Source: Acidobacteriota bacterium
GTDB lineage: Bacteria > Acidobacteriota > Terriglobia > Terriglobales > SCQP01
Reading direction: 5' to 3'
DNA: 64,000 nt
Assembly (NCBI GenBank): GCA_027459505.1
Contig: DAIDIE010000041.1
Span: 3,252 to 67,251 of the forward strand
Part shown: positions 1 to 64,000 of the stretch, piece after piece
Numbering within the stretch: the stretch's first letter is position 1
Layout of the letters: the number at the start of each line of letters is the position of its first letter
The notes under the pieces: generated by a model
Told to the model about the DNA's origin: nothing
What the model saw: only the letters and a program-made list of their open reading frames with translations
Database searches by the model: none
Position numbers and translations under genes: made by a program

Positions 1-1
1 C

Positions 2-1303
2 GGGCAGGCCCGCCTCCTCGCGCACGCTGATGAGATCCGCCTGCACCTGCGGAGTATCCTGGCCAGTCCCCCGTTCCGCTCCAGTGGCCGCAGCCAGAAG
101 TTCCTCGACTACGTGGTCAATCGCGTCCTCATCGACCAGGCGGAGCCCCTCAAAGAACGCACCGTCGGCGTCGAGGTCTTCGGCCGACCCCCCGATTACG
201 ATACCGGCGATGATGCCATCGTCCGCGTCACCGCCCGCGAGGTTCGCCGCCGTCTCCAGAAATACTATGCGGGCAGCGGCCCCGCCGCCGGCTGGCGCAT
301 CGACATCCCCACCGGATCCTATGTTCCGGAGTTTCACTTCATCGAGAGCCGCAGCCCGGATGGCTCCCCTGCGCGGCGGGCCCGCCTCTCCGCGCGGCTC
401 AACGGCCTGCCATGGAGACGCCTGGGTTGGGCCGCGCTCGCCCCCGCCTGGCTCGCGCTGGGATGGCTGCTGGGCGGCCACGTCCGGTCGCGCCCCAAAG
501 CGCCGGCGGATGCCGGGCCGGTGGCGGCCCAGGCCGCCTTCTATCGCGACCTTCTGGCTCCGATCATTAAGGATCGCCAGCATCCGGTGGAGATCGCTCT
601 CAGCAATCCGCGCGTCTTTCTCTACGACGGCGCCGCCAGCGCCAATGGCTGGCGCGCTCGAACCCCGCTCAGTGCGCCGGTGCCGGCCCCTTTGCAACAC
701 CGCCTGGATCGCACCGCCGATGCCGGCGTCCTGGCCTCCCCCTATCGCCGGCTCGACTTCGCGCCTCTCGATTACACCGGCATGGGCGAAGCCGTCAGCG
801 CCTTTGCCGCCGGGCAGCTGCTGCAGGCGCAGGGACGCCCCTCGCAACTGATCCAGGCGCGCTTCCTCAACTGGGAAAACGCCCGCTCGCGCGACCTCGT
901 TCTGCTGGGCGCACCGCACATGAGCGCCTGGGTTCGCCAAAGCCTGGGCAGCGCCGATTTCAGCTTCACCCAAACCGCCATTCTCAACGCCCACCCCGGC
1001 CCCGGGGAGAAGCCCGCCTACGTCCTCCGCTATGCCCCCAACCAGGTGACCGATTACGCCCTTATCTGGATGACCCGCTCGCCGTCGGGCCGCCCCATCC
1101 TCCTGCTGGCCGGACTGCTCAGCGTCGGCACCGCCGGCGCCGGCGACTTTCTCGGCAATCCCCGGCTCATGCGGCCGGTCTATGAGCACCTCCGCGCGCT
1201 GGGACACGGGTCCGTCCCCCCGCGCTGGCAGGTTCTGCTGAAAGTCACCGCCCGCGACGGAATCCCCGTCGATGAAACCGCCATAGCCTGGCGCGCCTAC
1301 TAA
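2..1303 (+). CDS. Hypothetical single-pass membrane protein, 5-prime partial (the GTG at 113 is probably internal)
   Basis: The frame is open from nt 2. Translation upstream of 113 reads ILASPPFRSSGRSQKFLDYVVNRVL and is continuous with ORF 113..1303. One hydrophobic helix is present (LGWAALAPAWLALGWLLGG). Confidence 0.6.
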   Translation, partial: GQARLLAHADEIRLHLRSILASPPFRSSGRSQKFLDYVVNRVLIDQAEPLKERTVGVEVFGRPPDYDTGDDAIVRVTAREVRRRLQKYYAGSGPAAGWRIDIPTGSYVPEFHFIESRSPDGSPARRARLSARLNGLPWRRLGWAALAPAWLALGWLLGGHVRSRPKAPADAGPVAAQAAFYRDLLAPIIKDRQHPVEIALSNPRVFLYDGAASANGWRARTPLSAPVPAPLQHRLDRTADAGVLASPYRRLDFAPLDYTGMGEAVSAFAAGQLLQAQGRPSQLIQARFLNWENARSRDLVLLGAPHMSAWVRQSLGSADFSFTQTAILNAHPGPGEKPAYVLRYAPNQVTDYALIWMTRSPSGRPILLLAGLLSVGTAGAGDFLGNPRLMRPVYEHLRALGHGSVPPRWQVLLKVTARDGIPVDETAIAWRAY

Positions 1304-1530
1304 AAAACGACCCAAAAACCGCCGCCCTCAGCCTTCTGTAGATTCCCTTTCCCGTCAGGCGCCAACGGTCGCCCGGAATGCTACGGCGGTCCCATCCTCG
1401 CGAGCGTGCCGGTGAGAGCGTGCTGGAGATAGATGTTGCGGTTTGCCGCTTGAGGAAGTCAACCTTGCGCAAGGTAAGGGGTATCGAGCGCTTCGCGGTT
1501 CATTCTTTCTGTCTCTCGCTTCCCAGCTGA

Positions 1531-1632
1531 CCCGGCATACGCGCTTCGCGCTATGCCGGGCTAGTCTTGCCCGGCGCCGACCGTCGGCTCCGTCGTTGGC
1601 GTCCTGGCAGGCGCGTGGGCTGGGGCGCAGTA
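1531..1632 (+). repeat. Copy A of a ~100-nt repeat, inverted relative to 21349..21450
   Basis: cccggcatacgcgcttcgcgctatgccgggctagtcttgcccggcgccga...ctggcaggcgcgtgggctggggcgcagta matches the reverse complement of 21349..21450 with few mismatches outside a ~13-nt variable core. It begins with a hairpin, CCCGGCATA(N12)TATGCCGGG. Confidence 0.8.
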
Positions 1633-1756
1633 GCTCATTGGTCGGCGCTGCGCGATTCATTCTTTCTTCAGTTTGCTGGCCAATTCGAAACGTGCTCTTC
1701 TCTTCAAGGCACCCTCGGGCGTGGATGCGCCCGGTAATTCGAGCTAGAATCTCCGC

Positions 1757-2353
1757 ATGTCCACCCCAGCGCCCGCTCTCATCGACCAACAATGGAAGTT
1801 CTTGGAAAGCACGCTGCTGATGAATGCCAGGCGTGACTCCTTGTCGACCCGCGGCGGCCGCCACATCTACGAAAAGGCCTCCGAGGCCGACCGCGCACGC
1901 TTTCACGACGCTCTTGACGGCAAACTCCGTGAACTTGCCAGCCGCTATCTCGGCGCAAGTCCTGTAGACGACGAACAGCACATCCGGAACATCCGCGAGC
2001 TGCGGGAATACCTGAGCGAGCGATTCGCCGACTGTCTCAACAAAGGCAGCCTAACCTTCGGGGTGGCGCAGAAGGCATTGAACGTGTACCTGAAATACCT
2101 GTGGTGCGCCGGACGCTTGCAGACTGACCCGCCGCACTGCCCGTTTGATAGCGTGATCCTGAAGGCGCTCCGTAACGCGGATCGTCAGACTCCGAATGCC
2201 AAGTGGACAGAGGCGAGCGAGGAAGTTTACCGTAAATGGGTTAAGCAGGCGAAAGAATGCGCCGCAGCAAGAAATGGGAGCCTCAACCGCTGGGAACTGG
2301 CAGTCTACGCACAACGGAAGGGCAGCAAGGCAAGCAGGGTTGAGCCGATTTGA
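1757..2353 (+). CDS. Hypothetical protein, 198 aa, no family recognised
   Basis: Clean ATG ORF with balanced, non-low-complexity composition (GVAQKALNVYLKYLWCAGRLQTDPPHCPFDSVIL). It lies between repeat-rich noncoding tracts just upstream of the R-M operon. Confidence 0.55.
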   Translation: MSTPAPALIDQQWKFLESTLLMNARRDSLSTRGGRHIYEKASEADRARFHDALDGKLRELASRYLGASPVDDEQHIRNIRELREYLSERFADCLNKGSLTFGVAQKALNVYLKYLWCAGRLQTDPPHCPFDSVILKALRNADRQTPNAKWTEASEEVYRKWVKQAKECAAARNGSLNRWELAVYAQRKGSKASRVEPI

Positions 2354-2405
2354 TTACGCGCTCAGCGAGAACCGGAGCGGCCGGCTGCCGCCGCGGTCTG
2401 CCTAA

Positions 2406-2801
2406 GCCCGCCACAGGCGGGCGCCAATAGGCGCCTTGATTTCCTCGATCGTTTTGAATTCTCCTTTTCTGTCCCGGAATCCAAGCGCGCGCTAAGCACG
2501 CGTCAGCGTGCGCCAGAAAAGCGCGCGCCAAGCGACGGCGCAGCCCCGCGCCCATCGCGGGGCGGCTTTTGCGCACTGCGGTGCGCGCGGCGGAGGCGAG
2601 CCGGGCCTGGAGTCTACCCGCCGCGCGCCGCAGGCTCGCTGAGGCAAAGACCTGCTTTTGGGAGGCGCCGCCCCAAGGCCCGCCGCACGGCGGCCCGCCT
2701 GAAACCTCGCCGTAGCGAGGTGCCAATAGAAGACGCCGCGAAGCGTTCATTCCCGCGTGGAGGAGCCAAAGCCCGGAGGGTCCCCCGCCAAGGCGGGGGA
2801 A
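2406..2801. repeat. Array of short GC-rich perfect hairpins (REP-like palindromes)
   Basis: Examples are GCCCGCC-aca-GGCGGGC (2406-2422), GGCGCC-aata-GGCGCC (2420-2435), GCACGC-gtca-GCGTGC (2496-2511) and CCCCGCG-cccat-CGCGGGG (2544-2562). Further examples are GCGCAC-tgcg-GTGCGC (2571-2586), CCTCGC-cgta-GCGAGG (2705-2720) and TCCCCCGCC-aag-GGCGGGGGA (2781-2801). Confidence 0.7.
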
Positions 2802-2917
2802 AGCAGAAGGCCGCCGCGCCGCCAAGCCGGGGCCCACAGAACGCCGCTTTGGCTTTCTGGGCTGGCAGCGCGCAGGTGTGTTCCCCGGGTCTCGCCGTGC
2901 CCGCGAGTGCAGGGGCG
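2759..2917 (+). repeat. Direct repeat copy 1 (~150 nt), paired with 3339..3481
   Basis: ggaggagccaaagcccggagg...gaaagcagaaggccgccgcgccgccaagccgggg...gccgctttgg...gcaggggc aligns colinearly with 3339..3481 at high identity. Confidence 0.8.
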
Positions 2918-3072
2918 ACAAAGGAACGGGGCCGCGCGAGGCAATCGGTCAGACAGAGATGGACTCGAGATCTGGTTAGGGAAACCGCTTTTGATGTGAA
3001 CACTGCGCACTTGGCGCATCGGCACCGTGCCCTAGCCGGTCAAGTTCACCCGCGGCCTGGTGCGTTGTGGGC

Positions 3073-3171
3073 TCAGGTCGGCAGGTCCGCCGCGACGACG
3101 CTTGCCCCAATGGCCGAAATCATCTCAGACACTGAAGCTGCGAATGGCACAAGCCAGTTTGTTCTTTTCAT
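3073..3171 (-). CDS. Possible 32-aa small ORF (MKRTNWLVPFAASVSEMISAIGASVVAADLPT) with a strong Shine-Dalgarno
   Basis: AGGAGG (complement of 3177-3182) lies 5 nt upstream of the ATG (3171). It sits in an otherwise noncoding repeat region. No homology could be assessed. Confidence 0.25.
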   Translation of the reverse strand: MKRTNWLVPFAASVSEMISAIGASVVAADLPT

Positions 3172-3253
3172 GGGCACCTCCTGGGTGGCTCGCGTTCCTT
3201 CAAAACGGACCGACGAAAACACCGAACGACTCAACAGATGGCCAATGAGGCAA

Positions 3254-3300
3254 ACAATCGCCGCAGGAATCGAACCTGTCACCCAGGCATGACCTGCCCA
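3254..3300 (-). other. tRNA 3-prime-half-like fragment (T-arm plus acceptor-like strand), possible att-site relic
   Basis: The minus strand reads gggCAGGtcatgCCTGggtgACAGGTTCGATTCCTGCggcgattg, which contains the canonical GGTTCGATTCC T-loop motif. No matching 5-prime acceptor strand or anticodon arm lies upstream, so it is not an intact tRNA. Confidence 0.35.
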
Positions 3301-3338
3301 CCTAAGCCCACCTTTAAAGCATAGGAGCCACAAGCGTC

Positions 3339-3481
3339 GGAGGAACCAAAACCCGGAGGCTCCGCGTCAGCGGGAAAGCAGAAGGCCGCCGCGCCGCCAA
3401 GCCGGGGTCCCCAGAGCGCCGCTTTGGGCGTTCTGGGGTGGCAGCGCCGCCGGTCTCGCCGCGCCCGCGAGCGCAGGGGCT
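3339..3481 (+). repeat. Direct repeat copy 2, paired with 2759..2917
   Basis: ggaggaaccaaaacccggagg...gaaagcagaaggccgccgcgccgccaagccgggg...gccgctttggg...gcgcaggggc. Confidence 0.8.
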
Positions 3482-3651
3482 GAAAAAGAGAGAAAGTACC
3501 GAGGAAATCCGGCAGAAGTCGGCAAGCGGCGATCCGCTCCTATTCCGCGTTTTTGTAATGGAATCGCTGGGGCCTTCGGCTATAATCCGGGCTGAAAAGC
3601 TGAGTGCATCCACCTCCATGGCAAGCACTACACAGCGGGACCAAATAGCGG

Positions 3652-6093
3652 ATGGCTCTGAAGAAATCCCAACTCTATAGCTCGCTCTGGAAAAGTTGCG
3701 ACGAGCTGCGCGGCGGCATGGACGCTTCCCAGTACAAGGACTACGTCCTGGTCTTGCTGTTTATCAAATACGTCAGTGACAAGTACGCTGGCGTGCCCTA
3801 CGCAGCCATCACTATCCCGAAGGGAGCGAGCTTCAAGGACATGGTTGCCCTCAAGGGCAAGTCCGACATCGGCGACAAGATCAACACCAAGATCGTCGGT
3901 CCGCTATTTACCGCCAACAGGTTGGCGGACCCGCCGGACTTCAATGACCCTTCGAAACTCGGCAACGGCAAGGAAATGGTTGATCGCCTGACCAACTTGA
4001 TCGCCATTTTCGAGAACCCGGATCTCGACTTCTCGAAGAACCGCGCGGACGGCGACGACATTCTCGGAGACGCCTATGAGTACCTGATGCGTCACTTCGC
4101 TACTGAAAGCGGCAAGAGCAAGGGCCAGTTCTACACGCCCGCCGAAGTCAGCCGCGTCATTGCGCAGGTCGTGGGAATTCGCGGCGCCAAGACGACGCCG
4201 GAAACCACCGTGTACGATCCAACCTGCGGTTCAGGCTCTCTGTTATTGAAGGTCGCCGACGAGGCGGGTTCGACAGTCACCCTGTATGGACAGGAAAAGG
4301 ACTCCGCGACGAGTGCCTTGGCGCGCATGAACATGATCCTGCACAACAATGCCGGCGCCGTGATCGAGCCTGGCAACACGCTGGCGGAACCCAAGTTCAA
4401 GGATGGCGACACGCTCAAGACCTTCGACTACGTCGTCGCCAATCCGCCCTTCAGCGACAAGAGCTGGAGCAATGGCGTTGATGTCGAGGCGGACCGCCAC
4501 GACCGCTTTAAGCCCTTCGGCACGCCGCCCGCCAAGCAGGGCGACTATGCCTACCTGCTGCACATCGTCCGCTCCCTGAAAAGCACCGGCAAGGGCGCGT
4601 GCATTCTTCCGCACGGCGTGCTGTTTCGAGGCAACGCCGAGGCCGGCATTCGATCGGCCTTGGTACGCAAGGGCTACATCTCCGGCATCATCGGTCTGCC
4701 TGCCAATCTTTTCTATGGCACCGGCATTCCAGCCTGCATCGTGGTGTTGGACAAGCAGAAGGCGCACGCGCGCAAGGGCATCTTCATGATCGACGCCAGC
4801 GGTGGCTTCATGAAAGACGGCCCCAAGAACCGCCTGCGCGCTCAGGATATCCACAAGGTTGTCGATGTCTTCACCAAGCGGCTGGAGGTTCCGAAGTACT
4901 CGCGCATGGTTGCGGTCGAGGAGATCGAGCGGAACGATTTCAACCTGAATCTGCCGCGCTACATCGATAGTCAGACGCCGGAGGACCTTCAGGACATTGA
5001 GGGTCATTTGAAGGGCGGCATCCCCGTGATGGATGTGGACGACCTCGCGCCCTATTGGAGCGTCTGCCCAGCGCTCAGCAAAGCGTTGTTCAAGAAAAAC
5101 CGGCGTGGGTACGTGAACCTGGCGGTGGAAAAAGCCGCGATCAAGGCGACCATTTACGAGCACCCGGAGTTCGTTGCGTTCACCGCCGCGATGAACGGGC
5201 ATTTTGCAGCATGGCGGCGGAAACAATCGGCGGCGCTACGGAAGCTGAAAGCCGGGTGCCACCCCAAGCAGATCATCGCAGAGATAGCCGAGGGTTTGCT
5301 GGCCCATTACACCGGACGCCCGCTCCTCGATCCCTACGCGGCCTACCAGCACCTGATGGACTACTGGACCGAAACAATGCAGGACGACTGCTACCTGATC
5401 GCCGCTAATGGTTGGAAAGCCGAGCCCAGCCGCGTGATCGAGATAAAAAAATCGAAGGACGGGAAGACCGCCAAGACGGTGGACAAGGGCTGGGTCTGCG
5501 ACCTGGTTCCGAAGCCGCTCATCGTGGCGCGTTACTTCCCGGGGGAGCAGTCGGCGATCGACAGGCTCAGCGGCGAGCTGGACCTCGTCTCAGCGGAGAT
5601 TGCGGAACTCGAAGAGGAAAATAAAGGCGAGGACGGCGCCTTCGCGGAAATGGAAAAGGTCACCAAGACTGCCGTTGTGGCGCGGCCAAAAGAACTCGCG
5701 CTGTATGCGGGAGCCGAGGAGGATGTCTCCGTGCTCAGGGAATGGCTGCGCCTGAGCGAACGGGAGACGAAGCTTAAGGGACGGCTCAAGCAGGCCGAGG
5801 CCGGGCTCGACGCCAAGGCCCTTGCGCAATATTCAAAACTCGGGGAGGCCGACGTACAATCGCTGGTCGTCCATGACAAGTGGCTCGCCGCGCTCGATGC
5901 CGCCATCCATGGCGAAATGGATCGCATCAGCCAGGCGCTCAGCGCTCGCGTGAAAGAGCTGGCGGAACGTTACGAGACGCCGCTCCCGCAGTTGGTCAGC
6001 CGGGCGGCGGAACTGGAGGCCAAGGTCAACGGCCACCTCGAAAGGATGGGCTTCTCATGGAAGTCAAACCAGGCTACAAGCTCACTGAGATAG
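3652..6093 (+). CDS. hsdM: Type I restriction-modification N6-adenine DNA methyltransferase subunit M, long form (813 aa) with a C-terminal coiled-coil extension
   Basis: N-terminal HsdM-type start (LKKSQLYSSLWKSCDELRGGMDASQYKDYVLVLLFIKYVSD). SAM motif DPTCGSGSLL and catalytic motif VVANPPFS are present. hsdS and hsdR follow. Confidence 0.95.
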   Translation: MALKKSQLYSSLWKSCDELRGGMDASQYKDYVLVLLFIKYVSDKYAGVPYAAITIPKGASFKDMVALKGKSDIGDKINTKIVGPLFTANRLADPPDFNDPSKLGNGKEMVDRLTNLIAIFENPDLDFSKNRADGDDILGDAYEYLMRHFATESGKSKGQFYTPAEVSRVIAQVVGIRGAKTTPETTVYDPTCGSGSLLLKVADEAGSTVTLYGQEKDSATSALARMNMILHNNAGAVIEPGNTLAEPKFKDGDTLKTFDYVVANPPFSDKSWSNGVDVEADRHDRFKPFGTPPAKQGDYAYLLHIVRSLKSTGKGACILPHGVLFRGNAEAGIRSALVRKGYISGIIGLPANLFYGTGIPACIVVLDKQKAHARKGIFMIDASGGFMKDGPKNRLRAQDIHKVVDVFTKRLEVPKYSRMVAVEEIERNDFNLNLPRYIDSQTPEDLQDIEGHLKGGIPVMDVDDLAPYWSVCPALSKALFKKNRRGYVNLAVEKAAIKATIYEHPEFVAFTAAMNGHFAAWRRKQSAALRKLKAGCHPKQIIAEIAEGLLAHYTGRPLLDPYAAYQHLMDYWTETMQDDCYLIAANGWKAEPSRVIEIKKSKDGKTAKTVDKGWVCDLVPKPLIVARYFPGEQSAIDRLSGELDLVSAEIAELEEENKGEDGAFAEMEKVTKTAVVARPKELALYAGAEEDVSVLREWLRLSERETKLKGRLKQAEAGLDAKALAQYSKLGEADVQSLVVHDKWLAALDAAIHGEMDRISQALSARVKELAERYETPLPQLVSRAAELEAKVNGHLERMGFSWKSNQATSSLR

Positions 6094-7286
6094 GGGTCAT
6101 TCCGGAAGACTGGGGGGTTCAAAAGCTCGGGGCGCTTCTCCGAAGGCCCCCAAGCTACGGAATAAATGCCCCGGCGGTCCCGTTTAGTTTTCGGCTCCCG
6201 GCGTATCTTCGCATCACCGACATTACCGAAGACGGCCGGTTCGATCACACTGCGAAGGCGTCTGTCTCTCGCCCGGATGTGGCTGACTATCAACTTGTTC
6301 CCGGTGATATTGTCGTTGCGCGAACTGGGGCGAGCGTTGGGAAATCTTATCTCTATGATTTCCGAGACGGGGATCTGGCGTTTGCAGGATTCCTCATTCG
6401 CGTCAGCCCGGATCCGGAACGCTTGGTTCCAGCATTCCTGTCTTTCTACATGCAAAGCCCTTCCTACTGGGTCTGGATCCAAGCCAATTCGATGCGCAGC
6501 GGCCAGCCCGGTGTCAATGCGAAGCAATATGCCGCTCTCCTCCTGCCGCTTCCGCCTACGAGAGAACAGGAGGCTATCGTAGGGGCGCTAGGCGATGCCG
6601 ACGCGCTCATCGACTCCCTGAAACAGCTCCTCGCCAAGAAGCGCGACATCAAGGCGGGCGCTATGGAGGAATTGCTGACGGGCAAGCGCCGCCTTCCCGG
6701 CTTTAACGGACTCTGGAAGTCGCGTCCAATTGGCGAAATCGCGAATTCGATTACCGAGCGGAACACGGCTGGACGGGCGCTGCCGGTACTGACTTGTTCC
6801 AAGCGCCTTGGTTTCGTGGACTCACTACACTTCTTTAAGAACCAGGTGTTCAGTGATGATCTCTCGACATACAAAATAATAAGAAGAGACCAGATCGGCT
6901 ACCCGGCAAACCACGTTGAGGAAGGGTCGATTGGTCTTCAGGATCTCCATGATGCAGCTGTGGTGAGTCCGATCTACGTGGTGTTTTCGACCGTCGACGA
7001 CGTAGACAGCTATTTTCTTCACAGGCTGCTGAAACTCGACACCTACCGCTGGAGGTTTGCGACGGAGACTTCATCCTCGGTAGATCGACGCGGAAGTCTG
7101 CGCTGGCCGACCTTCTCTCAGATTGACGTCACGCTCCCCGAAATTGACGAGCAACGTGCTATTTCGGACGCGCTGCGGGCCTTTGAACGCGAGATCGCAG
7201 CGTTGGAAGACAAGCTCGACAAAGCCCGCGCAATCAAGAAGGGCATGATGCAGCAACTCCTCACCGGCAGGATTCGCCTGGTATGA
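6057..7286 (+). CDS. hsdS: Type I R-M specificity subunit S (two target-recognition domains)
   Basis: Both conserved spacer regions are present (LLPLPPTREQEAIVGALGDADALIDSL and LPEIDEQRAISDALRAFEREIAALEDKL...LLTGRIRLV). I chose the ATG at 6057 (MEVKPGYKL) rather than the track start 5880, whose extra 59 aa are Arg/Gly-rich and overlap hsdM. Confidence 0.85.
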   Translation: MEVKPGYKLTEIGVIPEDWGVQKLGALLRRPPSYGINAPAVPFSFRLPAYLRITDITEDGRFDHTAKASVSRPDVADYQLVPGDIVVARTGASVGKSYLYDFRDGDLAFAGFLIRVSPDPERLVPAFLSFYMQSPSYWVWIQANSMRSGQPGVNAKQYAALLLPLPPTREQEAIVGALGDADALIDSLKQLLAKKRDIKAGAMEELLTGKRRLPGFNGLWKSRPIGEIANSITERNTAGRALPVLTCSKRLGFVDSLHFFKNQVFSDDLSTYKIIRRDQIGYPANHVEEGSIGLQDLHDAAVVSPIYVVFSTVDDVDSYFLHRLLKLDTYRWRFATETSSSVDRRGSLRWPTFSQIDVTLPEIDEQRAISDALRAFEREIAALEDKLDKARAIKKGMMQQLLTGRIRLV

Positions 7287-10200
7287 CCGGCGTCGGCCAA
7301 CTCGAGCGCGTCACGCAGGAGCGCGTCATTGCACTCTTCCGTGAGGAACTGCGCTACGACTACCTTGGTAATTGGAAAGATCGCGCCGGGAATAGCAATA
7401 TCGAGGAGGATCTGCTGGCACACTACCTGGAACGTGCTGGGTACAAACCCGAGCAGATCCGTGCCGCCATCTACCGGCTGCGTTCGGAGGCGGACAATCC
7501 GACCCGCAGCCTCTACGAGAATAACGAGAAGGTCTACAATCTGCTTCGCTACGGCATTCAACTGAAGACGGACGCGGGCGAGGTCTACTCGACCGTTAAG
7601 CTTGTCAACTGGGAAGAGCCGGAGGAGAACGATTTTGCCATCGCCGAGGAGGTAACGCTACGCGGCAATTCAGAACGGCGCCCCGACCTGGTGCTCTACC
7701 TGAACGGCATCGCGGTTGGCGTGATCGAGCTGAAGAACAGCCGCATCTCAATCGGCGATGGCATTCGCCAGAACCTCTCAAACCAAAGCCCAGAATTCAA
7801 CCAGTGGTTCTTTTCCACCGTGCAGATCCTCTTTGCCGGCAATGACTCCGAGGGTCTGCGTTACGGGGCCATCGGAACTCCGGAAAAGAACTACCTCAAG
7901 TGGAAGGAAGATGAGCAGGAGAACAGCCGATACAAGCTTGACAAGTACCTGCTTAAGCTCTGCAACAAGCGCCGCCTGATCGAGCTGATCCACGACTTCG
8001 TGGTTTTCGACGGCGGAATCAAGAAGCTGCCGCGCGCGCATCAGTATTTCGGCGTCAAAAATGCCCAGGCGCACGTTCGGGAACGGAAGGGCGGCATCAT
8101 CTGGCATACCCAGGGAAGCGGCAAGAGCATCGTCATGGTGATGCTCGCGAAATGGATTCTGGAGAACAACCCCAATGCCCGCGTCGCGATCATCACCGAC
8201 CGCGACGAACTCGATAAACAGATCGAGGGGGTTTTTACCGCAGCTGGGGAGGAGATCGCGCGCTCGTCGAGCGGCCTCGATCTCATGAACCAGCTTGGCC
8301 AAGCCAGGCCGCGCCTTCTTTGCTCGCTCATCCACAAATTCGGCCGACGAGACATCAAGGATGACGCATTCGACGCCTTCATCCGCGAGCTGCAATCCCA
8401 ACCCAGCAAGTCGGTGGGCGAGATCTTCGTCTTCGTGGACGAATGCCATCGCACGCAGAGCGGCAAACTGCACAGGGTGATGAGAGCGATCATGCCCAAC
8501 GCCGTCTTCATCGGCTTCACCGGCACGCCGCTGCTGCGTGACGACCGCGAGACGAGCATGGCGGTTTTCGGCGACTACATCCACACCTACAAGTTCAGTG
8601 AAGGCGTGGAAGATAAAGTCATACTCGACCTGATCTATGAAGCGCGGGATATCGACCAGCGGCTGACCTCCGAAGACAAGATCGATGCATGGTTTGAGGC
8701 CAAGACCGCCGGCCTGAACGACTGGCAAAAGGACGAACTCAAGAAGCAGTGGGGCACGATGAAGGCCGTGCTTAGCTCGCGCTCGCGGATGGATAAGGTG
8801 GTGGCGGATATCGTCTTCGACTTCAGCCTGAGGCCCCGGCTTTCAAGCGAGCGCGGCAACGCGATGCTCGTGGCAGGAAGCATTTACGAAGCCGCAAAAT
8901 ACTTCACCCTGTTTCAGAAGACGCCGCTCGGGAACAAATGTGCGCTGGTGACCTCGTACAATCCGAATGCCCAGGACGTGACCAAGGAGGAGACCGGCGC
9001 CAACACGGAAACCGATGCGCAGTTCCTCTATAAGACCTACGCAGAACTTCTCAAGGACGTACTGCCCCGGTCGGGCATGTCGAAGACGGAGGCGTACGAA
9101 GAGCGCGCCAAGGATCTTTTCGTCAACCAGCCGGCGGCCATGAAGCTGCTGATCGTGGTTGACAAGCTCCTCACCGGCTTCGACGCGCCATCGTGTACGT
9201 ACCTCTACATCGACAAGTCGATGCAAGACCACGGCCTGTTTCAGGCAATCTGCCGGACAAACCGCCTGGACGGGGATGACAAAGAATTTGGCTACATCGT
9301 GGACTACAAGGATCTGTTCAAGAAGGTGGAGAATGCGATAGCCGTTTACACCTCGGATCTGGATCGGAGCGCGCCCGGCGTGGCACCCGATGTGCTAGTT
9401 CAGGATCGCCTGAAAAAGGGCCAGGAGCAGCTCGACAACGCCCTCGAAACGCTGGAGCTGCTGTGCGAGCCGGTCGAGCCGCCGCGTGGGGAGTTGGAGC
9501 ATATCCATTACTTCTGCGGGAATACCGAGATCGCCACCGATTTGGCAGAGCGGGAGCCGCAGCGTACGGCGCTCTACAGAAGCACCACCGCATATGTGCG
9601 CGCCTACGCCAACCTCGCCGACGACCTTGACCGCGCCGGCTACAGCCCTACTGAGGTCGCCCGGTTGAAGGAACGGCTGAAACATTTTGTTAACCTTCGG
9701 GAGATCGTTCGCCGGGCAAGCGGAGAGACCCTCGACGTTAAGCCCTACGAAGCGGACATGCGCCACCTCATCGACACGTATATCGAAGCAAGCCTGCCGA
9801 GAACGATCTCGCCCTTCGAGGGAATGGGGCTGACTGAATTGATCGTGAAGACGGGGATTGCCGAAGCGATCGCCAAGCAGCCCGAGGGGCTGCGCCGCGA
9901 TAAGAACGCCGTGGCTGAGATGATCGAAAACAACGTCCGCAAGACGATCATCAAGGAACATCTGAACGATCCAGCGTATTACGAAAAAATGTCCGCGCTG
10001 TTGGACGAGATCATCACCCTGCGAAAGCGCAAAGCGATTGAGTACGAAGAATATTTGAAGAGGATCGCGGATCTGGCCAAGGGCGTGGAATCGGGCCACG
10101 ACGAAAACGCGCCAGAGGAGCTAAAGCGAAGCCCGGGCCTACGGGCGCTGTACAACAACTTGAAAGGGTCGAGGGCGGCCGCTGCCGCTGCCACCGCGAA

Positions 10201-10408
10201 TCAGCCACCCCCGTTCCCGGTATCCGAGGGCGAGGTGCTGAACTTGGCGGTAGCCATTGACGAGGCCGTCAGGAAGGTGCGACTCGACGGATGGCGGGGC
10301 GTCCAGGCGCGGGAGAACATTATCAAGCAGGAGATGCTCAAGATCTTGGGCGACACCAGTGAAGTGGAACGAATCTTTTCAATCGTGAAAGCGCAAAGGG
10401 AGTACTAG
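7283..10408 (+). CDS. hsdR: Type I restriction endonuclease subunit R (SF2 helicase-nuclease)
   Basis: Walker A HTQGSGKS and DEAH-type motif VDECHRTQ are present in a 1041-aa protein. The start overlaps the hsdS stop (ATGA). Confidence 0.95.
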   Translation: MTGVGQLERVTQERVIALFREELRYDYLGNWKDRAGNSNIEEDLLAHYLERAGYKPEQIRAAIYRLRSEADNPTRSLYENNEKVYNLLRYGIQLKTDAGEVYSTVKLVNWEEPEENDFAIAEEVTLRGNSERRPDLVLYLNGIAVGVIELKNSRISIGDGIRQNLSNQSPEFNQWFFSTVQILFAGNDSEGLRYGAIGTPEKNYLKWKEDEQENSRYKLDKYLLKLCNKRRLIELIHDFVVFDGGIKKLPRAHQYFGVKNAQAHVRERKGGIIWHTQGSGKSIVMVMLAKWILENNPNARVAIITDRDELDKQIEGVFTAAGEEIARSSSGLDLMNQLGQARPRLLCSLIHKFGRRDIKDDAFDAFIRELQSQPSKSVGEIFVFVDECHRTQSGKLHRVMRAIMPNAVFIGFTGTPLLRDDRETSMAVFGDYIHTYKFSEGVEDKVILDLIYEARDIDQRLTSEDKIDAWFEAKTAGLNDWQKDELKKQWGTMKAVLSSRSRMDKVVADIVFDFSLRPRLSSERGNAMLVAGSIYEAAKYFTLFQKTPLGNKCALVTSYNPNAQDVTKEETGANTETDAQFLYKTYAELLKDVLPRSGMSKTEAYEERAKDLFVNQPAAMKLLIVVDKLLTGFDAPSCTYLYIDKSMQDHGLFQAICRTNRLDGDDKEFGYIVDYKDLFKKVENAIAVYTSDLDRSAPGVAPDVLVQDRLKKGQEQLDNALETLELLCEPVEPPRGELEHIHYFCGNTEIATDLAEREPQRTALYRSTTAYVRAYANLADDLDRAGYSPTEVARLKERLKHFVNLREIVRRASGETLDVKPYEADMRHLIDTYIEASLPRTISPFEGMGLTELIVKTGIAEAIAKQPEGLRRDKNAVAEMIENNVRKTIIKEHLNDPAYYEKMSALLDEIITLRKRKAIEYEEYLKRIADLAKGVESGHDENAPEELKRSPGLRALYNNLKGSRAAAAAATANQPPPFPVSEGEVLNLAVAIDEAVRKVRLDGWRGVQARENIIKQEMLKILGDTSEVERIFSIVKAQREY

Positions 10409-10410
10409 CG

Positions 10411-11124
10411 ATGGAGCGCATTACGCTTGGGGATCTCACGATTGAGGTGGTCCAAAAGGGCATCAAGAACGTTCACCTGAGCGTCTACCCGCCAGCCGGC
10501 CGCGTGCGCATCTCGGCGCCGCTCCATATGCGCCCGGAAACGATCCGCCTCTTCGCCGTCTCCAAGCTTGACTGGATCAAGCGGCAGCAGCGGAAACTGC
10601 GCGAACAGGATCGCGAGTCGGAGCGCGACTACCTCGACCGCGAGAGCCATTACGTCTTTGGCCGGCGGCGCCTGCTCAAGGTCATTGAGCGGGAGGGATC
10701 CCCCCGTATTGAGATCAAGAACAGGGTACTAATCCTCCAAGCCCGTCCAGGGTCAAGCGCCGAAACGCGCGCGGCCGCCGTTGAGGAGTGGTATCGGGGA
10801 CTGCTCCGGGAGGCCGTGCCCCCACTGATCGCGCAGTGGGAGCCCGCGATTGGGGTGAAAGTAGCGCGATTCTTCGTCCAGCGGATGAAGACAAAGTGGG
10901 GTAGCTGCAACCATCGCGCCGCCACCCTACGCTTCAATACGGAACTGGCCAAAAAGCCGCCGGAATGCCTCGAATACCTGGTGGTCCACGAAATGGTCCA
11001 CATTCTGGAGCCCACCCACAACGCCCGCTTCATAGCATTGATGGACCGCCTGATGCCCCAATGGCGCCATCGCCGCGACGTGCTGAACCGTTTGCCCTTG
11101 CGGCATGAGCGGTGGGGGTATTAG
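10411..11124 (+). CDS. DUF45/YgjP-like (M48/SprT-like) zinc metallopeptidase associated with type I R-M
   Basis: HEXXH motif in VVHEMVHILEPTHNARF. The protein is 237 aa and starts 2 nt after the hsdR stop. Confidence 0.8.
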   Translation: MERITLGDLTIEVVQKGIKNVHLSVYPPAGRVRISAPLHMRPETIRLFAVSKLDWIKRQQRKLREQDRESERDYLDRESHYVFGRRRLLKVIEREGSPRIEIKNRVLILQARPGSSAETRAAAVEEWYRGLLREAVPPLIAQWEPAIGVKVARFFVQRMKTKWGSCNHRAATLRFNTELAKKPPECLEYLVVHEMVHILEPTHNARFIALMDRLMPQWRHRRDVLNRLPLRHERWGY

Positions 11125-11261
11125 CATAGCGCCCACCCCCGGAGGGCGGGGTGAGGCGATGGGCGAAAGATGGCGCTCGAAGGAACTGAGGTACGATCAT
11201 CCCAAAGCGCACAAAGCTGTTTGTCGAAAGCGCGAAGGAACGGTTGATGGCATACTAGCGG

Positions 11262-13034
11262 ATGGCGCCGAGGAATATTTACGGTGAGAAGGAGGCCGCC
11301 TCACATCCCCCAACCCAGGATGTTGCGGAGTTCCTGCGCCTCTACCAAGTTCGCGGCCACCAGATCATGTGGTTTCTTGGCGCCGGCGCATCGGCTGCAG
11401 CAGGAATACCCACGGCTTATCACCTCACGTGGGATTTTAAACGCAGCATCTATTGCGCCGAGCAGCGCATTTCTCTAAGAACTTGCCCCGATCTAGGCGA
11501 CACCACGCTGCAAGCCCGAATCCAGCAGTATTTCGACAGCAGGGGCGGCTATCCAAAGCAGGATTCGCCCGATGAATATGCCTTCTACTTTGAAGCGGCC
11601 TTTCCGAACGAAGCCGATCGGCGAAAGCTACTGGATGTTCACGTCGTGGCGGCCCGACCGTCGTTCGGGCATCTGGCCCTTGCCGGACTAATGAAGGCGG
11701 GTAAAGTCCGGGTGGTGTGGACTACGAATTTTGACCGGACTATTGAAGATGCTGCCGCACAGATGTTCCGCAACACCGGTAGCCTTGTTACCTCCACGCT
11801 CGACAGTGCGGCAATCGCGCTCGACGCTCTGAATGAGAGCCGCTGGCCTCTGCTCGGCAAGTTGCACGGTGACTTCCAATCTCGCAGGCTAAAGAACACG
11901 CCCGAGGAGCTTCGAAAGCAGGATGTTCTCTTGCGCGGCGCACTTGTTCAAGCATGCCAGCGCAGCGGTCTCGCTATCATCGGCTACAGCGGTCGGGATG
12001 CCTCGATCATGGAGGCGCTGGAGGAGGCAATGGATGAAACCAATCCCTTCCCCGCAGGCCTCTTTTGGTTCCATAGGGCAGACCAGAAGCCGCTCGATGC
12101 CGCCCGACAGTTTATGGCGAAGGCTGAGGCGAAGGGCATTGCGATGCACCTACTGGAAGTTGAAACATTCGATGAACTGATGGCGGATGTTGTGAACTTG
12201 ACTCCAGACCTCCCGCCCGAAATCTCAAGCGCCCTCGACAAGCGTGCAGAGCGTGTCTCGAATGCACCCATTTCTGCACCTGGAAAATTGTGGCCCATCA
12301 TTCGACTGAATGCATTTCCTATTTTTAGGGCGCCGACACTCTGCCGTCGCGTTGTCTGCTCAATCGGCGGTGCTAGAGAGGTCCGCGAGGCCGTGATTAG
12401 AGGAGAATCGAAGATCCTCGCCGGCAGGCGCAGCCTCGGCGTCTTGGCTTTCGGGCGCGACGAAGATGTGCGAAGCACTTTTGATGAATTCACAATTACT
12501 GAATTTGATTTTCATAACCTCGACGTCAGCCAAACGCAGAATGACCATGCAGAGCTTGGGCTTCTCTACGACGCTATCGCGCGGGCGCTTGCCCGTGCCT
12601 ATCCCCTGATTGACCATCGCAGCCGTCGCGGCCATCTTATGGTTTGTGACCCAGATCGCTCGACGGACCCAAGGCTTGGACCGCTCACTCAAGCGGTTGG
12701 CGGAATCAGCGGCAAAATCCCCGGCACGAAATTCGTATGGCGCGAAGCATTTCGCTTTAGAATCGAACACCGCCTTGGCCGCCTTTGGCTCCTCCTGGAA
12801 CCCTGCATCTGGGTTGAAGGGCTTGAATGGGGTCCGCACGACGAAACCGTGCGCGACTTCCAGCGGGAGCGCTTAGCGACTCGCTACAACAAAAATTGGA
12901 ATAGCTTACTCGACGCCTGGTCGAACTTGTTCACCGGTGTCGCGGAAGCCGCCGAAATTCGGGCGTTCGATATCCAAGATGGCGTTGACGCCGTGTTTAC
13001 GATAGGGAGGGTCACGGCATTCAGCGCGAGGTAG
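11262..13034 (+). CDS. SIR2-APAZ protein, the NADase effector partner of a short pAgo (SPARSA type)
   Basis: N-terminal SIR2_2-type motif FLGAGASAAAGIPT in a 590-aa protein. It sits 11 nt upstream of a MID-PIWI-only Argonaute. Confidence 0.8.
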   Translation: MAPRNIYGEKEAASHPPTQDVAEFLRLYQVRGHQIMWFLGAGASAAAGIPTAYHLTWDFKRSIYCAEQRISLRTCPDLGDTTLQARIQQYFDSRGGYPKQDSPDEYAFYFEAAFPNEADRRKLLDVHVVAARPSFGHLALAGLMKAGKVRVVWTTNFDRTIEDAAAQMFRNTGSLVTSTLDSAAIALDALNESRWPLLGKLHGDFQSRRLKNTPEELRKQDVLLRGALVQACQRSGLAIIGYSGRDASIMEALEEAMDETNPFPAGLFWFHRADQKPLDAARQFMAKAEAKGIAMHLLEVETFDELMADVVNLTPDLPPEISSALDKRAERVSNAPISAPGKLWPIIRLNAFPIFRAPTLCRRVVCSIGGAREVREAVIRGESKILAGRRSLGVLAFGRDEDVRSTFDEFTITEFDFHNLDVSQTQNDHAELGLLYDAIARALARAYPLIDHRSRRGHLMVCDPDRSTDPRLGPLTQAVGGISGKIPGTKFVWREAFRFRIEHRLGRLWLLLEPCIWVEGLEWGPHDETVRDFQRERLATRYNKNWNSLLDAWSNLFTGVAEAAEIRAFDIQDGVDAVFTIGRVTAFSAR

Positions 13035-13045
13035 AGGGAAAAAGC

Positions 13046-14482
13046 ATGGCCGTGGACAGCCGTCTTCCTGCGTTTTTCACTGTCGCGGAGCCCGCTCTGG
13101 CCTTTCACGCAGAGCGGGCAGCGGATCGACATGTGCACCCGTTGATCGGTCTCGTGCAGCACGGGCCATATAGCCGATCCCTTCCGCACCTAGTCATCGA
13201 TCCGATTCGCATCGCCGTCATTGCGCCACATGGCATGCTGCGCCGGGCTGAGGCACTGGTTACAGAACTGGAGTCACGGCACTCACCCCGCGAGCGTCGG
13301 CAGTATCTCGTTGAATATTTAGGTTTCTCCCGTCTATTCGGTGTTCGGGCGGTCCTCGCCGACCAGAGCGTACGGCTAGAGCTGCCTGCACAGATCGATG
13401 ATGAGTGTCGGCGTTCTTCTCAGCCTCACAAGCTCCTTGCTGAAAGGCTTACCCATGCGATCTCCGCTATTCAGGCGCACCGGACAATGTTCGATGTCGT
13501 GCTCTTGCTTCTACCAGACCGCTGGAACTCAGGCTTTTGGGGACCTGAAGGCGATGACTTCGACCTCCACCATTACCTAAAGGCAATTACCGCTGCACGT
13601 GGTATCCCTATGCAGCTCGTTCTCGATGGATCGGCGCTCCGGTACCCCTGCCGGTGTAGTGTCATGTGGCGCCTCAGCATTGCCCTCTACTCTAAGGCTG
13701 GCGGTATACCGTGGAAGCTCGCCGACGCCCCCGAGGACACGGCGTTCATCGGCTTAAGCTATGCGCTACGCTCCGGTGATGATGGCCGACCACGCTTCGT
13801 TACCTGTTGCAGCCAGGTGTTCGATGCAGATGGCGTCGGCATTGAGTTCATTGCGTACGAAAGCGGCGACGTTCACATCGAGCGTGAGAATCCGTACCTT
13901 AGCCGCGCGGACATGCGACGCGTGATGGCGAGAAGCCTTTCGCTCTATCAACGCCGACACGCAGGTCGCCCGCCACGACGCGTAGTAATTCACAAATCTA
14001 CGGAGTTCAAGCGCGATGAGGCTGACGGCTGTTTTGATGCATGGATGACGGCAGAGGGTCTTGATCTCATTCAGGTGCAGCAAGACACGATGTGGCGCGG
14101 AATTCTGCTAAGCAAGCGCCCTGGGCAGAACAAGGGCCAGCCTGAAAACTATCCTTGTGTACGTGGCACCTACGTACCCTTCGGCGGCCGTGAAGTTTTG
14201 GTGTGGACTCAAGGAAATGCGCCATCCGCGGCGACTGGCAACAATTATTACAAGGAGGGCAAGGGCATCCCTTCACCACTTCTGCTGCGCCGCTTCGCCG
14301 GCCATGGCGCCTGGGACGATAGCTGCAGCGCGGTCCTCGGGCTCTCGAAGATGAACTGGAACAATGATGGTCTATATGATCGGCTCCCGGTTACCATGGG
14401 TTATGCTCAGGTCCTCGCCCAGATCGTCAAGAGAATGCCGAGGTTGGGTACCATGCCCTACCAAGTTCGGTTCTTCATGTAA
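13046..14482 (+). CDS. Short prokaryotic Argonaute (MID-PIWI only, 478 aa)
   Basis: PIWI-type blocks are present: WRLSIALYSKAGGIPWKL, AFIGLSYAL, VVIHKSTEF, YYKEGKGIPSPLLL and GLSKMNWNN. It is too short to carry N/PAZ domains. Confidence 0.85.
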   Translation: MAVDSRLPAFFTVAEPALAFHAERAADRHVHPLIGLVQHGPYSRSLPHLVIDPIRIAVIAPHGMLRRAEALVTELESRHSPRERRQYLVEYLGFSRLFGVRAVLADQSVRLELPAQIDDECRRSSQPHKLLAERLTHAISAIQAHRTMFDVVLLLLPDRWNSGFWGPEGDDFDLHHYLKAITAARGIPMQLVLDGSALRYPCRCSVMWRLSIALYSKAGGIPWKLADAPEDTAFIGLSYALRSGDDGRPRFVTCCSQVFDADGVGIEFIAYESGDVHIERENPYLSRADMRRVMARSLSLYQRRHAGRPPRRVVIHKSTEFKRDEADGCFDAWMTAEGLDLIQVQQDTMWRGILLSKRPGQNKGQPENYPCVRGTYVPFGGREVLVWTQGNAPSAATGNNYYKEGKGIPSPLLLRRFAGHGAWDDSCSAVLGLSKMNWNNDGLYDRLPVTMGYAQVLAQIVKRMPRLGTMPYQVRFFM

Positions 14483-14532
14483 CGGCACAAGTCGGCGCTG
14501 TGGTACCAGTTCCGGCTGCAGCGGCGCCGCGC

Positions 14533-15228
14533 TCAATTGAAGTGGAAGCAGCTCCTTTCTAGATCCGAAAAAAGCACCTCCGGCACTTCAGGGCACTCGG
14601 CCCTAGCCCGAATCAACTGTGCCTCGAAAGCATTGCCAGTTTCCTTTAGAGGATCGTCGGCTGCTTGCCATTTCTGTGGATAGTAGTGCTTCAGGATCAA
14701 CAGCGTGAAGGCGAGGGGCGTAAGATTCCGCGCGATGGCCCATCTTCCGCCAGCACCGTGACCGATGTGGAAGTGCGAAGATGGATGAGAGAACTCCCTT
14801 CGATCTCTAGGAGCGCTCTCATACCGTATCGGCGCAGCGCGATTATCACTGCGTTGTTCGTTGATGAGCGTGAGGAACTCTTCATTCGTGATCATCCCCG
14901 CATCAAGAAGCTCGCGGCAGCGCTCAATATTCACTTCTGCTTCGATTGGGTCCAGAAAGGGATTGGGGTAGAACGCGTAGCGCACGTGATCATCAGCGAT
15001 GATGCTGTACTGAAAGAAAGAGAAGTCGGACAGGAGGATGTTGTAATGCTTGCATTCGAGGCCGGCAAGATACAGCTCGTTATATTGCACCTCGTCTGAG
15101 AACAACAGATTCCGAAACTCTTCATTGACCCGAAGAGGCGCAATGCTGCTGATCGTTTCGCCCATGTCGATCTCGAGGACGGCAGCCCACGACTCACGAA
15201 TCCCTCTTTGTACCTCTCTTTGATCCAT
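14533..15228 (-). CDS. Small partner protein of the SF1 helicase, DUF2290-like (family assignment from memory and context)
   Basis: The ATG at 15228 (MDQREVQ) overlaps the helicase stop by 35 nt; the track start 15282 is an alternative. Contains HPSSHFHIGHGAGGRWAI. It lies convergent to pAgo. Confidence 0.5.
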   Translation of the reverse strand: MDQREVQRGIRESWAAVLEIDMGETISSIAPLRVNEEFRNLLFSDEVQYNELYLAGLECKHYNILLSDFSFFQYSIIADDHVRYAFYPNPFLDPIEAEVNIERCRELLDAGMITNEEFLTLINEQRSDNRAAPIRYESAPRDRREFSHPSSHFHIGHGAGGRWAIARNLTPLAFTLLILKHYYPQKWQAADDPLKETGNAFEAQLIRARAECPEVPEVLFSDLERSCFHFN

Positions 15229-17338
15229 GCTTTTCCTCGACGGCAAGGATTTCGTAAATCTCGTCCTCGCTAAATCCCTCATTCTTTAGTCTTGTCGTGT
15301 ATTCATTTCGAATCTTCATGGCCTTTGCGTGGCGCTCACTCAGGTCGCGCTGAATAAGCTCGACTTCTTGCAAGTCCGGCATGGTGAATTCAAGATACGG
15401 AAATCTTGTCAACGCAGCGCGAATTTCAGCCTCGAATGCGCGAGCTCTAGCGCCAACTCCGGTCACCCGGAGCCACCCTTTAGTGCGAGTGAAAGCCGTG
15501 AACAGTTTGTTTCGGCTCGAACGCGACTGCGGCGAAATGGCGTCAATTCCGGTTGCGAATACAACGGCAGCCTCGTTACCCTTGGCCCGGTAAACCGTCG
15601 ATAGCGTTACTCGCCCAGATATGAGAAACGGCGGTTCAGTATATGGATCAGCTATGATGTTATTGGTGTCGATGCCAGCCTGTGCGAGTGCGCTCGACAA
15701 CGATGTGAAATAACCGCGAGCATTCCGGTCATCGAGGGACACCACCAGAATGTCCTCGGGATGTAGGCCGCCGGCGATGAAACGATTGATGCCATTGACA
15801 ATCCACGCCACTTCATCATCAAACGCCGCCGCGACATAGCACTCTATGATGGGTGCATCCTTCGGCGTATCGAGATGCAGAGGACTGTTCTCCTCGGGCC
15901 GGAGAATCCGAACGCTTTCCCCCGGGGTGAAGTTTCCATCTACGACATCGTAGCCCACATCATTCCAGTGGTCGGGGCTTTCGAGGAGTTGTACCACATC
16001 ACGATATATTCCGAAACCGAGCGCATGAGCAACCACGAGAACTTCACGCTGATTCCTGTAACATTTGCCAAGAACTGTGTCGTTCGTCGCTCCCGGCGGC
16101 AATTGGACTGTCGTTCTAGCTAATGAAACGCGTGCTTTGTGATCGGTGTCTGTTCCGAAGAGCTCTTCAGGGGATCGCATCGTCACGTTCAGGATGTTTT
16201 GCAGTTCGTCATAAGCCCAGATTATGGACTTCTCGTCGCTTTGTCCATTTGCAACGGCGTAACACAGCTCGTAGAAGCCCGTCGGGAAATCCTGCCCTTC
16301 GTCGATCAGCACGTGATCGTAGTAGGGGCTGACTTCAACATCCTTCAAAAGTGCACGGCAAGCGAAATCAAACGGATCAGCGCTACCGGCGGCCTGCCTC
16401 GCTTTCGCGAAATTCATCGGAACTACCGCATGTCGCCGGCATGCATCAGCATAGACGCCGGGAGTTTTTGCACCGCCCCATCCATGCCTAATGTGTATAC
16501 GATCCCAGTTCGGGTCCTCGTCTCGGTAGTGGCGATAAAATCGAGTGACAAGATTTATTAGTGAAGCACGCAGGCTTCGCGTGTAAAAAGTCACCAAGAT
16601 ATTTTGATCTGGTTGTGTCAAATGAAGGTGGGCTGCCTTCATTGCCAGAATGATGGTCTTACCAGAACCTGCCAAACCTCGGATTCGCTGTGGGCCAGGA
16701 GTGGTCACAATGGCCGCTCTCCGTTGCTGCTGATCGAAGTTCGCGATCTCCATTTCGAGGCGAGACAGCGCCACCGCGAATGGTTTCTTCGCGGGATCAT
16801 CGACCACCCGCTTCTGCGGCCGAGTCAGCGCCTTTGCCCCCTCGATGACTGAACGCGCTTCCGCAAACGCGTTATCGGCCAACGGCGCCGTGAGCGCCTG
16901 GCGATGTAGTTGCTCTCCGACGCGTTCGAAAGATGTGGCGACCTCGCTCTCAACGTCCAGCGCGGTCTGAGCGCCGCCTATGATCAACAAGAGCGGAACC
17001 ACCTTGAACGTGAGGTGTGAGCGATCCGAACGTAGGACACGACTCTTCAGGAGCCGCCCGATTAGGATGCTGCAGAACTGGCTCAATGATTCATCAAGCG
17101 TTTCGACCAGCCCATCTCGGACGATACTGAAAGCGAAGACGCCATATACACGGGAGAGTAAAAGGGAATCTGGCCTGTGGACCACGGTCTCATAGTCCGC
17201 GTAGGACGGAAAGTCGTAATACAGGACTGCATCATCGAGGTTCAGGCCCCTGGCGTTCACTTGAAGATACCGAACCAACTCGCGACCGACGGGATCTTTG
17301 CGAATCCTGTCGGTGGTGATGATGACGTCTAGCGGCAT
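15194..17338 (-). CDS. SF1 (UvrD-like) helicase with an uncharacterised N-terminal ~200-aa domain
   Basis: Walker A GLAGSGKT, motif II VLIDEGQDFP and C-terminal UvrD_C-like VYRAKGNEAAVVF...FTAFTRTKGWL are present in a 714-aa protein. Confidence 0.85.
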   Translation of the reverse strand: MPLDVIITTDRIRKDPVGRELVRYLQVNARGLNLDDAVLYYDFPSYADYETVVHRPDSLLLSRVYGVFAFSIVRDGLVETLDESLSQFCSILIGRLLKSRVLRSDRSHLTFKVVPLLLIIGGAQTALDVESEVATSFERVGEQLHRQALTAPLADNAFAEARSVIEGAKALTRPQKRVVDDPAKKPFAVALSRLEMEIANFDQQQRRAAIVTTPGPQRIRGLAGSGKTIILAMKAAHLHLTQPDQNILVTFYTRSLRASLINLVTRFYRHYRDEDPNWDRIHIRHGWGGAKTPGVYADACRRHAVVPMNFAKARQAAGSADPFDFACRALLKDVEVSPYYDHVLIDEGQDFPTGFYELCYAVANGQSDEKSIIWAYDELQNILNVTMRSPEELFGTDTDHKARVSLARTTVQLPPGATNDTVLGKCYRNQREVLVVAHALGFGIYRDVVQLLESPDHWNDVGYDVVDGNFTPGESVRILRPEENSPLHLDTPKDAPIIECYVAAAFDDEVAWIVNGINRFIAGGLHPEDILVVSLDDRNARGYFTSLSSALAQAGIDTNNIIADPYTEPPFLISGRVTLSTVYRAKGNEAAVVFATGIDAISPQSRSSRNKLFTAFTRTKGWLRVTGVGARARAFEAEIRAALTRFPYLEFTMPDLQEVELIQRDLSERHAKAMKIRNEYTTRLKNEGFSEDEIYEILAVEEKHGSKRGTKRDS

Positions 17339-17579
17339 ACAGAAAGGACCGAATGCGTGATTAAGCGGAGCGCCAAGAGCGCTGGTGTATCCAAGGCGTA
17401 ATTATCACCACGATCGCACAGGTATTGCAAGCAGTTCGCTGCTTGAGGTACGAAATCTTGCAGCCTGCATCATTGCCTGCACCGCGGGGGGCATTTCAGA
17501 CAGACGCCGAATGCCGCTGGCCTCTCCCCCGCCGACTATGATTTGGGTAGCCTATCGCGACAGGGCCCTGCCCACCGTT

Positions 17580-18245
17580 TGGTGAGCGTAATACTCCGGG
17601 TTCGGCTTGTCCGGCCGCCGGTCCGCCAATTCGCGGCGCGCTCGCTCGGGGCCGCGGCCCGTCTTGAGTTGTTCCCGGATTCAGGCCCAGTGCCGCTCGG
17701 ATTGGGAGATGGCTCCGCGCTGATTGGCGTTGACGGTGATCTGCTGCCGCATCGTCCGCGCCGCGTTGCCGCTGCTGGTCCGTCGCGCGTTCAAGCGCCC
17801 TATGAAAAGTTGCGATGCATAAGCACTTTCGCTCAGCCGGTTGCCCTCGCCACGGTCTGGCCCGAGGTACTTCTTGTTGTGGAAGCCGGGCAAGCGTAGG
17901 ACGCAAGTAGCGTGGGTGGCGGCGGGATCGCTCCGTATTGGCCCGCCAAGTCGCGGAGGGCGGCTTCGGCGGATTCGATGGAGAAGGCATGATCGGGGCC
18001 GGAGTCTGCTTCGGCCACGCGACAGATGACTTCGCGCTTGCCGGGCGAGGCGTCCAGAACGTAGTTGGGGGTGGGCAGGTTGGGTCGGCGAGGACCTGGT
18101 TCAGGCGATCGCCGCCCGTCGTGGTCGAGGTTGAGGTAGAGGTAGAGGTAGAGGGGTCAAGGTAGAGGTGGAGGATGGCGGCGATGTCGGCCCTGGCGCG
18201 GATGCGGGCGTCTGGCTTGAGGGCTGTTCTCGACAAGTCGCCCAT
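17580..18245 (-). pseudogene. Frameshifted RepB-family DNA primase / replication protein remnant
   Basis: One minus frame gives PNLPTPNYVLDASPGKREVICRVAEADSGPDHAFSIESAEAALRDLAGQYG. Another gives VLRLPGFHNKKYLGPDRGEGNRLSE. These resemble RepB_primase blocks as I remember them, but they lie in different frames. Confidence 0.45.
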
Positions 18246-18257
18246 CCCCGCTTCCCG

Positions 18258-18542
18258 CTAGTGGGCGCGGGCTTGGAAGCTGATGTGGAGGCGCGATCCG
18301 GTAGCTGCGGCGAGCCGCTGTAGGGTTCGCATCGTCGGGAGCACGCGCCCGCTTTCAAGCCGTGCCACAACGGGCTGCGTGGTGCCCATCTTTTTCGCCA
18401 ACTCCCGCTGGGTCAGCCCGGCGCGGTTGCGCGCGTCGATGAGGGCTGACGCTAGGGCGAACTCATCTTCCAGTGCCTCGTACGCCTTGCGGTACTTGGG
18501 CTCCTTCATCCACTTCTTGTGTAGATCAGATACGCGCGCCAT
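18258..18542 (-). CDS. XRE-family HTH antitoxin (HigA-like)
   Basis: MARVSDLHKKWMKEPKYRKAYEALEDEFALASALIDARNRAGLTQRELAKKMGTTQPVVARLESG is a classic XRE HTH. I prefer the ATG at 18542; the track start 18560 is a TTG. Confidence 0.8.
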   Translation of the reverse strand: MARVSDLHKKWMKEPKYRKAYEALEDEFALASALIDARNRAGLTQRELAKKMGTTQPVVARLESGRVLPTMRTLQRLAAATGSRLHISFQARAH

Positions 18543-18552
18543 TCTGGCCTCC

Positions 18553-18624
18553 TCACTCAAGCGATTTCAAGGCTTCCACCTCCGCATCGATTGTGGCGTT
18601 CAGGGTCTCAACCGGCCACGGCAT
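18553..18624 (-). pseudogene. Truncated toxin remnant (23 codons) upstream of the antitoxin
   Basis: MPWPVETLNATIDAEVEALKSLE-stop resembles the N-terminus of Gp49/HigB-like toxins. It ends 10 nt before the antitoxin ATG, and the rest of the toxin is absent. Confidence 0.35.
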
Positions 18625-18632
18625 GCCTGACT

Positions 18633-18650
18633 ATACCAAAAACGGTATAT
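18633..18650. promoter_or_regulatory. Perfect palindrome TATACC-N6-GGTATA, probable TA operator overlapping a -10-like TATAGT
   Basis: The minus strand reads cataTACCgtttttGGTATAGTcaggcATG, directly upstream of the toxin-remnant ATG. Confidence 0.4.
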
Positions 18651-19020
18651 GTTTGGCGGCCTGGCGCTGCACGTTGCGCTGAGGCGGTGAGGGGCGCGGT
18701 CGCCGTTCGAGTCCGCGCCGCGCGAGTGCCATTCGAGCCCCGGCTACATTCGGCGCCGGGCAAGCCCCTCTCGCGCCCATCAGGCGCGCGCCCAGCGGTT
18801 GTCTCGCAGCACAAGAGCGCTACCGCTTCGGCTTCAACGTCCCGGAGGCCCGGCGGGAGCGTCTTGGTGCCGGTCAGGTCGCCATCGCCAATGTGGCCGA
18901 GGATTTGGGGACGCTGGGGACAGCTTCAGACCTGTCACCCTTCCCACCCTTTCGGGTGGGAGCCACCGCTGTCCCCGATTATTCCCGTCGCCGCGTTCCA
19001 AACCCAAGGTTTTTTGTTGA

Positions 19021-19168
19021 CCGGGAAACCCGCCAGGGTAAACCGCGCCGCCTGACCAACAGCCACGCCCCACGGTGAACTGTAAACTGTGCACTGTCAA
19101 CTTCTGCCTGCGCACTGTCAACTTCTGACAGTGCACTGTGAACCTCTGACCTCCCACCGTGCACCGCA
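19021..19168 (+). repeat. Dispersed intergenic element: conserved ~50-nt module followed by a 7-nt periodic tail
   Basis: The module is cgccagggtaaaccgcgccgcctgaccaacagccacgccccacggtgaac. The tail is made of heptamers: tgtaaac tgtgcac tgtcaac ttctgcc tgcgcac tgtcaac ttctgac agtgcac tgtgaac. Confidence 0.75.
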
Positions 19169-19286
19169 CTCCAATTGTTACAACCGCTGTAACAGTTTCT
19201 TCTCCCCCAACTTGGGGGAATCGACAAGATTGTTCCGCCGTACCACGATTGACCTGAGCGCCGCTTGCGCTCTGGAGTCTGTCGTC

Positions 19287-20885
19287 ATGCCAAAATCACG
19301 CAAACGCAAAAAGCATCACCAGAAGCATCACCACAACCGCTCGTTACCTTTTATCCGCAAAGCCGCCGCCACATCCGTGGCCGCCACGCCAGCGGAGTCT
19401 GTCTCGCCGCTCAACGGCGAAGTCGGCGCTGAAACAATTGCGGGAAGAACCGCTGCAATCGCTCCGCCTCTCGAGAAAAAAGTAGCGTCCGCGGCAGTTG
19501 CGGCCGCGGCAGCTACCGCCGGCGCCACGGACAATGACGTCCGCCAACCTTATACACACAACGAGCCCACCGCGGCGGCCAGCGCTGCCGCTTCGCCTTC
19601 TCCCTCAACCCCTCACTCCAAACCCCGCACTCCCACGTCAGCGACTGCCGATTCCGGCTTTGCCGCATCCGGCGCGTCCGGCGCGTCCAGCGCATCCGGC
19701 TCCGCCTCGCCCTTCGCCGCCTTCGCCGACTGGCAGGCCTTCAGCATGCCGCCCGAGCCGCCCGAGCCTGTCTGGGAGTTCCGTCCCACCCGCGCCCAAC
19801 TGCGCCTGCTTAGAGCCATGCTCAGTCCCGACTGGGACACCGTCCCCACCGTCACCGCCGTCTGCGAACGCATCGGCATCAGCCGCGGCACTTATTACCG
19901 CTGGTCGGAAGACCCCGCCTTCATGGCCTGGCTTTCCGCCAACGTCGTGAACCATGTATCGACGTTCGGGCCATGGGCGCTGCTCGCGCTGCATCATGGC
20001 GCCATGAACGGAGATCCGCGCTCTTCGCGTCACCTCTACTCCATGCTGCTGCCGCGCCGCTTTGGCGGACTCAACACCTTCCTCGAGCCGTACGCCAGGC
20101 AAGCCGCTATGGCGCCCAACCCGCTCTCTTCGGAAGAGGACGAACGCCTCTGCCAACTGGAGTGGGAGGCCGAGTGCGCCCAGCGCGCCGCCCGCGCCGC
20201 AAACCAGCAGTCAACAATGAAAACGCCAAAGCACCCCGGTGCGGCCCGCTCAGCCGCCTCCAAATACCAGGCTGCAACCACAACCGCAGCACAACCCGGC
20301 CCCGAAGCCGCCATCGAGAACCCGTTTGCAGACGAGTCTGGAATCGCCGCCGCAGCGGGCAATAGTAAGGCGGCCAGTTGTGACTTGGCCAACGCAGAAG
20401 CGGGCAGCCGCGAGGCCGCCGGCCAGGAGCGGTCAGATCAGGAAGCTATCAGCGCCACACTGCTCGAAGTTCCCGCCGCCGAATCTAAAGCAGCAAACAA
20501 CGCTGCCATTGACGACATCATTGACGACATCATCGACGACATCACTGATGACGCCACTGTTGACGCCATTGCTGGCGCCACTGGTAACGCCATCATCGTT
20601 GACGCCATTCTTGACGCTACTGATAACGCAACCGATGACGCCACGGAATCCGCCGCCGCGAATCACCCCGCCGCGCAACAAGCAGCGCAACCAGCAACTG
20701 CCTCTGGCAACCTGACCGCCTCGGCCGGCGAAGCAACTGCCCCCGCCAATCCGGCGGGCAGCGAGCACGCCGCCGTGGAGCAGCGCAAGCCCGTCTCCAT
20801 CTCTTCCGATGGAGCCCCCGCTCGCCCCGCCGCGCGCGCCGCCGCGCGCGCCGCCATCGCCGGACCCACAAAAGGGGCCGCCTGA
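19287..20885 (+). CDS. HTH-domain protein with Lys/His-rich N-terminus and Ala/Asp-rich low-complexity flanks (mobile-element style)
   Basis: I chose the ATG at 19287 (MPKSRKRKKHHQKHHHN). The central block is RPTRAQLRLLRAMLSPDWDTVPTVTAVCERIGISRGTYYRWSEDPAFMAWL. The track start 19089 lies inside the heptamer repeat. Confidence 0.5.
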   Translation: MPKSRKRKKHHQKHHHNRSLPFIRKAAATSVAATPAESVSPLNGEVGAETIAGRTAAIAPPLEKKVASAAVAAAAATAGATDNDVRQPYTHNEPTAAASAAASPSPSTPHSKPRTPTSATADSGFAASGASGASSASGSASPFAAFADWQAFSMPPEPPEPVWEFRPTRAQLRLLRAMLSPDWDTVPTVTAVCERIGISRGTYYRWSEDPAFMAWLSANVVNHVSTFGPWALLALHHGAMNGDPRSSRHLYSMLLPRRFGGLNTFLEPYARQAAMAPNPLSSEEDERLCQLEWEAECAQRAARAANQQSTMKTPKHPGAARSAASKYQAATTTAAQPGPEAAIENPFADESGIAAAAGNSKAASCDLANAEAGSREAAGQERSDQEAISATLLEVPAAESKAANNAAIDDIIDDIIDDITDDATVDAIAGATGNAIIVDAILDATDNATDDATESAAANHPAAQQAAQPATASGNLTASAGEATAPANPAGSEHAAVEQRKPVSISSDGAPARPAARAAARAAIAGPTKGAA

Positions 20886-21206
20886 ACGGGTGGGAAAACG
20901 CGACAGCGCGCCAACGCGCGCCGCGGCCCTCAAAGCCGCGTAACCAGAGTCAAATCAGCACCTTAGGAGGGAACCAGCAAGCAAGATCAAAATCCGGGTG
21001 TCTCATTTTCGATCCCCTGAACACCCCGCCCAGGTCCGAAAGGCGCCGACAACAGGGCAAGAACAAGCTGCTCAACGCCGCGCCCAGGGCAAACACTGCC
21101 CAGGCACAGCGGGAAGAGACAAAATCCAAACCCGAACGCCAACCCTCAGCCGTTCGTACAGGAGATCCCCGCGCCATGCATGAACCACAATTGCAAGTTG
21201 AAAGGC

Positions 21207-21338
21207 CACGGTCGGGTGTCCACTCAACGTTGTATGTTGAGTGGGAAAACCGCCGAGGTCATGTGCGCCGCCAACCCCAGGCAAGCCCCACAGACAACAG
21301 ACAACAGACAACAGACAACCGACAACCGACCCCCGTCC
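21207..21338 (+). repeat. Direct repeat copy 1 (hairpin + module + CAGACAA heptamers), paired with 21675..21815
   Basis: Hairpin CCACTCAAC-gttgtat-GTTGAGTGG, then gaaaaccgccgaggtcatgtgcgccgccaacccc, then cagacaa x4 and ccgacaa x2. Confidence 0.85.
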
Positions 21339-21348
21339 ACCCGAGCGG

Positions 21349-21450
21349 TACTGCGTCCCAGCCCGCGCGCCTGCCAGCATGCGGAGGAAAGAGACAACGT
21401 TCGGCGCCGGGCAAGACTAGCCCGGCATAGCACGAAGTGCGTATGCCGGG
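21349..21450 (-). repeat. Copy B of the ~100-nt repeat, inverted relative to 1531..1632
   Basis: The reverse complement reads cccggcatacgcacttcgtgctatgccgggctagtcttgcccggcgccga...ctggcaggcgcgcgggctgggacgcagta. Confidence 0.8.
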
Positions 21451-21610
21451 TTCACCAAAGCGGAGCGATCCCGTATAGCGAGCGCAGCGACGCGTAATCC
21501 GCCGCCGCATGAATCGTGCACCCTTTGCTCACCTTTCCAAACCGGCGCCAGAAACCCCCGCCCCGCGTACTCACGTTAACCGTGGCTCCAACGCCTGGAT
21601 TCGGACAACA

Positions 21611-21673
21611 CGCCAAGGTAACCTGCGCCGGGACCAATGGCAACGCCCCACGGTGAGGTGTGCACTGTGAACC
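21611..21673 (+). repeat. Additional copy of the conserved module (...acgccccacggtga + short heptamer tail)
   Basis: cgccaaggtaacctgcgccgggaccaatggcaacgccccacggtgaggtgtgcactgtgaacc aligns to 19021..19090. Confidence 0.7.
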
Positions 21674-21674
21674 C

Positions 21675-21815
21675 CACGGGTCCGGTGCCCCACTCAACGT
21701 TGTGTGTTGAGTGGGAAAACCGCCGAGGTCATGTGCGCCGCCAACCCCTGGCAAGCCCCACCGAAAACCGACAACAGACAACCGACAACCGACAACAGAC
21801 AACCGACCCCCGTCC
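21675..21815 (+). repeat. Direct repeat copy 2, paired with 21207..21338
   Basis: CCACTCAAC-gttgtgt-GTTGAGTGG gaaaaccgccgaggtcatgtgcgccgccaacccc, followed by an accgaca/acagaca heptamer tract. Confidence 0.85.
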
Positions 21816-21959
21816 CGCCTCGCAGTCCACGTCCAGTTCCGAAGCAGGCGGGACGGGGCCCCGGCGCCAGCCGGTGCGCGTCGGAGGTTTTCACCAGCGC
21901 CGGATACAAGCAACCGTGTGTCAAGAGAAGCGCCAGACCCGAACAGAACTGACTTCGAA

Positions 21960-22042
21960 CCGTCAGCTTCGGCCGGACGACGAAGCACTGAAATAAAAGC
22001 GGTCGTGCCGCTTCTGCGCTACGATCATTTGGTGCGCCGCCC
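21960..22042 (+). repeat. Twin-hairpin element copy A, just upstream of the 22074 gene
   Basis: ccgtcaGCTTCGgccggacgaCGAAGCactgaaataaaaGCGGtcgtgCCGCttctgcgc...gcgccgccc aligns to 24101..24169. Confidence 0.7.
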
Positions 22043-22073
22043 TCAGGCACATACCGGAAAGCCGCTGCGGCTT

Positions 22074-22541
22074 ATGGACCCCGCGCCAGATGCGCAGTTC
22101 CTCTCGCAATTGAGGAAGCGGCTACGCTACCAGGGCAGTCCGAAACACAAGCGGAATCCGCAAACGTTCGGACTCCCCGCGTTCTCTGGCGCTCGCGGTG
22201 ACGCCACCCTTTGCGAGCACGCAGCATTCAGCGCCGGCGACAGCGGTCGAATCCCATTCATCATGGGAAGGGGCGTCCAGGCCGGTTTGATTGGCAACTG
22301 TTTCGAGCATGGGTTTGAGCATGGACTACCCAAGACCATCTGGGCAGTGGACCAGACCGGTTGGATTTTTGAAGGCAAGCTCACCAACATCACGAGCGGC
22401 GAATATCACGGCTATCCGCTGTTACCGGGAGCACCGATTGCTCGCTTAATATATGATCGGTTCAGGGACTGGGTTGTGAACCACCCCAAGCCACGCAACC
22501 AGCAGGCACTTGAAAACTGCCACGATCTTTATGGACTCTAG
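22074..22541 (+). CDS. Uncharacterised small basic protein (155 aa), candidate toxin/effector of a two-gene cassette
   Basis: I chose the ATG at 22074 (MDPAPDAQF); the track ORF from 21711 runs through the repeats. Distinctive blocks are YQGSPKHKRNPQTFGL and WIFEGKLTNITSGEYHGYPLLPGAPIA. The stop overlaps the next gene. Confidence 0.6.
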   Translation: MDPAPDAQFLSQLRKRLRYQGSPKHKRNPQTFGLPAFSGARGDATLCEHAAFSAGDSGRIPFIMGRGVQAGLIGNCFEHGFEHGLPKTIWAVDQTGWIFEGKLTNITSGEYHGYPLLPGAPIARLIYDRFRDWVVNHPKPRNQQALENCHDLYGL

Positions 22542-23859
22542 CGCCAGCTTCGTGATTGATTTCGAACCCATTGCCTCAGGCAATGTCGCGAGGCTTGTCG
22601 TCTATGGGTTGGGGCATTGCCTTACACGCCTGCTGCGCGATGGCGAGAATGCTCCCTCCGAGCACCTCATAGTTCCCCCGGAAATGCTGGCACACTGGTT
22701 CGTGGAAAACTGGTGGCGACTGCGTTGGGAACCGGTTCCAGCAGGCACGAACAGTCCCCCCGACGCATGGCGGATGGCGCACGACATGCGCTCGATCGGA
22801 GGCGGGTTCGCATGGCCCAACCTTCTCGTCTGGGGAGAGGATACGCGCGTGTGCCTCAGAGCGCATCCGGACCCACTTGGAGTTGCCGGACCGGTACGCT
22901 TCTTGAGCGATGCCTCTGGAGCAATATCCGCTCGCAATTTCGAGGCTGAGGTGGACCGCTTTCTCGACTCGGTCCGCGATACGAACGACGACGGCGGCTT
23001 TGGTCAGCTGGTGCGCGCGCTCCGCGCGGAGAGGAGTGACTCCGAAGTTGCAGCATGGCGGCGACTTGAGGCTCGTCTCGGATTTGATCCGGGCGATGCC
23101 CCCGATTCCGTCATGACCCAACTGGGCGAGTTGGTGGCTCGATTCCGGGAGCGCGACATCGAGGAAGCCGCCTCCGCTGCACCGGGCGCCGAGGCTGCGG
23201 GCATTTTACAGGAGGAGATCGCCGCCGCCACAGGAATGGGGGGATGGGATTGCAACCCGCAACCAGTATCCGATTTAGCTTCCCAATACCGCAGCCGGGA
23301 GCAAGCGGCAAGCAACCTTTCAACGGAAGCGCCTTGGCGCCAGGGGGAACAAACTGCTAAGTTCCTGCGTGCCACGCTCACGCATTGCGGTCCCGTGGGG
23401 AATAGCCTCTTATCCGAACTGTTGGGCATTCAAGAGCAGGCTATTGGGAATGCGCAACACCATCCATGCGATAGCTTAAAGCCTCTCTACGCGCTTCTCG
23501 TCACGGAGGAACGTGGCCACCGGTTTCTCCCGAGATCGAAGTGGCTGCAAGGCCGAAGGTTTGAACTGGCCCGCCTGGTCGGCGATTTGCTCTACAACGG
23601 TCCTGCTCAGGGCCGCTCCCTGGCGCCAATTGCGCTTTCCAGAACTCACCGGCAGAAATTTCAGCGTTCATTCGCGGCGAACTTCCTTTGCCCCATTGAC
23701 GAACTCGTCGCGTATATGGCCACAGACTCGCCCGAGGAAGACGATATGACCGCGGCCGCCAGCCACTTTTCCGTTTCGCCTACCCTGGTGAAATCAACCC
23801 TCATGAACCACGGCAAGCTCCCTCGTACAGCTTTCCAAGAAGTGGTCGAGGCGTTGTAG
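22531..23859 (+). CDS. Uncharacterised 442-aa protein with a C-terminal ImmA/IrrE (M78)-like domain lacking the HEXXH residues
   Basis: The ATG at 22531 overlaps the upstream stop (ATGGACTCTAG). RRFELARLVGDLLY sits where the family has RFTLAHELGHLL. The downstream family block FAANFLCPIDELVAYM...HFSVSPTLVKSTLMNHGKL is retained. Confidence 0.6.
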   Translation: MDSSASFVIDFEPIASGNVARLVVYGLGHCLTRLLRDGENAPSEHLIVPPEMLAHWFVENWWRLRWEPVPAGTNSPPDAWRMAHDMRSIGGGFAWPNLLVWGEDTRVCLRAHPDPLGVAGPVRFLSDASGAISARNFEAEVDRFLDSVRDTNDDGGFGQLVRALRAERSDSEVAAWRRLEARLGFDPGDAPDSVMTQLGELVARFRERDIEEAASAAPGAEAAGILQEEIAAATGMGGWDCNPQPVSDLASQYRSREQAASNLSTEAPWRQGEQTAKFLRATLTHCGPVGNSLLSELLGIQEQAIGNAQHHPCDSLKPLYALLVTEERGHRFLPRSKWLQGRRFELARLVGDLLYNGPAQGRSLAPIALSRTHRQKFQRSFAANFLCPIDELVAYMATDSPEEDDMTAAASHFSVSPTLVKSTLMNHGKLPRTAFQEVVEAL

Positions 23860-23969
23860 ACAGATAAGGACGTGCCAGAAGGGCGAACTGCTTTCGAGTT
23901 CGAGATCGCAGGCCGAAGTCGTAGCGAAGGTCCGGGGTTGCCCTTTAAGCCCCGCACCGCTGGCGACGC

Positions 23970-24079
23970 CCGAGTTCGTCACCAGGCGAGGCGTTAAGAC
24001 GGAGAAGAGTGCGGCTTTTCTCAACAGGAAAAGCCGCATGCCTCTAGATTGCAAACGCGCCGTTGTGTGACGAACTCGG
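23970..24079. repeat. 110-nt nested palindrome (13-bp outer and 10-bp inner perfect stems)
   Basis: Outer stem: CCGAGTTCGTCAC (23970-23982) pairs with GTGACGAACTCGG (24067-24079). Inner stem: GCGGCTTTTC-tcaacag-GAAAAGCCGC (24011-24037), centred on the same axis. Confidence 0.8.
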
Positions 24080-24100
24080 ACTAGTAAAGCGCGGCCACCA

Positions 24101-24169
24101 TCCGTGAGCTTCGGCCGGAGGCCGAAGCGGGTGGAATAAAGGCGGCCGTGCCGCTCCGCCGGCGCCGCC
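24101..24169 (+). repeat. Twin-hairpin element copy B, just upstream of the 24203 gene
   Basis: ccgtgaGCTTCGGCCggaGGCCGAAGCgggtggaataaagGCGGCcgtGCCGCtccgccggcgccgccc. Confidence 0.7.
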
Positions 24170-24202
24170 CATCTGTAGATCACTGCCGGCCGTAAGGGCG
24201 AT

Positions 24203-24697
24203 ATGACCTCCAAGCAATGGCTAAAAACAGCCCTGAGCGCCGGCATATGCGTCGCGGTCCTCTACAGTTGGCCGCGGATCGCTTCATGGGGCCAGCGGCT
24301 CGTGCGGCCCTCCGTAACGCGCCTTGGTGGTGAATCGTATCCGGTCCCGGCAGGGTGGCTGGTGACCGAGAGAAGCCGAACCAGCCTTATCGCACTGCAT
24401 TTTCAGATCGGTTTGGATCCACTGTTCCTGGAGGAGACGGGCCACCTCGGCATTCACCTGAGCGGAACGCCGCTCTCCAAACTGATCGCGATCGAGGAGA
24501 AATCCGATCGCTCGGAAGGCGACCCAATCCGCCGTCTGGGCGACGGGTACTGTTCGGAGAGATCGACCGCCGGCAGCTTGCGAATGTGGTGTCTGTTCAA
24601 GTGGGGTCAGGCCACCATGGAAGGGAAGACCAGTGACCGGCCCTTTCTTGAAGCCGCTGCCGAGCGGCTCTCAGCGTACTCGAGCCAACACAAGTGA
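24203..24697 (+). CDS. Hypothetical signal-anchored protein (164 aa)
   Basis: ATG ORF with an N-terminal hydrophobic segment (LKTALSAGICVAVLYSW). No family recognised. Confidence 0.45.
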   Translation: MTSKQWLKTALSAGICVAVLYSWPRIASWGQRLVRPSVTRLGGESYPVPAGWLVTERSRTSLIALHFQIGLDPLFLEETGHLGIHLSGTPLSKLIAIEEKSDRSEGDPIRRLGDGYCSERSTAGSLRMWCLFKWGQATMEGKTSDRPFLEAAAERLSAYSSQHK

Positions 24698-24714
24698 GGG
24701 AGTGGACCTCAGGA

Positions 24715-24830
24715 CGCATGTACGAAGTGCCGGACGGCAATGGCGCGACGCTGCGCGCGGAAACCTTCCAGGGCTCTGGCGAGCGCGTGGTGTGGGACAA
24801 CGGCAGCGGCGCTCATTGGGTCATTGGGTT
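24715..24830 (+). pseudogene. Short RHS-type fragment homologous to 29486..29590
   Basis: MYEVPDGNGATLRAETFQGSGERVVWDNGSG aligns with MYAVEDGSGNLVRAELFQGAGERVVYDSNPS. The similarity is also visible at nucleotide level. Confidence 0.35.
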
Positions 24831-24891
24831 CGTATTTGGATGGCGGCTTGGAGAAACGATGGGAGAGCGGAGTCGAAAGGTCTCGTTTCAA

Positions 24892-25437
24892 ATGCGTAAC
24901 CGGGCAACCAGCGGAGGGGCAATCCTCGCAATTATTATCTGCCACAGTCTACTTTTAGGGATGACATCTGGCTACTGCGGGCTGGCTGTTCGGCAGAGGC
25001 GGGTGCTGCGGGCGTGGCTTGAGAACGGCACCCTCAGTATCGCGTTGCAACGGATGCGGACTGCCAGTGCGCGGACGATATCATGCGGACGAGGTCTGGT
25101 TACGGAGAGTCGTGGCCGAAACAGCCACAGTACCACCCCTACGTGGCGACTGGGGACTTTCGTGGAAACGGGGCGCGGGACTTTGCGGTAATGGTTATTA
25201 ACCGCGCCCCTAAGGCGGATCGATTCACGCTGTTGGTATTTGATGGACCGATGGACCCTTCAAAGAGTCCCCCAAACGACCTGCGTTCGTTGCGTCCCAT
25301 CTCGACCTGATCCACAAGGGTCTTGCTTATGGTCCGCCGCGCCCGAGGCCCTTCAGGTTGGTTCTCGGGCCGTTCGAAAGTGACAATACATGTGTGCTGC
25401 GACCCAAAGGGAACACCTACAGGCTAGACTGCAACTG
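24892..25437 (+). pseudogene. Twice-frameshifted gene for a membrane-anchored protein with an FG-GAP-like segment
   Basis: Frame 1 gives MRNRATSGGAILAIIICHSLLLGMTSGYCGLAV...AWLE. The next frame gives HPQYRVATDADCQCADDI...YVATGDFRGNGARDFAVMVINR...FDGPMDPSK. The third frame gives PKRPAFVASHLDLIHKGLAYGPPRPRPFRLVLGPFESDNTCVLRPKGNTYRLDCN-stop. The second shift falls at a C5 run near 25269. Confidence 0.4.
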
Positions 25438-25795
25438 AATCGTCATTTGCGGCGCTCAGCCGGGCGGCGGTCGCCGTGGGGCGGTGCTTTTCCTTGGTGC
25501 GGGAGTTGCCGCCACGCGAACCCGCACGGAACACCCTCGGTTCACCGAAGGAGCGAGCCACCGAGTCCTCCCTGCGGGAGGAGATTCTCGCCCAGCAACG
25601 GCAGACGACGCCGTTGCTGGGGCCCGTCGCAGGTGGAGGACCGCCAAATTCCGAAAGGCGGTCCCCTCGCGCGGGAGAGGAGCCAGGCTTCGGCGGCTTC
25701 ACGTTCTCACTGGAGAACGTGCCAGCGACCAACGGGAGCGGGCGGCCTGAAGGAGACGAGGCCGTGCCTCCGCTGGCCAAGGATAACGGCAAGAT

Positions 25796-26080
25796 GTGCA
25801 GTATTGCGAAGGGCTTATGTTTAAGATGACAATTGCTTGCGGGCTGGGTGGTGCAACTGGCGTAGTAGTTACAACGATCGCAGCCGGCCTGTCGCCCAAG
25901 CTTGAGTTCCTGACCTACCCAGGGATCTGGATTGCATTGCGCCTAATACCGGGAGGCGTGCATTCCTCCTCCGCGTTTGGCGGTCTGTTCGGTTTCATCG
26001 GCTTGCTCGCGGAGTGGGCCCTGTACACGGCCTGCATCTTGGCGGTTTCCATGACGGTCCGGCATCTCCGTAGGCCTTGA
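25796..26080 (+). CDS. Small hydrophobic membrane protein (start uncertain: 25796, 25817 or 25826)
   Basis: MTIACGLGGATGVVVTTIAAGL...FGGLFGFIGLLAEWALYTACILAVSM, with two to three predicted TM helices. Confidence 0.4.
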   Translation: MQYCEGLMFKMTIACGLGGATGVVVTTIAAGLSPKLEFLTYPGIWIALRLIPGGVHSSSAFGGLFGFIGLLAEWALYTACILAVSMTVRHLRRP

Positions 26081-26279
26081 GAACTGGGGTCGATCGCTAA
26101 AGCGCGGAATTCCCCATGAACATCGTCGTTGGCACCGAGCACAACCAGGTGTACTTTTATGATCATTGCGGGGTGGTCGGGCAGATCGGACTCGATGAGC
26201 TTCTGAGTTCGAAATAGGCGCAAAGTGGCATGCTTTGCGGCGAGGCCGGGAACTCGCCGCGAGGAATGAGGCTGACGAA

Positions 26280-27224
26280 ATGCAAAGTACGAAGGCGAAC
26301 CAGTGGCGGCGGGTCGCGGTGTTGGTGGTCGCAGCCGTGTTGTGTTGGGCAATCAACGGCTTCGGGCAGGAAGAGTTACCTTTGCGCGTGGTCTCGGCGG
26401 AGGCGCCGCTCTACCCGCTGATGGCCCAGGCTATGGGAATACAAGGGGTCGTGCTGCTGGATGTGTTGATCAAAAAACACGAGGTTGTGTCGGCAAAGGC
26501 GTTGAGCGGCCCACCCCTCCTTCAACGAGCAGCCACAGAGAATGTCAGATCCTGGAAGTTTTACGGCGCGAGGCCGGCGAAGTTGCGGGTAAGATTTACG
26601 TACAAACTGGTTGGATCGACCTGCGGCATCCATGGGGAAACTGTCGTATTCAGGCCGCCATTGGACGTCGAGCTTAGCGCTCCAGGGTTTGTGACGTGCG
26701 ATCCAATTCGGACGGTCACTACGGTGCATAAGGCGCGCGCGACAAGTTCAGCCAGGCGAGTAACGGGACCGGGCTCCCACCCCCAGCAGGCTCCAGATTC
26801 GGGCAAATGGTCGCTGCAGGAGGGGCATATTGCCCCCTCATGTGGCCAAAGTTCCCAGCAGTTGGGGCGAGTGAATACCACATCTGTATGCGAGATTGTG
26901 GCTGCGCCCTCAAGGTTTGACGGGAAGTTGCTCTGCTTTCCCGCGGAGGTCAGGAGTGATGGGCTAGAGTTTACAATGCTTTTCGACCATCGGTGTCCCG
27001 CGGTCGGAATTGTGCCACTGTTTCGAGATACGGCCGCGTCCGCTGAAATTGATCGGGCGATCTACTCGACGAGACCTCCTGGGAGGAAGCGAATCGGGGC
27101 CGTCTTCACTGGGATCGTGCACTGGCGCCGGCACCACCGGCGAAGGTTCACACTGGATGTACAGGAAGTGTGCGACATTAGGGTGGGTAGGACAAAGAGT
27201 GGTGCATCACCTGGAAGCGACTAA
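26280..27224 (+). CDS. Secreted protein with a TonB C-terminal-like domain
   Basis: Signal-like N-terminus MQSTKANQWRRVAVLVVAAVLCWAINGFG. TonB_C-type block EAPLYPLMAQAMGIQGVVLLDVLIKKHEVVSAKALSGPPLLQRAATENVRSWKF. Confidence 0.6.
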   Translation: MQSTKANQWRRVAVLVVAAVLCWAINGFGQEELPLRVVSAEAPLYPLMAQAMGIQGVVLLDVLIKKHEVVSAKALSGPPLLQRAATENVRSWKFYGARPAKLRVRFTYKLVGSTCGIHGETVVFRPPLDVELSAPGFVTCDPIRTVTTVHKARATSSARRVTGPGSHPQQAPDSGKWSLQEGHIAPSCGQSSQQLGRVNTTSVCEIVAAPSRFDGKLLCFPAEVRSDGLEFTMLFDHRCPAVGIVPLFRDTAASAEIDRAIYSTRPPGRKRIGAVFTGIVHWRRHHRRRFTLDVQEVCDIRVGRTKSGASPGSD

Positions 27225-27310
27225 GTGGAGCAAGCCTGGTTGCCGGGCCGCAATAGAAGGTGCTAAGGTCACTCCTGGGTCAGTAAGGCTATGGGGAGGC
27301 GATCGGAAAT

Positions 27311-27763
27311 ATGAATGTCCAGGGCGGGTACCCGAGGCTGGCGGCAGTTGCAGTAACAGTGACGTTGATTAGCGTGTACCTGCACTCTCGCGTGTTTACA
27401 GGACGCGAGTGGTGGGCCTCGGCGGTACTGTTGGCAGGCGCTCCCGGTAAGGCGTTTCACTACTTGGTGGTGTCGCCGTACCACGGCGAGTCCTCAGCAA
27501 CGAGCAGATTTGTGGGCGCGAGTACTGGCTGGTTGGTGGACGTTGCAGTGTACCAGTGGCTGCTCAGCTTCGGTGGGCGCCTGGTTGAAAGGCTATGGCC
27601 AAGAAAAGGTAAAGGAGTGCGGACTGAGGCTGCGTTTGGGCGGACCGACTCGGCCGTTCTATTGCTTACCGATTTAATGCCTACGAGAGAGATCGTTCTC
27701 GTCCGACGGCTGGTCCGTGTGTTTTGTCGGGAACGGCGATATTCTGTTTATGAAAAGCTCTAA
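27311..27763 (+). CDS. Hypothetical membrane protein (150 aa)
   Basis: ATG ORF with several hydrophobic segments (LAAVAVTVTLISVYL, WWASAVLLAGA, GWLVDVAVYQWLLSF). Confidence 0.35.
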   Translation: MNVQGGYPRLAAVAVTVTLISVYLHSRVFTGREWWASAVLLAGAPGKAFHYLVVSPYHGESSATSRFVGASTGWLVDVAVYQWLLSFGGRLVERLWPRKGKGVRTEAAFGRTDSAVLLLTDLMPTREIVLVRRLVRVFCRERRYSVYEKL

Positions 27764-27965
27764 ATCTTTATCCGTTGCAGCAAAGGCGGCAATCTTCAAT
27801 GCCGCCGCCGCTGCGGCGGTCTTGTGGCAGCGCCTCAGTGGGCAACCCACTAGGCTAGTGATTGTAGAGGCAGTGCTGACGTTTTTAATTGGCAATGCCG
27901 TCGTGTTCGGTGTTGGTTCCAGGGCTGAGAAAAGACGCACGCGACGCCGCGAAAATGGTTATTAA
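27750..27965 (+). CDS. Small membrane protein (71 aa)
   Basis: MKSSKSLSVAAKAAIFNAAAAAAVLW...LVIVEAVLTFLIGNAVVFGV. It overlaps the previous ORF end by 14 nt. Confidence 0.3.
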   Translation: MKSSKSLSVAAKAAIFNAAAAAAVLWQRLSGQPTRLVIVEAVLTFLIGNAVVFGVGSRAEKRRTRRRENGY

Positions 27966-28244
27966 CGCAGGTCGTGTGGCGGCGACGCGAACGTTGTCTG
28001 GGCCGCATTTGGTGGCAGCCGTCAATGCCCACTTGAAAAAATGACTCCTCTTCGATCGCGTCCTCATCTACACCTATGATGCAGAGGGGAGCACCATGAC
28101 GGTTGATGCCAACGCGCATTTAAAGTTGGCCGCCTTTCGCTCACTAACAATTGACCTCCATTGATACAAAAAAGGGGGTGGAGGATCAGGGTTTGGGGAG
28201 CACCTCCTGGCGGGGGCACCTCCTCGGCAGCGGCGGCGGCCTTG

Positions 28245-28340
28245 GCGCGGCGCGTTTCCTTGAGACGGAAGCTGTCGCCACGGATGTTGATGAGGGTGGA
28301 GCGGTGCAGCGCTGGCGGTGCGGCGGTGTATATCGGCGAA
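28245..28340 (-). mobile_element. IS21-family istB C-terminal remnant
   Basis: The minus-strand translation AAPPALHRSTLINIRGDSFRLKETRRAK resembles the IstB C-terminus (LDRLLHH..vi.i.GeSYRLKe). There is no upstream ATPase part. Confidence 0.5.
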
Positions 28341-28418
28341 TTGTGGGGTTCCTAACCCGGGCTCTTCCGCCACGCTGAGGCGGACATACCGGTAAAGACG
28401 CCAAAAAGGTTAGACGTT

Positions 28419-28610
28419 ATGAGACCGCTCCCGGAAATCCTCTCGAAGAAAGCGCTGTTTGCAATCTTGAACGCTGGCATGGTCGGTAGTTTGCTGGTGT
28501 CTGGCGAGCTACGCCTGGATACCATATCCATTATTAGCTCCGTTGTTGTCCTTGGTCTTATGAATGGCGTCGCTCTGTTATCCGCCAGATATTATAAAGG
28601 ATGGAAATGA
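28419..28610 (+). CDS. Small two-TM protein (63 aa), paralog of the next ORF
   Basis: LSKKALFAILNAGMVGSLLVSGELRLDTISIISSVVVLGLMNGVALLSARYYKGWK. Confidence 0.4.
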   Translation: MRPLPEILSKKALFAILNAGMVGSLLVSGELRLDTISIISSVVVLGLMNGVALLSARYYKGWK

Positions 28611-28611
28611 C

Positions 28612-28788
28612 GTGACCTTATCGCAGAGGGCGGCAGCTCTGAACATGGGGATTATAGCTGGCTTGGCGCTTGAGTACTTGAGAGGCGTACCACTCAAATA
28701 TGAGGCTTGGGCCGGGATCGGGTGCTTGGCACTGGCCAACGGAATCCTTACAATCAAATACTTTCGTTCTGCTCGTCGGGGCCGTTGA
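28612..28788 (+). CDS. Small two-TM protein (58 aa from GTG 28612; alternative ATG at 28564), paralog of the previous ORF
   Basis: LSQRAAALNMGIIAGLALEYLRGVPLKYEAWAGIGCLALANGILTIKYFRSARRGR aligns colinearly with 28419..28610. Confidence 0.35.
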   Translation: MTLSQRAAALNMGIIAGLALEYLRGVPLKYEAWAGIGCLALANGILTIKYFRSARRGR

Positions 28789-28831
28789 GTGGGCCAGAGC
28801 AAATTAAGAGAGGGGCGCAATTCCGGCAGCC

Positions 28832-29389
28832 ATGAAGTTTCTGAATGAATCCGAGGTGAAGCACTGGTGTGAGGCGCGCGGCGTGGAACTGAGCTCAAAG
28901 GGATGCCTTCGCTATAGGGGCGAGGAGCTCCATGGGTGTCTCATCAAATTTCAGGAGGAATGCCCCTCCCGTTTGATCGCATTAGTAGATGCCATGATCC
29001 CCGCTTGGGAGGAGGTGCCCTTCTCGGGTGGGCTTTTGTGGATTCGTCAACGGGGAGCATGGGGCGAGCACTCTGAGGATATGGGCGACGCCCTCATTGC
29101 GCAATTGCGGGTCGCAAACGGCGAGCGTGAGCCGTTGGAGGTGCGCCCGGGACACGCGTTTTCGGACGCAGAGCCGCTTAAGATGCACTCGTTCCTTGTT
29201 GTGCCCCTTTTGTTTGGGTGGGACGCATATCTAGTTCCCGAAGCTCGGGACTACCTCGTGTATATAAGTCACGACGGAATTGCGGAAGTGGTAGCAAGAA
29301 CCGCAGAGGGTAAACGAGAGCTGCTTCAGAGATTTCGCAGATGGAGTCCGCTGGATGAGTTGAATTGGTATAAGCGGACGGTCGGTTGA
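28832..29389 (+). CDS. Hypothetical cytoplasmic protein (185 aa), possible immunity-type protein by context
   Basis: Clean ATG ORF immediately upstream of an orphan RHS C-terminal fragment. No family recognised. Confidence 0.45.
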   Translation: MKFLNESEVKHWCEARGVELSSKGCLRYRGEELHGCLIKFQEECPSRLIALVDAMIPAWEEVPFSGGLLWIRQRGAWGEHSEDMGDALIAQLRVANGEREPLEVRPGHAFSDAEPLKMHSFLVVPLLFGWDAYLVPEARDYLVYISHDGIAEVVARTAEGKRELLQRFRRWSPLDELNWYKRTVG

Positions 29390-29404
29390 CCGCGTACTAA
29401 ACGG

Positions 29405-30061
29405 ATGGAGCCGGAGAACTTGAACGGGTCGGGGTGCAACTCCAACACCAGCGTCCACAAGCTGCTCTACGACCCGACCGGGTGGATGTACGCGGTAGAA
29501 GACGGCAGTGGGAATCTGGTGCGGGCGGAGCTGTTTCAGGGGGCGGGCGAACGCGTCGTCTACGACAGCAATCCCAGCAACCCGGGCGTCCATTAAAGCT
29601 TCAACGATTACGAGGGCACGGCCCGCGTCCGCACCGCCGGATCGGCCAACGTGCAGGAGAGCTACACCAACTGGCTCTTTGGCGACCACCTATATACCAA
29701 CGGCGCCTACAACTGGTTGGGCAATATCAGCCGCAACCACTTCGCCGGCGAACAACGCGACGCCGAGTCGGGCTTCGATTATTTTGGAGCCCGCTACAAC
29801 GCCAGCCAGCTGCGCCGCTTCATGACCCCGGACCCCGGCCCGTTAGTGTTTACGGATCCCCAGACGCTGGACCGGTGTGTGTACACCGCGGACAATCCGG
29901 TGACGTATACCGATCCGACGGGGCTGTACATGTGCAAGTGGGACGGGGGTCGGCGATCAGAGATTCAGCGATATCTGCAGTGGCTTAAATACAAACAACA
30001 ATGGCGATTGGCGCCCGACCGGGCCTATAAGCCGCAATGGGGTAGTGTCCTGAAGGGCTGA
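29405..30061 (+). pseudogene. Orphan RHS repeat-associated core / C-terminal tip fragment, interrupted by a stop at 29594
   Basis: FAGEQRDAESGFDYFGARYNASQLRRFMTPDP...NPVTYTDPTGLYMC is the RHS core end with the DPxGL motif. Only ~45 aa follow it. The upstream piece (29405..29596) is in another frame. Confidence 0.7.
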
Positions 30062-31761
30062 GCACTGGGGACGGGGCCGAGGCGCACCAAGTCGCGCTGC
30101 GCCGGTTGGTAGCCCTGCGCGGCGGCTTTTTGGTACCAGAATTTAGCATTGCGATAGTCCAGGTCGTTATGGCTACCAGGATCAGCGAAGCCCTTCTCGT
30201 AGAACCGTCCAAGATTGGTTTCGGCCAAGGCATTGCCTTGCTTGGCGGCTTTGCGTGACCATGTCACGGCCTGGCTGCAGTCCTGGGGCACGCCGCGACC
30301 CAGAGCATAAAGCTGGCCAAGATCGGCTTCTGCCGCTGCATCGCCCTTCGCGGCGGCCTTGCGAATCCAGACCGCGGCTTGGGCGAGGTCCTTGGGGACG
30401 CCGAGGCCCGACTCATAAAGGATCCCGAGGTTGACTTCGGCAGTGCTGTCGCCCGGAAGGAGGGGATTGTCCCCTCCCGCGGCTATGCGGAACCAACGCG
30501 CGGCCCGTGTGTAATCCTGCGGGACGCCCAGCCCTTTCATATACAGCAAACCAAGCTTCCGCTGGGCGTCTGGATACTGTTGGGCGGCCAGGCGATACCA
30601 ATGGGCCGCTTGGCCGTAATCCTTGGGCACGCCCGCGCCCCATTCGTAAAGGTCGCCGAGATTTTCCGCGGCATCGTGGTTGCCTTGCTGGGCCGACTTG
30701 CGCAGCCACTTGGCGGCCAGCGAGTAATCCCGCGGCACTCCCTGGCCGTTTGCGTAGAGCAGGCCGAGTCTTTGTTCGGCGTCGGCGTAGCCCTGCTGGG
30801 CGGCCTTGGCGAACCAAGCGGCGGCTTTGGCTTCGTCTTTGGGCAGTACGCTGTCGCCGCCCTGGAAGATCATGCCAAGGTAATCCTCGGCATCGGCGTT
30901 GCCTTGTTCGGCCGCTTTGCGAAACCAGTAGTCCATCTTGCTATCGTCCTTGGGCACACCTTGGCCGAAGTTGTACAGCTTGGCGAGGCCGTCCTCGGCG
31001 TCCGCATTGCCTTGCATTGCGGCTTTGCGGAACCAGATAGCGGCCTGTTCATAATTCAGAACGATGCCGTCGTAGGCGTACAGGCCGGCGAGTTTGTCCT
31101 CGGCATCGACGTCGCCCTGTTCAGCGGCCTTAAGATACCAGGCCACCGCTTGCCGATCGTTCTGCGGCATGCCTTGGCCGGACTGGTAGTCGGCGGCGAG
31201 TTGCTTCTCGGCCGGCAGGGTCATGTGCTGGCGGAGCATTGCGATCAACGCGCTGCTGCCGCCGGCCTGGCGCAGCGCGGCTTCAGCGCTTGCGTCGACC
31301 ACGAAGGCAACACCGCGCTGCGCGGCGACGGCTTCGATGGCCTGCACGTCTTCAACTTTAAGGAGCTTCAGGACTTGCGTCTGCGTCAGCGGCGGAGGCG
31401 CCTGGGCCGCGGCCACCAGGGTCAGGGCAAGAGTGAGGAGCACGCAAAGACCAAGGCCGGCGGCCGAGCGGTGGATTGTGCGCGGGCGGAGGCGCGGAAC
31501 GCAGCCGGCCACCGGGTCCACGCCGCCGGCGGGGAGATCGCCGGTGAACCCCGGGAAGAAATGCCGGCGAAATTCCGCCGGGCGGCTCGCCGGCTTGAGA
31601 AGGGGATGGGCCGCGGCGGCCTCGTCCTCCCTCCGGAGATGGTCGCAGCGGCGGAGCGGAGCGCTTCCGGAGCAATTGGTTCGGCGGGCCTGCCGGCCGT
31701 TGCGGCCGCGCCGCTCCAGCGCGCTCAAGTTCAGCCGGATGTTTCCATTAGAATTTAGCAT
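30025..31761 (-). CDS. Sel1-repeat (SLR) protein with an N-terminal membrane anchor
   Basis: At least 8 tandem Sel1 units (AVAWYLKAAEQGDVDAEDKLAGLY, AAIWFRKAAMQGNADAEDGLAKLY and others). TM segment GLGLCVLLTLALTLVAA. The start codon is uncertain. Confidence 0.8.
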   Translation of the reverse strand: MLNSNGNIRLNLSALERRGRNGRQARRTNCSGSAPLRRCDHLRREDEAAAAHPLLKPASRPAEFRRHFFPGFTGDLPAGGVDPVAGCVPRLRPRTIHRSAAGLGLCVLLTLALTLVAAAQAPPPLTQTQVLKLLKVEDVQAIEAVAAQRGVAFVVDASAEAALRQAGGSSALIAMLRQHMTLPAEKQLAADYQSGQGMPQNDRQAVAWYLKAAEQGDVDAEDKLAGLYAYDGIVLNYEQAAIWFRKAAMQGNADAEDGLAKLYNFGQGVPKDDSKMDYWFRKAAEQGNADAEDYLGMIFQGGDSVLPKDEAKAAAWFAKAAQQGYADAEQRLGLLYANGQGVPRDYSLAAKWLRKSAQQGNHDAAENLGDLYEWGAGVPKDYGQAAHWYRLAAQQYPDAQRKLGLLYMKGLGVPQDYTRAARWFRIAAGGDNPLLPGDSTAEVNLGILYESGLGVPKDLAQAAVWIRKAAAKGDAAAEADLGQLYALGRGVPQDCSQAVTWSRKAAKQGNALAETNLGRFYEKGFADPGSHNDLDYRNAKFWYQKAAAQGYQPAQRDLVRLGPVPSAQPFRTLPHCGL

Positions 31762-31776
31762 CGCGGTTCATTCCCG

Positions 31777-33492
31777 TTACTTCCCGCTGAGGGCGGCCAT
31801 CGCGGCTTCAACTTTGCGGACCCAGTTCGCCGCCTTGGTGTTGCCGGGTTCAAGCGCGTGGGCCCTCTTGAACTGCGCCAGCGCATCCGCGAGATCGCCC
31901 CGATCGTTTTCCGTCATGCCCTGGATCATGTACTTATTGAAGCGCGCCTTATCCGCTTGAACTCTTGTGACGGCCGCTGCCGCGAGGGCGCTGTTGGGAT
32001 CAAGCATCAAGGCTTGTTTGTAGTTCCGCAGGGCGCGGGAAAAATGGGCGCGGTGTTCATCGGTCCGGCCCGCCTTCATTAGCAGATTAAAGCGCGTTTC
32101 CTTTGCCGGCGGTTGCGGATGCGGTGGTCCGGCTTCCAGGGTGGACGCTGGCGGGGGTGCGAGCGGCTCTTGTCTTGGCGCGGGCAGCGAAAGGTACACC
32201 ATGAACGCCATGAGCGCGACCACTGCCGCGGCGGGCGCCATGATGAGAAGAACCTTGTTCAGTCGCCGGGCGGTGCCGTTGTGCCGCGCGCTTGCCGGCC
32301 CGCGGGCGGGCGCGGCGCGCATTGAGGCAGCGGCCTCGTTCGACGCCGGTGTTTGTTCCGGTAGGGGTAGTGCCGGCGCCGGTTCCGGGTGCGGCGGCTG
32401 CGCGGCGGGCGCGAGCTGGGGCGCAGCCGCCGACGGGAGAAGAACGGTTGTGGGCAGCGGAACGGGCGTCTGGGGCGGGACCGGATCGGGTGACAGATCC
32501 AAGGCTGGAGCGTGAGCGGTCCACCATGCGGCCGGGTTGCGCAGCGCCGCATCCATCTCCTCCGCCGTCTGGAAGCGATTTTCGGGTTGCTTTTCCAGCG
32601 CCTTGAGCAGGATCCGCGACACCGGTTCGGGAATATCCAAGGCGGGAACGAGTTGCCGCGGCGAGGGCGCCGGGGTCCTCATCTGCTCGATCAGCATCGA
32701 GACTGGCGTGTCCGCCTGGAAGGGCAAGCGGCCGGTGATGGCCTGAAAGAGGACCACCCCCAGCGAGTACAGATCGGAGCGGCCGTCGATCTGTTCGCCG
32801 GGCTTGCCCATGGCTTGCTCCGGCGACATGTACTGGGGCGTACCCACGATAAAACCGGTCTGGGTGATTGAGGTGAAGCCGCCCTCGGGAGACTTGGCGT
32901 TGGCAATGCCGAAATCGAGGACTTTGACGTAATCGCGGCTTCCGGGCGCTTGCACGAGGAAGATGTTGTCGGGCTTGATGTCGCGATGGACAATGCCGAG
33001 CGCATGTGCCGCCGCAAGCGCGGAGGCGACCTGGGCGCCGATGTCCAGCGCGCGGTCCACCGCCAGCGGCTGCGCCGCCTCGTTCGGGGAGCTGGAGCGC
33101 AGCTGGCGAGCCAAATCGGTTCCGTGCAACAACTCCATTACCAGGAAGGGCCGGCCGTCCTCCATCTGGTCGAGGTCGTCAATGCGAACGGCATGGGGGT
33201 GCTGAATCTTGCGCCCGACGGAGGCCTCGCGCCGGAAGCGTTTAAGGAAGTCTTTATCGCCGGCAAAGCGCGCCAGAACGATCTTGATCGCCCGTTCCTC
33301 GATCAGCATCTCGTGGCGCGCGCGATAGACGGTAGCCATGCCACCGCCTCCGATGATCTCCAAAATGCGGTACTTGCCGCGGACAATCATGCCGGGCTGC
33401 AAGTCGTCGACGGCGCGCAGGCCGACGCCATCCTTGGGGCAGATCTGGCGGTCCGCCTCGAAGAGACAGCCGCATTGGGTGCAATATTTCAC
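31777..33492 (-). CDS. Ser/Thr protein kinase with N-terminal zinc ribbon, TM segment and C-terminal TPR
   Basis: Hanks kinase motifs are present: GGGGMATVYRA, AIK, HRDIKPDN, DFGIA and GTPQYMSPE. N-terminal CTQCGC...CPKDG. Confidence 0.9.
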   Translation of the reverse strand: MKYCTQCGCLFEADRQICPKDGVGLRAVDDLQPGMIVRGKYRILEIIGGGGMATVYRARHEMLIEERAIKIVLARFAGDKDFLKRFRREASVGRKIQHPHAVRIDDLDQMEDGRPFLVMELLHGTDLARQLRSSSPNEAAQPLAVDRALDIGAQVASALAAAHALGIVHRDIKPDNIFLVQAPGSRDYVKVLDFGIANAKSPEGGFTSITQTGFIVGTPQYMSPEQAMGKPGEQIDGRSDLYSLGVVLFQAITGRLPFQADTPVSMLIEQMRTPAPSPRQLVPALDIPEPVSRILLKALEKQPENRFQTAEEMDAALRNPAAWWTAHAPALDLSPDPVPPQTPVPLPTTVLLPSAAAPQLAPAAQPPHPEPAPALPLPEQTPASNEAAASMRAAPARGPASARHNGTARRLNKVLLIMAPAAAVVALMAFMVYLSLPAPRQEPLAPPPASTLEAGPPHPQPPAKETRFNLLMKAGRTDEHRAHFSRALRNYKQALMLDPNSALAAAAVTRVQADKARFNKYMIQGMTENDRGDLADALAQFKRAHALEPGNTKAANWVRKVEAAMAALSGK

Positions 33493-33633
33493 GCGTTACC
33501 GGGCCCCGCCAATCGCCGGGATGGCGTGATTATGCACCGATTCGTGGATAGGTGGGAATGGCCGCCAGCCGAATGGAAGACTGCCGGCCGCCTCGAGGGT
33601 GGCTCGCGACGGCGTGCCGGGCGGCCACGATCG

Positions 33634-33817
33634 GGAACTATATTGGGTATGCAAGCCGGCACACGTTCATCAGTCGTTTTACAATGGCTGGCGTACCGCT
33701 GAGGCCAGTTCAGGGTTGGCGGGACGCAAAACAATCGCCATGATCTGCCGTTACGCCCATTGCGCGCCCGGGCATCGGCCGTGTGGCGTGAGCGGCAACG
33801 CGGCCAGCCCGCGGTAA
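33634..33817 (+). pseudogene. Tyrosine recombinase (integrase) C-terminal remnant, frameshifted
   Basis: GYASRHTFISRFTMAGVPLRPVQ in one frame and GRKTIAMICRYAHCAPGH in another match the integrase C-terminal box (RHTFAS..V.AGV.L..VQ..LGHKTIAMT.RYAHL). No N-terminal part is present. Confidence 0.6.
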
Positions 33818-34198
33818 ACTTTCTTCTAGCGCAACAGTATCGAAACCAGCACGGCAGCTATCGCTGCCAGTATCGCTATCGCTGCCATTGTCGATCACAC
33901 CCGCTTACCGGCAATTGCGCGGCAATGTGTCCTGGGCAGCCGCGGGGCGGCATGACGAGGGACGGCGGTGGGCCTATACTGATTGCAGATGCGGTGCGGG
34001 GGGGATTCACTCAACCCGCTGTGCAGGCCATGCGCGATTTGCGCCTGCATCGGGGATCCGGCTCATCCCCATGCCGCTTGCTGTATAGAGGCCTTGCGGA
34101 GGTCCCCGCTTATGGCTGTCGTGCGCTCCTCTCTCCTTTTTCGCAATCTTTGGTTTTGGTGCTGGTTGGGTCATCCTCACGGCTTTTTCCAGACCCGC

Positions 34199-35227
34199 AT
34201 GATCGCGAAGCGGATGGTCATCAACCGAATGGCCGTCAACCGCAAGCCCTGGAGCCGCGTGTTCTTGAGCGGCAAGCGCGGGCGCGGCTTGCCCGGGCGT
34301 AGCGTGACTGCGCTGCTTTGCGGGCTGCTGGCTTTTGGCGCGTTCAGCGCGGCCGGGTTTGCCGCCGACAAAGGGCCGCTGACGCAGTTGGACAAGTTCA
34401 ACCTGATCCGGGGGCTGGTGGCGGAAGTGGGACTGGCGAAGACCAAGCTGCCGCGGGGCAAGACCGGGGTGATTCTTTCTGCCCAGAACGGACAGGTGCT
34501 GAACCTCAAGAAAGTACGCAAGGAGATTCTCAACGCGCCACCGGCGGCGCAGCCCGGGCAGCGAATCCGTATCACCGCGCTCAAGATCAGCGGTAACGAG
34601 CTGCAGCTCGACATCAACGGGGGGCCGTACCGCCCCAAGTGGTATCACCACCTGCAGGTCGGTATTGGGGGCAACATAAGCGCTCCCGTGACCGATAACA
34701 TCATGAACAGCGGCAGCCAGATCGTGCTGCGCTTTCCCCACGGCATTCCCGCGCACCTCAGCGCGGCCCAGGTGAAACAGGATCTGAAGCCGTTAGTCGA
34801 GTGGAATCTCCACGCCACGGCGCAAATCATTGCCCGCCACCAGCCGCTGATCGTGCGGCACGCCATCAAGTATCACCAGGCGCTGGTGGGCATGGATCGC
34901 GACCTCGTTTTGGCCAGCATGGGGCATCCTTGGGAACGTGATCGCGAGAAGGATAAGAACGGGGTGGCTTACGAAGATTGGATCTACGGACATCACCCCG
35001 GCGATATCACCTTCGTGCGCTTCATTGGCAATCGTGTTGTCCGGATTACCGTGTACAAGCCGACTGGAGGCAAGATCGTGCGGGACAAGCCGGAGATCCG
35101 GGTTGTGGAGCGGGACGGGGCGGAACAGGCGTCCGTGCTGCCCGGGCAAGCGGGAGCGGAGGCGCCCACTGCGGAGCAACAGCAGCGGCCCACGCTGAAG
35201 GGCCTGGGGGGGCGCAGCGAGCCGTGA
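34199..35227 (+). CDS. Hypothetical secreted protein (342 aa)
   Basis: I chose the ATG at 34199 (MIAKRMVINRM...). Signal-like LLCGLLAFGAFSAAGFAADKGPL. The track start 33983 adds a Cys/Trp-rich extension that looks unlikely. Confidence 0.6.
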   Translation: MIAKRMVINRMAVNRKPWSRVFLSGKRGRGLPGRSVTALLCGLLAFGAFSAAGFAADKGPLTQLDKFNLIRGLVAEVGLAKTKLPRGKTGVILSAQNGQVLNLKKVRKEILNAPPAAQPGQRIRITALKISGNELQLDINGGPYRPKWYHHLQVGIGGNISAPVTDNIMNSGSQIVLRFPHGIPAHLSAAQVKQDLKPLVEWNLHATAQIIARHQPLIVRHAIKYHQALVGMDRDLVLASMGHPWERDREKDKNGVAYEDWIYGHHPGDITFVRFIGNRVVRITVYKPTGGKIVRDKPEIRVVERDGAEQASVLPGQAGAEAPTAEQQQRPTLKGLGGRSEP

Positions 35228-35560
35228 ACAGAACAGAGAACACAGAACACAGTTCACAGTTGACAGTTGAAAGTTGACAGTTCACCGTGGGAGGGCCATG
35301 AACGTCGGCGTGGCCGCTCGTGTCGGCGGGTTACGGACATTTGACTTGGGAGCGCCGCTGGTTCCAACCGGTTCACAGTGCGCGGGCCGAGAAAGTTCAC
35401 AGTGCACAGAACACAGTTGACAGTTGACCGTGAGAGGGCCATGAAGGTCGGCGTGGCCGCTTGTTTCGGCCAGTTACGGACGTTTCACTCGGGCGCGCCG
35501 GTCGTCCCCACCTTGCCGTACAGTGAACCGTGAACTGTAAACTGTGCACTGCTATTCCCC
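35226..35560. repeat. Composite repeat: three heptamer tracts separated by two tandem ~120-nt units
   Basis: Heptamers: cacagaa cacagtt cacagtt gacagtt gaaagtt gacagtt. Unit 1 is caccgtgggagggccatgaacgtcggcgtggccgc... and unit 2 is gaccgtgagagggccatgaaggtcggcgtggccgc.... The region ends in gaaccgtgaactgtaaactgtgcactg. Confidence 0.8.
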
Positions 35561-35569
35561 CCACGCCCA

Positions 35570-36043
35570 CTATTGCAGCCGGTAGGCGAGCACGCTCTCT
35601 TTTAAAACGCGCAACAGGGGGCGGGCGGAGTGGGTGAAGAGGGCGGTTTCCACGCGGCAGTGGCGGATCATGCCGCGGCGGTCAATGATCAGGCTGATGC
35701 GCTTGCCGCCATCGCGGTCCCAGGCGAGGTAGCGGCGGGCCACCAGGTGGTCGGGGTCGCAGAGGAATACGAAGGGGAAGTCGTGCAGGATCTGGAAACG
35801 GCGCAGGTCGTCCTGGCGGTTGCCGGCGATGACGACGACTTCGGTGGCGAGTGAGACAAAGCTGTCGTAGTGGCGGAGCAGGTTCCAGAATTGCCAGCGG
35901 GCGCAGAACTGGCGCACGTCGGGGATGAACAGCAGCACCAGGTCGCCGATCTGGCGGAATTCGGCGAGATGGCGGCGGACACCTTCCGCGTCGGGGAGGG
36001 AAAACTCCAAAGCAGGGCCGCCGATGTAAGCCGACCGTTGCAT
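35570..36043 (-). CDS. Thioredoxin-fold redoxin / peroxiredoxin-like protein
   Basis: AhpC/TSA-like layout (FSLPDAEGVRRHLAEF...LVLLFIPDVRQFCARW...VVVIAGNRQDDLRRF...FPFVFLCDPDHLVARRY). Confidence 0.5.
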   Translation of the reverse strand: MQRSAYIGGPALEFSLPDAEGVRRHLAEFRQIGDLVLLFIPDVRQFCARWQFWNLLRHYDSFVSLATEVVVIAGNRQDDLRRFQILHDFPFVFLCDPDHLVARRYLAWDRDGGKRISLIIDRRGMIRHCRVETALFTHSARPLLRVLKESVLAYRLQ

Positions 36044-36118
36044 AAGCTCATTCTACCTTTGTGGCGGCGGGGCGAGCCGTCCTGCCGGTTGTTCCCGCCT
36101 GGCGCCTGACCGACAATA

Positions 36119-36400
36119 GTGGAGATGCTAAACCGAGCCGCCCTCCGATTTCTGTGGACTGCGACCCGCGGGTACCGCCTGCGGCCGTGGCGGAGTCCTT
36201 ACCTCCGCTGGCGTATCGAAACCTTCTCGGGGTTGGATGCGGATCGGATAGGTCCGCGCTTGTTCTTCCGGTTTATGTTTTCGGAGTTGGGGCGGCTGAC
36301 GCATTTCTTAAGCTGGTGCGGGGAGATGGCGTCGGTGCGCAGCGCCAGCCGGCATCCGCATCAGTCGGCCAGCGCCGGACCGGCGGAGCCTTCAACGTGA
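36119..36400 (+). CDS. Small conserved-looking hypothetical protein (93 aa), translationally coupled to the ABC ATPase
   Basis: MEMLNRAALRFLWTATRGYRLRPWRSPYLRWRIETFSG.... Its stop TGA overlaps the GTG of the next gene (GTGA at 36397-36400). Confidence 0.45.
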   Translation: MEMLNRAALRFLWTATRGYRLRPWRSPYLRWRIETFSGLDADRIGPRLFFRFMFSELGRLTHFLSWCGEMASVRSASRHPHQSASAGPAEPST

Positions 36401-37386
36401 GCAGCGCCATCAGCTGCCGGGGGCTGCGCAAGGTCTACCCGGGAGGGCTGGAGGCGGTGCGGGGCCTGGACCTGGAGATCGCTGCCGGCGATTGTTTTGG
36501 GCTTTTGGGGCCCAACGGTGCCGGAAAGACCACGACGATTGAGATTCTGGAAGGTTTGCTGGCGCCCACCGCCGGCGAGGTCTCGATTTTTGGCCGCAAC
36601 TGGCGGCAACACGCCTCGGAAATCCGGCAATGGCTCGGGGTGTCGCTGCAGGAGACGCGTCTTTCCGAGCAGCTTACCGTGCGCGAGACGCTGGCGTTGT
36701 TTGCCAGCTTCTACCGCTTTCCCCGCGATCTGGACGAGGTTTTGAATTCTCTACAGCTACAGGAGAAACGGGATACATTGCTGGGGAAACTCTCCGGTGG
36801 GCAGCGGCAGCGGGTGGCGGTAGCCACCGCCCTGGTGGCGGCGCCGCGCATTCTGTTTCTGGACGAGCCCACGACCGGGCTGGACCCGCAGAGCCGTCGC
36901 CAGCTCTGGCAGGTCATCCGCGAATTCCAGCAGCAAGGGGGAACCGTGCTGCTGACCACCCACTACCTGGACGAGGCGGAGCGGCTCGCGGATCGGATCG
37001 CCATCATGGACCTGGGGCGGATCATTGCCCAGGGAACGCCGCAACAGCTCATCGACAGCCTGCATGGCGAGCATGTGATTGAGTTCACCGTCGCGGGCCA
37101 GCCCTCTGGCACGGTGGACTGGCTCAGCATTGCGGGCGTGAACAGGGCGCAGCAGCGGGAGGGGAACGTACAGCTCCATGCCGCCGCGCCGCACCAGGTG
37201 CTTCCCGAGTTGTTGCGGGTTCTGGAGCGGGCGGGCGGCAGGCTGGAGCGGCTGTCGACGCGGCAGGCCACGCTGGAAGACGTGTTTGTGCAGCTCACCG
37301 GACGACGCCTGCATGAAGAAGGGCAGGATGAAGGCGGTCCGCATGGCGATGGGCAGGAGGAGCGCATCGAGGAGGCGGCCTCGTGA
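36397..37386 (+). CDS. ABC transporter ATP-binding protein (ABC-2 exporter type)
   Basis: Walker A GPNGAGKTT, signature LSGGQRQR and Walker B ILFLDEPTTGLD. I chose the GTG at 36397; the track start 36061 adds 112 non-homologous residues. Confidence 0.85.
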   Translation: MSSAISCRGLRKVYPGGLEAVRGLDLEIAAGDCFGLLGPNGAGKTTTIEILEGLLAPTAGEVSIFGRNWRQHASEIRQWLGVSLQETRLSEQLTVRETLALFASFYRFPRDLDEVLNSLQLQEKRDTLLGKLSGGQRQRVAVATALVAAPRILFLDEPTTGLDPQSRRQLWQVIREFQQQGGTVLLTTHYLDEAERLADRIAIMDLGRIIAQGTPQQLIDSLHGEHVIEFTVAGQPSGTVDWLSIAGVNRAQQREGNVQLHAAAPHQVLPELLRVLERAGGRLERLSTRQATLEDVFVQLTGRRLHEEGQDEGGPHGDGQEERIEEAAS

Positions 37387-38477
37387 GTGCGGCAGCTCCC
37401 CCGCCGTTGGCCGCGCGGCGCGGGCAGCCGTGGTGGGCGGCGTACTGGAACCTGCTTTCCGCGCGCATGAAGGAGATGTTCCGCGAGCGAGAGGTCATCT
37501 TCTGGATTTTTGTCTTTCCATTGCTGCTGGCGGTTGGTCTGGGCGTCGCTTTTCGCAAGCCGCGGCAGGCCACTTCGAAGGTGGCGGTGGTGTCCGGTCC
37601 GGGAGCGGCGCAGGTGCTGCGCGCGCTTGGCGAAGCGGGGGGAGCAAAAGTGGCCGTGAAAAGCGAAGGTCAGGCGCAGGCCATGGCCGGATTGCAGAGC
37701 GGCAACCTCGATCTGGTGGTGATTCCACCCGCGAAGCCGGGCGATGCAATACGGTACTTCTCCGACCCCGAGCGCCCCGAGACCTGGCTGGCGCGCGAGC
37801 GGGTACAACACCTGCTGCAGACAAAAGCGGGGCGAAGGGACGTCATTCCGGTGCGCGACCTGCGCGTAAAGGGAGTGGGATCGCGCTACATCGACTTCCT
37901 CATCCCCGGCTTGCTGGGAATGAACCTGATGAACTCGGGGATGTGGGGAGTGGGTTTCGCGATTGTGGAAATGCGGCAGCGCAAATTGTTGAAGCGCTTC
38001 GCGGCGACTCCCATGCGCCGCAGCGACTTCCTGCTCTCGCTGGTGAGCAGCCGGCTGATTCTGATGGTGATCGATATCGCGCTGCTGCTGGGCTGCGGGG
38101 TTCTGGTGTTTCACATCCAGGTGCGGGGCTCTTTGTGGACCATTGCGTTGGCCGGGATGCTGGGCGCATTTACCTTCGCCGGTTTGGGGCTGTTAACCGC
38201 CAGCCGTGCGCAAAAGATTGAATCGGTGAGCGGGTTGATCAACACGGTCATGATGCCGATGTGGATCTTTTCGGGGGTGTTCTTTTCGTACCAGCGCTTT
38301 CCGGCGGTGTTTTTGCCGCTGATCCGTTTGCTGCCCTTGACGGCGCTCAACGATCTATTACGGGCGGTGATCCTGCAGGGAGCGCCGCTGAGTGCGCAGT
38401 TGGGCCGTATTGCGGTGATGCTTGGGTGGAGCGCGGTGACGTTTCTGCTGGCGCTGCGCTGGTTCCGCTGGCGGTAG
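37383..38477 (+). CDS. ABC-2 family transporter permease
   Basis: 364 aa with six or more hydrophobic segments. It overlaps the ATPase stop by 4 nt. Confidence 0.8.
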   Translation: MSAAAPPPLAARRGQPWWAAYWNLLSARMKEMFREREVIFWIFVFPLLLAVGLGVAFRKPRQATSKVAVVSGPGAAQVLRALGEAGGAKVAVKSEGQAQAMAGLQSGNLDLVVIPPAKPGDAIRYFSDPERPETWLARERVQHLLQTKAGRRDVIPVRDLRVKGVGSRYIDFLIPGLLGMNLMNSGMWGVGFAIVEMRQRKLLKRFAATPMRRSDFLLSLVSSRLILMVIDIALLLGCGVLVFHIQVRGSLWTIALAGMLGAFTFAGLGLLTASRAQKIESVSGLINTVMMPMWIFSGVFFSYQRFPAVFLPLIRLLPLTALNDLLRAVILQGAPLSAQLGRIAVMLGWSAVTFLLALRWFRWR

Positions 38478-38581
38478 TGGCGCGGCCGGTTGCTGGCAAC
38501 GCAGACGCCATGCGCGCCGCAAGATTGCCTGCATCACCTCCCCGACAACTGAAAACCGCGTTGGTAATGGCAGAATGATGC

Positions 38582-39049
38582 ATGCAGACGCAGCAATGGG
38601 TCGAGGGCAATTTCCTGATCACGACTGATCCGCACCGGGTTGATGTGGAGGTGGTGTATGAGTTTCTCTCCAAACAGACTTACTGGGCACGCGATATTCC
38701 CCGCGCGGTGCTGGAAAAGTCGGTGCGGAACGCCCTCTGTTTTTCGATCTGGAGCACGGCGGAAGATGCGGCGGCGCAGGTTGGCTTTGCGCGGGTGATC
38801 TCGGATTTCGCGACCACCGCGTATATCGGAGACGTGTTTGTGCTGCCCTCTTTCCGTGGCCGCGGGCTCAGCAAGTGGCTGATGTCGTGTATCCTGGCCC
38901 ACCCAGAGTTGCAAGGGCTGCGGCGTTGGATTCTGGTTACCAGCGATGCGCACGGGCTTTACAGCCAGTTTGGGTTTAAGCCGCTGGCGCGAGCGCAGAC
39001 GTATATGGAACGGCACGATCCGCAGGTCTACGCAAGGGCAGTCCTTTAG
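38582..39049 (+). CDS. GNAT family N-acetyltransferase
   Basis: GFARVISDFATTAYIGDVFVLPSFRGRGLSKWLMSCIL...GLYSQFGF (motif A, R/Q-x-x-G-x-G/A). Confidence 0.8.
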   Translation: MQTQQWVEGNFLITTDPHRVDVEVVYEFLSKQTYWARDIPRAVLEKSVRNALCFSIWSTAEDAAAQVGFARVISDFATTAYIGDVFVLPSFRGRGLSKWLMSCILAHPELQGLRRWILVTSDAHGLYSQFGFKPLARAQTYMERHDPQVYARAVL

Positions 39050-40098
39050 TCCATCACGCCGGGGCGGGAGAGCATGGTTTCGACCAGGCCGCGCTCGCGG
39101 GCATACGCCAAGGCGTCAACGGCGGCGCCGCGCGCTCCGGCACAGTCGCCATTGGGCATGATGTGGATGGGGATAGAGGCCTGCTCTTCGCGCTGCTGGG
39201 GCATGGCGCCGCGGATCTGCTCGATGAACCAGTGGCGGAAGGCGGGTCCGGTTTCAATTGCGCCGCCGCCAACAATCAGGGCATCGGGGTCAAAGGTGTT
39301 GATCATGATGTCGAAAAACAGGCCCAGCGCCTGCGCCTGGATGCGGAAGATCTCCAGGCACATGGGATCACTTTTTTCCGCCAGTCCGCGGACCAGTTTG
39401 GCGGCGCGGGGCAGGTCATTGAGTTTGGCCAGCTCATGATTGGGGAACTTGCGCAGGAAGTGGGGGAGCAGGGTGTTGAGGATGGCGGTGAGCGAGCAGA
39501 GGGATTCGAGGTCTCCTTCACGACCGCAGTTGCAGACGGGGAGGGCCCCTTCCAGGCCGGCGATGCGCGTATAGGGAATGAGGACGTGGCCCAATTCGGC
39601 GCCGAAACCGCGGCTGCCTTTCACCACGCGATCATCGACAATAATGCCGCCGCCGAGGCCGGTGCCGATAATGGCGGAAACGGAGGTGCTGCCGCTGCTG
39701 GCGCCGAACAAGGAAAAGTGTCCCCACAGAGCGCCGGCATTGCCGTCATTGAGGTATGTCACGGGGAGGCCCAGGCGCCGCTCCAGGGCGGAGCGGACGT
39801 CAAAGCCCGACCAGTCCGTGTGGGCGAAGTTGGTCGAGCCGCGCCGGCTGAAGACGCCTTTTGCGCTGGCCGGCCCCGGCGTATCCAGGCCTACCGCGAC
39901 GACATCGCGAAAGGGCACGCCGGTGCGCTGCAGAGCGATCTGGAGTCCCTCTTCAATCTGGGTCATGCAGACGGAGGGGCCCTCTTTAGCGCGCGCCGGG
40001 TGTTCGCACAGGCCCTGAATGAGGAACTCTTCTTCGGCGCTCACCAGGGTATAGTTCACCGCGGTGCCGCCGAGGTCGATGCCAGCCACGAATTTCAA
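39046..40098 (-). CDS. ROK family sugar kinase
   Basis: N-terminal GIDLGGTAVNY, GLGGGII and the zinc motif PVCNCGREGDLE. Confidence 0.85.
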   Translation of the reverse strand: MKFVAGIDLGGTAVNYTLVSAEEEFLIQGLCEHPARAKEGPSVCMTQIEEGLQIALQRTGVPFRDVVAVGLDTPGPASAKGVFSRRGSTNFAHTDWSGFDVRSALERRLGLPVTYLNDGNAGALWGHFSLFGASSGSTSVSAIIGTGLGGGIIVDDRVVKGSRGFGAELGHVLIPYTRIAGLEGALPVCNCGREGDLESLCSLTAILNTLLPHFLRKFPNHELAKLNDLPRAAKLVRGLAEKSDPMCLEIFRIQAQALGLFFDIMINTFDPDALIVGGGAIETGPAFRHWFIEQIRGAMPQQREEQASIPIHIMPNGDCAGARGAAVDALAYARERGLVETMLSRPGVMD

Positions 40099-40214
40099 GG
40101 GAACTCCTCCAGTACCTGCCCAAAAATCCTATACCGCTCTAATTTAGCAGGATCAATTGAGGCGTGGGGGAGCTGAGCAGGGAGTCACATTGGGAGTGGT
40201 AGTTGGTGCGGGGG

Positions 40215-40247
40215 GAAGTTGTCAGTTGGCAGTTGTCAGTTGTCCGT
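40215..40247 (+). repeat. Heptamer tract (ggaagtt gtcagtt ggcagtt gtcagtt gtccgta)
   Basis: 7-nt periodicity. It shares CAGTTGTCCGTAGG with 48958..48985. Confidence 0.7.
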
Positions 40248-40359
40248 AGGGCATGGTCGTGCTTAGGGGGCGTGCTTTGGCCTGGTTGCGGGCGATTCCG
40301 GGCGGTTCTTTGATCTACCTGAGCGGCGGAGGGGCAGTATCACCTGCTACCATGCGAGG

Positions 40360-41745
40360 GTGAGCCAGGAGCAGCAACCCTCATTCGAGTTTCCGGCCGA
40401 GCGGGCGGTGTGGACGGTATCCGCGCTGCTGGCGCGGCTGAAGAAGGTACTGGAGCAGAACTTTTTCGATGTCTGGATTGAGGGGGAGATCTCGAACCTG
40501 CACCTTTCCGCGGCGCGGCATTACTACTTCACGCTGAAGGACAGCAGCGGGCAGATTCGCGCGGCAATGTTTGCCGGACAGGCGCGCTTTTTAAAGTTCC
40601 GCCTGCAGGACGGCATGCAGGTGGTCGTGCGGGCGCGGCTGAGCGTTTATGAGGCGCGCGGGGAGTTGCAGTGCTACGTGGAGCATTTGGAGCCGCGCGG
40701 CCGCGGCAGTCTGCAGTTGGCCTTTGAACAACTCAAAAAGAAGCTGGAAGCCGAGGGACTGTTTGCCAAAGAGCGGAAGCGGCCCTTGCCACTGTTGCCG
40801 CGGCGCATTGCGCTGATCACTTCGCCGCGCGGAGCGGTGATTGCGGACATGATCCGGGTGCTGCGCCGGCGCTATCCCAACATGAACCTGCTGCTGCTTC
40901 CGGTGCAGGTGCAGGGGCCGCAGGCAGCCGGAGAGATCGTCAGCGCACTGGCCACAGTGCAACGTGAGCTGACCCAGGGAGAAGGGGCGGTGGACGTGGT
41001 AATCGTGGGCCGGGGCGGGGGCAGTCTGGAAGACTTGTGGCCATTCAACGAGGAAGAGGTGGCGCGCGCCATTCTGGCCTGCCCGGTTCCAGTGATTTCG
41101 GCGGTTGGGCATGAAACGGATTTCACCATCGCCGATTTTGTGGCGGACCTGCGCGCTCCGACGCCGAGCGCGGCGGCCGAGTTGGTGGTGCGGCCCAAGC
41201 AGGACATCAGTGACAGCGTTGGGGAGTTGGAGCGCCGGTTGCGCCAGGGATTGCACTTGCGGCTGTTGCGGCGGCGGCAACTGCTGCACGAGATCGCCGC
41301 GCACCGGCCGTTCCGGGCATTGCAGCGGCGGCTGCAGGAGCGCAGCCAGCGCGTCGATGAGCTCAGCTTCCGTCTGCAAAGGGCGGTGCAACTGCGGGTG
41401 CAATCCTATCAGCGGCGCGTCGATATTGCCACTACACGGGTACGGCACCATGACGCGCGGCGCATGCTGGATCTCCTGCGCGGGACACTGCAGGCGCGCC
41501 GCAGCGGACTGGAGACGGCAGTGCGGAATGAGCTGGCGCGGCGCCAACAGCGGCTGGATGCATTGCAGGCGTTGCTGCGCGAGCGCAATCCGCTCAATAT
41601 TCTGCAGCGCGGCTATGCCCTGGTTTACGATGCGCAGGGCAATGTGGTGCGTGCGGCGGAGCAACTTCCGCCCGGCAGTTTGTTGCGGGCGAAGCTGGCC
41701 AGCGGCGCAATCGAAGCGGAAGTCAAGAAGACGGTGGACAGGTGA
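40360..41745 (+). CDS. xseA: Exodeoxyribonuclease VII large subunit
   Basis: OB-fold N-terminus (VWIEGEISNLHLSAARHYYFTLKDSSGQIRAAMF), catalytic core (ITSPRGAVIADMIRVLRRRYP...RGGGSLEDLW) and a long helical tail. Confidence 0.9.
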   Translation: MSQEQQPSFEFPAERAVWTVSALLARLKKVLEQNFFDVWIEGEISNLHLSAARHYYFTLKDSSGQIRAAMFAGQARFLKFRLQDGMQVVVRARLSVYEARGELQCYVEHLEPRGRGSLQLAFEQLKKKLEAEGLFAKERKRPLPLLPRRIALITSPRGAVIADMIRVLRRRYPNMNLLLLPVQVQGPQAAGEIVSALATVQRELTQGEGAVDVVIVGRGGGSLEDLWPFNEEEVARAILACPVPVISAVGHETDFTIADFVADLRAPTPSAAAELVVRPKQDISDSVGELERRLRQGLHLRLLRRRQLLHEIAAHRPFRALQRRLQERSQRVDELSFRLQRAVQLRVQSYQRRVDIATTRVRHHDARRMLDLLRGTLQARRSGLETAVRNELARRQQRLDALQALLRERNPLNILQRGYALVYDAQGNVVRAAEQLPPGSLLRAKLASGAIEAEVKKTVDR

Positions 41746-41914
41746 CAGCGCACCGTTGACCGCGGGTGAGGCCGCGAATGTTGTGGTGCGAAGCCGCGAC
41801 GGACGAGAGGCTTCATGCTTCTTGAAAGCTAATCCATTCTGGGGCAGCAGGCGGCAGGCGCAGGGAATCCAACACGAGAAGCGACACCGCCGGTGTCTTC
41901 CCTGGAGCGTTGAC

Positions 41915-42748
41915 TTGAACGCAGAAAGTCAGCAAACAACCACTAAACGGCTGCTGGTGGTTGATGACGATGTTGCCACCGTCCGTCTGCATGAGGTTGT
42001 GCTGCGGCCCGTAGCCTCAGAGATCGTTACGGCAACCGGTGCAGCAGACGCCCTGCAACTGCTGAGTACGCAGCGTTTTGACGTGTTGGTGACGGATATG
42101 GCCATGGGGAAAGCCAATGATGGGCTAGTTCTGGCCAGTGTGTACCGGCGTCTGCATCCTTCCGGCAGCGTAATTGTGGTAACCGGCTCGGCGGACTTCC
42201 AGGAGGCGCTGCACAGCTTCCAGACCGAGGTGGATGCGGTGATCAGCAAAAATGCGCCAACCGAGATGCTGGTGAAGGCGGTGGCGGAGCAAGTGGTGCG
42301 GGCCGCCGCACCCGGCCGGCTGTCTTTGGCGGAGCTGATTCGCCAGAACAGCGAGCATTTGATCGATCTCTGGGTCGAACGCGTGGAGGCCGACCCCACT
42401 ATTGCGCGAATTGCACTGCCACGGACGGAGCGGATCGATCATATTCCCAAGCTGCTGGAGGCGATCACCTTCCGGATTGAAGAGCGCGGCGATCATCTGG
42501 AATACGAAGCCACCTTGGCGCGCCAGCACGGGGCTCTGCGGCGCCGCCAGGGCTACACGCTCGCAGGACAGGTACGGGAGCCAATCCATCTACGGATGCT
42601 GATCCTGGAACTGGCGCAACAAAACGTGTTTGCGCTGGATTTGAAGGGCTTTTGGAATCAGCTCGTGCTGCTCAACAACGCCCTCGACGACGACATCATG
42701 CATACCATGCAAGGGGCGGCGGAGGAGACGGGCGGAGCGGACAGTTAA
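41915..42748 (+). CDS. Response regulator (receiver domain plus uncharacterised C-terminal domain)
   Basis: KRLLVVDDDVATVRL...FDVLVTDMAMGKANDGL...VIVVTGSADF. TTG at 41915 is proposed as the start; the track ORF from 41105 overlaps xseA out of frame. Confidence 0.7.
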   Translation: MNAESQQTTTKRLLVVDDDVATVRLHEVVLRPVASEIVTATGAADALQLLSTQRFDVLVTDMAMGKANDGLVLASVYRRLHPSGSVIVVTGSADFQEALHSFQTEVDAVISKNAPTEMLVKAVAEQVVRAAAPGRLSLAELIRQNSEHLIDLWVERVEADPTIARIALPRTERIDHIPKLLEAITFRIEERGDHLEYEATLARQHGALRRRQGYTLAGQVREPIHLRMLILELAQQNVFALDLKGFWNQLVLLNNALDDDIMHTMQGAAEETGGADS

Positions 42749-42918
42749 AGGGCGACAGTTGAGCGGAGGACGTAGCTGCGCGTCTGGTGTTGTGTGCGCC
42801 GTTGGCAGCGAGTTGAAGGCGCCTTTACAAGAACTCGCAGTGTAATTGCCGCAGGGAGTGGCGGCGCCACCGATAGCGGAGGACGAGGGGGACGCCTGAG
42901 CGGCCCGCAAGGCGGAAG

Positions 42919-43845
42919 TTAGGCGGCTTCGCTGCCTGGTTGTTGGGTTGGCGACTGTTGCTCCTCGTCATGAGGAGTGTTTTTAAAGGCGGGGCCGTGG
43001 ACCGCCAGGTCCATGGTTGTTGAACCGATGCTGATATCGTCGCGCTGTTGGATATCCGCGAAGATGGCGTTATAGAGAAAGTTTGAGGCATCACGGCGCC
43101 GTTTCGGATCGACGACGTAGCGCATATTGAGCTGCAGCCAGTTGCTGGTGACGCGCAGGTAGACGATTGGCTCCAATTCCAGTTTCTGCACCATGAAATA
43201 GCGCTGCATTTGCTGGAGTTCGCGCTGCGCACCCTGCAGGAATTCACGGGTATATTCGCGGCCAGTCCGCACCAGAATCTCCTGGGCGGCGCGGAGATTG
43301 CTGTTGTAGGTGATGGGCAGGTTGACTTCGTCCCAGATAAACGAGAAGTTGCGGGTGTAGTTGAAGACGGGGTGTCCAAAGACCTCGGCGTTGGCCATCT
43401 GCACGATACGGCCGCTGGCCTGATCGGCGTTGATCCAGGCGCCCACCTCCATCATGCGGGTGTAAAAGAAGCCGATGTCAATGACGTCGCCCTTCATTTT
43501 GTCGATCTCGATGCGGTCACCGACGTCATAGATGTGCCCCACGAAGATGGCAATGCGACCGGCAATGCTGAGCAGCGGTTCTTTCAAAGCGATAGCCACG
43601 CCGGCGGCCATTAAGCCGAGGAAAGTGCTGGTGCGGCGGAGCGGATGCGACCAGAGGGCCAGCAGGACGAGCACGGCGAGGACCACGACCACGGTGCTGA
43701 GCATCTTGCGCCGTCTATAATGTTCCCTTACATCCAGGTGCTGGCTGTCAATGATCTTGCCTCCCAGCGTGAGCAGCAGCCACGCAAGAGCAAGGACGAC
43801 CAGGGTGCCGATTTCGGCAACCGGGTAAGGGAGCAACGAATGCAT
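42919..43845 (-). CDS. Mechanosensitive ion channel (MscS family)
   Basis: TM N-terminus plus the MscS beta-domain block IFVGHIYDVGDRIEIDKMKGDVIDIGFFYTRMMEVG. Confidence 0.85.
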   Translation of the reverse strand: MHSLLPYPVAEIGTLVVLALAWLLLTLGGKIIDSQHLDVREHYRRRKMLSTVVVVLAVLVLLALWSHPLRRTSTFLGLMAAGVAIALKEPLLSIAGRIAIFVGHIYDVGDRIEIDKMKGDVIDIGFFYTRMMEVGAWINADQASGRIVQMANAEVFGHPVFNYTRNFSFIWDEVNLPITYNSNLRAAQEILVRTGREYTREFLQGAQRELQQMQRYFMVQKLELEPIVYLRVTSNWLQLNMRYVVDPKRRRDASNFLYNAIFADIQQRDDISIGSTTMDLAVHGPAFKNTPHDEEQQSPTQQPGSEAA

Positions 43846-43904
43846 AAAGAACTAGGATGCCGGACAGTGATAGGCTCTTTGCCCCCGGGCAGTAGGCGGG
43901 AGCG

Positions 43905-44873
43905 ATGAGGCTTACCACCTCCACTCTGGGCGGGGAGAGCGCCGCCGTGGCCGGCGCCGCCATGGTTGAAGTGCGCGGCCTGCGCAAGAATTACGGCAAA
44001 CTGGCCGCGGTGCAGGATGTCTCGTTCAGCATCGCGGCGGGCTCGATTTTCGGGCTGTTAGGGCCGAATGGGGCGGGGAAGACCAGCATTATCGAAATGA
44101 TCGAAGGGCTGCGCATTCCCGATGGGGGCAGTGTGCGGGTGGCTGGATTGGATCCGGTGCGCGAAGCCCGGCAGGTGAAACAACTAATCGGCGCCCAGTT
44201 GCAGACCACCAGTCTCAACGACAAGATCCGCGTGGGCGAGGTGCTTGATCTGTTTGCGACGTTTTACGCACAGCCCATGAAGATGGGCGAGTTGCTGGCC
44301 CTGGCCGGACTGGAGCACAAAAAAGACACCTATTTCCAGTACCTCAGTGGCGGAGAGAAGCAGCGGGTCGCGCTGGCGCTGGCGCTGGTGGGGAATCCTC
44401 AGGTGTTATTTCTGGACGAGCCGACCACGGGTCTGGACGCGCAGATTCGCCGCGAACTGCATGAGCTGATCCTGCGCATCAAGCAACAGGGGAAAACGGT
44501 TTTACTGAGCACGCACTATCTGGAGGAGGCGGAGCGGCTCTGCGACGAGGTGGGCATTTTGAGTGAAGGGCGGCTCCACGCAGTGGGCGCGCCACGCGAG
44601 CTGATCCGGCAGTGCTCGACGGGGGAAAGCATCGAGTTCACCTTGCGTGAGCCGGTGGACTGCGGCGTCTTCCGGGCCATGGAAGGAGTCAGCAGTTGTA
44701 CCTCGCAGGCGGATAGACGCTACCGCGCGGAGGGGCGAAAAGCGGGACAAATGCTGGCCGCCATTGCCGTTTACGCTTACCAGACCGGGAATGAAATCCT
44801 GGAGGCGCGGGTGGCGCACAGCACCCTCGAGGAAGTGTATCTGCAGCTTACCGGCAGGAGGATCTCGGAATGA
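43905..44873 (+). CDS. ABC transporter ATP-binding protein (second ABC-2 pair)
   Basis: GPNGAGKTS, LSGGEKQR and VLFLDEPTTGLD. An alternative start is ATG 43962 (MVEVRGLRKNYG). Confidence 0.85.
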   Translation: MRLTTSTLGGESAAVAGAAMVEVRGLRKNYGKLAAVQDVSFSIAAGSIFGLLGPNGAGKTSIIEMIEGLRIPDGGSVRVAGLDPVREARQVKQLIGAQLQTTSLNDKIRVGEVLDLFATFYAQPMKMGELLALAGLEHKKDTYFQYLSGGEKQRVALALALVGNPQVLFLDEPTTGLDAQIRRELHELILRIKQQGKTVLLSTHYLEEAERLCDEVGILSEGRLHAVGAPRELIRQCSTGESIEFTLREPVDCGVFRAMEGVSSCTSQADRRYRAEGRKAGQMLAAIAVYAYQTGNEILEARVAHSTLEEVYLQLTGRRISE

Positions 44874-45739
44874 AAGGCCTGCTGAAGATGACCTGGATGC
44901 ACATCAAGCTTTCGTACCGCATCAAGGTCGCGTTTTATTTCACGTTCCTGTTTCCGCTGGTGTTTTTTTTCCTGTACGCCAGTGTGCTGGGGCATGGCAA
45001 CGGGGAGGTGCTGCAGTTTTTCATGGGGCCGCTGCTGAGCATCGGGATTTTGAGCAGCGCGCTTTTTGGCATGGGCCTGCAACTGGTGATGATGCGGGAG
45101 CGCGACATGCTGCGCCGCTATCATCTGGCGCCGGTAGGGGCGTGGCAGATGGTGGGCAGCCGCCTGCTGGGCAACTACCTCGTTCTGCTGCCGGTGGCGC
45201 TGCTGCAGTTTGTGCTGGCGATCTGGATGTACCATATGCGCCCGCCTGACCATCCGTTTGGGTTGTGGCTGGTTTTCACTCTGGGCTATGCCGCGGTGGG
45301 CGCGATCGGAATGGTGATTGCCGGCGTGGTCAACACCGTGCAGGAAGCGCAGGTGTTCAACCAGCTCGTGTTTCTGGTGCTGCTGTTCTTTTCGGGCAGT
45401 ACCATGCCTTTGCAGGTGCTCTCGCCTTACTTGCGGCGCTTCGCCCTTTTTCTGCCGCCGACGTTTCTGGTGCTTACCTCGCAGGATCTCATGATCGGCC
45501 ATGGAAGCTTGGCCAGTTGCGCACCCGAGCTGTGGGGACTCTTGTTCAGCTTCGTGACGGCATTCGGGGTAGGTATTTATCTGTTCCGCTGGGAAAAGGA
45601 AGAGAAGGCGACCGGCAACGCCCGCCTGAAGGCCGCCCTGATGCTCATTCCGGTAATCGTTGCGGGGCTCTGGATGAACCTGCACCCCGGCATCCTGCAG
45701 CACAACTTACTCCTGAGCCGGGAATTGACGGGTCCCTAG
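44870..45739 (+). CDS. ABC-2 family transporter permease
   Basis: 289-aa multi-TM protein with a 4-nt overlap on the ATPase gene. Confidence 0.8.
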   Translation: MKGLLKMTWMHIKLSYRIKVAFYFTFLFPLVFFFLYASVLGHGNGEVLQFFMGPLLSIGILSSALFGMGLQLVMMRERDMLRRYHLAPVGAWQMVGSRLLGNYLVLLPVALLQFVLAIWMYHMRPPDHPFGLWLVFTLGYAAVGAIGMVIAGVVNTVQEAQVFNQLVFLVLLFFSGSTMPLQVLSPYLRRFALFLPPTFLVLTSQDLMIGHGSLASCAPELWGLLFSFVTAFGVGIYLFRWEKEEKATGNARLKAALMLIPVIVAGLWMNLHPGILQHNLLLSRELTGP

Positions 45740-46961
45740 ATCCAGGTCTGGCGGCTGGGGAGCGCATTGCACATGTTCCGGGCGCGCGCCCATGGCAATG
45801 GCTCTACCCACAAAGCGTGTGAAACCGGGAATGCGCACCAGCAGGCGCAACTGCCAGGGGGCGGTGAGCGGTCCAGGGTGCTGGAAGATCCTGGCGAAGC
45901 CACGATGGGCCAGCAGTTGGATCGCCTGGGTGATGCGCATGGGAAGCTCGCGGCGTTTTTGAACCGTGCGCAGGTGATTTTCGTTCAGCTGGCCGGCGCG
46001 CAGCGGGTGCCAGAGCAGATTGGCGGTGGCGACCGCATCCTGAATGGCGAGATTGATTCCGACCCCGCCGGCCGGCATGGGCGGCATCACCGATACAGAG
46101 AAGGCCGGGGCGGTGCCAACGCCGCAAACGATTGATTTGGACGGTCAGCAGCTTGATTTGTTCCCAATCCAGCAACTGCTCCACCCGATCACCGAGGAAA
46201 GGGGCAATCTGGCGGATGCCGTTGCGGAAGGCCGGCAGCCCGGCCTCGCGCATTTGCTGGAAAGACCCCTTGGCAATAATCAGCCCCGCCTGGAAGTAGT
46301 CGCCGCGATTGATCAGGATCAGGGCCTTGCCGAAATTCACATTGCCGAGGACTTCGCTGGGATCGTTCTGAAGGCGGGGCAGGCGGAACCAGAGCACGTC
46401 GATGGGCACGCCGCTTTCCTCCAGCGGCAACTGTGCGGCCTCGCGGATGGTGGAGTGGCGTCCGTCGCAGGCGACGACTAAATCGGCGGTGATTTGAACG
46501 GCTTCGCCATTGTGCGTGGCGGTCACACCGGTGATGCGATTCTGCTCCCACAGCAGTCCAGAGGCCTGGTGACCCATGAGCAGTTCAAAGCCGGGGAAAC
46601 GGGAGGCTTGCCGCGCCAGGAAATTAAGGAAATCCCATTGCGGCATGAGAGCGATGAATTTGCAGCAGGCCGGGACATGGCGGAAATCGGCCATTTGGAG
46701 CGGAGTGCCTCCAATCATGGCGCTGGCGGTAGTAATTTGCTGATGGAGAAGCTGCAGGAATTCGGTGAGGATTCCCAACTCGTTGAGGACATCGAGGGTG
46801 GAGGCGTGCACCGTGTCGCCGCGGAAATCACGGAAGAAGTCCTGATGTTTTTCCAGCACGGTGACGCACACGCCGGCGCGCGCGAGAAGGTAACCCAGCA
46901 TGATTCCCGCCGGTCCCCCACCGACCACACAGCAGGTTGTTGCGCGGTTGATCGTCATCAC
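45707..46961 (-). pseudogene. FAD-dependent monooxygenase/oxidoreductase disrupted inside the GDAAH motif
   Basis: N-terminal GxGxxG (CCVVGGGPAGIMLG). Frame A ends its homology at LLCIGDAAHA, and frame B continues AGGVGINLAIQDAVATANLL. The usual MSPx residues between them are missing and the frames differ. Confidence 0.6.
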
Positions 46962-46994
46962 TGGAGTTGAGCGGAAGGGGGGTGAGGGCGTGAA

Positions 46995-47075
46995 AGGTTA
47001 GCAGTTGACAGTTCACAATTCACAGTGGGGCGGTTGCCGTTGGTGGGGCGGCGCGCCTGTTCGTGGCGCCGGGCG
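46995..47075 (-). repeat. Dispersed element copy (module + heptamer tail) in reverse orientation
   Basis: The reverse complement reads aggcgcgccgccccaccaacggcaaccgccccactgtgaattgtgaactgtcaactgctaac. Confidence 0.65.
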
Positions 47076-47122
47076 TCGATCCGCGAAGCGGAACCCAGCG
47101 CTGGGCGGAATCTCCAGCGCAG

Positions 47123-47153
47123 AGACGAAAAAAGCCCAAGCGGAATGCCTGGG
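47123..47153 (-). terminator. Rho-independent terminator (10-bp stem, 5-nt loop, T tract)
   Basis: The minus strand reads AAGCCCAGGC-attcc-GCTTGGGCTT-TTTTCG. Confidence 0.6.
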
Positions 47154-47269
47154 CTTGAACTCTCACACACTTCACCGTGCACCGCAGTGCGGACCGGTCA
47201 CTCCGTCTGGCCCTCTCATTGGCAAGCAGAGCTGCAAAGGGGCGTTTTTCTTGCTGGACGCGAGCTCAG
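47123..47269 (-). ncRNA. Candidate ~145-nt small RNA, or alternatively the 3-prime UTR of mntH
   Basis: A sigma70-like promoter lies on the minus strand: TTGACG (47304-47299), 17-nt spacer, TATTGT (47281-47276). The terminator lies at 47123-47153 and there is no convincing ORF between them. Confidence 0.3.
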
Positions 47270-47415
47270 GTAACAATAGCCAACTCTGGGAGGGGCGTCA
47301 AGCGCCGTCTTACACTGTCTGAAAGTGACTGTGAGAGTAGGGGTTTTGTTGGCCTCGCCGGGGCCGCTCACTGCCCTGTCTTGTCCCGACCGACCATCCG
47401 GTGAAACGGACAGCC

Positions 47416-48708
47416 TTAGCCGGCCGGCGACAGAATCATCATGATCGTCAACACGATAATGGTGACGCTGCTGCCCCAGGCAAGAATATTGAACAGCAGC
47501 GAGTTCTTGTACTCCCCCATGATCTCTTTGCGGTTGATCAGCAGCAACATAAAGGTGAGCACAAACGGCAGGAGCACTCCGTTGGCGACCTGGGAGAACA
47601 GGATGATCTTGAGGAGTGGGATGTGCGGAATGAGCACAAAGCCGGCCCCGGCGCAGATGAGCAGGGTATAGAGCCAGTAGAAAGCGGGCGCCTCGGAGAA
47701 CTTGCGCTCGACACCGGATTCGAAGCCCATGCCTTCGCAAATGTTATAAGCGGTGGCGAGCGGCAGAATGGCGGCGGAAAGCAAGCCGGCATTGATGATG
47801 CCGACGGCAAACAGCAGTGAGGCGTAGCGCCCGGCCAAGGGTTTCAGGGCGAGGGCGGCCTGGGCCGAGTCGTTGATGTTGGTGATCCCGGTTTTGTGCA
47901 GGGTGGCGGCACAGGCGGCCAAGATGAAGAAAGCCACAACGTCAGTGATCACACAGCCGACGATGACGTCCATGCGGCAGAGGCCGTATTCTTTCTTGCC
48001 GATGCCCTTTTCGACGACTGAGGCTTGCAGATAAAACTGCATCCAGGGGGCGATCGTGGTGCCGATCAGGCCGATGAGCAGCACCAGGTAACCGGGCTGA
48101 TGGCTAAAACTGGGGATAATGGTTTGCTTGATGGCCAGGTGCCAATCCGGTTTGGCGAGGAAGGCGGAAATGGGGTAGGCGATGTAAACGAAGGAAAACA
48201 GGATAAGAATGCGTTCCACGGGCCGGTAGGTGCCCCGCACCACCACGGTCCAGACCAGAACGGCGCCGAGAGGGACAGCAATGTATTTGCTGATGTTGAA
48301 CACGCTGGCACCGGAAGCGATGCCGGCGAATTCGGAGGCGATGTTGCCGAGATCGGCCATGCCCAAAACCAGCATGGCGAAAAAGGTCCAACGAAGCCCA
48401 AACTCCTCGCGGATCAGATCGGATAATCCTTTGCCGGTGACCGCGCCCATGCGGGCCGACATTTCCTGAATGACGATCAGGGCAATAGTGGTAGGGACCA
48501 GGGTCCAGAGCAGGAGGTAGCCGAATTTGGCGCCGGCTTGGGAATAGGTCAGAATGCCGCCGGGATCGTTATCGACATTGGCGGTAATGAAGCCAGGGCC
48601 GAAGACCGCCATGAACAGCAGCAGTCGCGTCTTCCAGGAAGAGAGCAGGCCGGGCGCACGGCGGCGGGACCGCGGCTTCGCGGTGGAGTTTGTTTTCAGG
48701 TTCTCCAT
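47416..48708 (-). CDS. mntH: NRAMP-family divalent metal (Mn2+/Fe2+) transporter
   Basis: FGPGFITANVDNDPGGILTYSQAGAKFGYLLLW and a ~11-TM architecture in a 430-aa protein. Confidence 0.9.
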   Translation of the reverse strand: MENLKTNSTAKPRSRRRAPGLLSSWKTRLLLFMAVFGPGFITANVDNDPGGILTYSQAGAKFGYLLLWTLVPTTIALIVIQEMSARMGAVTGKGLSDLIREEFGLRWTFFAMLVLGMADLGNIASEFAGIASGASVFNISKYIAVPLGAVLVWTVVVRGTYRPVERILILFSFVYIAYPISAFLAKPDWHLAIKQTIIPSFSHQPGYLVLLIGLIGTTIAPWMQFYLQASVVEKGIGKKEYGLCRMDVIVGCVITDVVAFFILAACAATLHKTGITNINDSAQAALALKPLAGRYASLLFAVGIINAGLLSAAILPLATAYNICEGMGFESGVERKFSEAPAFYWLYTLLICAGAGFVLIPHIPLLKIILFSQVANGVLLPFVLTFMLLLINRKEIMGEYKNSLLFNILAWGSSVTIIVLTIMMILSPAG

Positions 48709-48744
48709 ACAGGTCCGGCGTCTCTGGTCGAGAGGCGGGGCGGA

Positions 48745-48836
48745 ATAAGGACCGCCTGGATTCCACGTTTACGGGTGTTCGCCGTCAGCGAGATTGCGGT
48801 TTATCCGGAACAGTCCGGCGTGGACAACGTCCTTAT
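48745..48836 (-). promoter_or_regulatory. Structured 5-prime leader of mntH (three nested helices), possible riboregulator
   Basis: On the minus strand: ATAAGGAC pairs with GTCCTTAT (8 bp closing helix), CCACG with CGTGG, and CCGGA-ctgt-TCCGG. The structure ends 37 nt upstream of the ATG. Confidence 0.3.
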
Positions 48837-48957
48837 CAGTGTAGCGCGGCAGGGCGGGGAGGAGCCGCCGGAATCGGCGCCAGCGCTGGGGCCGGGTGGG
48901 CCGGCGTAACGCGGTTGCGGCTTCCAGCCACCGTTGGGAGCTGACGCCGGGAAGAGT

Positions 48958-48985
48958 TATCAGCTGCCAGTTGTCCGTAGGACGT
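48958..48985 (+). repeat. Short heptamer-type tract sharing CAGTTGTCCGTAGG with 40215..40247
   Basis: tatcagctgccagttgtccgtaggacgtgg. Confidence 0.5.
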
Positions 48986-49035
48986 GGCGGGCGATCTGCC
49001 GTCCATTGCCCTCAGTGGCACCGAAGCCGGGGTGA

Positions 49036-49260
49036 CTAATGACAGCCGCAGCCGGAGGGGCGGCAACCGCAGCCGCCTCCAGTGGTGGCGCCCGTGCTTG
49101 CAGGTGAACTGCTGGTACCACCAGAAGCGAAGACAGAAAACTGCAGAACTGTTTTGTCGTGGCCGCAGCCTGGGCAACTGGGTGCTCCCGCCTCGGCGTT
49201 GCGCTGCAGCTTTTCGAATTTTTGTCCGCAGGACTGGCAAACGTATTCGAAGATCGGCAT
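49036..49260 (-). CDS. FmdB-family zinc-ribbon protein
   Basis: MPIFEYVCQSCGQKFEKL...CPGCG plus a Gly/Cys-rich tail (GGGCGCRPSGCGCH). Confidence 0.85.
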   Translation of the reverse strand: MPIFEYVCQSCGQKFEKLQRNAEAGAPSCPGCGHDKTVLQFSVFASGGTSSSPASTGATTGGGCGCRPSGCGCH

Positions 49261-49357
49261 GAGCTGATTTTACCGTGCGGGCGTGGCGGGGAGGGGGGCG
49301 CAAAAAGAACGCCCCAGCGCCAGGGCGCTGGGGCGGGGTCAATGCCCGGAAGAGGGG

Positions 49358-51376
49358 CTAGTTTTTGGAGGCGCCGATCTGTACCAGTTCGGGTTCCGCC
49401 GCAGCGTCGCCCAACTGGCTCTTCAGCATCTGTTCGCGCAGCTTTTTCCGCATCAGCTTCTCTTCTTCGAAAGCGTTCTGCGGCGCTTCGGTACGAGTGC
49501 GGACGCGGGCGGCGTCCTCGGCGTTGACCTGGAGGGTATGGTCGAAGCTCTCCATCTGCACGGCGCCGCCATTGGCGTACACCTTGTGCTTGCCGTTCTG
49601 TTTGTACCAGTCCATCACAGTGGCGTTCTGGTGCATTTGCTCGATGATGTTGCGCCATCCCACGCCGGTGTTGTAGGCGCAGAAGGAGATTTCCCCTTCC
49701 TGGGTGCCGTAGGGAATGATGCACATTTCGGTGCGGCGGAAATCGTAGTTGAACAGGTCCTGGAACCACATGCCGGCGATGAAGAGGAAGTTCCAGGGAT
49801 CCTGGCGGCGTTTCTGGATGTCTTCCAGGGTGCGGTCGCCGCTGACTTTGCCGTAGCTTTTGCCGGACAAGCCGAGCGTCTTATCGAACTTCTTCCAGAT
49901 GGCGTGCAAGGTGAGGCTATGCGGCGCGTTGAGGGGCTGGAAGTTCTTCAGCAGAGCCAGTCCGGCGGCGATGTTGGAGTGCCACTTGCTCCGGCCGGCA
50001 TCGCTGACCCTGGCGATGTCCTTTAGAAGTTGGGGAACGTTGATGAAGGAGGGCACCGGGGCCATCTCCTTGGTTTCCTTGTGGATCATCACCGCGGTGC
50101 CCACGCCGCAGTTGGGGTGACAGCCGCAGCTCATCTGTCCCCACTGCGCCTCGGGGCCATGGACCAGATCGGCGAAGTCGGCGAAGGCGCCCATGACGGA
50201 GATGGGGAACCAGTCGCGGGTGGGTTCGGTGATGCCCACCTGCTTTTTCACGTCATAGGCCATATGCGACAGGGTGTAGCGCTGGCGCATGCGGCGCTCG
50301 TCGGTGATCTCTTCGTCGCGGCCAGTGAAGCTGACGGGCTGGAAGCTGACGAAGGAGATCTTCTTGGGGTTATCGAGCGCGAAGCGCACGACCGGGCCGA
50401 CCTGATCGTTGGTGACGCCGTTGACCAGGGTCACGACCAGGACGATCTCGATGCCGGCCTCGTGCATGTTGTTGATGGCGCGCAGCTTGATGTCAAACAA
50501 GTTGCCGATTTTGCGGTGGCCGTTGGCGTCGTTGCCGATACCGTCGAACTGCAGGTAGGCATAACGCAAGCCGGCTTCGGCGGCCTTGCGGGCGAACTCC
50601 TTGCTCTTGGCGAACTCGATGCCGTTGGTGGCGCACTGGACGCTGTTGTAGCCCACCTTGCGGGCGTAGGCGATGGCATCGAAAAAGTGCGGGGACATGG
50701 TGGGCTCGCCCCCGGAGAACTGAATCGACATCTGCCGCCGCGGCTTGATTTTGATGGCGTTGTCGAGGATTTCCTTGATGTCGTCAAAGCTGAGTTCGTG
50801 GACGAAGCCGACCTGATTGGCATCCATGAAGCAGGGATCGCACATCATGTTGCAGCGGTTGGTCAGGTCGACGGTGAGCACCGCGCCACGGCCGTGCTTG
50901 ATGGAGCTGGAGCCGTGGTTATGCAGGTTCAAGTCATTGTGCGCCGGCAGGTCGCGGCCGGGGAACATGCGCTCGACGTGTTCGAGGAACTTCACGTCCA
51001 TGGCCATGATGTCCTCGAAGTGGCCGTGCTTGGGGCAGTCCTTGACCATCCAGACTTCGCCGTTGCGCTCGATGATGTTGGCTTTGATCTCGCCGATGTG
51101 GGCGGTGATCAGTTCGCGGTAGTCGCGCTTGCCGCTGAGAATTTCGGCGCGGGCCTCGCGTACGCAGGTGGGACAAAGGGAGTCCGTCTGCCGGGGCCAG
51201 CCCAGTTGCGGCTTGGTCTTTTCCCAGGATTTCTGCAGCGGCTTGTCGGACCATTTCGGGGTGAAGGATTTCTTGGAACGGTTGCGTTGGAAGTACGCCC
51301 ACGTATTGAACGCCGCTCCCGCCGCCCGGGTCAGGCCAAATTCGAGATATTTCACTGGTCTTTTCATGCTCGCCAT
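49358..51376 (-). CDS. Large radical SAM enzyme, Tes / GDGT-MAS-like (putative membrane-spanning lipid synthase)
   Basis: CxxxCxxC in DLTNRCNMMCDPC. N-terminal rubredoxin-like CPTC...CPKHGH. Extra Cys cluster MSCGCHPNCG. 672 aa. The family assignment comes from remembered architecture, not a search. Confidence 0.5.
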   Translation of the reverse strand: MASMKRPVKYLEFGLTRAAGAAFNTWAYFQRNRSKKSFTPKWSDKPLQKSWEKTKPQLGWPRQTDSLCPTCVREARAEILSGKRDYRELITAHIGEIKANIIERNGEVWMVKDCPKHGHFEDIMAMDVKFLEHVERMFPGRDLPAHNDLNLHNHGSSSIKHGRGAVLTVDLTNRCNMMCDPCFMDANQVGFVHELSFDDIKEILDNAIKIKPRRQMSIQFSGGEPTMSPHFFDAIAYARKVGYNSVQCATNGIEFAKSKEFARKAAEAGLRYAYLQFDGIGNDANGHRKIGNLFDIKLRAINNMHEAGIEIVLVVTLVNGVTNDQVGPVVRFALDNPKKISFVSFQPVSFTGRDEEITDERRMRQRYTLSHMAYDVKKQVGITEPTRDWFPISVMGAFADFADLVHGPEAQWGQMSCGCHPNCGVGTAVMIHKETKEMAPVPSFINVPQLLKDIARVSDAGRSKWHSNIAAGLALLKNFQPLNAPHSLTLHAIWKKFDKTLGLSGKSYGKVSGDRTLEDIQKRRQDPWNFLFIAGMWFQDLFNYDFRRTEMCIIPYGTQEGEISFCAYNTGVGWRNIIEQMHQNATVMDWYKQNGKHKVYANGGAVQMESFDHTLQVNAEDAARVRTRTEAPQNAFEEEKLMRKKLREQMLKSQLGDAAAEPELVQIGASKN

Positions 51377-51748
51377 CTCCTAGAGAACTGCACGCCTACG
51401 GTTGTACTGAAGAAAACTTGGAAACTAGAAAGCTATTGAGACTCCACTCTCCATGCGCGGGCAGCCTCGATGGGCCAGCACGGAGCTCAGACGCAGTAGT
51501 GCATAAAGAGCCTCTATCCAATCATGATAGGAGCGAAAATGCCTCTCCGGCGCGGGGTTCCGGCGAATGGCGAAAAATAAGCCTCCAGTGGCAGCGCAGG
51601 GGTCGCGAACGGGGTCAGGGGCAAGAAGGGCTGCGCTTTCAGCAGTTTAGGCCAGTCACGTGCGGTGACGAGAGTCTCTGGAGCGGGAAGAGTATCCCGG
51701 GGGGCTATCTGTTGCCTGAATGAGCGGGGGCAGACGGGCCGGGAGCGG

Positions 51749-52948
51749 CTATTTTCTTTGCAGCTTGCTCCAAAAGCTTTTCGGGCGCTGGGCGCGCAAG
51801 CGGTGGCGCTGGCCGAAGTAGGTGGCGCCCACGACGAAGGCAAATTCCGGATCGGCGAACTCGTCGGGCATGCCTTCGGGAAGCGAGGGCACGCCCATGC
51901 GCACCGGGATACGCAGTTGGCGCTCCATGAGTTCCGGCAAGCCGTTGAGGCGAGCGCCACCGCCGGTGAGCACGATGCCAGCGCCCAGAGCGCGCAGCCA
52001 GCCGGCACGCTGCAGGTTGTCGCCGATCATGGCGATGAGTTCCTGGGCGCGGGGTTCGAGGCAATCACAAAGATCGCGGTGGGGGAGCAGGCGCGAGGGG
52101 CGGTCGCCGATGCCGGGGACTTCGATATCGTTGCGCTCGCTGACCATTGCAGCGCAAGCGAAGCCGAAGTTGCGTTTGATGCGCTCGGCGTCGCGCATGG
52201 GGGTATTGAAGCCGATGGCAATGTCGTTGCTGAAATGCGCGCCACCGACGGGAACCACCGCGGAATGCTGAGCCACGCTGGCGGAAAAGACCATCACGGC
52301 GCTGGAGCCAGCGCCAATATCGACCAGCGCCACGCCGGCCTCACGGTCTTCGGCGGAAAGCACCGCCTCATGCTCCGCCACGGGAGGAAAAATCAGGTAC
52401 TCGACTTCCAGATGAGCGCGGTTTGCCGCGGCCACCAGATTTTGTTTGGCGCTGCTGGAGACGGTGATGATGTGAACCCTGGCCTCCAAACGGGACCCCA
52501 GCATTCCGATGGGGTCGCGAATGCCCGCCTGGTTGTCGAGGATGAATTCCTGCGGCAGGACGTCAATGATTTCGCGGTCTTCGGGGATGGCGAAGCTACC
52601 GGCCACCTGAACCACTTTGCGGATATCCTCGCGCGTGATTTCGCGGCTGCGGGAAGTAAGGGTCGTGCCCGCCTGACTTGCGAGGCCACGCACGTGCGCG
52701 CCGCTGAGATTCACGAAGACGCGTTCGACGGCGACTCCGGAGCTGACTTCAGCGGCATCGGCGGCGCGTTTGATGTCGCCGACCACGGTTTCCAAATTGG
52801 AGATGACCCCTTTGCGTATGCCACTGGATTCGCTCAGGCCATGACCGGCGTAGTAGAGGCGGTCATCGCGCTCCTGACTTACCAACAGGCAAATCTTGTC
52901 GGTTCCGACGTCCAGGATTGCAACGGGCTCAATGGGCTTCTTGGGCAT
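51749..52948 (-). CDS. ftsA: Cell division protein FtsA
   Basis: Actin-fold blocks VAILDVGTDKICLLV, VALVDIGAGSSAVMVF and VVPVGGAHFSNDIA. Confidence 0.9.
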   Translation of the reverse strand: MPKKPIEPVAILDVGTDKICLLVSQERDDRLYYAGHGLSESSGIRKGVISNLETVVGDIKRAADAAEVSSGVAVERVFVNLSGAHVRGLASQAGTTLTSRSREITREDIRKVVQVAGSFAIPEDREIIDVLPQEFILDNQAGIRDPIGMLGSRLEARVHIITVSSSAKQNLVAAANRAHLEVEYLIFPPVAEHEAVLSAEDREAGVALVDIGAGSSAVMVFSASVAQHSAVVPVGGAHFSNDIAIGFNTPMRDAERIKRNFGFACAAMVSERNDIEVPGIGDRPSRLLPHRDLCDCLEPRAQELIAMIGDNLQRAGWLRALGAGIVLTGGGARLNGLPELMERQLRIPVRMGVPSLPEGMPDEFADPEFAFVVGATYFGQRHRLRAQRPKSFWSKLQRK

Positions 52949-53135
52949 CAGGGATGGGGCTCAGAGAGTGTTCAAACAATGATCATGGACCAGCATTCAT
53001 AGAGGAGGCGGTTCGGGGTGCAGGCGCCGCTCACAATTGAGGCGATTGGTCCCGGGGCGTTCGTATGAAGGCGGTTCAATAGTTGAGTTTAGCAGTTGTA
53101 ATTCTGTGGAGAACACCGCGGTGGGGAGCCGTCCG

Positions 53136-54284
53136 CTAATGTTGACCGAGCATACGCCGGGCGCGGCGTTGCCATGGGGGAACGCCGGCCCGGTGGCGGA
53201 CACGCCGGGGCTGCGACTTGCGCCGGAGGAGGCGTTTGGTTGAGGAGCGCCGCGCGGGCTTAGGGTGAGGGGTGGCAGATGGGGGCGGGGTGGGGTTGGC
53301 GTTGTCGTCCGCTGGTCCGTGAAGAATCGCCTGACCGTCGTAGCGCAAATCCACAGAGGTCATGGCGGGGTCCTGGGCTTCCCAGGTGGCCAGGTGTGCC
53401 AGGAACAAGCGGTAGCGCGCCAGAAAATGATTCGAACCCAGATGTACGACGATGGCTTTCGGCGATCCGGAAGGCAGTGCGGTGGCGACGACATCGTCGG
53501 GATCATGCAGGTCGATTTCCGACAGGTCACGGCTGTAGTGGCCGCCATTCTGATCCAGGTCCTGAACCAGGCGCAGGTAGCGCCGGATTTGCCGCTGGCG
53601 CAAGGCGTCGGGCGCAGGATTGTCGGAAGGCGAGCCGGTTCCGATGCCATCGAGACCCTGCAGGACGGGGAAATCGTATTTACCCTGTGGCGGGCGTTCG
53701 AGCAGCACGCCCTGGGCGTCGATCAACTCCAATCCCGTTCCCCAGCGCACAAAAGCAACCGGCTGGCGCTCCTGAATTCGCACCCGCAATTGGTCGGGCC
53801 AAATGCGTAAGACGGCGGCATGGCGAACCCAAGGGATCTCCTCCAGGCGCTGTTGCCGTTGCCGCAAGGGGATATGGTACAAGTTGCGCCCCAGATCGGG
53901 AGCGAAGCACTCCAGGACCTGTTCCCGGGTAACGTGAGTATTTCCGGAGATGTGGATATCCTGGGAGCCGTGCAAGGCAAAAACGGGCGCCGTGGTCCAG
54001 TAATGAAAACCGGCAAAGGCGAGGGTCAACAACAGCAGCGGTAAGGCGCCCCAACGAAAGGCGATACGGGTGATATCCCAGGCGCGCGCCAGGGTGCCGC
54101 CGAGGCGCCGCTTGCCGGCGCGCACGGGCCGGCGGCGTCTGCGGTACTCCGGTTCGACGGCGGCGTCGGATTCGAGGGGCTCGCCCGCTTCGGCAGGGTC
54201 CAGTTCCTCGAGTGGCAGATCGTCCTCGGGCAGATCGTTTGCAGGGTTGCCGCCGGGTTTGCGAATTTTGATTTTGGTGGCCAC
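53136..54284 (-). CDS. ftsQ: Cell division protein FtsQ (POTRA domain) with basic N- and C-terminal tails
   Basis: TM segment WGALPLLLLTLAFAGF followed by POTRA-like IHISGNTHVTREQVLECF. It lies between murC and ftsA. Confidence 0.75.
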   Translation of the reverse strand: MATKIKIRKPGGNPANDLPEDDLPLEELDPAEAGEPLESDAAVEPEYRRRRRPVRAGKRRLGGTLARAWDITRIAFRWGALPLLLLTLAFAGFHYWTTAPVFALHGSQDIHISGNTHVTREQVLECFAPDLGRNLYHIPLRQRQQRLEEIPWVRHAAVLRIWPDQLRVRIQERQPVAFVRWGTGLELIDAQGVLLERPPQGKYDFPVLQGLDGIGTGSPSDNPAPDALRQRQIRRYLRLVQDLDQNGGHYSRDLSEIDLHDPDDVVATALPSGSPKAIVVHLGSNHFLARYRLFLAHLATWEAQDPAMTSVDLRYDGQAILHGPADDNANPTPPPSATPHPKPARRSSTKRLLRRKSQPRRVRHRAGVPPWQRRARRMLGQH

Positions 54285-54311
54285 TGTGCTCTTGGGACTG
54301 CTCGCAGGCTA

Positions 54312-55754
54312 TCAGACTGTACCGGCTTTTGCAGTACTGGGGTAGCGCTCCTGCAGGGCGCTCAGGATGCGATCGCCGAGGAGAGAGACGCTACCGGCGC
54401 CCTGGGTGAGGATGACATCACCGGGTTCGGCGGCGGCGACCAGTTTCTGAATGGCTTCATCGCTGCTGGCAGCATGCCAGGCCTGCACTCCCAAATTCAC
54501 GAGTTCGCGCGCCAGGACCGCGGAGGAGACGCCAGGAATGGGGGTTTCGCTCGCGGCATAAATATCCAGCAGCGCCACCTGATCGGCGCTGGCCAGGGTC
54601 TGCACGAACTCTTGCTGCAGGTGATGGGTCCTGGTGTAGCGGTGCGGCTGAAACAGCAGCAGAACGCGCTTGAATTGGCACTGGCGGGCGGCGGCCAGGG
54701 TGGCGGCGATTTCGGTGGGATGATGGCCGTAGTCATCGATGACGGTGACCCCAGCCACTTCGCCTTTGACCTGAAAACGGCGGTCTACGCCATGGAAGGT
54801 GGCGACGGCGGCGCGCAAAATTTCCAAGTCACGTCCCAGGAGCAGACCACAAATGACAGCCGCCGTGGCGTTGAAGATGTTGTGGCGCCCGGGGACTTCG
54901 AGGCGAAACTCGCCCAAATCCAGACTGGCCACCTGTTCGCGTCCGAGATGGCGAGCGGCGTTGGGGGTCTGCGCCAAACGAAAGCGGGAAGAAAACGGGG
55001 CCAGGGCGATATCGCTGATGCGCACATCGCAGTCAGGGGATTCGCCGTAGGTAAGCACGCGCCGCTGGATGCGCGGGAGGATAGTGCGGGCCGCCTCGCC
55101 ATCACTGCAGAGAACAACCGTGCCATAGAAGGGGACGCGGTTGGCAAACTGGGTGAAGGCGTCCTGGATGTCGTCCAGTCCGGCATAGCAGTCCAGATGC
55201 TCGCGGTCGATGTTGGTGATGACGGAGATAATTGGCGAGAGTTTGAGGAACGAGCGGTCGCTCTCGTCGGCCTCGGCCACCAGGTACTCGGAGGTGCCCA
55301 GGCGGGCATTGGAGCCAATGGAATCCAGCCGTCCTCCCACGACCACGGTGGGATCGAGATTGGCGGCGGCGAGCAAGGTGGCGATGATGGAGGTGGTGGT
55401 GGTTTTGCCGTGCATGCCCGCGACGGCGATGCCAAACTTCAAGCGCATGAGTTCGGCCAGCATTTCCGCGCGAGGAATGACGGGGATCTGGCGTTCGCGC
55501 GCGGCTCGCACCTCCGGGTTGTCGGGCTGGACGGCGGTGGAGGTTACAACGACCTCGGCGTCCTGCAGGTTTTCCGCGCCATGGCCCAGGCAAATGCGAG
55601 CGCCCAACTTCTCCAGCCGATCAGTCACGGAGGAGCGTTTGAGATCACTGCCGGAGACCGACCAGCCGAGCGTCAACAGCACTTCGGCAATACCACTCAT
55701 GCCGATGCCGCCGATGCCGACGAAATGCACGCGCATGACTCGGGAAAACATCAT
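54312..55754 (-). CDS. murC: UDP-N-acetylmuramate--L-alanine ligase
   Basis: VHFVGIGGIGMSGIAEVLL and GMHGKTTTTS. I chose the ATG at 55754 (MMFSRVMRVHF); the track start 55904 overlaps murG. Confidence 0.9.
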   Translation of the reverse strand: MMFSRVMRVHFVGIGGIGMSGIAEVLLTLGWSVSGSDLKRSSVTDRLEKLGARICLGHGAENLQDAEVVVTSTAVQPDNPEVRAARERQIPVIPRAEMLAELMRLKFGIAVAGMHGKTTTTSIIATLLAAANLDPTVVVGGRLDSIGSNARLGTSEYLVAEADESDRSFLKLSPIISVITNIDREHLDCYAGLDDIQDAFTQFANRVPFYGTVVLCSDGEAARTILPRIQRRVLTYGESPDCDVRISDIALAPFSSRFRLAQTPNAARHLGREQVASLDLGEFRLEVPGRHNIFNATAAVICGLLLGRDLEILRAAVATFHGVDRRFQVKGEVAGVTVIDDYGHHPTEIAATLAAARQCQFKRVLLLFQPHRYTRTHHLQQEFVQTLASADQVALLDIYAASETPIPGVSSAVLARELVNLGVQAWHAASSDEAIQKLVAAAEPGDVILTQGAGSVSLLGDRILSALQERYPSTAKAGTV

Positions 55755-55779
55755 AGTTGCCACAATTTCCTCGTAACTT

Positions 55780-56919
55780 TCATTCCTGGTGCAGCGATTC
55801 GTGCCGGGCAGCACGGCAGAGCAGTGCGGCCATAGCGGCGGCTGCTTGCGGTCGGGCGAAGCGGCGGGCAGCTCCGGCCATGTCGCACAGGCGGCCCGGG
55901 GCAACCGTCAAATCCCGGACGAGGGCGGCCAGTTTTTCCGCCGACAAATCCTTTTGAGGCATGATTTCGGCCGAGCCGAGCGCGGCAAAGGCGCGAGCGT
56001 TGCGCATTTGGTGGTCGTCGGCGGCGCCGGGGAAAGGAATCAGCACGCTAGGGCGGCCGGCGGCGGCCAATTCCGCCAGGGTGCTGCCGCCGCTACGGCA
56101 GATGACGAGATCCGCCCAGCCCATGGCCTCGGGCATGTCTTCAATGAAAGCCTGCACTTGTACCTCACGCAGACCAGCCTGATCATAGGCGGCGCGCACG
56201 TCATTATAGTCGTGCCCGCCGGTCTGGTGAATGAGGGAAACACCCAAGCCTTGTTGCCGCCAAAGAGTCGCGGTAGCGGGCAGCACGCGATTGAGGGCGC
56301 GAGCGCCCTGGCTGCCGCCGAAGGCGAGAATGCGTAAAGGCTGGTGAGGTGCAGTTGCGGGCAGGTTAAAGAACTCGGGGCGGACCGGGACGCCGGTGAG
56401 GCGAGTGCAGGGGAAGTCGTTGCGGGTTTCTTCGAAGGCGATGGCGGCGCAGGTGATCCAGCGGGCGAGCAGGCGGTTGGCCATGCCGGAGTTGGCATTG
56501 GGCTCAAAAGCCACGATGGGCAGGCGGCGCAGCAGGGCGGCGAGCAACATGGGGCCGGAGGCATAGCCGCCCAAGCCAAAGACGGCCTCGGCGCGGCTCT
56601 CGCGCAAAATTGCCAGACAGTCGCGGACCGCCTGCGGCAGCGCGGCCAAGGCCTGGAACTTGCGGCGCAGCGAGACGCGATTGAGACCCTGAATGTGAAT
56701 CAGGCGCAGTTCAAAGCCGGCGGAGGGGACCAGGCGGGCCTCAATGCCGCGTTCGGTTCCGACAAACACCACGTGTTCGACGCCGCTACGCCGCAATTCG
56801 CGGGCGACGGCCAAGCCGGGAATGAGATGGCCGCCAGTGCCGCCACCGGCAATGATGACGCAACGCGGCGCGGCGAGGCTGGGAGCGGCGACGCTGGATT
56901 GAAGTGCATCGGTAGTCAT
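55780..56919 (-). CDS. murG: Undecaprenyl-PP-MurNAc-pentapeptide GlcNAc transferase
   Basis: GGTGGHLIPGLAVARELRRSG and the C-terminal ICRSGGSTLAELAAAGRPSVLIP. I chose the ATG at 56919. Confidence 0.9.
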   Translation of the reverse strand: MTTDALQSSVAAPSLAAPRCVIIAGGGTGGHLIPGLAVARELRRSGVEHVVFVGTERGIEARLVPSAGFELRLIHIQGLNRVSLRRKFQALAALPQAVRDCLAILRESRAEAVFGLGGYASGPMLLAALLRRLPIVAFEPNANSGMANRLLARWITCAAIAFEETRNDFPCTRLTGVPVRPEFFNLPATAPHQPLRILAFGGSQGARALNRVLPATATLWRQQGLGVSLIHQTGGHDYNDVRAAYDQAGLREVQVQAFIEDMPEAMGWADLVICRSGGSTLAELAAAGRPSVLIPFPGAADDHQMRNARAFAALGSAEIMPQKDLSAEKLAALVRDLTVAPGRLCDMAGAARRFARPQAAAAMAALLCRAARHESLHQE

Positions 56920-57127
56920 GCTGCAGTGCTGCGGCAAATCCTTGGGATCGCGCGCGCGCGATGTGCGGCACAGGCGCTGTTTCAGTTTATGGGCGGAAGG
57001 TAGCGTTGCGCTAGTGCGTTTGCATGAGAAAGCGCCGCGCGCCACTACGTTGCGACCAGCAGTAGTGGAGGGGGGATTGGGAGGGGCTCAGAGGAGAGTG
57101 GTAGAAAAGCAAGGCAGGAGGAAGGGT

Positions 57128-57274
57128 CTATTCAATCCAGCCACTACGAAAGGCAATCCACCAACACAACACCAGGATGGGCACGGTGAGGATGAGCGAC
57201 CAGGTAAAGGAAACAAAGAAGCCCACCAAGAGACTGATGACGGAGTACAACGTCCAAAAGACCTTTTGTTCCAT
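57128..57274 (-). CDS. Small membrane protein (48 aa)
   Basis: MEQKVFWTLYSVISLLVGFFVSFTWSLILTVPILVLCWWIAFRSGWIE, two hydrophobic helices. Confidence 0.35.
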   Translation of the reverse strand: MEQKVFWTLYSVISLLVGFFVSFTWSLILTVPILVLCWWIAFRSGWIE

Positions 57275-57486
57275 ATTGGGAGCATACGCTTGAGGTGGCG
57301 GGATGCAATTCCAAATTGACAACGAGGTGATTGAAGAAAGCGCTCAGGCGGCAGCGGGCGGCGGCGGGGAGCATCTATAAAGCTGTCCGGCGTGCAAGCG
57401 CTGGAACCCTTCTCAATTCCCTCCAGGGTAGCCGGAGAGTACTCGCCGGCTACCCTCTCCCCACTGACTGTGGCGGGGAGCAGGGA

Positions 57487-58155
57487 TTAGCGGACGACCA
57501 GAACTTCGCGCAGGTTATCGCGCGCTAAAAAGAATTTGATATTACGAAAGCCGCTTCCCTGGAAGAGGTTTTCGATGTTGCGGTTGTTAAAGATGCGTTG
57601 CAAGGGCAGGCTGGAAACGGGGCGCAGTTCCAGCGATTCGGCATCGCGGATATGGTAGCTGCAGTAGGGCGCCTGGGTGCTGCCTTCGCGGGTATGGAAG
57701 TAGGCCAGCACATTTCCCCCGGGCTTAAGCAGGAGGCTGAGCCGGTCGACCAAGGGTTTAACCAGAGCTTCGGGAATGTAGTCAGCGAGATCCCAGAGGA
57801 GGACGGCGTCGAAGGAAGCTGCCTCGTAGTTCAGATTATTGTGAAAGAACAATTCGGCGTTGATGGCGGCAGGGGAGGAATCGGTGGCTGGGATATGGTA
57901 CTGGGGTTCGTTGGCGGCGCGCAGAAGGTCCTCATTATGGATCTTTTGCCCGAGGTTGCTGATGTAGGTCAAATTGGCGCTGGAGGTCAGGCCAAGATCA
58001 AGGATGCGGAGGCCCGAGGCCTTCGACCAGGAGGCCACAAATTCTTTGAGGCCATTACTGCGCCGCACCAGCGGCTCCCCTTTCGCTTTACCGCCAAAAA
58101 CGGGCTGGCCGCTGTTGTTGCCCAGGAGCGCTTGGATTTTCTTCAGCAGTTCCAC
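57487..58155 (-). CDS. Class I SAM-dependent methyltransferase-like protein (degenerate motif I)
   Basis: LRILDLGLTSSAN...FDAVLLWDLADYI...LLKPGGNVLAYF. Confidence 0.6.
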   Translation of the reverse strand: MELLKKIQALLGNNSGQPVFGGKAKGEPLVRRSNGLKEFVASWSKASGLRILDLGLTSSANLTYISNLGQKIHNEDLLRAANEPQYHIPATDSSPAAINAELFFHNNLNYEAASFDAVLLWDLADYIPEALVKPLVDRLSLLLKPGGNVLAYFHTREGSTQAPYCSYHIRDAESLELRPVSSLPLQRIFNNRNIENLFQGSGFRNIKFFLARDNLREVLVVR

Positions 58156-58274
58156 CCATCAATGATACGGTGAACGCCGTAGTTTTAGGGAAACTTCAGC
58201 CAGCGCGAGGGTCTGGCAGGGGCAGGATGCTGGCGGCCTCAAAGCCGATTGTGACCACCAGCGCGGGTGTGGGT

Positions 58275-58868
58275 TCAGGACTTGGAGTCGAGGAGCGGCG
58301 CTTGCACCGGCTGAGTGGGAGAGGCGGGCGTAGCCGGGCGATTGGAGCTGGCACTCGCAGGCGCGCTCGCCGGCGTTGCCGGGGAAGCGGCTGAGGTTGC
58401 CGCCGGCGCTGTTGGGCGGGAGAGGTTCTCGGTGGGAGGCTGGGCCTCGATCCTTCCCTTTAGAAAAGCGCCGTCTTCGATCTGGATGCGGGGCACGCGA
58501 ATATTGCCGGTGACCGCTCCGGTGCGGCGGATTTCGACGCGTTCGCTGGCGGTGACGTCGCCTTCCAGGCTGCCCATGACGATCACCTGCTTGGCGACGA
58601 TGTTGGCGCGAACCTGTCCTTGTGGACCGACGGTTAGCACATGCTGCCCCAGCCGCACCGAGCCCTGCAGCACACCATCGAGGACGACGTCCTGGTCGCC
58701 AGCAATATCGGCCTTCACCTGCAACTGCGCACCAAAGTAGGAACTGGGGGGCTTGGCGACGGGTGGAGCAGGTGCTGGCGGTGGAAGGCTGGAGCTGGGC
58801 GCCGCTGGCGGGCGGTTGGCCGCCGGTTCAACGGCGGGCTCGTTTTCTTCACGTTTCCAAATGGCCAT
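58275..58868 (-). CDS. Bactofilin (polymer-forming cytoskeletal protein) with Pro/Ala-rich tails
   Basis: Beta-helical repeat core IAGDQDVVLDGVLQGSVRLGQHVLTVGPQGQVRANIVAKQVIVMGSLEGDVTASERVEIRRTGAVTGNI. I chose the ATG at 58868. Confidence 0.8.
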   Translation of the reverse strand: MAIWKREENEPAVEPAANRPPAAPSSSLPPPAPAPPVAKPPSSYFGAQLQVKADIAGDQDVVLDGVLQGSVRLGQHVLTVGPQGQVRANIVAKQVIVMGSLEGDVTASERVEIRRTGAVTGNIRVPRIQIEDGAFLKGRIEAQPPTENLSRPTAPAATSAASPATPASAPASASSNRPATPASPTQPVQAPLLDSKS

Positions 58869-58930
58869 GACAAATCCCCCTAGAACGTCAACCCGCGAAC
58901 ATTGTAGCAAGGCCCACGGCGGCTGGCATT

Positions 58931-60013
58931 TCAAAACAAGCGGACGGGAAAAGCGAGTTGCTCGTGACCGAGTTGCAGGTCCAGGTCACGCAGCCGCCAC
59001 AGGGGCTTTTCCGCGCGGCGCCGCTGAACGACTTGGGGCAAGCGCGCCAGTGCCCGCAGGTAGCCGGCGTGATAGCTGAAATCGAGCTTGAAGAAATGCT
59101 GCAGCAGCAACAGATGAGCCCAGAACAAGTGCCCAGGAAGGCGGGCTGGATCAAGATTTTTCCAATGAAACAGCAGGCGGTTGCGTTGGATCACGCTGGC
59201 GCGGCGGAAGCTGCTCGCGTGGCGCTTTACACTGCTGCTGAGTTCATGGTGCACCATGGCGTGCCGTTCATAGCCGGTTGTCCAGCCCCGTTTGCGGGCA
59301 CGGTAGGAAAGATCGATGTCTTCCCAGTAGTAGGGGGCAAAGAGCGGGTCGAAGCCACCCAGGGCGCGAAAGCGGCTGGTGCGGAGGGCGCAGAACCCGC
59401 CGACGAGGGAGAAGGAGGGAGGGCGGAGAGGGAGGGCTGGGGGTTCGGAGGCAGAGCTTTCGTCCTGCGGAGCGGCGCTGCCCGCGGGCTGGGGATCATA
59501 ATTGCGCCATGTTTCCCAGAAGCCGCGACGGAAGCGGCCGAGTTTGCCGGCGGTTGCCGGGCGGGCCTCCGCGCCGGGTTCAGGTGGCAGATCGAATCCG
59601 CGGAAGGTGACGCCGAAGAGCTGCGGATCGTTAAACCAGTCAGGAACGGGATCGAGAGCATGGGGCAGCAGTCGCAGGTCATTGTTGAGCAGAATCAGCA
59701 GCTCAAACCGGGCATGTTCCACGCCGGCGTTGACTGCGGGCGAGAAACCCCGGTTCACAGGGCGGGCGATCACCTTGAGATTGCTTGAAGCGGAGGGGCT
59801 GAAATCCGGTTGGGCTTGCAACCAGGTGACGCTGTCGTCGGTGGAGCCGTCATCGGAGACGATTACTTCTGAGGGTAAGCCGGTGTGCGTTGACCAGCGT
59901 CGCGCCTCATGGAGAACGGAAGGCAAATAGCGCTGCAGCAAGGCGCGGCCATTCCAACTGGGAATGACAATGCTGATCCCGTCCGCCGGAGGAGGTGGGA
60001 GCGGGGCGTTCAC
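58931..60013 (-). CDS. Family 2 glycosyltransferase
   Basis: ISIVIPSWNGRALL...VIVSDDGSTDDS...LLNNDL. Confidence 0.8.
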   Translation of the reverse strand: MNAPLPPPPADGISIVIPSWNGRALLQRYLPSVLHEARRWSTHTGLPSEVIVSDDGSTDDSVTWLQAQPDFSPSASSNLKVIARPVNRGFSPAVNAGVEHARFELLILLNNDLRLLPHALDPVPDWFNDPQLFGVTFRGFDLPPEPGAEARPATAGKLGRFRRGFWETWRNYDPQPAGSAAPQDESSASEPPALPLRPPSFSLVGGFCALRTSRFRALGGFDPLFAPYYWEDIDLSYRARKRGWTTGYERHAMVHHELSSSVKRHASSFRRASVIQRNRLLFHWKNLDPARLPGHLFWAHLLLLQHFFKLDFSYHAGYLRALARLPQVVQRRRAEKPLWRLRDLDLQLGHEQLAFPVRLF

Positions 60014-60720
60014 GAAATTCCAAAGACGACGACAAGATGAGCGGTCACCTTGACGGTCTGCGGCTGAAAGCCGGCGGTAGGCGGCGGGAGTGCTTGCCGG
60101 TTGGCGGCCGCGTAGAATCCGAAGCCCCCCAGGCCGGCCACGACCGGAGGCGCGCTCACCTGAACCGAGAGGGGGCTGCCGAGGTGTTTACCCGCGGCCT
60201 CCGCGACGGCTTGCGCGCTGTCGCGAGCGGAGCGGAAGGCCTGCTGCAGGGCTTGGCGCCGGGCGGTGGAATCCTGGCTGAGTTCATAGCGTAACTGTTG
60301 GACGGGAACACCTCCAGAGGCTGCCGAATCCAGGAGAGGCGCCAAGCGGTGCAGGTCTTTCAAGCGCACTTCAATGGTGCTGCTGATGGTGTAACCGCGG
60401 GTCTGGCGCGTCTTCCAGTCAATGTCGGGGTTGACTTGGTAGGAGCCCAGCCTGGCCTGGGCTGGATTCAGGGCAGCCTTAGTGAGCGCCACACGAATCT
60501 GCTGGGCCTGCTGTTTGGCCTGCAGGTAGGCTTGCTGCACAGTTTTTCCGCGGCCCAGGACCTGGAAGCTCACTACCGCAGTGTCGGGTTGCACCGGAAT
60601 GGAGGCGCTGCCGTCGACGGTAATGGATGGCGGTTGGGAAGATTTCGTCTGTCCCGCCGCTATTGCGGGGAACAAAAGTAAAGCGACCAGAAAGCCCTTA
60701 CGATTCTTTAGCGCCTGCAT
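60010..60720 (-). CDS. SIMPL (DUF541) domain periplasmic protein
   Basis: Signal peptide MQALKNRKGFLVALLLFPAIAAG. SIMPL-type blocks ITVDGSASIPVQPDTAVVSFQV and VKVTAHLVVVF. Confidence 0.7.
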   Translation of the reverse strand: MQALKNRKGFLVALLLFPAIAAGQTKSSQPPSITVDGSASIPVQPDTAVVSFQVLGRGKTVQQAYLQAKQQAQQIRVALTKAALNPAQARLGSYQVNPDIDWKTRQTRGYTISSTIEVRLKDLHRLAPLLDSAASGGVPVQQLRYELSQDSTARRQALQQAFRSARDSAQAVAEAAGKHLGSPLSVQVSAPPVVAGLGGFGFYAAANRQALPPPTAGFQPQTVKVTAHLVVVFGIS

Positions 60721-60858
60721 GCTCGTACTCCTAGCCGTCCGTTTGGACGTGCCCTAAGGTATCAAGACAAGTGTGCCAAGGTTTATCCGGTGATGGGGGA
60801 GATTTTTGCCCGCCAGGCGCGGGCGGCGGGGTGCGGGAGCGCATGCTATGCTCGCCCC

Positions 60859-62010
60859 ATGGATCTGATGATTGTGGCGGGCGAAGCTTCGGCGGATTTG
60901 CACGGAGCGCGCCTGTTATCGGAGTTGCGCCGCCGCCGTCCCGATCTGCAAGCTTTCGGTTGTGGCGGCGAGGGGCTGGCCGACGCCGGGTGTGAATTGA
61001 TCCTGCACGCCTCGCAACTCGCCCATATCGGTCTGTTTGAGGTGGTGCGTTCGCTGCCGCGAATTTACGCCCATTATCGTCTGCTGGTCAATGCCATGCG
61101 GCAGCGGCGGCCGAAAGCGCTGCTGCTGATCGATCTGCCGGACTTCAACCTGCGGCTCGCCCGCAAGGCCGCCGCTTTGGGCATTCCCGTCATTTATTTC
61201 ATCAGTCCGCAGCTGTGGGCCTGGCGTCCGGGACGGGTGGAGTTGATTCGAAAGTTCGTTACGCGGATGATCTGCATACTACCGTTCGAGCAAGCGTTTT
61301 ATAAGCGCTTTGGCTTGGAAGTGGACTATGTCGGGCATCCGCTGGTTGATATCGTCCGGCCGGTTCGGCCGCGGGCGGAGTTTCTGGCCGAGCAGCACCT
61401 GGATCCGGCGGTTCCGTTGATCACGCTATTGCCGGGTAGCCGGCGGCGCGAGCTTGAGTATCATTTGGAGCCAATGCTGGAGGCGGTGCGTCTCATCAGA
61501 GAGAGGCGGGAGGCGCAGTTTCTGCTACCCGTCGCCTCGACACTGGATGTGCGGCAAGTGGCCGAGCGGATTCCGGCCGAGATGCGCGGGTACCTGAAGG
61601 TCATTGCGGGACAGGTTTACGACGCGGTTTTTCATGCCCGGGCGGCGATAGTCTGTAGCGGAACGGCAACGCTGGAAACGGCGCTGCTCGGTACCCCAAT
61701 GGTGGTGATTTATCGTCTATCAGAATTGACCTGGAGAGTGGGGCGGCGCTGGGTTAAAACTCCCCATTACGCCATGGTCAACCTGATAGCGGAAAAGCGG
61801 CTGGTGCCGGAGCTGATTCAACAGGACTGCGAAGCAGCAAACATTGTGCGTCACTTGGAGCCTTTAATAGACGAGACACCGCAGCGCGAGCAGATGCTGC
61901 GGGGCTATTACGACGTGCGGCGGCGATTGGGCAGTTCCGGCGCGATCCGCCGGGCCGCCATAATAGTGGAAGAGATATTAGGCGGGGTGCCCCGCCGAGT
62001 TCCGGCCTGA
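60859..62010 (+). CDS. lpxB: Lipid-A-disaccharide synthase
   Basis: MDLMIVAGEASADLHGARLL...LIDLPDFNLRLARKA...YFISPQLWAWRPGR...LLPGSRRRE...SGTATLETALLGTPMVVIY. Confidence 0.9.
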   Translation: MDLMIVAGEASADLHGARLLSELRRRRPDLQAFGCGGEGLADAGCELILHASQLAHIGLFEVVRSLPRIYAHYRLLVNAMRQRRPKALLLIDLPDFNLRLARKAAALGIPVIYFISPQLWAWRPGRVELIRKFVTRMICILPFEQAFYKRFGLEVDYVGHPLVDIVRPVRPRAEFLAEQHLDPAVPLITLLPGSRRRELEYHLEPMLEAVRLIRERREAQFLLPVASTLDVRQVAERIPAEMRGYLKVIAGQVYDAVFHARAAIVCSGTATLETALLGTPMVVIYRLSELTWRVGRRWVKTPHYAMVNLIAEKRLVPELIQQDCEAANIVRHLEPLIDETPQREQMLRGYYDVRRRLGSSGAIRRAAIIVEEILGGVPRRVPA

Positions 62011-62043
62011 AGCAGGGTCCGGACGTCTGAACCCGAGCCATCT

Positions 62044-63999
62044 ATGAAAGCCAGCCATATACCGTTCCCCCGCCGCATTCGCAACTTGGCGTTGCTGCTT
62101 GCTCCCTGCCTGCTGTTGGGCCTGAGCGCGGTGAAGGCCGCTGCGCAAGCGACGGTGCGGGCCGACGATTATCATCTGCAGTTATCGTTTGATTTTGCGG
62201 CACACAAGCTGACGGCGGTGGCGCGCATTCACCTGCTGCCGCTGCAGCCGGCGCTCAACGCCACCTTCGGCCTGAACCCCAATCTCAAGGTGGATTCGGT
62301 GGAAGACCAGAGTGGGGCGAAATTGAGCGCGCAACGGACCGCAAACGGGGTCACGATCACGTTTCCGTCGGCCCTCGATACTGCCACGCCGATCACTCTT
62401 ACCGTGCGTTATTCAGGTGTGCTGGCCGCCAAGGGCTTGAGCCCAATCAGTGGCATTCGCACCGCGTATGTGGGGACCGATGGGGCCTTCCTGCTTTACC
62501 CCGGGCAGTGGTTTCCGCAGTTTGGCTACAACACGGATCGTTTCACGGCGACGATTCGCTCGACGTTACCGGCGGGGTACGGAATGGTGGCGAGCGGCAT
62601 TCCCAGTGCAACTGCGGCTGGTGGAGGGGCCTTCACCTACACGTACCGTCAGAATCCGGCCAGTTTCCCGGGCACGGTCGTGATCACCCAATTGCGGCCA
62701 CAAACGGTGCAGCTCAACGGGGTGACGGAGAACTTTTATTTCACCAACGATGTTCCGGCTTCGCTGCGCCAGCAATATGCCGAGACGGCGGCGCGGATTT
62801 ATTCGTTTTTGGCGGGGCGTTTCGGGCCACCGCCGAGCAACACCATTCATTTCATCGAGCTTCCGGATGACAGTCTGCCGTCGTTCAGCTCGCCGAATAT
62901 GATTCTGCTGTCGCACAACAGCATTGGGACAGCGGTCAACTACCGTCTGCTCACCGACGAGATTGCGCAGCAGTGGTTCGGGAATTTAGTGAGTCCGGCG
63001 ACCCTCAACGATGCCTGGATACAATATGGGGCGGCCCGCTTCGCGGAATTGCTTTACGTGCAGCAAGTGGCGGGAGCGCAGGCCGGCAAGGAAGTGCTGA
63101 CTGACCTGGAGGTCGGCGCGCTCAGCTATCCCGACATTCCCCTCTCGCATACCGCGCAGTTGTACCCCTTTTCGCCGCAGTTTCAGGATCTGACGTTCGA
63201 CAAGGGGGCCATGCTGTTTCATATGCTGAACTGGGTGCTGGGGGACAAGTTGTTTCCGGCATTACAGCAGTTTTTAAAGACCAATGCCTGGAAGCCGGTG
63301 ACCACCGCGCAACTGCAGGCCGCATTACAGCAAGGCACGGGGACGGATCTGCGCGCGTTTTTCAGTGAATGGTATGAGGGAACCGGGGTGCCCGCCTTCA
63401 AAAACGAGTATGTCATTTACCGGATTCCGAACCGCAATGCGCCGCAGCCCAATCCCAAGTTGAAGGGCAACTACAAGGCAGTGGCGTTCCCCACCAGTCA
63501 CTTCAGCGTAACGGGCCGGCTGCAGCAGAATCTGGATTTGTTTAACATGCCGGTGCAGTTGGAGATTCGAACTGACGCGGCCACGGAGTACCACACCGTG
63601 CCGGTGGAAGGTACCAGTTCCTCTTATACGGTGATTGCCCAGGCGCGGCCGCGGCAGATCATCATTGATCCGAACGACTGGATTTTGAAGAGCAGTCCCG
63701 ATTTGCAGGTGCGTGTCTTTGTGGCCCGCGGCGACAATCTGGTGGCGGCGGGCAATTATGTGGGCGCCATGGCGCAGTACAAGGACGCTCTGAAGGTGAA
63801 CCCGATCTCCTCGCTGGCCGACTATCGCATTGCGGAAGCGGATTTTCTGCAGCGCAACTGGCAATCGGCGGCCAATTATTACCGCGATGCCCTGAACGGC
63901 GACGTTAAGCCCGGCTGGATTGCGGTGTGGAGTCATCTGCAGTTGGGCAAGATCTTTGACCTGACGGGGCAGCGTGACCGCGCGGTGAACGAGTATCAG
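62044..63999 (+). CDS. M1 aminopeptidase-fold lipo/secreted protein with lost zinc-binding motif and C-terminal TPR, 3-prime partial
   Basis: I translated the frame by hand from 62044 to about 63420 and found no stop. The remainder to the window end is taken as open only because no frame-1 stop-bounded ORF appears in the track. Signal-like MKASHIPFPRRIRNLALLLAPCLLLGLSAVKA. TDEIAQQWFGN sits where M1 enzymes have HEXXHxWFG, and WIQYGAARF where they have WLNEGFA. Confidence 0.75.
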   Translation, partial: MKASHIPFPRRIRNLALLLAPCLLLGLSAVKAAAQATVRADDYHLQLSFDFAAHKLTAVARIHLLPLQPALNATFGLNPNLKVDSVEDQSGAKLSAQRTANGVTITFPSALDTATPITLTVRYSGVLAAKGLSPISGIRTAYVGTDGAFLLYPGQWFPQFGYNTDRFTATIRSTLPAGYGMVASGIPSATAAGGGAFTYTYRQNPASFPGTVVITQLRPQTVQLNGVTENFYFTNDVPASLRQQYAETAARIYSFLAGRFGPPPSNTIHFIELPDDSLPSFSSPNMILLSHNSIGTAVNYRLLTDEIAQQWFGNLVSPATLNDAWIQYGAARFAELLYVQQVAGAQAGKEVLTDLEVGALSYPDIPLSHTAQLYPFSPQFQDLTFDKGAMLFHMLNWVLGDKLFPALQQFLKTNAWKPVTTAQLQAALQQGTGTDLRAFFSEWYEGTGVPAFKNEYVIYRIPNRNAPQPNPKLKGNYKAVAFPTSHFSVTGRLQQNLDLFNMPVQLEIRTDAATEYHTVPVEGTSSSYTVIAQARPRQIIIDPNDWILKSSPDLQVRVFVARGDNLVAAGNYVGAMAQYKDALKVNPISSLADYRIAEADFLQRNWQSAANYYRDALNGDVKPGWIAVWSHLQLGKIFDLTGQRDRAVNEYQ

Positions 64000-64000
64000 A

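Follow-up and report, generated by a model that had tools for sequence, protein, structure and literature searches.

Heptamer arrays joined to a conserved head and a REP-like hairpin in the intergenic regions of an acidobacterial genome

The window analysed here is a 64,000-nt stretch of DNA from an Acidobacteriota bacterium, corresponding to positions 3252-67251 of contig C19 in a 4.06-Mb draft genome (hereafter G000; 62 % G+C, 45 contigs). A first-pass annotation had listed nine intergenic sites in the window as carrying degenerate tandem heptamers, and 7-nt periodic tracts are present at all nine. Tandem Repeats Finder (TRF) returned period 7, or its multiples 14 and 21, at seven of these sites (19075-19150, 21290-21330, 21760-21807, 35228-35285, 35413-35428, 35523-35551 and 40217-40244). 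A phase-7 detector (unit core AACYG plus two free bases, threshold of four units) added 46995-47041 and lengthened the second array of the 35-kb group to 35393-35425. The earlier description of the repeat was correct as to its 7-nt unit; however, the unit is best written as AACYGNN, on the strand where it follows a conserved GC-rich segment that we call the head.

Several copies lie on the forward strand between 19 and 22 kb. The first (19005-19079; nhmmer, C19:22256-22330, E value 2e-14) comprises a decayed REP hairpin, which at 19005-19050 no longer folds (z=+0.9), and a GC-rich head ending CCCCACGGTGAA; an array of eight degenerate AACYGNN units with a 21-nt super-period follows at 19078-19145 (phase-7 detector; TRF 19086-19150, period 21, score 95). 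The window contains two intact hairpins. The hairpin at 21219-21245 (TCCACTCAAC, a 7-nt loop and GTTGAGTGGG, with the 5′ foot GGGTG; DNA fold -13.2 kcal/mol, z=-4.8) leads into a head (to 21289) and an array of 5.6 to 5.9 ACAGACA/ACCGACA units, together spanning 21246-21330 (nhmmer 21223-21296; TRF 21290-21330, 5.9 copies, 97 % matches). The hairpin at 21689-21715 has a perfect 10-bp stem (CCCACTCAAC and GTTGAGTGGG; fold -13.9 kcal/mol, z=-5.6) and precedes a head and an array of 6.6 to 6.9 units at 21716-21807 (nhmmer 21693-21766; TRF 21760-21807, 6.9 copies). The heads of these two copies are 97 % identical and their arrays differ in length. Between them lies a head-only copy ending CCCCACGGTGAGG, followed by two to three degenerate units (21607-21675; nhmmer 21607-21656, corresponding to C19:24858-24907, E value 5e-5; sequence reading). 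TRF reported the 21-nt, three-unit super-period at both 19086-19150 and 21760-21807, which implies that multi-unit blocks have been duplicated; 21 bp corresponds to two helical turns.

Three further units lie at 35 kb. On the reverse strand, an array at 35228-35285 begins directly after the stop codon of the upstream gene and is joined to a head of a divergent subfamily (whole unit 35228-35345; TRF and detector; junction CCACGGTG at 35272-35290), the same head subfamily that adjoins a PF05635 gene on contig C10. A second reverse-strand unit of this subfamily (35393-35490, array 35393-35425 by the detector; BLASTn 86-87 % identity to the first) stands back-to-back with a forward-strand head and array (35491-35551, array 35526-35551; detector), forming an outward-facing pair. 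The sequence from 35385 to 35560 folds as one long hairpin (z=-2.8), and the outward pair (35393-35551) together with the third unit fills the entire spacer between two convergent genes. The remaining sites are all on the reverse strand: a four-unit array located in a divergent promoter region, with CCTACGGAC as its junction (40216-40249; TRF 40217-40244, detector), an array of five units with its head (46995-47075; detector and sequence reading) that lies 34 nt upstream of, and co-oriented with, the gene at 45804-46961, and the weakest member, three degenerate units after CCTACGGAC (48958-48985; sequence reading), which falls below the four-unit threshold.

No Rfam family matched the window at its gathering score, and permissive thresholds, applied to 18500-22500, gave no more than chance-level matches; no tRNA or tmRNA genes were found within the window. 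Downstream of the first array (140 nt), 19287-20885 on the forward strand encodes a 532-aa low-complexity protein with a weak match to HTH_Tnp_1_2. tBLASTn placed its paralogues at eight loci in the genome, several of them beside arrays (contigs C14, C31, C40 and C42); on C40 and C42, where the paralogues have a weak ankyrin-like C-terminus, the array lies 13 nt upstream of the start codon. Other short repeats in this part of the window are 12-nt tandem repeats encoding DDI/TDD-type runs within the low-complexity ORF (20507-20644) and a GGTAGA hexamer repeated eight times (18123-18174).

Throughout G000, the AACYG core recurs at spacings of 7, 14 and 21 nt in 196, 133 and 87 occurrences, against approximately 25 at other distances, and the phase-7 detector found 110 arrays of at least four units at 54 loci, compared with three arrays in a shuffled genome. 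The genome-wide TRF run proposed as a check in the first-pass annotation independently returned approximately 130 arrays, all with units reducible to AACYGNN. A head-plus-array pattern gave 31 matches in the genome (reversed control, 0), and an iterated nhmmer search seeded with window 19001-19080 recovered 60 module copies, including those given above for the window. Taken together, the spacing counts, the shuffled control and the nhmmer results mean that the original observation stands: the 7-nt periodicity is far above background, the module said to abut the tracts is real, and the sites align into a single dispersed family across the whole genome. A missing 7-nt signal or a failure of the sites to align genome-wide had been named as counting against the family, and neither was found.

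The aligned copies reveal a polar element in three parts, namely an optional hairpin, a GC-rich head and the heptamers. The 27-nt hairpin is located 5′ of the head in approximately 24 copies; the earlier outline of the module had thus missed its start, which is the 10-bp-stem hairpin. The head is approximately 45 nt long and typically ends CCCCACGG; in the alignment, a stretch resembling GCGCGCCGCC is followed 10-14 nt later by GCAACGCCCCACGG. From the head, the heptamers run away into unique flanking DNA, often ending in AACTC. Within the unit, positions 1-3 and 5 hardly change, position 4 alternates between T and C and positions 6-7 are variable, a pattern that is partly imposed by the phase-7 detector but with which TRF agrees. 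AACTGAC is the commonest unit (122 genome-wide), followed by AACCGGC (44), AACCGAC (39), AACTGTG (35) and others; exact TAACTGA is rare in G000, AACTG being what its units have in common with it. The junction motif adjoins the head end in 41 arrays and the distal end in four, and pairs of arrays within 250 nt are tandem (25) or back-to-back, that is outward (11), with no face-to-face pair.

These features bear on the simplest account of the tracts, that they are plain simple-sequence repeats which arose in place by slippage and are immobile, with shared flanks that are coincidental or due to local duplications. Heptamers have indeed been reported to outnumber all other classes of long simple-sequence repeats in prokaryotes (Mrazek 2007, cited by PMC4679880), and unit numbers do differ between copies. 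However, at dozens of unlinked loci spread over many contigs the arrays follow the same head of approximately 45-75 nt, the handedness is strict (11 outward pairs, no inward pair) and contigs of the assembly break at these elements. We therefore strongly disfavour this account and regard it as very improbable.

Slippage nevertheless appears to have left its mark on the arrays. Three heads sharing 96-99 % identity (window 21223, window 21693 and a copy on contig C20) are followed by arrays of 39, 46 and 25 nt whose units are differently ordered, and near-identical heads carry anything from 3.6 to 6.6 units, indicating that arrays turn over much faster than heads, as slippage predicts. Of the roles suggested earlier, a slippage-prone spacer and a MITE tail both fit these variable arrays on near-identical heads in a polar, intergenic element; the third, a protein-binding array, is considered below.

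Array orientation correlates with local GC skew. For 75-83 of approximately 100 arrays, AACYG reads on the strand that is locally richer in C, at every size of skew window; with clusters collapsed, the same applies to 43 of 52 independent loci (binomial p=2e-6). Arrays without a hairpin display the same bias (32:7 and 38:14), and array loci are three times denser in bins with an absolute skew of at least 0.08. Our own rough gene calls have no strand bias relative to skew; transcription direction is therefore not the cause of the array orientation. Among other genomes with arrays, 15 of 19 single AACTGAG arrays follow the skew rule in an Acidobacteriaceae MAG (G449), the ratio is 15:10 in G263, in which the skew itself is weak, and in a Pyrinomonadaceae chromosome (G425) most arrays are inverted pairs and no replichore pattern is evident. 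The gene dnaA of G000 is located on another contig than the window (C8, 90.9 kb), approximately 20-30 kb beyond a weak minus-to-plus skew change. An orientation rule tied to strand asymmetry favours a process that acts on DNA and is linked to replication over translational control, and the correlation may reflect replication, read in a 45-contig draft whose skew is patchy, with blocks of ±0.10-0.15 alternating with flat regions inside contigs.

Genome-wide, 24 hairpins were found with at most one stem mismatch (CCCACTCAAC, a 7-nt loop and GTTGAGTGGG), all of them within intergenic elements, in the same orientation, with a T-rich loop and the 5′ flank CGGGTG; two have a compensated T:A to C:G change. 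They occur singly or in direct tandem, for example four at approximately 160-nt spacing on contig C13, and none of the doublets that define REPINs was seen. A search for Y1 transposases in G000 returned two genes, both inside array islands. One of these is the single RAYT of the genome (C42:123609-124242), which has the HUH (HFH) and Tyr (YMHRYP) motifs and scores 76.7 bits against NF047646 (cut-off 80). Its N-terminus lies in another frame owing to one frameshift near 123690 in the assembly, for which a pseudogene and a homopolymer assembly error are both possible explanations; given this frameshift, the family may be a fossil. The gene is bracketed by a forward hairpin 130 nt upstream and two inverted hairpins downstream, with arrays just outside, which is the REPtron layout of a RAYT flanked by inverted cognate REPs.

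Homologues of this RAYT (46-64 % identity) are present in 45 of 53 genomes of a sister family and in three of 27 genomes of the window's own family. At six or more homologous loci a hairpin upstream is matched by an inverted one downstream, and at least five more loci are one-sided. The foot of these hairpins is always GGGTG[C/G]CCC, and their stems differ by fully compensated changes (e.g. CTTTAC/GTAAAG, GGTCTC/GAGACC and CATCTC/GAGATG). A defining mark of REPs is a conserved tetranucleotide, GT[AG]G, situated 0-2 nt 5′ of the stem, and both the REPtron layout and REP-RAYT co-variation have been described (PMC6006769). The foot is GGGTGC in G000 and GGGTGG, which contains GTGG, at some homologous loci; it is conserved across the order without being the canonical GTAG. 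Sequence and layout pair the 27-nt hairpin, as cognate REP, with the one RAYT (Y1) transposase of the genome. A terminator or promoter role was rejected, as a run of A, not T, follows the hairpin and no type of spacer is preferred.

With the hairpin as a REP, the whole element might be one REP/BIME family moved solely by the RAYT, the heptamers being slippage-prone linkers or by-products of cutting and rejoining and PF05635 being irrelevant. At C42 the gene and its hairpins are arranged as in a REPtron and arrays lie immediately beyond the hairpins on both sides, the tandem hairpin-head-array units on C13 resemble the RAYT-proximal left end, and the orientation bias is of a kind reported for Y1 single-strand transposition (PMC6006769). 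However, a hairpin lies within 130 nt of no more than 16 of the 110 arrays, and the other 94 have the same skew bias. Nor do RAYT genes and arrays occur together consistently across the order: arrays without a RAYT match are present in G028 and G040, G038 has 11 RAYT copies and no arrays, and approximately 29 RAYT loci of other genomes have REPs and essentially no heptamers. A general link between Y1 genes and arrays was likewise rejected, as AACYG arrays lie near only two of 30 Y1 loci in five array-rich genomes. Because few arrays are near hairpins, RAYT loci elsewhere lack heptamers and Y1 loci are rarely near arrays, the RAYT cannot explain the arrays, and we consider sole mobilization by the RAYT unlikely. 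A reverse-transcriptase origin of the tails was also rejected; the only reverse transcriptase gene of the genome (C39:90888) is not near any array.

The heptamers themselves have a wider distribution. Within the phylum, bare AACYGNN arrays were detected in 48 of the 401 genomes and 33 of the 228 genera covered; a reversed control pattern was near zero in most of these genomes, with many control matches in a few (e.g. G383). The matches listed for (AACTGNN)5 include Cyanobacteria, Bacteroidota, Acidobacteriota, Planctomycetota, Beggiatoa-like bacteria, Chromatiales, Verrucomicrobiota and Poribacteria, among others. The head-plus-array pattern was absent from all 40 relatives searched, and the head junction and the specific REP gave no matches in two metagenome-collection scans. 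TAACTGA is the array unit in the Pyrinomonadaceae chromosome. In G056, which belongs to a different acidobacterial family, (AACTGGA)n arms run outward from a gene-less core at approximately 25 loci (L017-L045); the core is conserved, approximately 70 nt long and AT-richer, and about nine inspected loci have the same outward arms.

The likeness to cyanobacterial STRR heptamers noted in the first-pass annotation is borne out, with the STRR/TAACTGA heptamers being the nearest described repeats. TAACTGA direct repeats have been described in Beggiatoaceae, 15 Cyanobacteria and five Bacteroidetes, with function unknown and translational control proposed (MacGregor 2015, PMC4679880), and TTGTCAG, also a heptamer unit of G000, is listed 44 times for Nostoc PCC 7120 (PMC2408588). 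Like the TAACTGA repeats, the repeats of G000 are tandem direct heptamers with the core AACTG, almost exclusively intergenic, with two to tens of units mixed with related heptamers and a patchy distribution across phyla. In contrast, the last two bases are free here, T and C alternate at position 4, and the arrays come joined to a conserved head, in some cases with a REP as well. There is no concentration at start codons, forward-upstream placement being a trait of the Beggiatoa genome, the host phylum is new, and neither skew bias nor a PF05635 link is mentioned in the sections of PMC4679880 consulted. The heptamer arm thus appears, from its sequence and distribution, to be a separate module of the STRR/TAACTGA class, independent of the REP.

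PF05635 (Avd-like) genes stand out beside these arms. The single such gene of G000 (C10:131597 to approximately 132210) lies within the densest array island, with a head and array 80 nt upstream and the longest array of the genome (22 units) directly downstream; these flanking arrays are in direct orientation, not inverted. The gene has an interruption of approximately 250 nt between its conserved N- and C-terminal parts, the latter in another frame. In five other genomes of the phylum, a period-7 array was found within 250 nt at 18 of 25 PF05635 loci versus two of 30 Y1 controls (Fisher p=5e-7). Arm inversion was tested at the 11 two-sided loci of these five genomes; the arms are mutually inverted at all 11, and the unit differs from one gene copy to the next. 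Two further genomes have arrays at 12 of 13 PF05635 loci, ten of them two-sided. Pooled over the seven genomes (six from the window's phylum sample and one named Pyrinomonadaceae chromosome), arrays lie within 250-300 nt at 30 of 38 PF05635 loci and on both sides at 21.

The converse does not hold. A PF05635 gene is present at only four of the 120 AACTG-array loci listed in a cross-phylum scan (within 75 nt of the array at three of the four), the window copies carry none, and in G056 the single PF05635 gene has arms unlike those of the abundant AACTGGA-armed family. PF05635 genes are therefore usually embedded in heptamer arms and most arms have no gene. This statistical link makes the Avd-like gene a candidate trans-acting partner, whose protein may act on the arms. 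On a broader reading, heptamer-armed elements would form one widespread, undescribed class of mobile DNA, of which the autonomous form is a PF05635 gene between inverted arms and STRR/TAACTGA-type arrays are gene-less progeny; the protein would bind its own arms, and fork-coupled insertion or arm growth would account for the GC-skew orientation bias. We put this reading forward tentatively, as a possibility with the chances against it.

The placement of the arrays relative to genes, together with the conservation of the unit, bears on the proposal that they are functional binding arrays for a DNA- or RNA-binding protein, acting in translational or transcriptional control or as a polar chromosome signal in replication or segregation. 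Five of the seven positions are conserved and two are free, both within arrays and across phyla, the orientation is tied to strand asymmetry with loci concentrated threefold in high-skew regions, and several forward-oriented arrays closely precede start codons (at window 46995 and at the C40 and C42 copies of the HTH paralogue). However, the comparison of tract positions with gene ends, one of the checks proposed earlier, revealed no preference: by our rough gene calls, made for this analysis, 54 arrays lie toward a 5′ gene end and 40 toward a 3′ end, 108 of 110 are intergenic, and convergent, divergent and tandem spacers are used roughly as available, convergent ones included. Array length and unit types differ between near-identical copies, the difference in unit between PF05635 copies of other genomes argues against a single reader protein, and no candidate protein was identified. 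Binding arrays are, in our judgement, an improbable explanation. Still, the five-base core conserved across phyla is explained by neither our preferred reading nor its rivals, and this cross-phylum conservation of AACYG hints at a sequence-specific constraint beyond a selfish or slippage model.

We think it probable that the sites are a lineage-specific, non-coding, BIME-like mosaic repeat in which a RAYT-serviced REP is combined with a head-plus-heptamer arm, and that the repeat is selfish or neutral. The two modules are fused in approximately a quarter of the module copies. The first, the 27-nt REP hairpin (foot GGGTGC, stem CCCACTCAAC), would be recognized by the genome's RAYT, a Y1 HUH enzyme of a class whose members cut hairpins of this kind and join them again, in single-stranded form, at the replication fork. 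The second, the GC-rich head of approximately 45 nt with an AACYGNN array always pointing away from it, would gain and lose units by slippage faster than the head changes; its counterparts in other Acidobacteria would be the STRR/TAACTGA-class arrays that form inverted arms around PF05635 genes. The repeats are presumably mobile, with copies spreading as DNA into intergenic spacers in an orientation tied to replication-related strand asymmetry, and the strand rule suggests a step that involves single strands or is linked to replication. Any influence on adjacent transcripts, for instance through long hairpins where genes end, would be incidental and would not account for the existence of the repeats. 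The elements are most likely selfish mosaic DNA. The earlier reading had missed the REP hairpin with its RAYT, the outward handedness, the GC-skew orientation bias and the PF05635 link.

Both components are known kinds of bacterial repeat. Like the REP/BIME and RAYT (TnpA-REP) systems and REPtrons (Nunvar 2010; Bertels and Rainey 2011, PMC3116915; Quentin et al. 2018, PMC6006769), G000 has a short, extragenic, multi-copy palindromic hairpin with a conserved 5′ foot, a single RAYT gene bracketed by inverted hairpins, a stem that co-varies with the RAYT lineage, and mosaics with other motifs, as in BIMEs. It differs in that the foot is GGGTG[C/G], the canonical one being GT[AG]G, the loop is 7 nt and T-rich, the copy number is low (approximately 24) and REPIN doublets are lacking; moreover, the hairpin is fused to a head and heptamer array, a combination that REP systems are not known to have. 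IS200/IS605 elements and their hairpin-ended non-autonomous derivatives likewise combine a Y1 HUH enzyme with recognition of hairpins, and their orientation is also linked to the strand asymmetry of replication, their single-strand transposition being into the lagging-strand template (summarized in PMC6006769). In contrast to these, no IS-like element with a left end, a right end and a target tetranucleotide was found in G000, and the Y1 gene at the contig end of C40 is not visibly bracketed by repeats.

A third parallel involves the heptamer-armed genes. The IVS elements of 23S rRNA genes in Leptospira and Coxiella carry a PF05635 ORF between inverted repeats, and the Avd accessory protein of diversity-generating retroelements belongs to the same Pfam family. 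Common to the IVS elements and the acidobacterial loci are a small four-helix-bundle gene between inverted arms able to pair into a long stem and the behaviour of an inserted element. Unlike in the IVS, however, the acidobacterial arms are tandem heptamers with a unit that differs per gene copy, the elements lie between protein genes and not in rRNA genes, and almost all G000 copies have no gene.

For decades, STRR/TAACTGA heptamers have been on record from cyanobacteria and a few further groups with neither mechanism nor function assigned, and here the conserved head makes each array a polar, countable element. What appears to be new is the host lineage, the non-canonical REP foot, documented with its RAYT across an acidobacterial order, the joining to a conserved head, the strictly outward arrangement of arrays, the dependence of orientation on GC skew and the quantified PF05635 association. 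Our literature search found no paper on acidobacterial heptamers or heptamer-armed PF05635 genes and, as far as we found, no report of skew-linked orientation, of the PF05635 association or of variable arrays on near-identical heads. In practical terms, such elements break assemblies, create spurious ORFs and fill gene-end spacers with long hairpins.

Two further features adjoin the arrays. A shared module containing GGTACTGCGTCCCAGCC lies directly 3′ of the heptamer array in four copies (window 21335-21450, C20:24070-24160, C10:21350-21450 and C4:850-950). Finally, the second Y1 gene of the genome (C40:8385-8772) is IS200-like, runs off the contig end and adjoins a paralogue of the array/HTH segment of C42.

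What the first reader, a model, noticed from the sequence alone, without database searches (positions are those of the whole stretch)
22074..23859. Uncharacterised, translationally coupled two-gene cassette: small basic protein plus a dead ImmA/IrrE-like protein
The two ORFs overlap by 11 nt (ATGGACTCTAG), so they are probably co-translated. The first (155 aa) matches no family I can name. It has sharply defined blocks (YQGSPKHKRNPQTFGL; GWIFEGKLTNITSGEYHGYPLLPG) that resemble small nuclease-type toxin domains. The resemblance to colicin E3-like or RNase folds is only an impression.

The second (442 aa) ends in a region colinear with the ImmA/IrrE (COG2856, M78) peptidase domain. Its HEXXH position reads RRFELARLVGDLLY, so the domain should be catalytically inactive. 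The downstream FAxxFLxP block is kept. Its N-terminal ~330 aa (WFVENWWRLRWEP and so on) is unknown to me.

The pair lies between a defence island and an RHS/IS graveyard. It is flanked by a repeated twin-hairpin element and a nested palindrome. ImmA-like domains are recurrent sensors or regulators in prophage, TA and defence contexts. A toxin plus pseudo-protease pair would be an unusual architecture.
Basis: partly seen in the sequence, partly recalled or inferred. Interest (0 to 1): 0.75.

Follow-up and report, generated by a model that had tools for sequence, protein, structure and literature searches.

The report
Toxin-like gene with dead-protease partner
This is a real and widespread two-gene module that no database describes: a small protein with no recognisable fold, always followed by a larger protein whose ImmA/IrrE-type protease domain has lost its catalytic residues. 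It most likely acts as a toxin–antitoxin or abortive-infection pair, but that has not been tested.

Summary
ORF1 (22074-22541, 155 aa, pI 8.9) and ORF2 (22531-23859, 442 aa, pI 5.3) overlap by 11 nt. Neither matches Pfam, NCBIfam or PADLOC.

The two genes are obligate partners:
- 70 of 70 loci chosen by ORF1 carry ORF2.
- About 69 of 73 loci chosen by ORF2 carry ORF1 directly upstream.
- 116 of 144 pairs overlap.
- There is no conserved third gene.
- The pair occurs across many phyla and is almost absent from phages.

ORF2's C-terminus is an ImmA/IrrE (M78) fold (Foldseek: CapP, IrrE). In 201 relatives H-E-x-x-H…E reads R-x-x-x-D…Q, and none keeps HExxH. A rarer sister module has an intact M78 peptidase and is homologous over both proteins, so this is a conserved pseudo-protease lineage.

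ORF2's N-terminus is predicted as two ββββα repeats (weakly PUR-like) followed by a helical domain. ORF1 gives a confident model with no structural match in PDB or BFVD, so the nuclease resemblance is unsupported.

When one gene is damaged it is ORF1, never ORF2 (12/73 against 0/51, p=0.0014), which fits ORF1 as toxin.

Best reading (about 0.5): a RosmerTA-like toxin–antitoxin module that neutralises by binding, not cleavage. It is a new variant of a known kind.

The parts
21960..22013 (+). Left copy of a ~55-nt twin-hairpin element, in direct repeat with 24102-24156. It ends 18 nt before an alternative GTG start and 60 nt before the ORF1 ATG.
   Evidence: the repeat finder family D2. Pairwise alignment shows about 85% identity over the core. 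The core pattern is found only at these two sites in the window, against 0.13 expected. The second hairpin reads as a terminator-like site on the minus strand.
22074..22541 (+). ORF1: 155 aa, pI 8.9, the candidate toxin/effector. It belongs to a new family with conserved motifs Y-x-G-S-P-K-H-K, R-G-D-A-T-L-C-D, G-W-I-F-E, T-N and E-Y-H-G-Y-P. An alternative GTG start at 22032 would add a remnant of the basic N-terminal tail seen in most relatives.
   Evidence: Coordinates. Invariant residues are H25 K26 C47 R66 G67 L72 W90 G96 F99 T104 H112 G113 P115 R129. No Pfam, NCBIfam or PADLOC hit. AF2 pLDDT 92.1, pTM 0.86. No structural neighbour in PDB or BFVD. pI.
22146..22151 (+). Codons for H25-K26 of ORF1. 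The preceding K24-H25 (K-H) is the part kept in every tier of the small-protein superfamily, including the sister family that partners an active peptidase; K26 is kept within the main family and tier 2.
   Evidence: Alignments.
22404..22418 (+). Codons for Y111-H112-G113-Y114-P115 (YHGYP), the signature motif of the small-protein superfamily.
   Evidence: One divergent Tistrella relative reads YKGWP instead.
22531..22541 (+). The 11-nt overlap (ATGGACTCTAG) of the ORF2 start with the ORF1 end. No Shine-Dalgarno sequence is evident upstream, which is consistent with translational coupling.
   Evidence: Family-wide, 140 of 144 pairs have the ORF2 start within -20 to +15 nt of the ORF1 stop, and 116 overlap (4 nt in 70, 1 nt in 25, 8 nt in 13, 11 nt in 6). 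The sister family also uses an 11-nt overlap.
22531..23859 (+). ORF2: 442 aa, pI 5.3, the candidate antitoxin/sensor. It has three parts and ends in an ImmA/IrrE-like pseudo-peptidase.
   Evidence: AF2 pLDDT 92.4, pTM 0.90. pI.
22531..22983 (+). ORF2 residues 1-151: two tandem β-β-β-β-α repeats with PUR/Whirly-like topology. They include the invariant W-rich helix NWWRLRWEP, W80-R-x-x-H84 and G-x-x-W95-P96.
   Evidence: DSSP elements E7-13, E20-26, E34-36, E46-48, H50-66, then E97-103, E106-112, E122-124, E128-133, H134-151. Foldseek hits to Pur-alpha repeat I-II are weak (prob about 0.5, TM-target 0.34-0.38). Conservation.
22999..23307 (+). ORF2 residues 157-259: a helical domain carrying the invariant E167, R177, E180-A181, G184 (WRRLEAxLGFDP) and E212.
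23332..23856 (+). ORF2 residues 268-442: an HTH-like helix pair followed by an ImmA/IrrE (M78)-like domain.
   Evidence: Foldseek: CapP 7t5t (E 3.3e-3, prob 1.00), IrrE 3dti/3dte (prob 0.95), PprI 8slm, MtPrpR 6cz6. Of 46 relatives, 17 give weak Pfam Peptidase_M78 hits, 13 hit PADLOC RmrA (best 8.3e-6) and 8 hit capP.
23572..23586 (+). Codons for R348-L-V-G-D352, which occupy the H-E-x-x-H position. The zinc-binding and catalytic motif is replaced.
   Evidence: Alignment to an intact M78 relative (AHELCH aligns with ARaLGD). In 201 family members the positions read R in 194, never E, and D in 199. None of the 201 has HExxH.
23650..23655 (+). Codons for R374-Q375. Q375 replaces the third zinc ligand, the Glu of the ExxANxFA block.
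   Evidence: Q is present in 198 of 201 members.
23970..24079 (.). Nested palindrome downstream of ORF2. The outer arms are 23970-23995 and 24054-24079. The inner hairpin is 24003-24020 and 24028-24045.
   Evidence: the repeat finder pairs I2 and I3. There is no T-run after it, so it is not scored as an intrinsic terminator.
24102..24156 (+). Right copy of the twin-hairpin element. Together with the left copy it brackets a ~2.2-kb cassette.

Best explanation
The pair is a self-contained, horizontally mobile, toxin–antitoxin-type module. It may also serve as an abortive-infection system.

ORF1 is the effector. It is a small basic α+β protein of an undescribed fold. It has a conserved polar cluster (H25-K26, C47-D48, E100, N105, H112-G-Y-P) that is probably a catalytic or metal-binding site.

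ORF2 is made by translational coupling straight after ORF1. I infer that it neutralises ORF1 by stoichiometric binding. It descends from an active ImmA/IrrE (M78) peptidase partner, and that state survives in a rarer sister module. In this lineage the zinc site H-E-x-x-H…E has been replaced by a strictly conserved R-x-x-x-D…Q. The former substrate cleft would therefore bind without cleaving.

The N-terminal double ββββα (PUR-like) domain and the helical domain of ORF2 are proposed to be the input module. They might sense single-stranded nucleic acid or another stress or phage cue, and that signal would release ORF1.

Shown here: the gene anatomy, obligate pairing, coupling, loss of the catalytic motif, the fold of the C-terminal domain, homology to an active sister pair, and asymmetric decay.

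Inferred only: toxicity of ORF1, direct binding, the nature of the trigger, and any anti-phage role.
For: 1. Obligate pairing in both directions. All 70 metagenome loci chosen by ORF1 with at least 300 nt downstream carry ORF2. Of the 80 genome loci chosen by ORF2, 74 carry ORF1; under the stricter room and adjacency filter, 61 of 73 have a full-length ORF1 directly upstream, 8 more a partial one, and 4 have none adjacent.
2. Coupling. 116 of 144 pairs overlap, mostly as ATGA.
3. Co-divergence of the partners. Spearman rho is 0.81, p = 1e-18.
4. No conserved third gene. The 129 neighbouring proteins from 33 genome loci fall into 199 Pfam families, and none recurs more than 4 times. In several genomes the pair sits alone among housekeeping genes.
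5. Patchy spread over many phyla (Acidobacteriota, Alpha-, Beta- and Gammaproteobacteria, Verrucomicrobiota, Latescibacterota, Chloroflexota, Planctomycetota and others), and presence on a few plasmids.
6. Asymmetric decay. ORF1 is partial or missing in 12 of 73 loci that keep an intact ORF2, whereas ORF2 is intact in 51 of 51 loci that keep an intact ORF1 (Fisher p = 0.0014). One example is L002 against L003: identical ORF2, truncated ORF1.
7. A basic ORF1 (pI 8.9) with an acidic ORF2 (pI 5.3).
8. ORF2's C-terminus is closest to RmrA, CapP and IrrE. ImmA-domain antitoxins paired with diverse toxins, often with the toxin gene first, are established as RosmerTA (PMC10440598; bioRxiv 10.1101/2022.05.11.491447).
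9. The catalytic residues are replaced by a conserved alternative set in 201 of 201 members. That indicates selection for a non-proteolytic function.
10. There are precedents for non-cleaving COG2856 proteins: Rir/Crh (PMC6868357) and MtPrpR (PMC6765138).
11. In the window the pair lies next to a defence island. In L046 it lies next to a ParDE module and the sister pair.
Against: - No experiment or homology shows that ORF1 is toxic, and its fold matches no known toxin.
- The putative key residues are not universal. A divergent Tistrella relative has H112→K and E100→Q, and E100 varies in the sister family.
- Most genomic contexts are metabolic, not defence islands.
- Only one relative was found in 2.9 million viral contigs and none in 50,697 phage genomes.
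- The PUR-like assignment rests on topology and weak Foldseek scores (prob about 0.5).
- The decay asymmetry partly relies on HMM coverage, which can reflect divergence and not only damage.
- No complex model could be made, so binding of ORF1 by the dead cleft is conjecture.
Confidence: 0.5

Rival explanations
1. The pair is a non-proteolytic stress-response regulator, analogous to IrrE/DdrO, ImmA/ImmR, CapP/CapH or Rir/Crh. ORF2 would sense a signal such as ssDNA and sequester or release ORF1, which would then act in trans on gene expression or another cellular target without being a toxin.
For: The ORF2 C-terminal domain is closest in fold to CapP and IrrE. There is an HTH-like helix pair before the M78-like domain. 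COG2856 proteins can act by binding without cleavage (Rir/Crh; PMC6868357). CapP is switched on by ssDNA (bioRxiv 10.64898/2026.05.16.725639), and ORF2 has a possible ss-nucleic-acid-binding PUR-like domain.
Against: ORF1 has no HTH or any DNA-binding signature. There is no conserved neighbouring operon that could be the regulated target. The gene order and the 4-nt overlaps are more typical of TA modules. The asymmetric loss of ORF1 is not predicted by this model.
Confidence: 0.15
2. The polarity is reversed. ORF2 is the effector, for example a nucleic-acid-binding or other activity in its large N-terminal region, and the small ORF1 is its inhibitor or antitoxin.
For: COG2856 proteins were originally predicted to be the toxin partner of Xre antitoxins (PMC2701414). 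ORF2 carries many invariant charged and aromatic residues in its N-terminal 260 aa.
Against: ORF2 lacks any catalytic motif. ORF1 is the one lost or truncated while ORF2 stays intact. ORF1 is basic and ORF2 acidic. ImmA-domain proteins have been shown experimentally to be antitoxins in RosmerTA (PMC10440598).
Confidence: 0.1
3. The pair is an accessory metabolic or housekeeping enzyme (ORF1) with a dedicated scaffold or chaperone (ORF2), unrelated to conflict systems.
For: Most neighbours are metabolic genes. The pair is almost absent from phages. ORF1 looks like an enzyme or metal-binding protein.
Against: There is no conserved pathway context at all. The distribution is patchy and looks like horizontal transfer. 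The pair is associated with transposases, integrases, TA modules or defence genes in several loci. It is ancestrally linked to ImmA/RmrA/CapP-type proteins.
Confidence: 0.15
4. The pair is a decaying relic: a former ImmA/IrrE system that has lost function and is drifting.
For: The canonical catalytic motif has been lost.
Against: The replacement residues are themselves nearly invariant (R 194/201, D 199/201, Q 198/201). Both proteins keep dozens of invariant positions across phyla at only 30-50% overall identity. The AF2 models are highly confident. There are at least 570 intact genome loci.
Confidence: 0.02

Closest known systems
RosmerTA (RmrT toxin plus RmrA ImmA-type Zn-peptidase antitoxin; Millman et al. 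2022 preprint 10.1101/2022.05.11.491447; Ernits et al. 2023, PMC10440598)
   Same: It is a two-gene operon with a variable, often unrecognisable toxin next to a protein carrying an ImmA/IrrE domain. Toxin-first order is common. ORF2 relatives give their best defence-library hits to RmrA models (13 of 46, best E 8.3e-6).
   Different: RmrA has an intact HExxH peptidase and usually a small N-terminal HTH. Here the zinc site is replaced family-wide. ORF2 also carries about 260 extra N-terminal residues (double ββββα plus a helical domain). The small partner belongs to a new family, and the window protein hits RmrA only at E 0.024. Toxicity and defence were not tested here.
Sister module found here: a 130-160-aa 'KHC…WHGYPW' protein plus a 461-490-aa Peptidase_M78 protein (L046 8169-10029, L033, L170, L172)
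   Same: It is homologous over both proteins: hhalign gives 94.2% for the small proteins and 88.7% over 335 columns for the large ones. It has the same gene order, the same 11-nt overlap, and the same N-terminal W-rich helix and C-terminal M78 domain.
   Different: The sister keeps HELCH…ExxANAFA and passes Pfam's PF06114 threshold (43.6 and 35.6 bits against a cut-off of 22). It is much rarer: 30 protein clusters against 233 or more. It is also uncharacterised.
CapP/CapH (CBASS regulator), IrrE(PprI)/DdrO and ImmA/ImmR
   Same: These give the best structural matches to the ORF2 C-terminal domain (CapP 7t5t prob 1.00; IrrE 3dti prob 0.95). In each, a small partner gene sits immediately upstream. 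They sense ssDNA or DNA damage.
   Different: Those peptidases are active and cleave an XRE-family repressor. ORF1 is not an HTH protein and ORF2 cannot be a zinc peptidase. There is no GAF-like C-terminal domain, and the extra domains are N-terminal instead.
Non-cleaving or non-catalytic COG2856 relatives: Rir/Crh of phage TP-J34 (PMC6868357) and MtPrpR (PMC6765138)
   Same: They are precedents for an IrrE-like domain that works by binding (Rir) or as a ligand-binding module with the HEXXH residues not conserved (PrpR). PrpR (6cz6) is among the Foldseek hits.
   Different: Rir still has HEXXH and targets a repressor. PrpR is a transcription factor with HTH, GAF-like and Fe-S/CoA-binding parts. 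Neither is paired with an ORF1-like protein.

Membership tests
Peptidase_M78 / ImmA-IrrE (Pfam PF06114, COG2856) | A significant sequence match to the family model | tested here: not met
   The window ORF2 has no Pfam hit at E<=1. Of 46 relatives, 17 give only weak hits (best E 6.8e-4). The PDB profile search does not reach IrrE or CapP.
Peptidase_M78 / ImmA-IrrE (Pfam PF06114, COG2856) | The HEXXH zinc-binding/catalytic motif plus the downstream Glu ligand | tested here: not met
   Aligned to an intact relative, H→R348, E→L349 (A/L/T/C/V/I in the family), H→D352 and E→Q375. None of 201 members has HExxH.
Peptidase_M78 / ImmA-IrrE (Pfam PF06114, COG2856) | The IrrE-like fold of the domain | tested here: met
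   Foldseek against PDB: CapP 7t5t (E 3.3e-3, prob 1.00), IrrE 3dti/3dte (prob 0.94-0.95), PprI 8slm/8sln, MtPrpR 6cz6. hhalign to true M78 proteins gives 88.7%.
Peptidase_M78 / ImmA-IrrE (Pfam PF06114, COG2856) | An adjacent XRE-family HTH repressor as substrate | tested here: not met
   ORF1 has no HTH or other Pfam, NCBIfam or PADLOC hit. Its predicted α+β structure is not an XRE five-helix bundle.
RosmerTA | RmrA: a match to RmrA models | tested here: inconclusive
   The window ORF2 hits PDLC03949 at E 0.024 (11.5 bits). Of 46 relatives, 13 match, with a best E of 8.3e-6.
RosmerTA | RmrA is a zinc peptidase with an intact active site | tested here: not met
   (see above).
RosmerTA | A two-gene operon of a toxin plus an ImmA-domain antitoxin | tested here: met
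   The architecture and strict pairing are shown. That ORF1 is a toxin remains inferred.
RosmerTA | Toxicity neutralised by the partner, and anti-phage protection | not testable with these tools
   This requires expression and phage-challenge experiments.
Type II toxin-antitoxin modules (generic) | A compact bicistronic operon with overlapping or abutting genes and strict co-occurrence | tested here: met
   70 of 70 loci in one direction; in the other, 74 of 80 loci carry ORF1 and 69 of 73 have it directly upstream, full or partial. 116 of 144 pairs overlap.
Type II toxin-antitoxin modules (generic) | Patchy, horizontally transferred distribution with no conserved context | tested here: met
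   Many phyla, no recurrent neighbour, and presence on some plasmids.
Type II toxin-antitoxin modules (generic) | The toxin can be lost while the antitoxin persists, but not the reverse | tested here: met
   12 of 73 against 0 of 51, Fisher p = 0.0014. Caveat: some 'partial' ORF1 copies may be divergent and not damaged.
Type II toxin-antitoxin modules (generic) | Direct toxin–antitoxin binding and toxicity | not testable with these tools
   No complex prediction or experiment was available.
PUR / Whirly-like nucleic-acid-binding fold (ORF2 N-terminus) | Two ββββα repeats forming one domain, with structural similarity to Pur-alpha | tested here: inconclusive
   The topology is present in the AF2 model. 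Foldseek to PURA 8chv, 8chu and 5fgp gives only prob 0.47-0.54 and TM-target 0.34-0.38.
   Pfam on 41 members gave no recurrent hit. PDB profile search best E was 0.54, to ferritin. Foldseek best E was 0.36 in PDB and 0.48 in BFVD, with TM below 0.3.

The most novel reading that the evidence does not exclude
The module is a new kind of conflict or anti-phage switch. An ImmA/IrrE peptidase partner would have evolved from a cleaving regulator into a pseudo-enzyme clamp. In this reading the dead M78 cleft holds a toxin of a previously unseen fold, and the PUR-like N-terminal domain senses phage or damage-derived single-stranded nucleic acid and releases the toxin. The co-existing active sister module would be a natural before-and-after pair showing how a protease-gated system turns into a binding-gated one.
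Probability: 0.2. Interest if true: 0.8.

Novelty: new variant of a known kind. Interest (0 to 1): 0.62.

Why it matters
If the reading holds, three things follow.

1. It would add a widespread module to the ImmA-domain (Rosmer-like) toxin–antitoxin and defence network. The module occurs in at least 570 genome loci across many phyla and is currently unannotated.
2. It would provide a candidate toxin with a confidently predicted fold that has no neighbour in PDB or BFVD.
3. It would be a clear case of a protease turned pseudo-enzyme under strong purifying selection. An active sister lineage exists for direct comparison, sometimes in the same genome (Pseudomonas lopnurensis, L046).

There is also a practical point. 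No Pfam, NCBIfam or PADLOC model in the copies searched here detects the window pair, and at least one RefSeq relative that lacks the catalytic motif is labelled 'ImmA/IrrE family metallo-endopeptidase'.

Tried and rejected
- **Family libraries.** Pfam, NCBIfam and PADLOC scans of both window proteins gave nothing usable.
- **PDB sequence searches.** Profile searches with the ORF1 family, the ORF2 family and the ORF2 C-terminal domain alone returned only chance hits: ferritin, a Fab, Hox-A9 and p53.
- **Structure searches for ORF1.** Foldseek against PDB and BFVD gave no match.
- **Fold ideas for ORF1.** I considered, from memory only, barnase/BECR RNases, GIY-YIG (GWIF…YHG spacing), papain-like Cys/His enzymes, HKD/PLD and an H/C/H/C zinc site. 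None is supported:
  - the GIY-like aromatic is not kept in tier-2 relatives;
  - C149 is absent from tier 2;
  - H112 and E100 change in a Tistrella relative.
- **Polymorphic-toxin use of ORF1.** An exhaustive profile search found mainly stand-alone proteins of 130-180 aa. There was one TPR fusion and no Rhs-type fusion among the best 150.
- **Phage origin.** One relative in IMG/VR and none in 50,697 phage genomes.
- **A conserved third gene or defence-island enrichment.** Not found.
- **RNA genes.** No Rfam family and no tRNA anywhere in the window.
- **Source organism.** An exact look-up of the window's ORF2 failed and the protein clusters carry no names.
- **Literature.** Searches found no description of this pair or of a pseudo-peptidase ImmA antitoxin.
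Full report
**1. The observation**

ORF1 runs from ATG 22074 to TAG 22541 (155 aa). ORF2 runs from ATG 22531 to TAG 23859 (442 aa). The two share the 11 nt ATGGACTCTAG. No Shine-Dalgarno sequence is evident before the ORF2 start, and a GGAAAG lies 13 nt before the ORF1 ATG.

An in-frame GTG at 22032 would add MRRPQAHTGKPLRL. This looks like a shortened remnant of the basic tail (MKKPPxRPDLPPRRSDNDKRRL) that most relatives carry.

ORF1 is basic (pI 8.86) and ORF2 is acidic (pI 5.32).

**2. Neither protein belongs to a described family**

Pfam, NCBIfam and PADLOC give no hit for ORF1. For ORF2 there is only a sub-threshold RmrA hit (E 0.024).

Both proteins nevertheless have many relatives, all unnamed or 'hypothetical':
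- 119 clusters for ORF1 and at least 233 for ORF2.
- 494 ORF1 representatives at E<=1e-3 in an exhaustive profile search.
- At least 570 genome loci for ORF2.

RefSeq annotates both genes as hypothetical proteins on a Sphingomonas plasmid.

**3. The two genes are an obligate, coupled unit**

- In 80 genome loci chosen by ORF2 similarity, an ORF1-family ORF was found on the same strand in 74. It was directly upstream in 73. Four of the six without a hit had no upstream sequence.
- Conversely, all 70 metagenome loci chosen by ORF1 similarity with at least 300 nt of downstream sequence contain ORF2.
- In 140 of 144 pairs a start codon for ORF2 lies within -20 to +15 nt of the ORF1 stop. 116 pairs overlap: 4 nt in 70, 1 nt in 25, 8 nt in 13 and 11 nt in 6.
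- HMM scores of the two partners co-vary across loci (Spearman 0.81), so they diverge together.

There is no third partner. The 129 flanking proteins from 33 genome loci fall into 199 Pfam families, and none is shared by more than four loci. Most are metabolic, and only two are integrases. In Terriglobales, an alphaproteobacterial MAG and another MAG, the pair sits alone between housekeeping genes. Elsewhere it lies next to transposases.

Hosts span Acidobacteriota, Alpha-, Beta- and Gammaproteobacteria, Verrucomicrobiota, Latescibacterota, Eremiobacterota, Chloroflexota, Planctomycetota, Lentisphaerota and Desulfobacterota. Seven of 72,556 plasmids carry a relative. Only one of 2.9 million viral contigs does, and no sequenced phage does.

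**4. ORF2 anatomy**

AlphaFold2 gives a confident model (pLDDT 92.4, pTM 0.90). It has three parts.

- **Residues 1-151** form two β-β-β-β-α repeats. The first helix carries the invariant NWWRLRWEP. Foldseek gives only weak matches to Pur-alpha repeats I-II (prob about 0.5), so the PUR/Whirly-like label is tentative.
- **Residues 157-259** are helical and carry the invariant WRRLEAxLGFDP.
- **Residues 268-442** match CapP (7t5t, E 3.3e-3, prob 1.00), IrrE (3dti/3dte, prob 0.95), PprI and MtPrpR. By sequence, 17 of 46 relatives give weak Peptidase_M78 hits, 13 hit RmrA (best 8.3e-6) and 8 hit capP.

**5. The protease site is gone, family-wide, and replaced by a conserved alternative**

A motif scan of all fetched loci found two 460-470-aa proteins (L046 8641-10029, L033 5750-7174) with an intact HELCH…ExxANAFA. 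Both pass Pfam's M78 threshold.

Aligning the ORF2 profile to them puts R348 on the first His, position 349 on the catalytic Glu, D352 on the second His, and Q375 on the third ligand Glu. In 201 ORF2-family members these positions read:
- R in 194;
- A, L, T, C, V or I at 349, and never E;
- D in 199;
- Q in 198.

None has HExxH in the last 200 residues. This is a selected pseudo-active site and not decay.

There are precedents. MtPrpR has an IrrE-like domain in which the HEXXH residues are not conserved (PMC6765138). Rir acts on its repressor without cleavage (PMC6868357).

**6. A sister module with an active peptidase**

Upstream of each intact M78 protein lies a small gene of 130-160 aa, overlapping it by 11 nt. 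Its motifs are KHC, GKCP, VYEAV and WHGYPW. This small-protein family has 30 clusters. In further contigs it is again followed, with an 11-nt overlap, by a 461-490-aa Peptidase_M78 protein.

Profile-profile comparison supports homology for both partners:
- small proteins: 94.2%, E 1.2e-7;
- large proteins: 88.7%, E 2.6e-6, over 335 columns covering ORF2 residues 50-428.

The window's pair is therefore the abundant, catalytically dead branch of an older module of a small HGYP protein plus a long M78 protein. In Pseudomonas lopnurensis (L046) the dead pair, a ParD/ParE module and the active pair lie side by side.

**7. ORF1**

The model is confident (pLDDT 92.1, pTM 0.86). It has N-terminal short helices, a long helix (54-69), an antiparallel sheet (88-92, 98-105, 110-115) and two C-terminal helices.

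It has no significant neighbour in PDB (best E 0.36) or BFVD (best E 0.48). No member of the family hits any Pfam model recurrently.

Residues kept across tier 1, tier 2 and the sister family are K-H (24-25), C47, W/Y90 and the H-G-Y-P block; E100 is kept in most members but varies in two of 17 sister proteins. A divergent Tistrella relative has YKGWP and Q in place of E100. No single catalytic set can be asserted. The most I can infer is an enzyme or metal site.

**8. Which partner is the dangerous one?**

I compared two sets built the same way. ORF1 is truncated, split or missing next to an intact ORF2 in 12 of 73 loci. ORF2 is full-length in 51 of 51 loci with an intact ORF1 and enough sequence (Fisher p = 0.0014). 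One example is L002 and L003, which encode the identical ORF2, while ORF1 is cut to 81 aa in L002.

This is the pattern expected if ORF1 is harmful without ORF2. The charge pair (basic ORF1, acidic ORF2) and the toxin-first order fit as well. Toxin-first order is common for ImmA/Rosmer antitoxins, at 58% (PMC10440598).

**9. Mechanism proposed**

ORF1 is the effector. ORF2 is produced in step with it by coupling and neutralises it by binding. The former peptidase cleft (R348/D352/Q375) and the W-rich N-terminal helix are the candidate contact surfaces.

The PUR-like and helical domains are the candidate sensor. This is by analogy with ssDNA activation of CapP (bioRxiv 10.64898/2026.05.16.725639) and with the PprI-ssDNA structure among the Foldseek hits (8sln).

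Everything in this section is inference. I put the TA/abortive-infection reading at about 0.5.

**10. Local context in the window**

Upstream lie a type I R-M system with a YgjP-like protein (3652-11124), SIR2-APAZ plus a class I short pAgo (11262-14482; PADLOC E 1e-187 and 1e-191) and a DUF2290 plus helicase pair (14533-17338, minus strand).

The cassette is bracketed by a ~55-nt twin-hairpin direct repeat (21960-22013 and 24102-24156) that occurs nowhere else in the 64 kb. This is compatible with a discrete insertion, but I could not test that. A nested palindrome follows ORF2 (23970-24079). A 122-nt repeat occurs twice upstream (21220-21341 and 21690-21811).

**11. Verdict**

The closest known kind is the ImmA-domain (RosmerTA-like) toxin–antitoxin or defence module. 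The pair fails the defining tests for membership of M78 peptidases and of RosmerTA proper, because it has no model match for the window protein and no zinc site. I class it as a new variant of a known kind. It has a candidate toxin of unknown fold and a conserved pseudo-protease. Function has not been tested.

Noticed in passing
window 11262-14482 (+): A SIR2-APAZ protein (590 aa) followed by a class I short prokaryotic Argonaute (478 aa). This is a SPARSA-type defence pair, with PADLOC E-values of 1e-187 and 1e-191.
   Followed up: partly
window 14533-17338 (-): A DUF2290 protein overlapping a UvrD-like helicase. Both match paired PADLOC models (DUF2290 E 6e-20; Helicase E 3e-139), so this is a further candidate defence pair. 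The adjacent 249-aa ORF at 17496-18245 (-) has no hit.
   Followed up: partly
window 3652-11124 (+): A complete type I restriction-modification operon (HsdM, HsdS, HsdR) followed by a YgjP-like metallopeptidase gene.
   Followed up: partly
window 19089-20885 (+): A 598-aa, very Ala/Pro/Thr-rich, low-complexity ORF. Its only domain hit is a borderline HTH_Tnp_1_2 match (27.8 bits against a cut-off of 27.9). The region 20001-22000 has a strongly skewed composition (AT skew +0.32).
   Followed up: no
window 21220-21341 and 21690-21811: A 122-nt direct repeat (91% identical, 470 nt apart). It contains a palindrome (CCACTCAACGTTGT.TGTTGAGTGG) and a CAACCGACAA-type short tandem tract. There is no Rfam match. 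It may be a REP/MITE-like element or a regulatory region upstream of the cassette.
   Followed up: partly
window 21960-22013 and 24102-24156: The twin-hairpin element read on the minus strand is a GC hairpin followed by TTTTATTT or CTTTATT, which is terminator-like. Two direct copies bracket the cassette and occur nowhere else in the window. They may be insertion boundaries or duplicated terminators.
   Followed up: partly
L046 (Pseudomonas lopnurensis NZ_JADDIX010000007) 5400-10550: Three TA-like modules lie in tandem: the dead-protease pair, ParD/ParE, and the active-protease sister pair. Repeated fragments of the 3' end of one gene are interspersed among them (peptides GERFDIRAK.TSIGGYSAHADQQGL at about 7200 and 10300; RPPAAITTGGA at about 7440 and 8230). 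This suggests serial site-specific insertions at one gene's 3' end.
   Followed up: partly
L174 (Tistrella mobilis plasmid pTM2, NC_017966.1) 3349-5107: A divergent member of the pair. The large protein is annotated in RefSeq as 'ImmA/IrrE family metallo-endopeptidase', yet it reads FARAVGD…YRQAASRAFAAEFLAP with no HExxH. The upstream small ORF (YEGSPEHK…TICP…YKGWP) is not in the gene table supplied.
   Followed up: partly
P0246 (574 aa) and L058 4517-6043: Rare fusions. In P0246 an ORF1-type domain sits at the C-terminus of a TPR-repeat protein. In L058 a single ORF carries both an ORF1 N-terminal fragment and a full ORF2, which could be a fusion or a frameshift read-through.
   Followed up: no
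L019 2487-2876 vs 5896-7206: In one Paracoccaceae MAG the ORF1 remnant lies 3 kb upstream of ORF2, with other ORFs between them. This looks like an insertion that split the pair.
   Followed up: no
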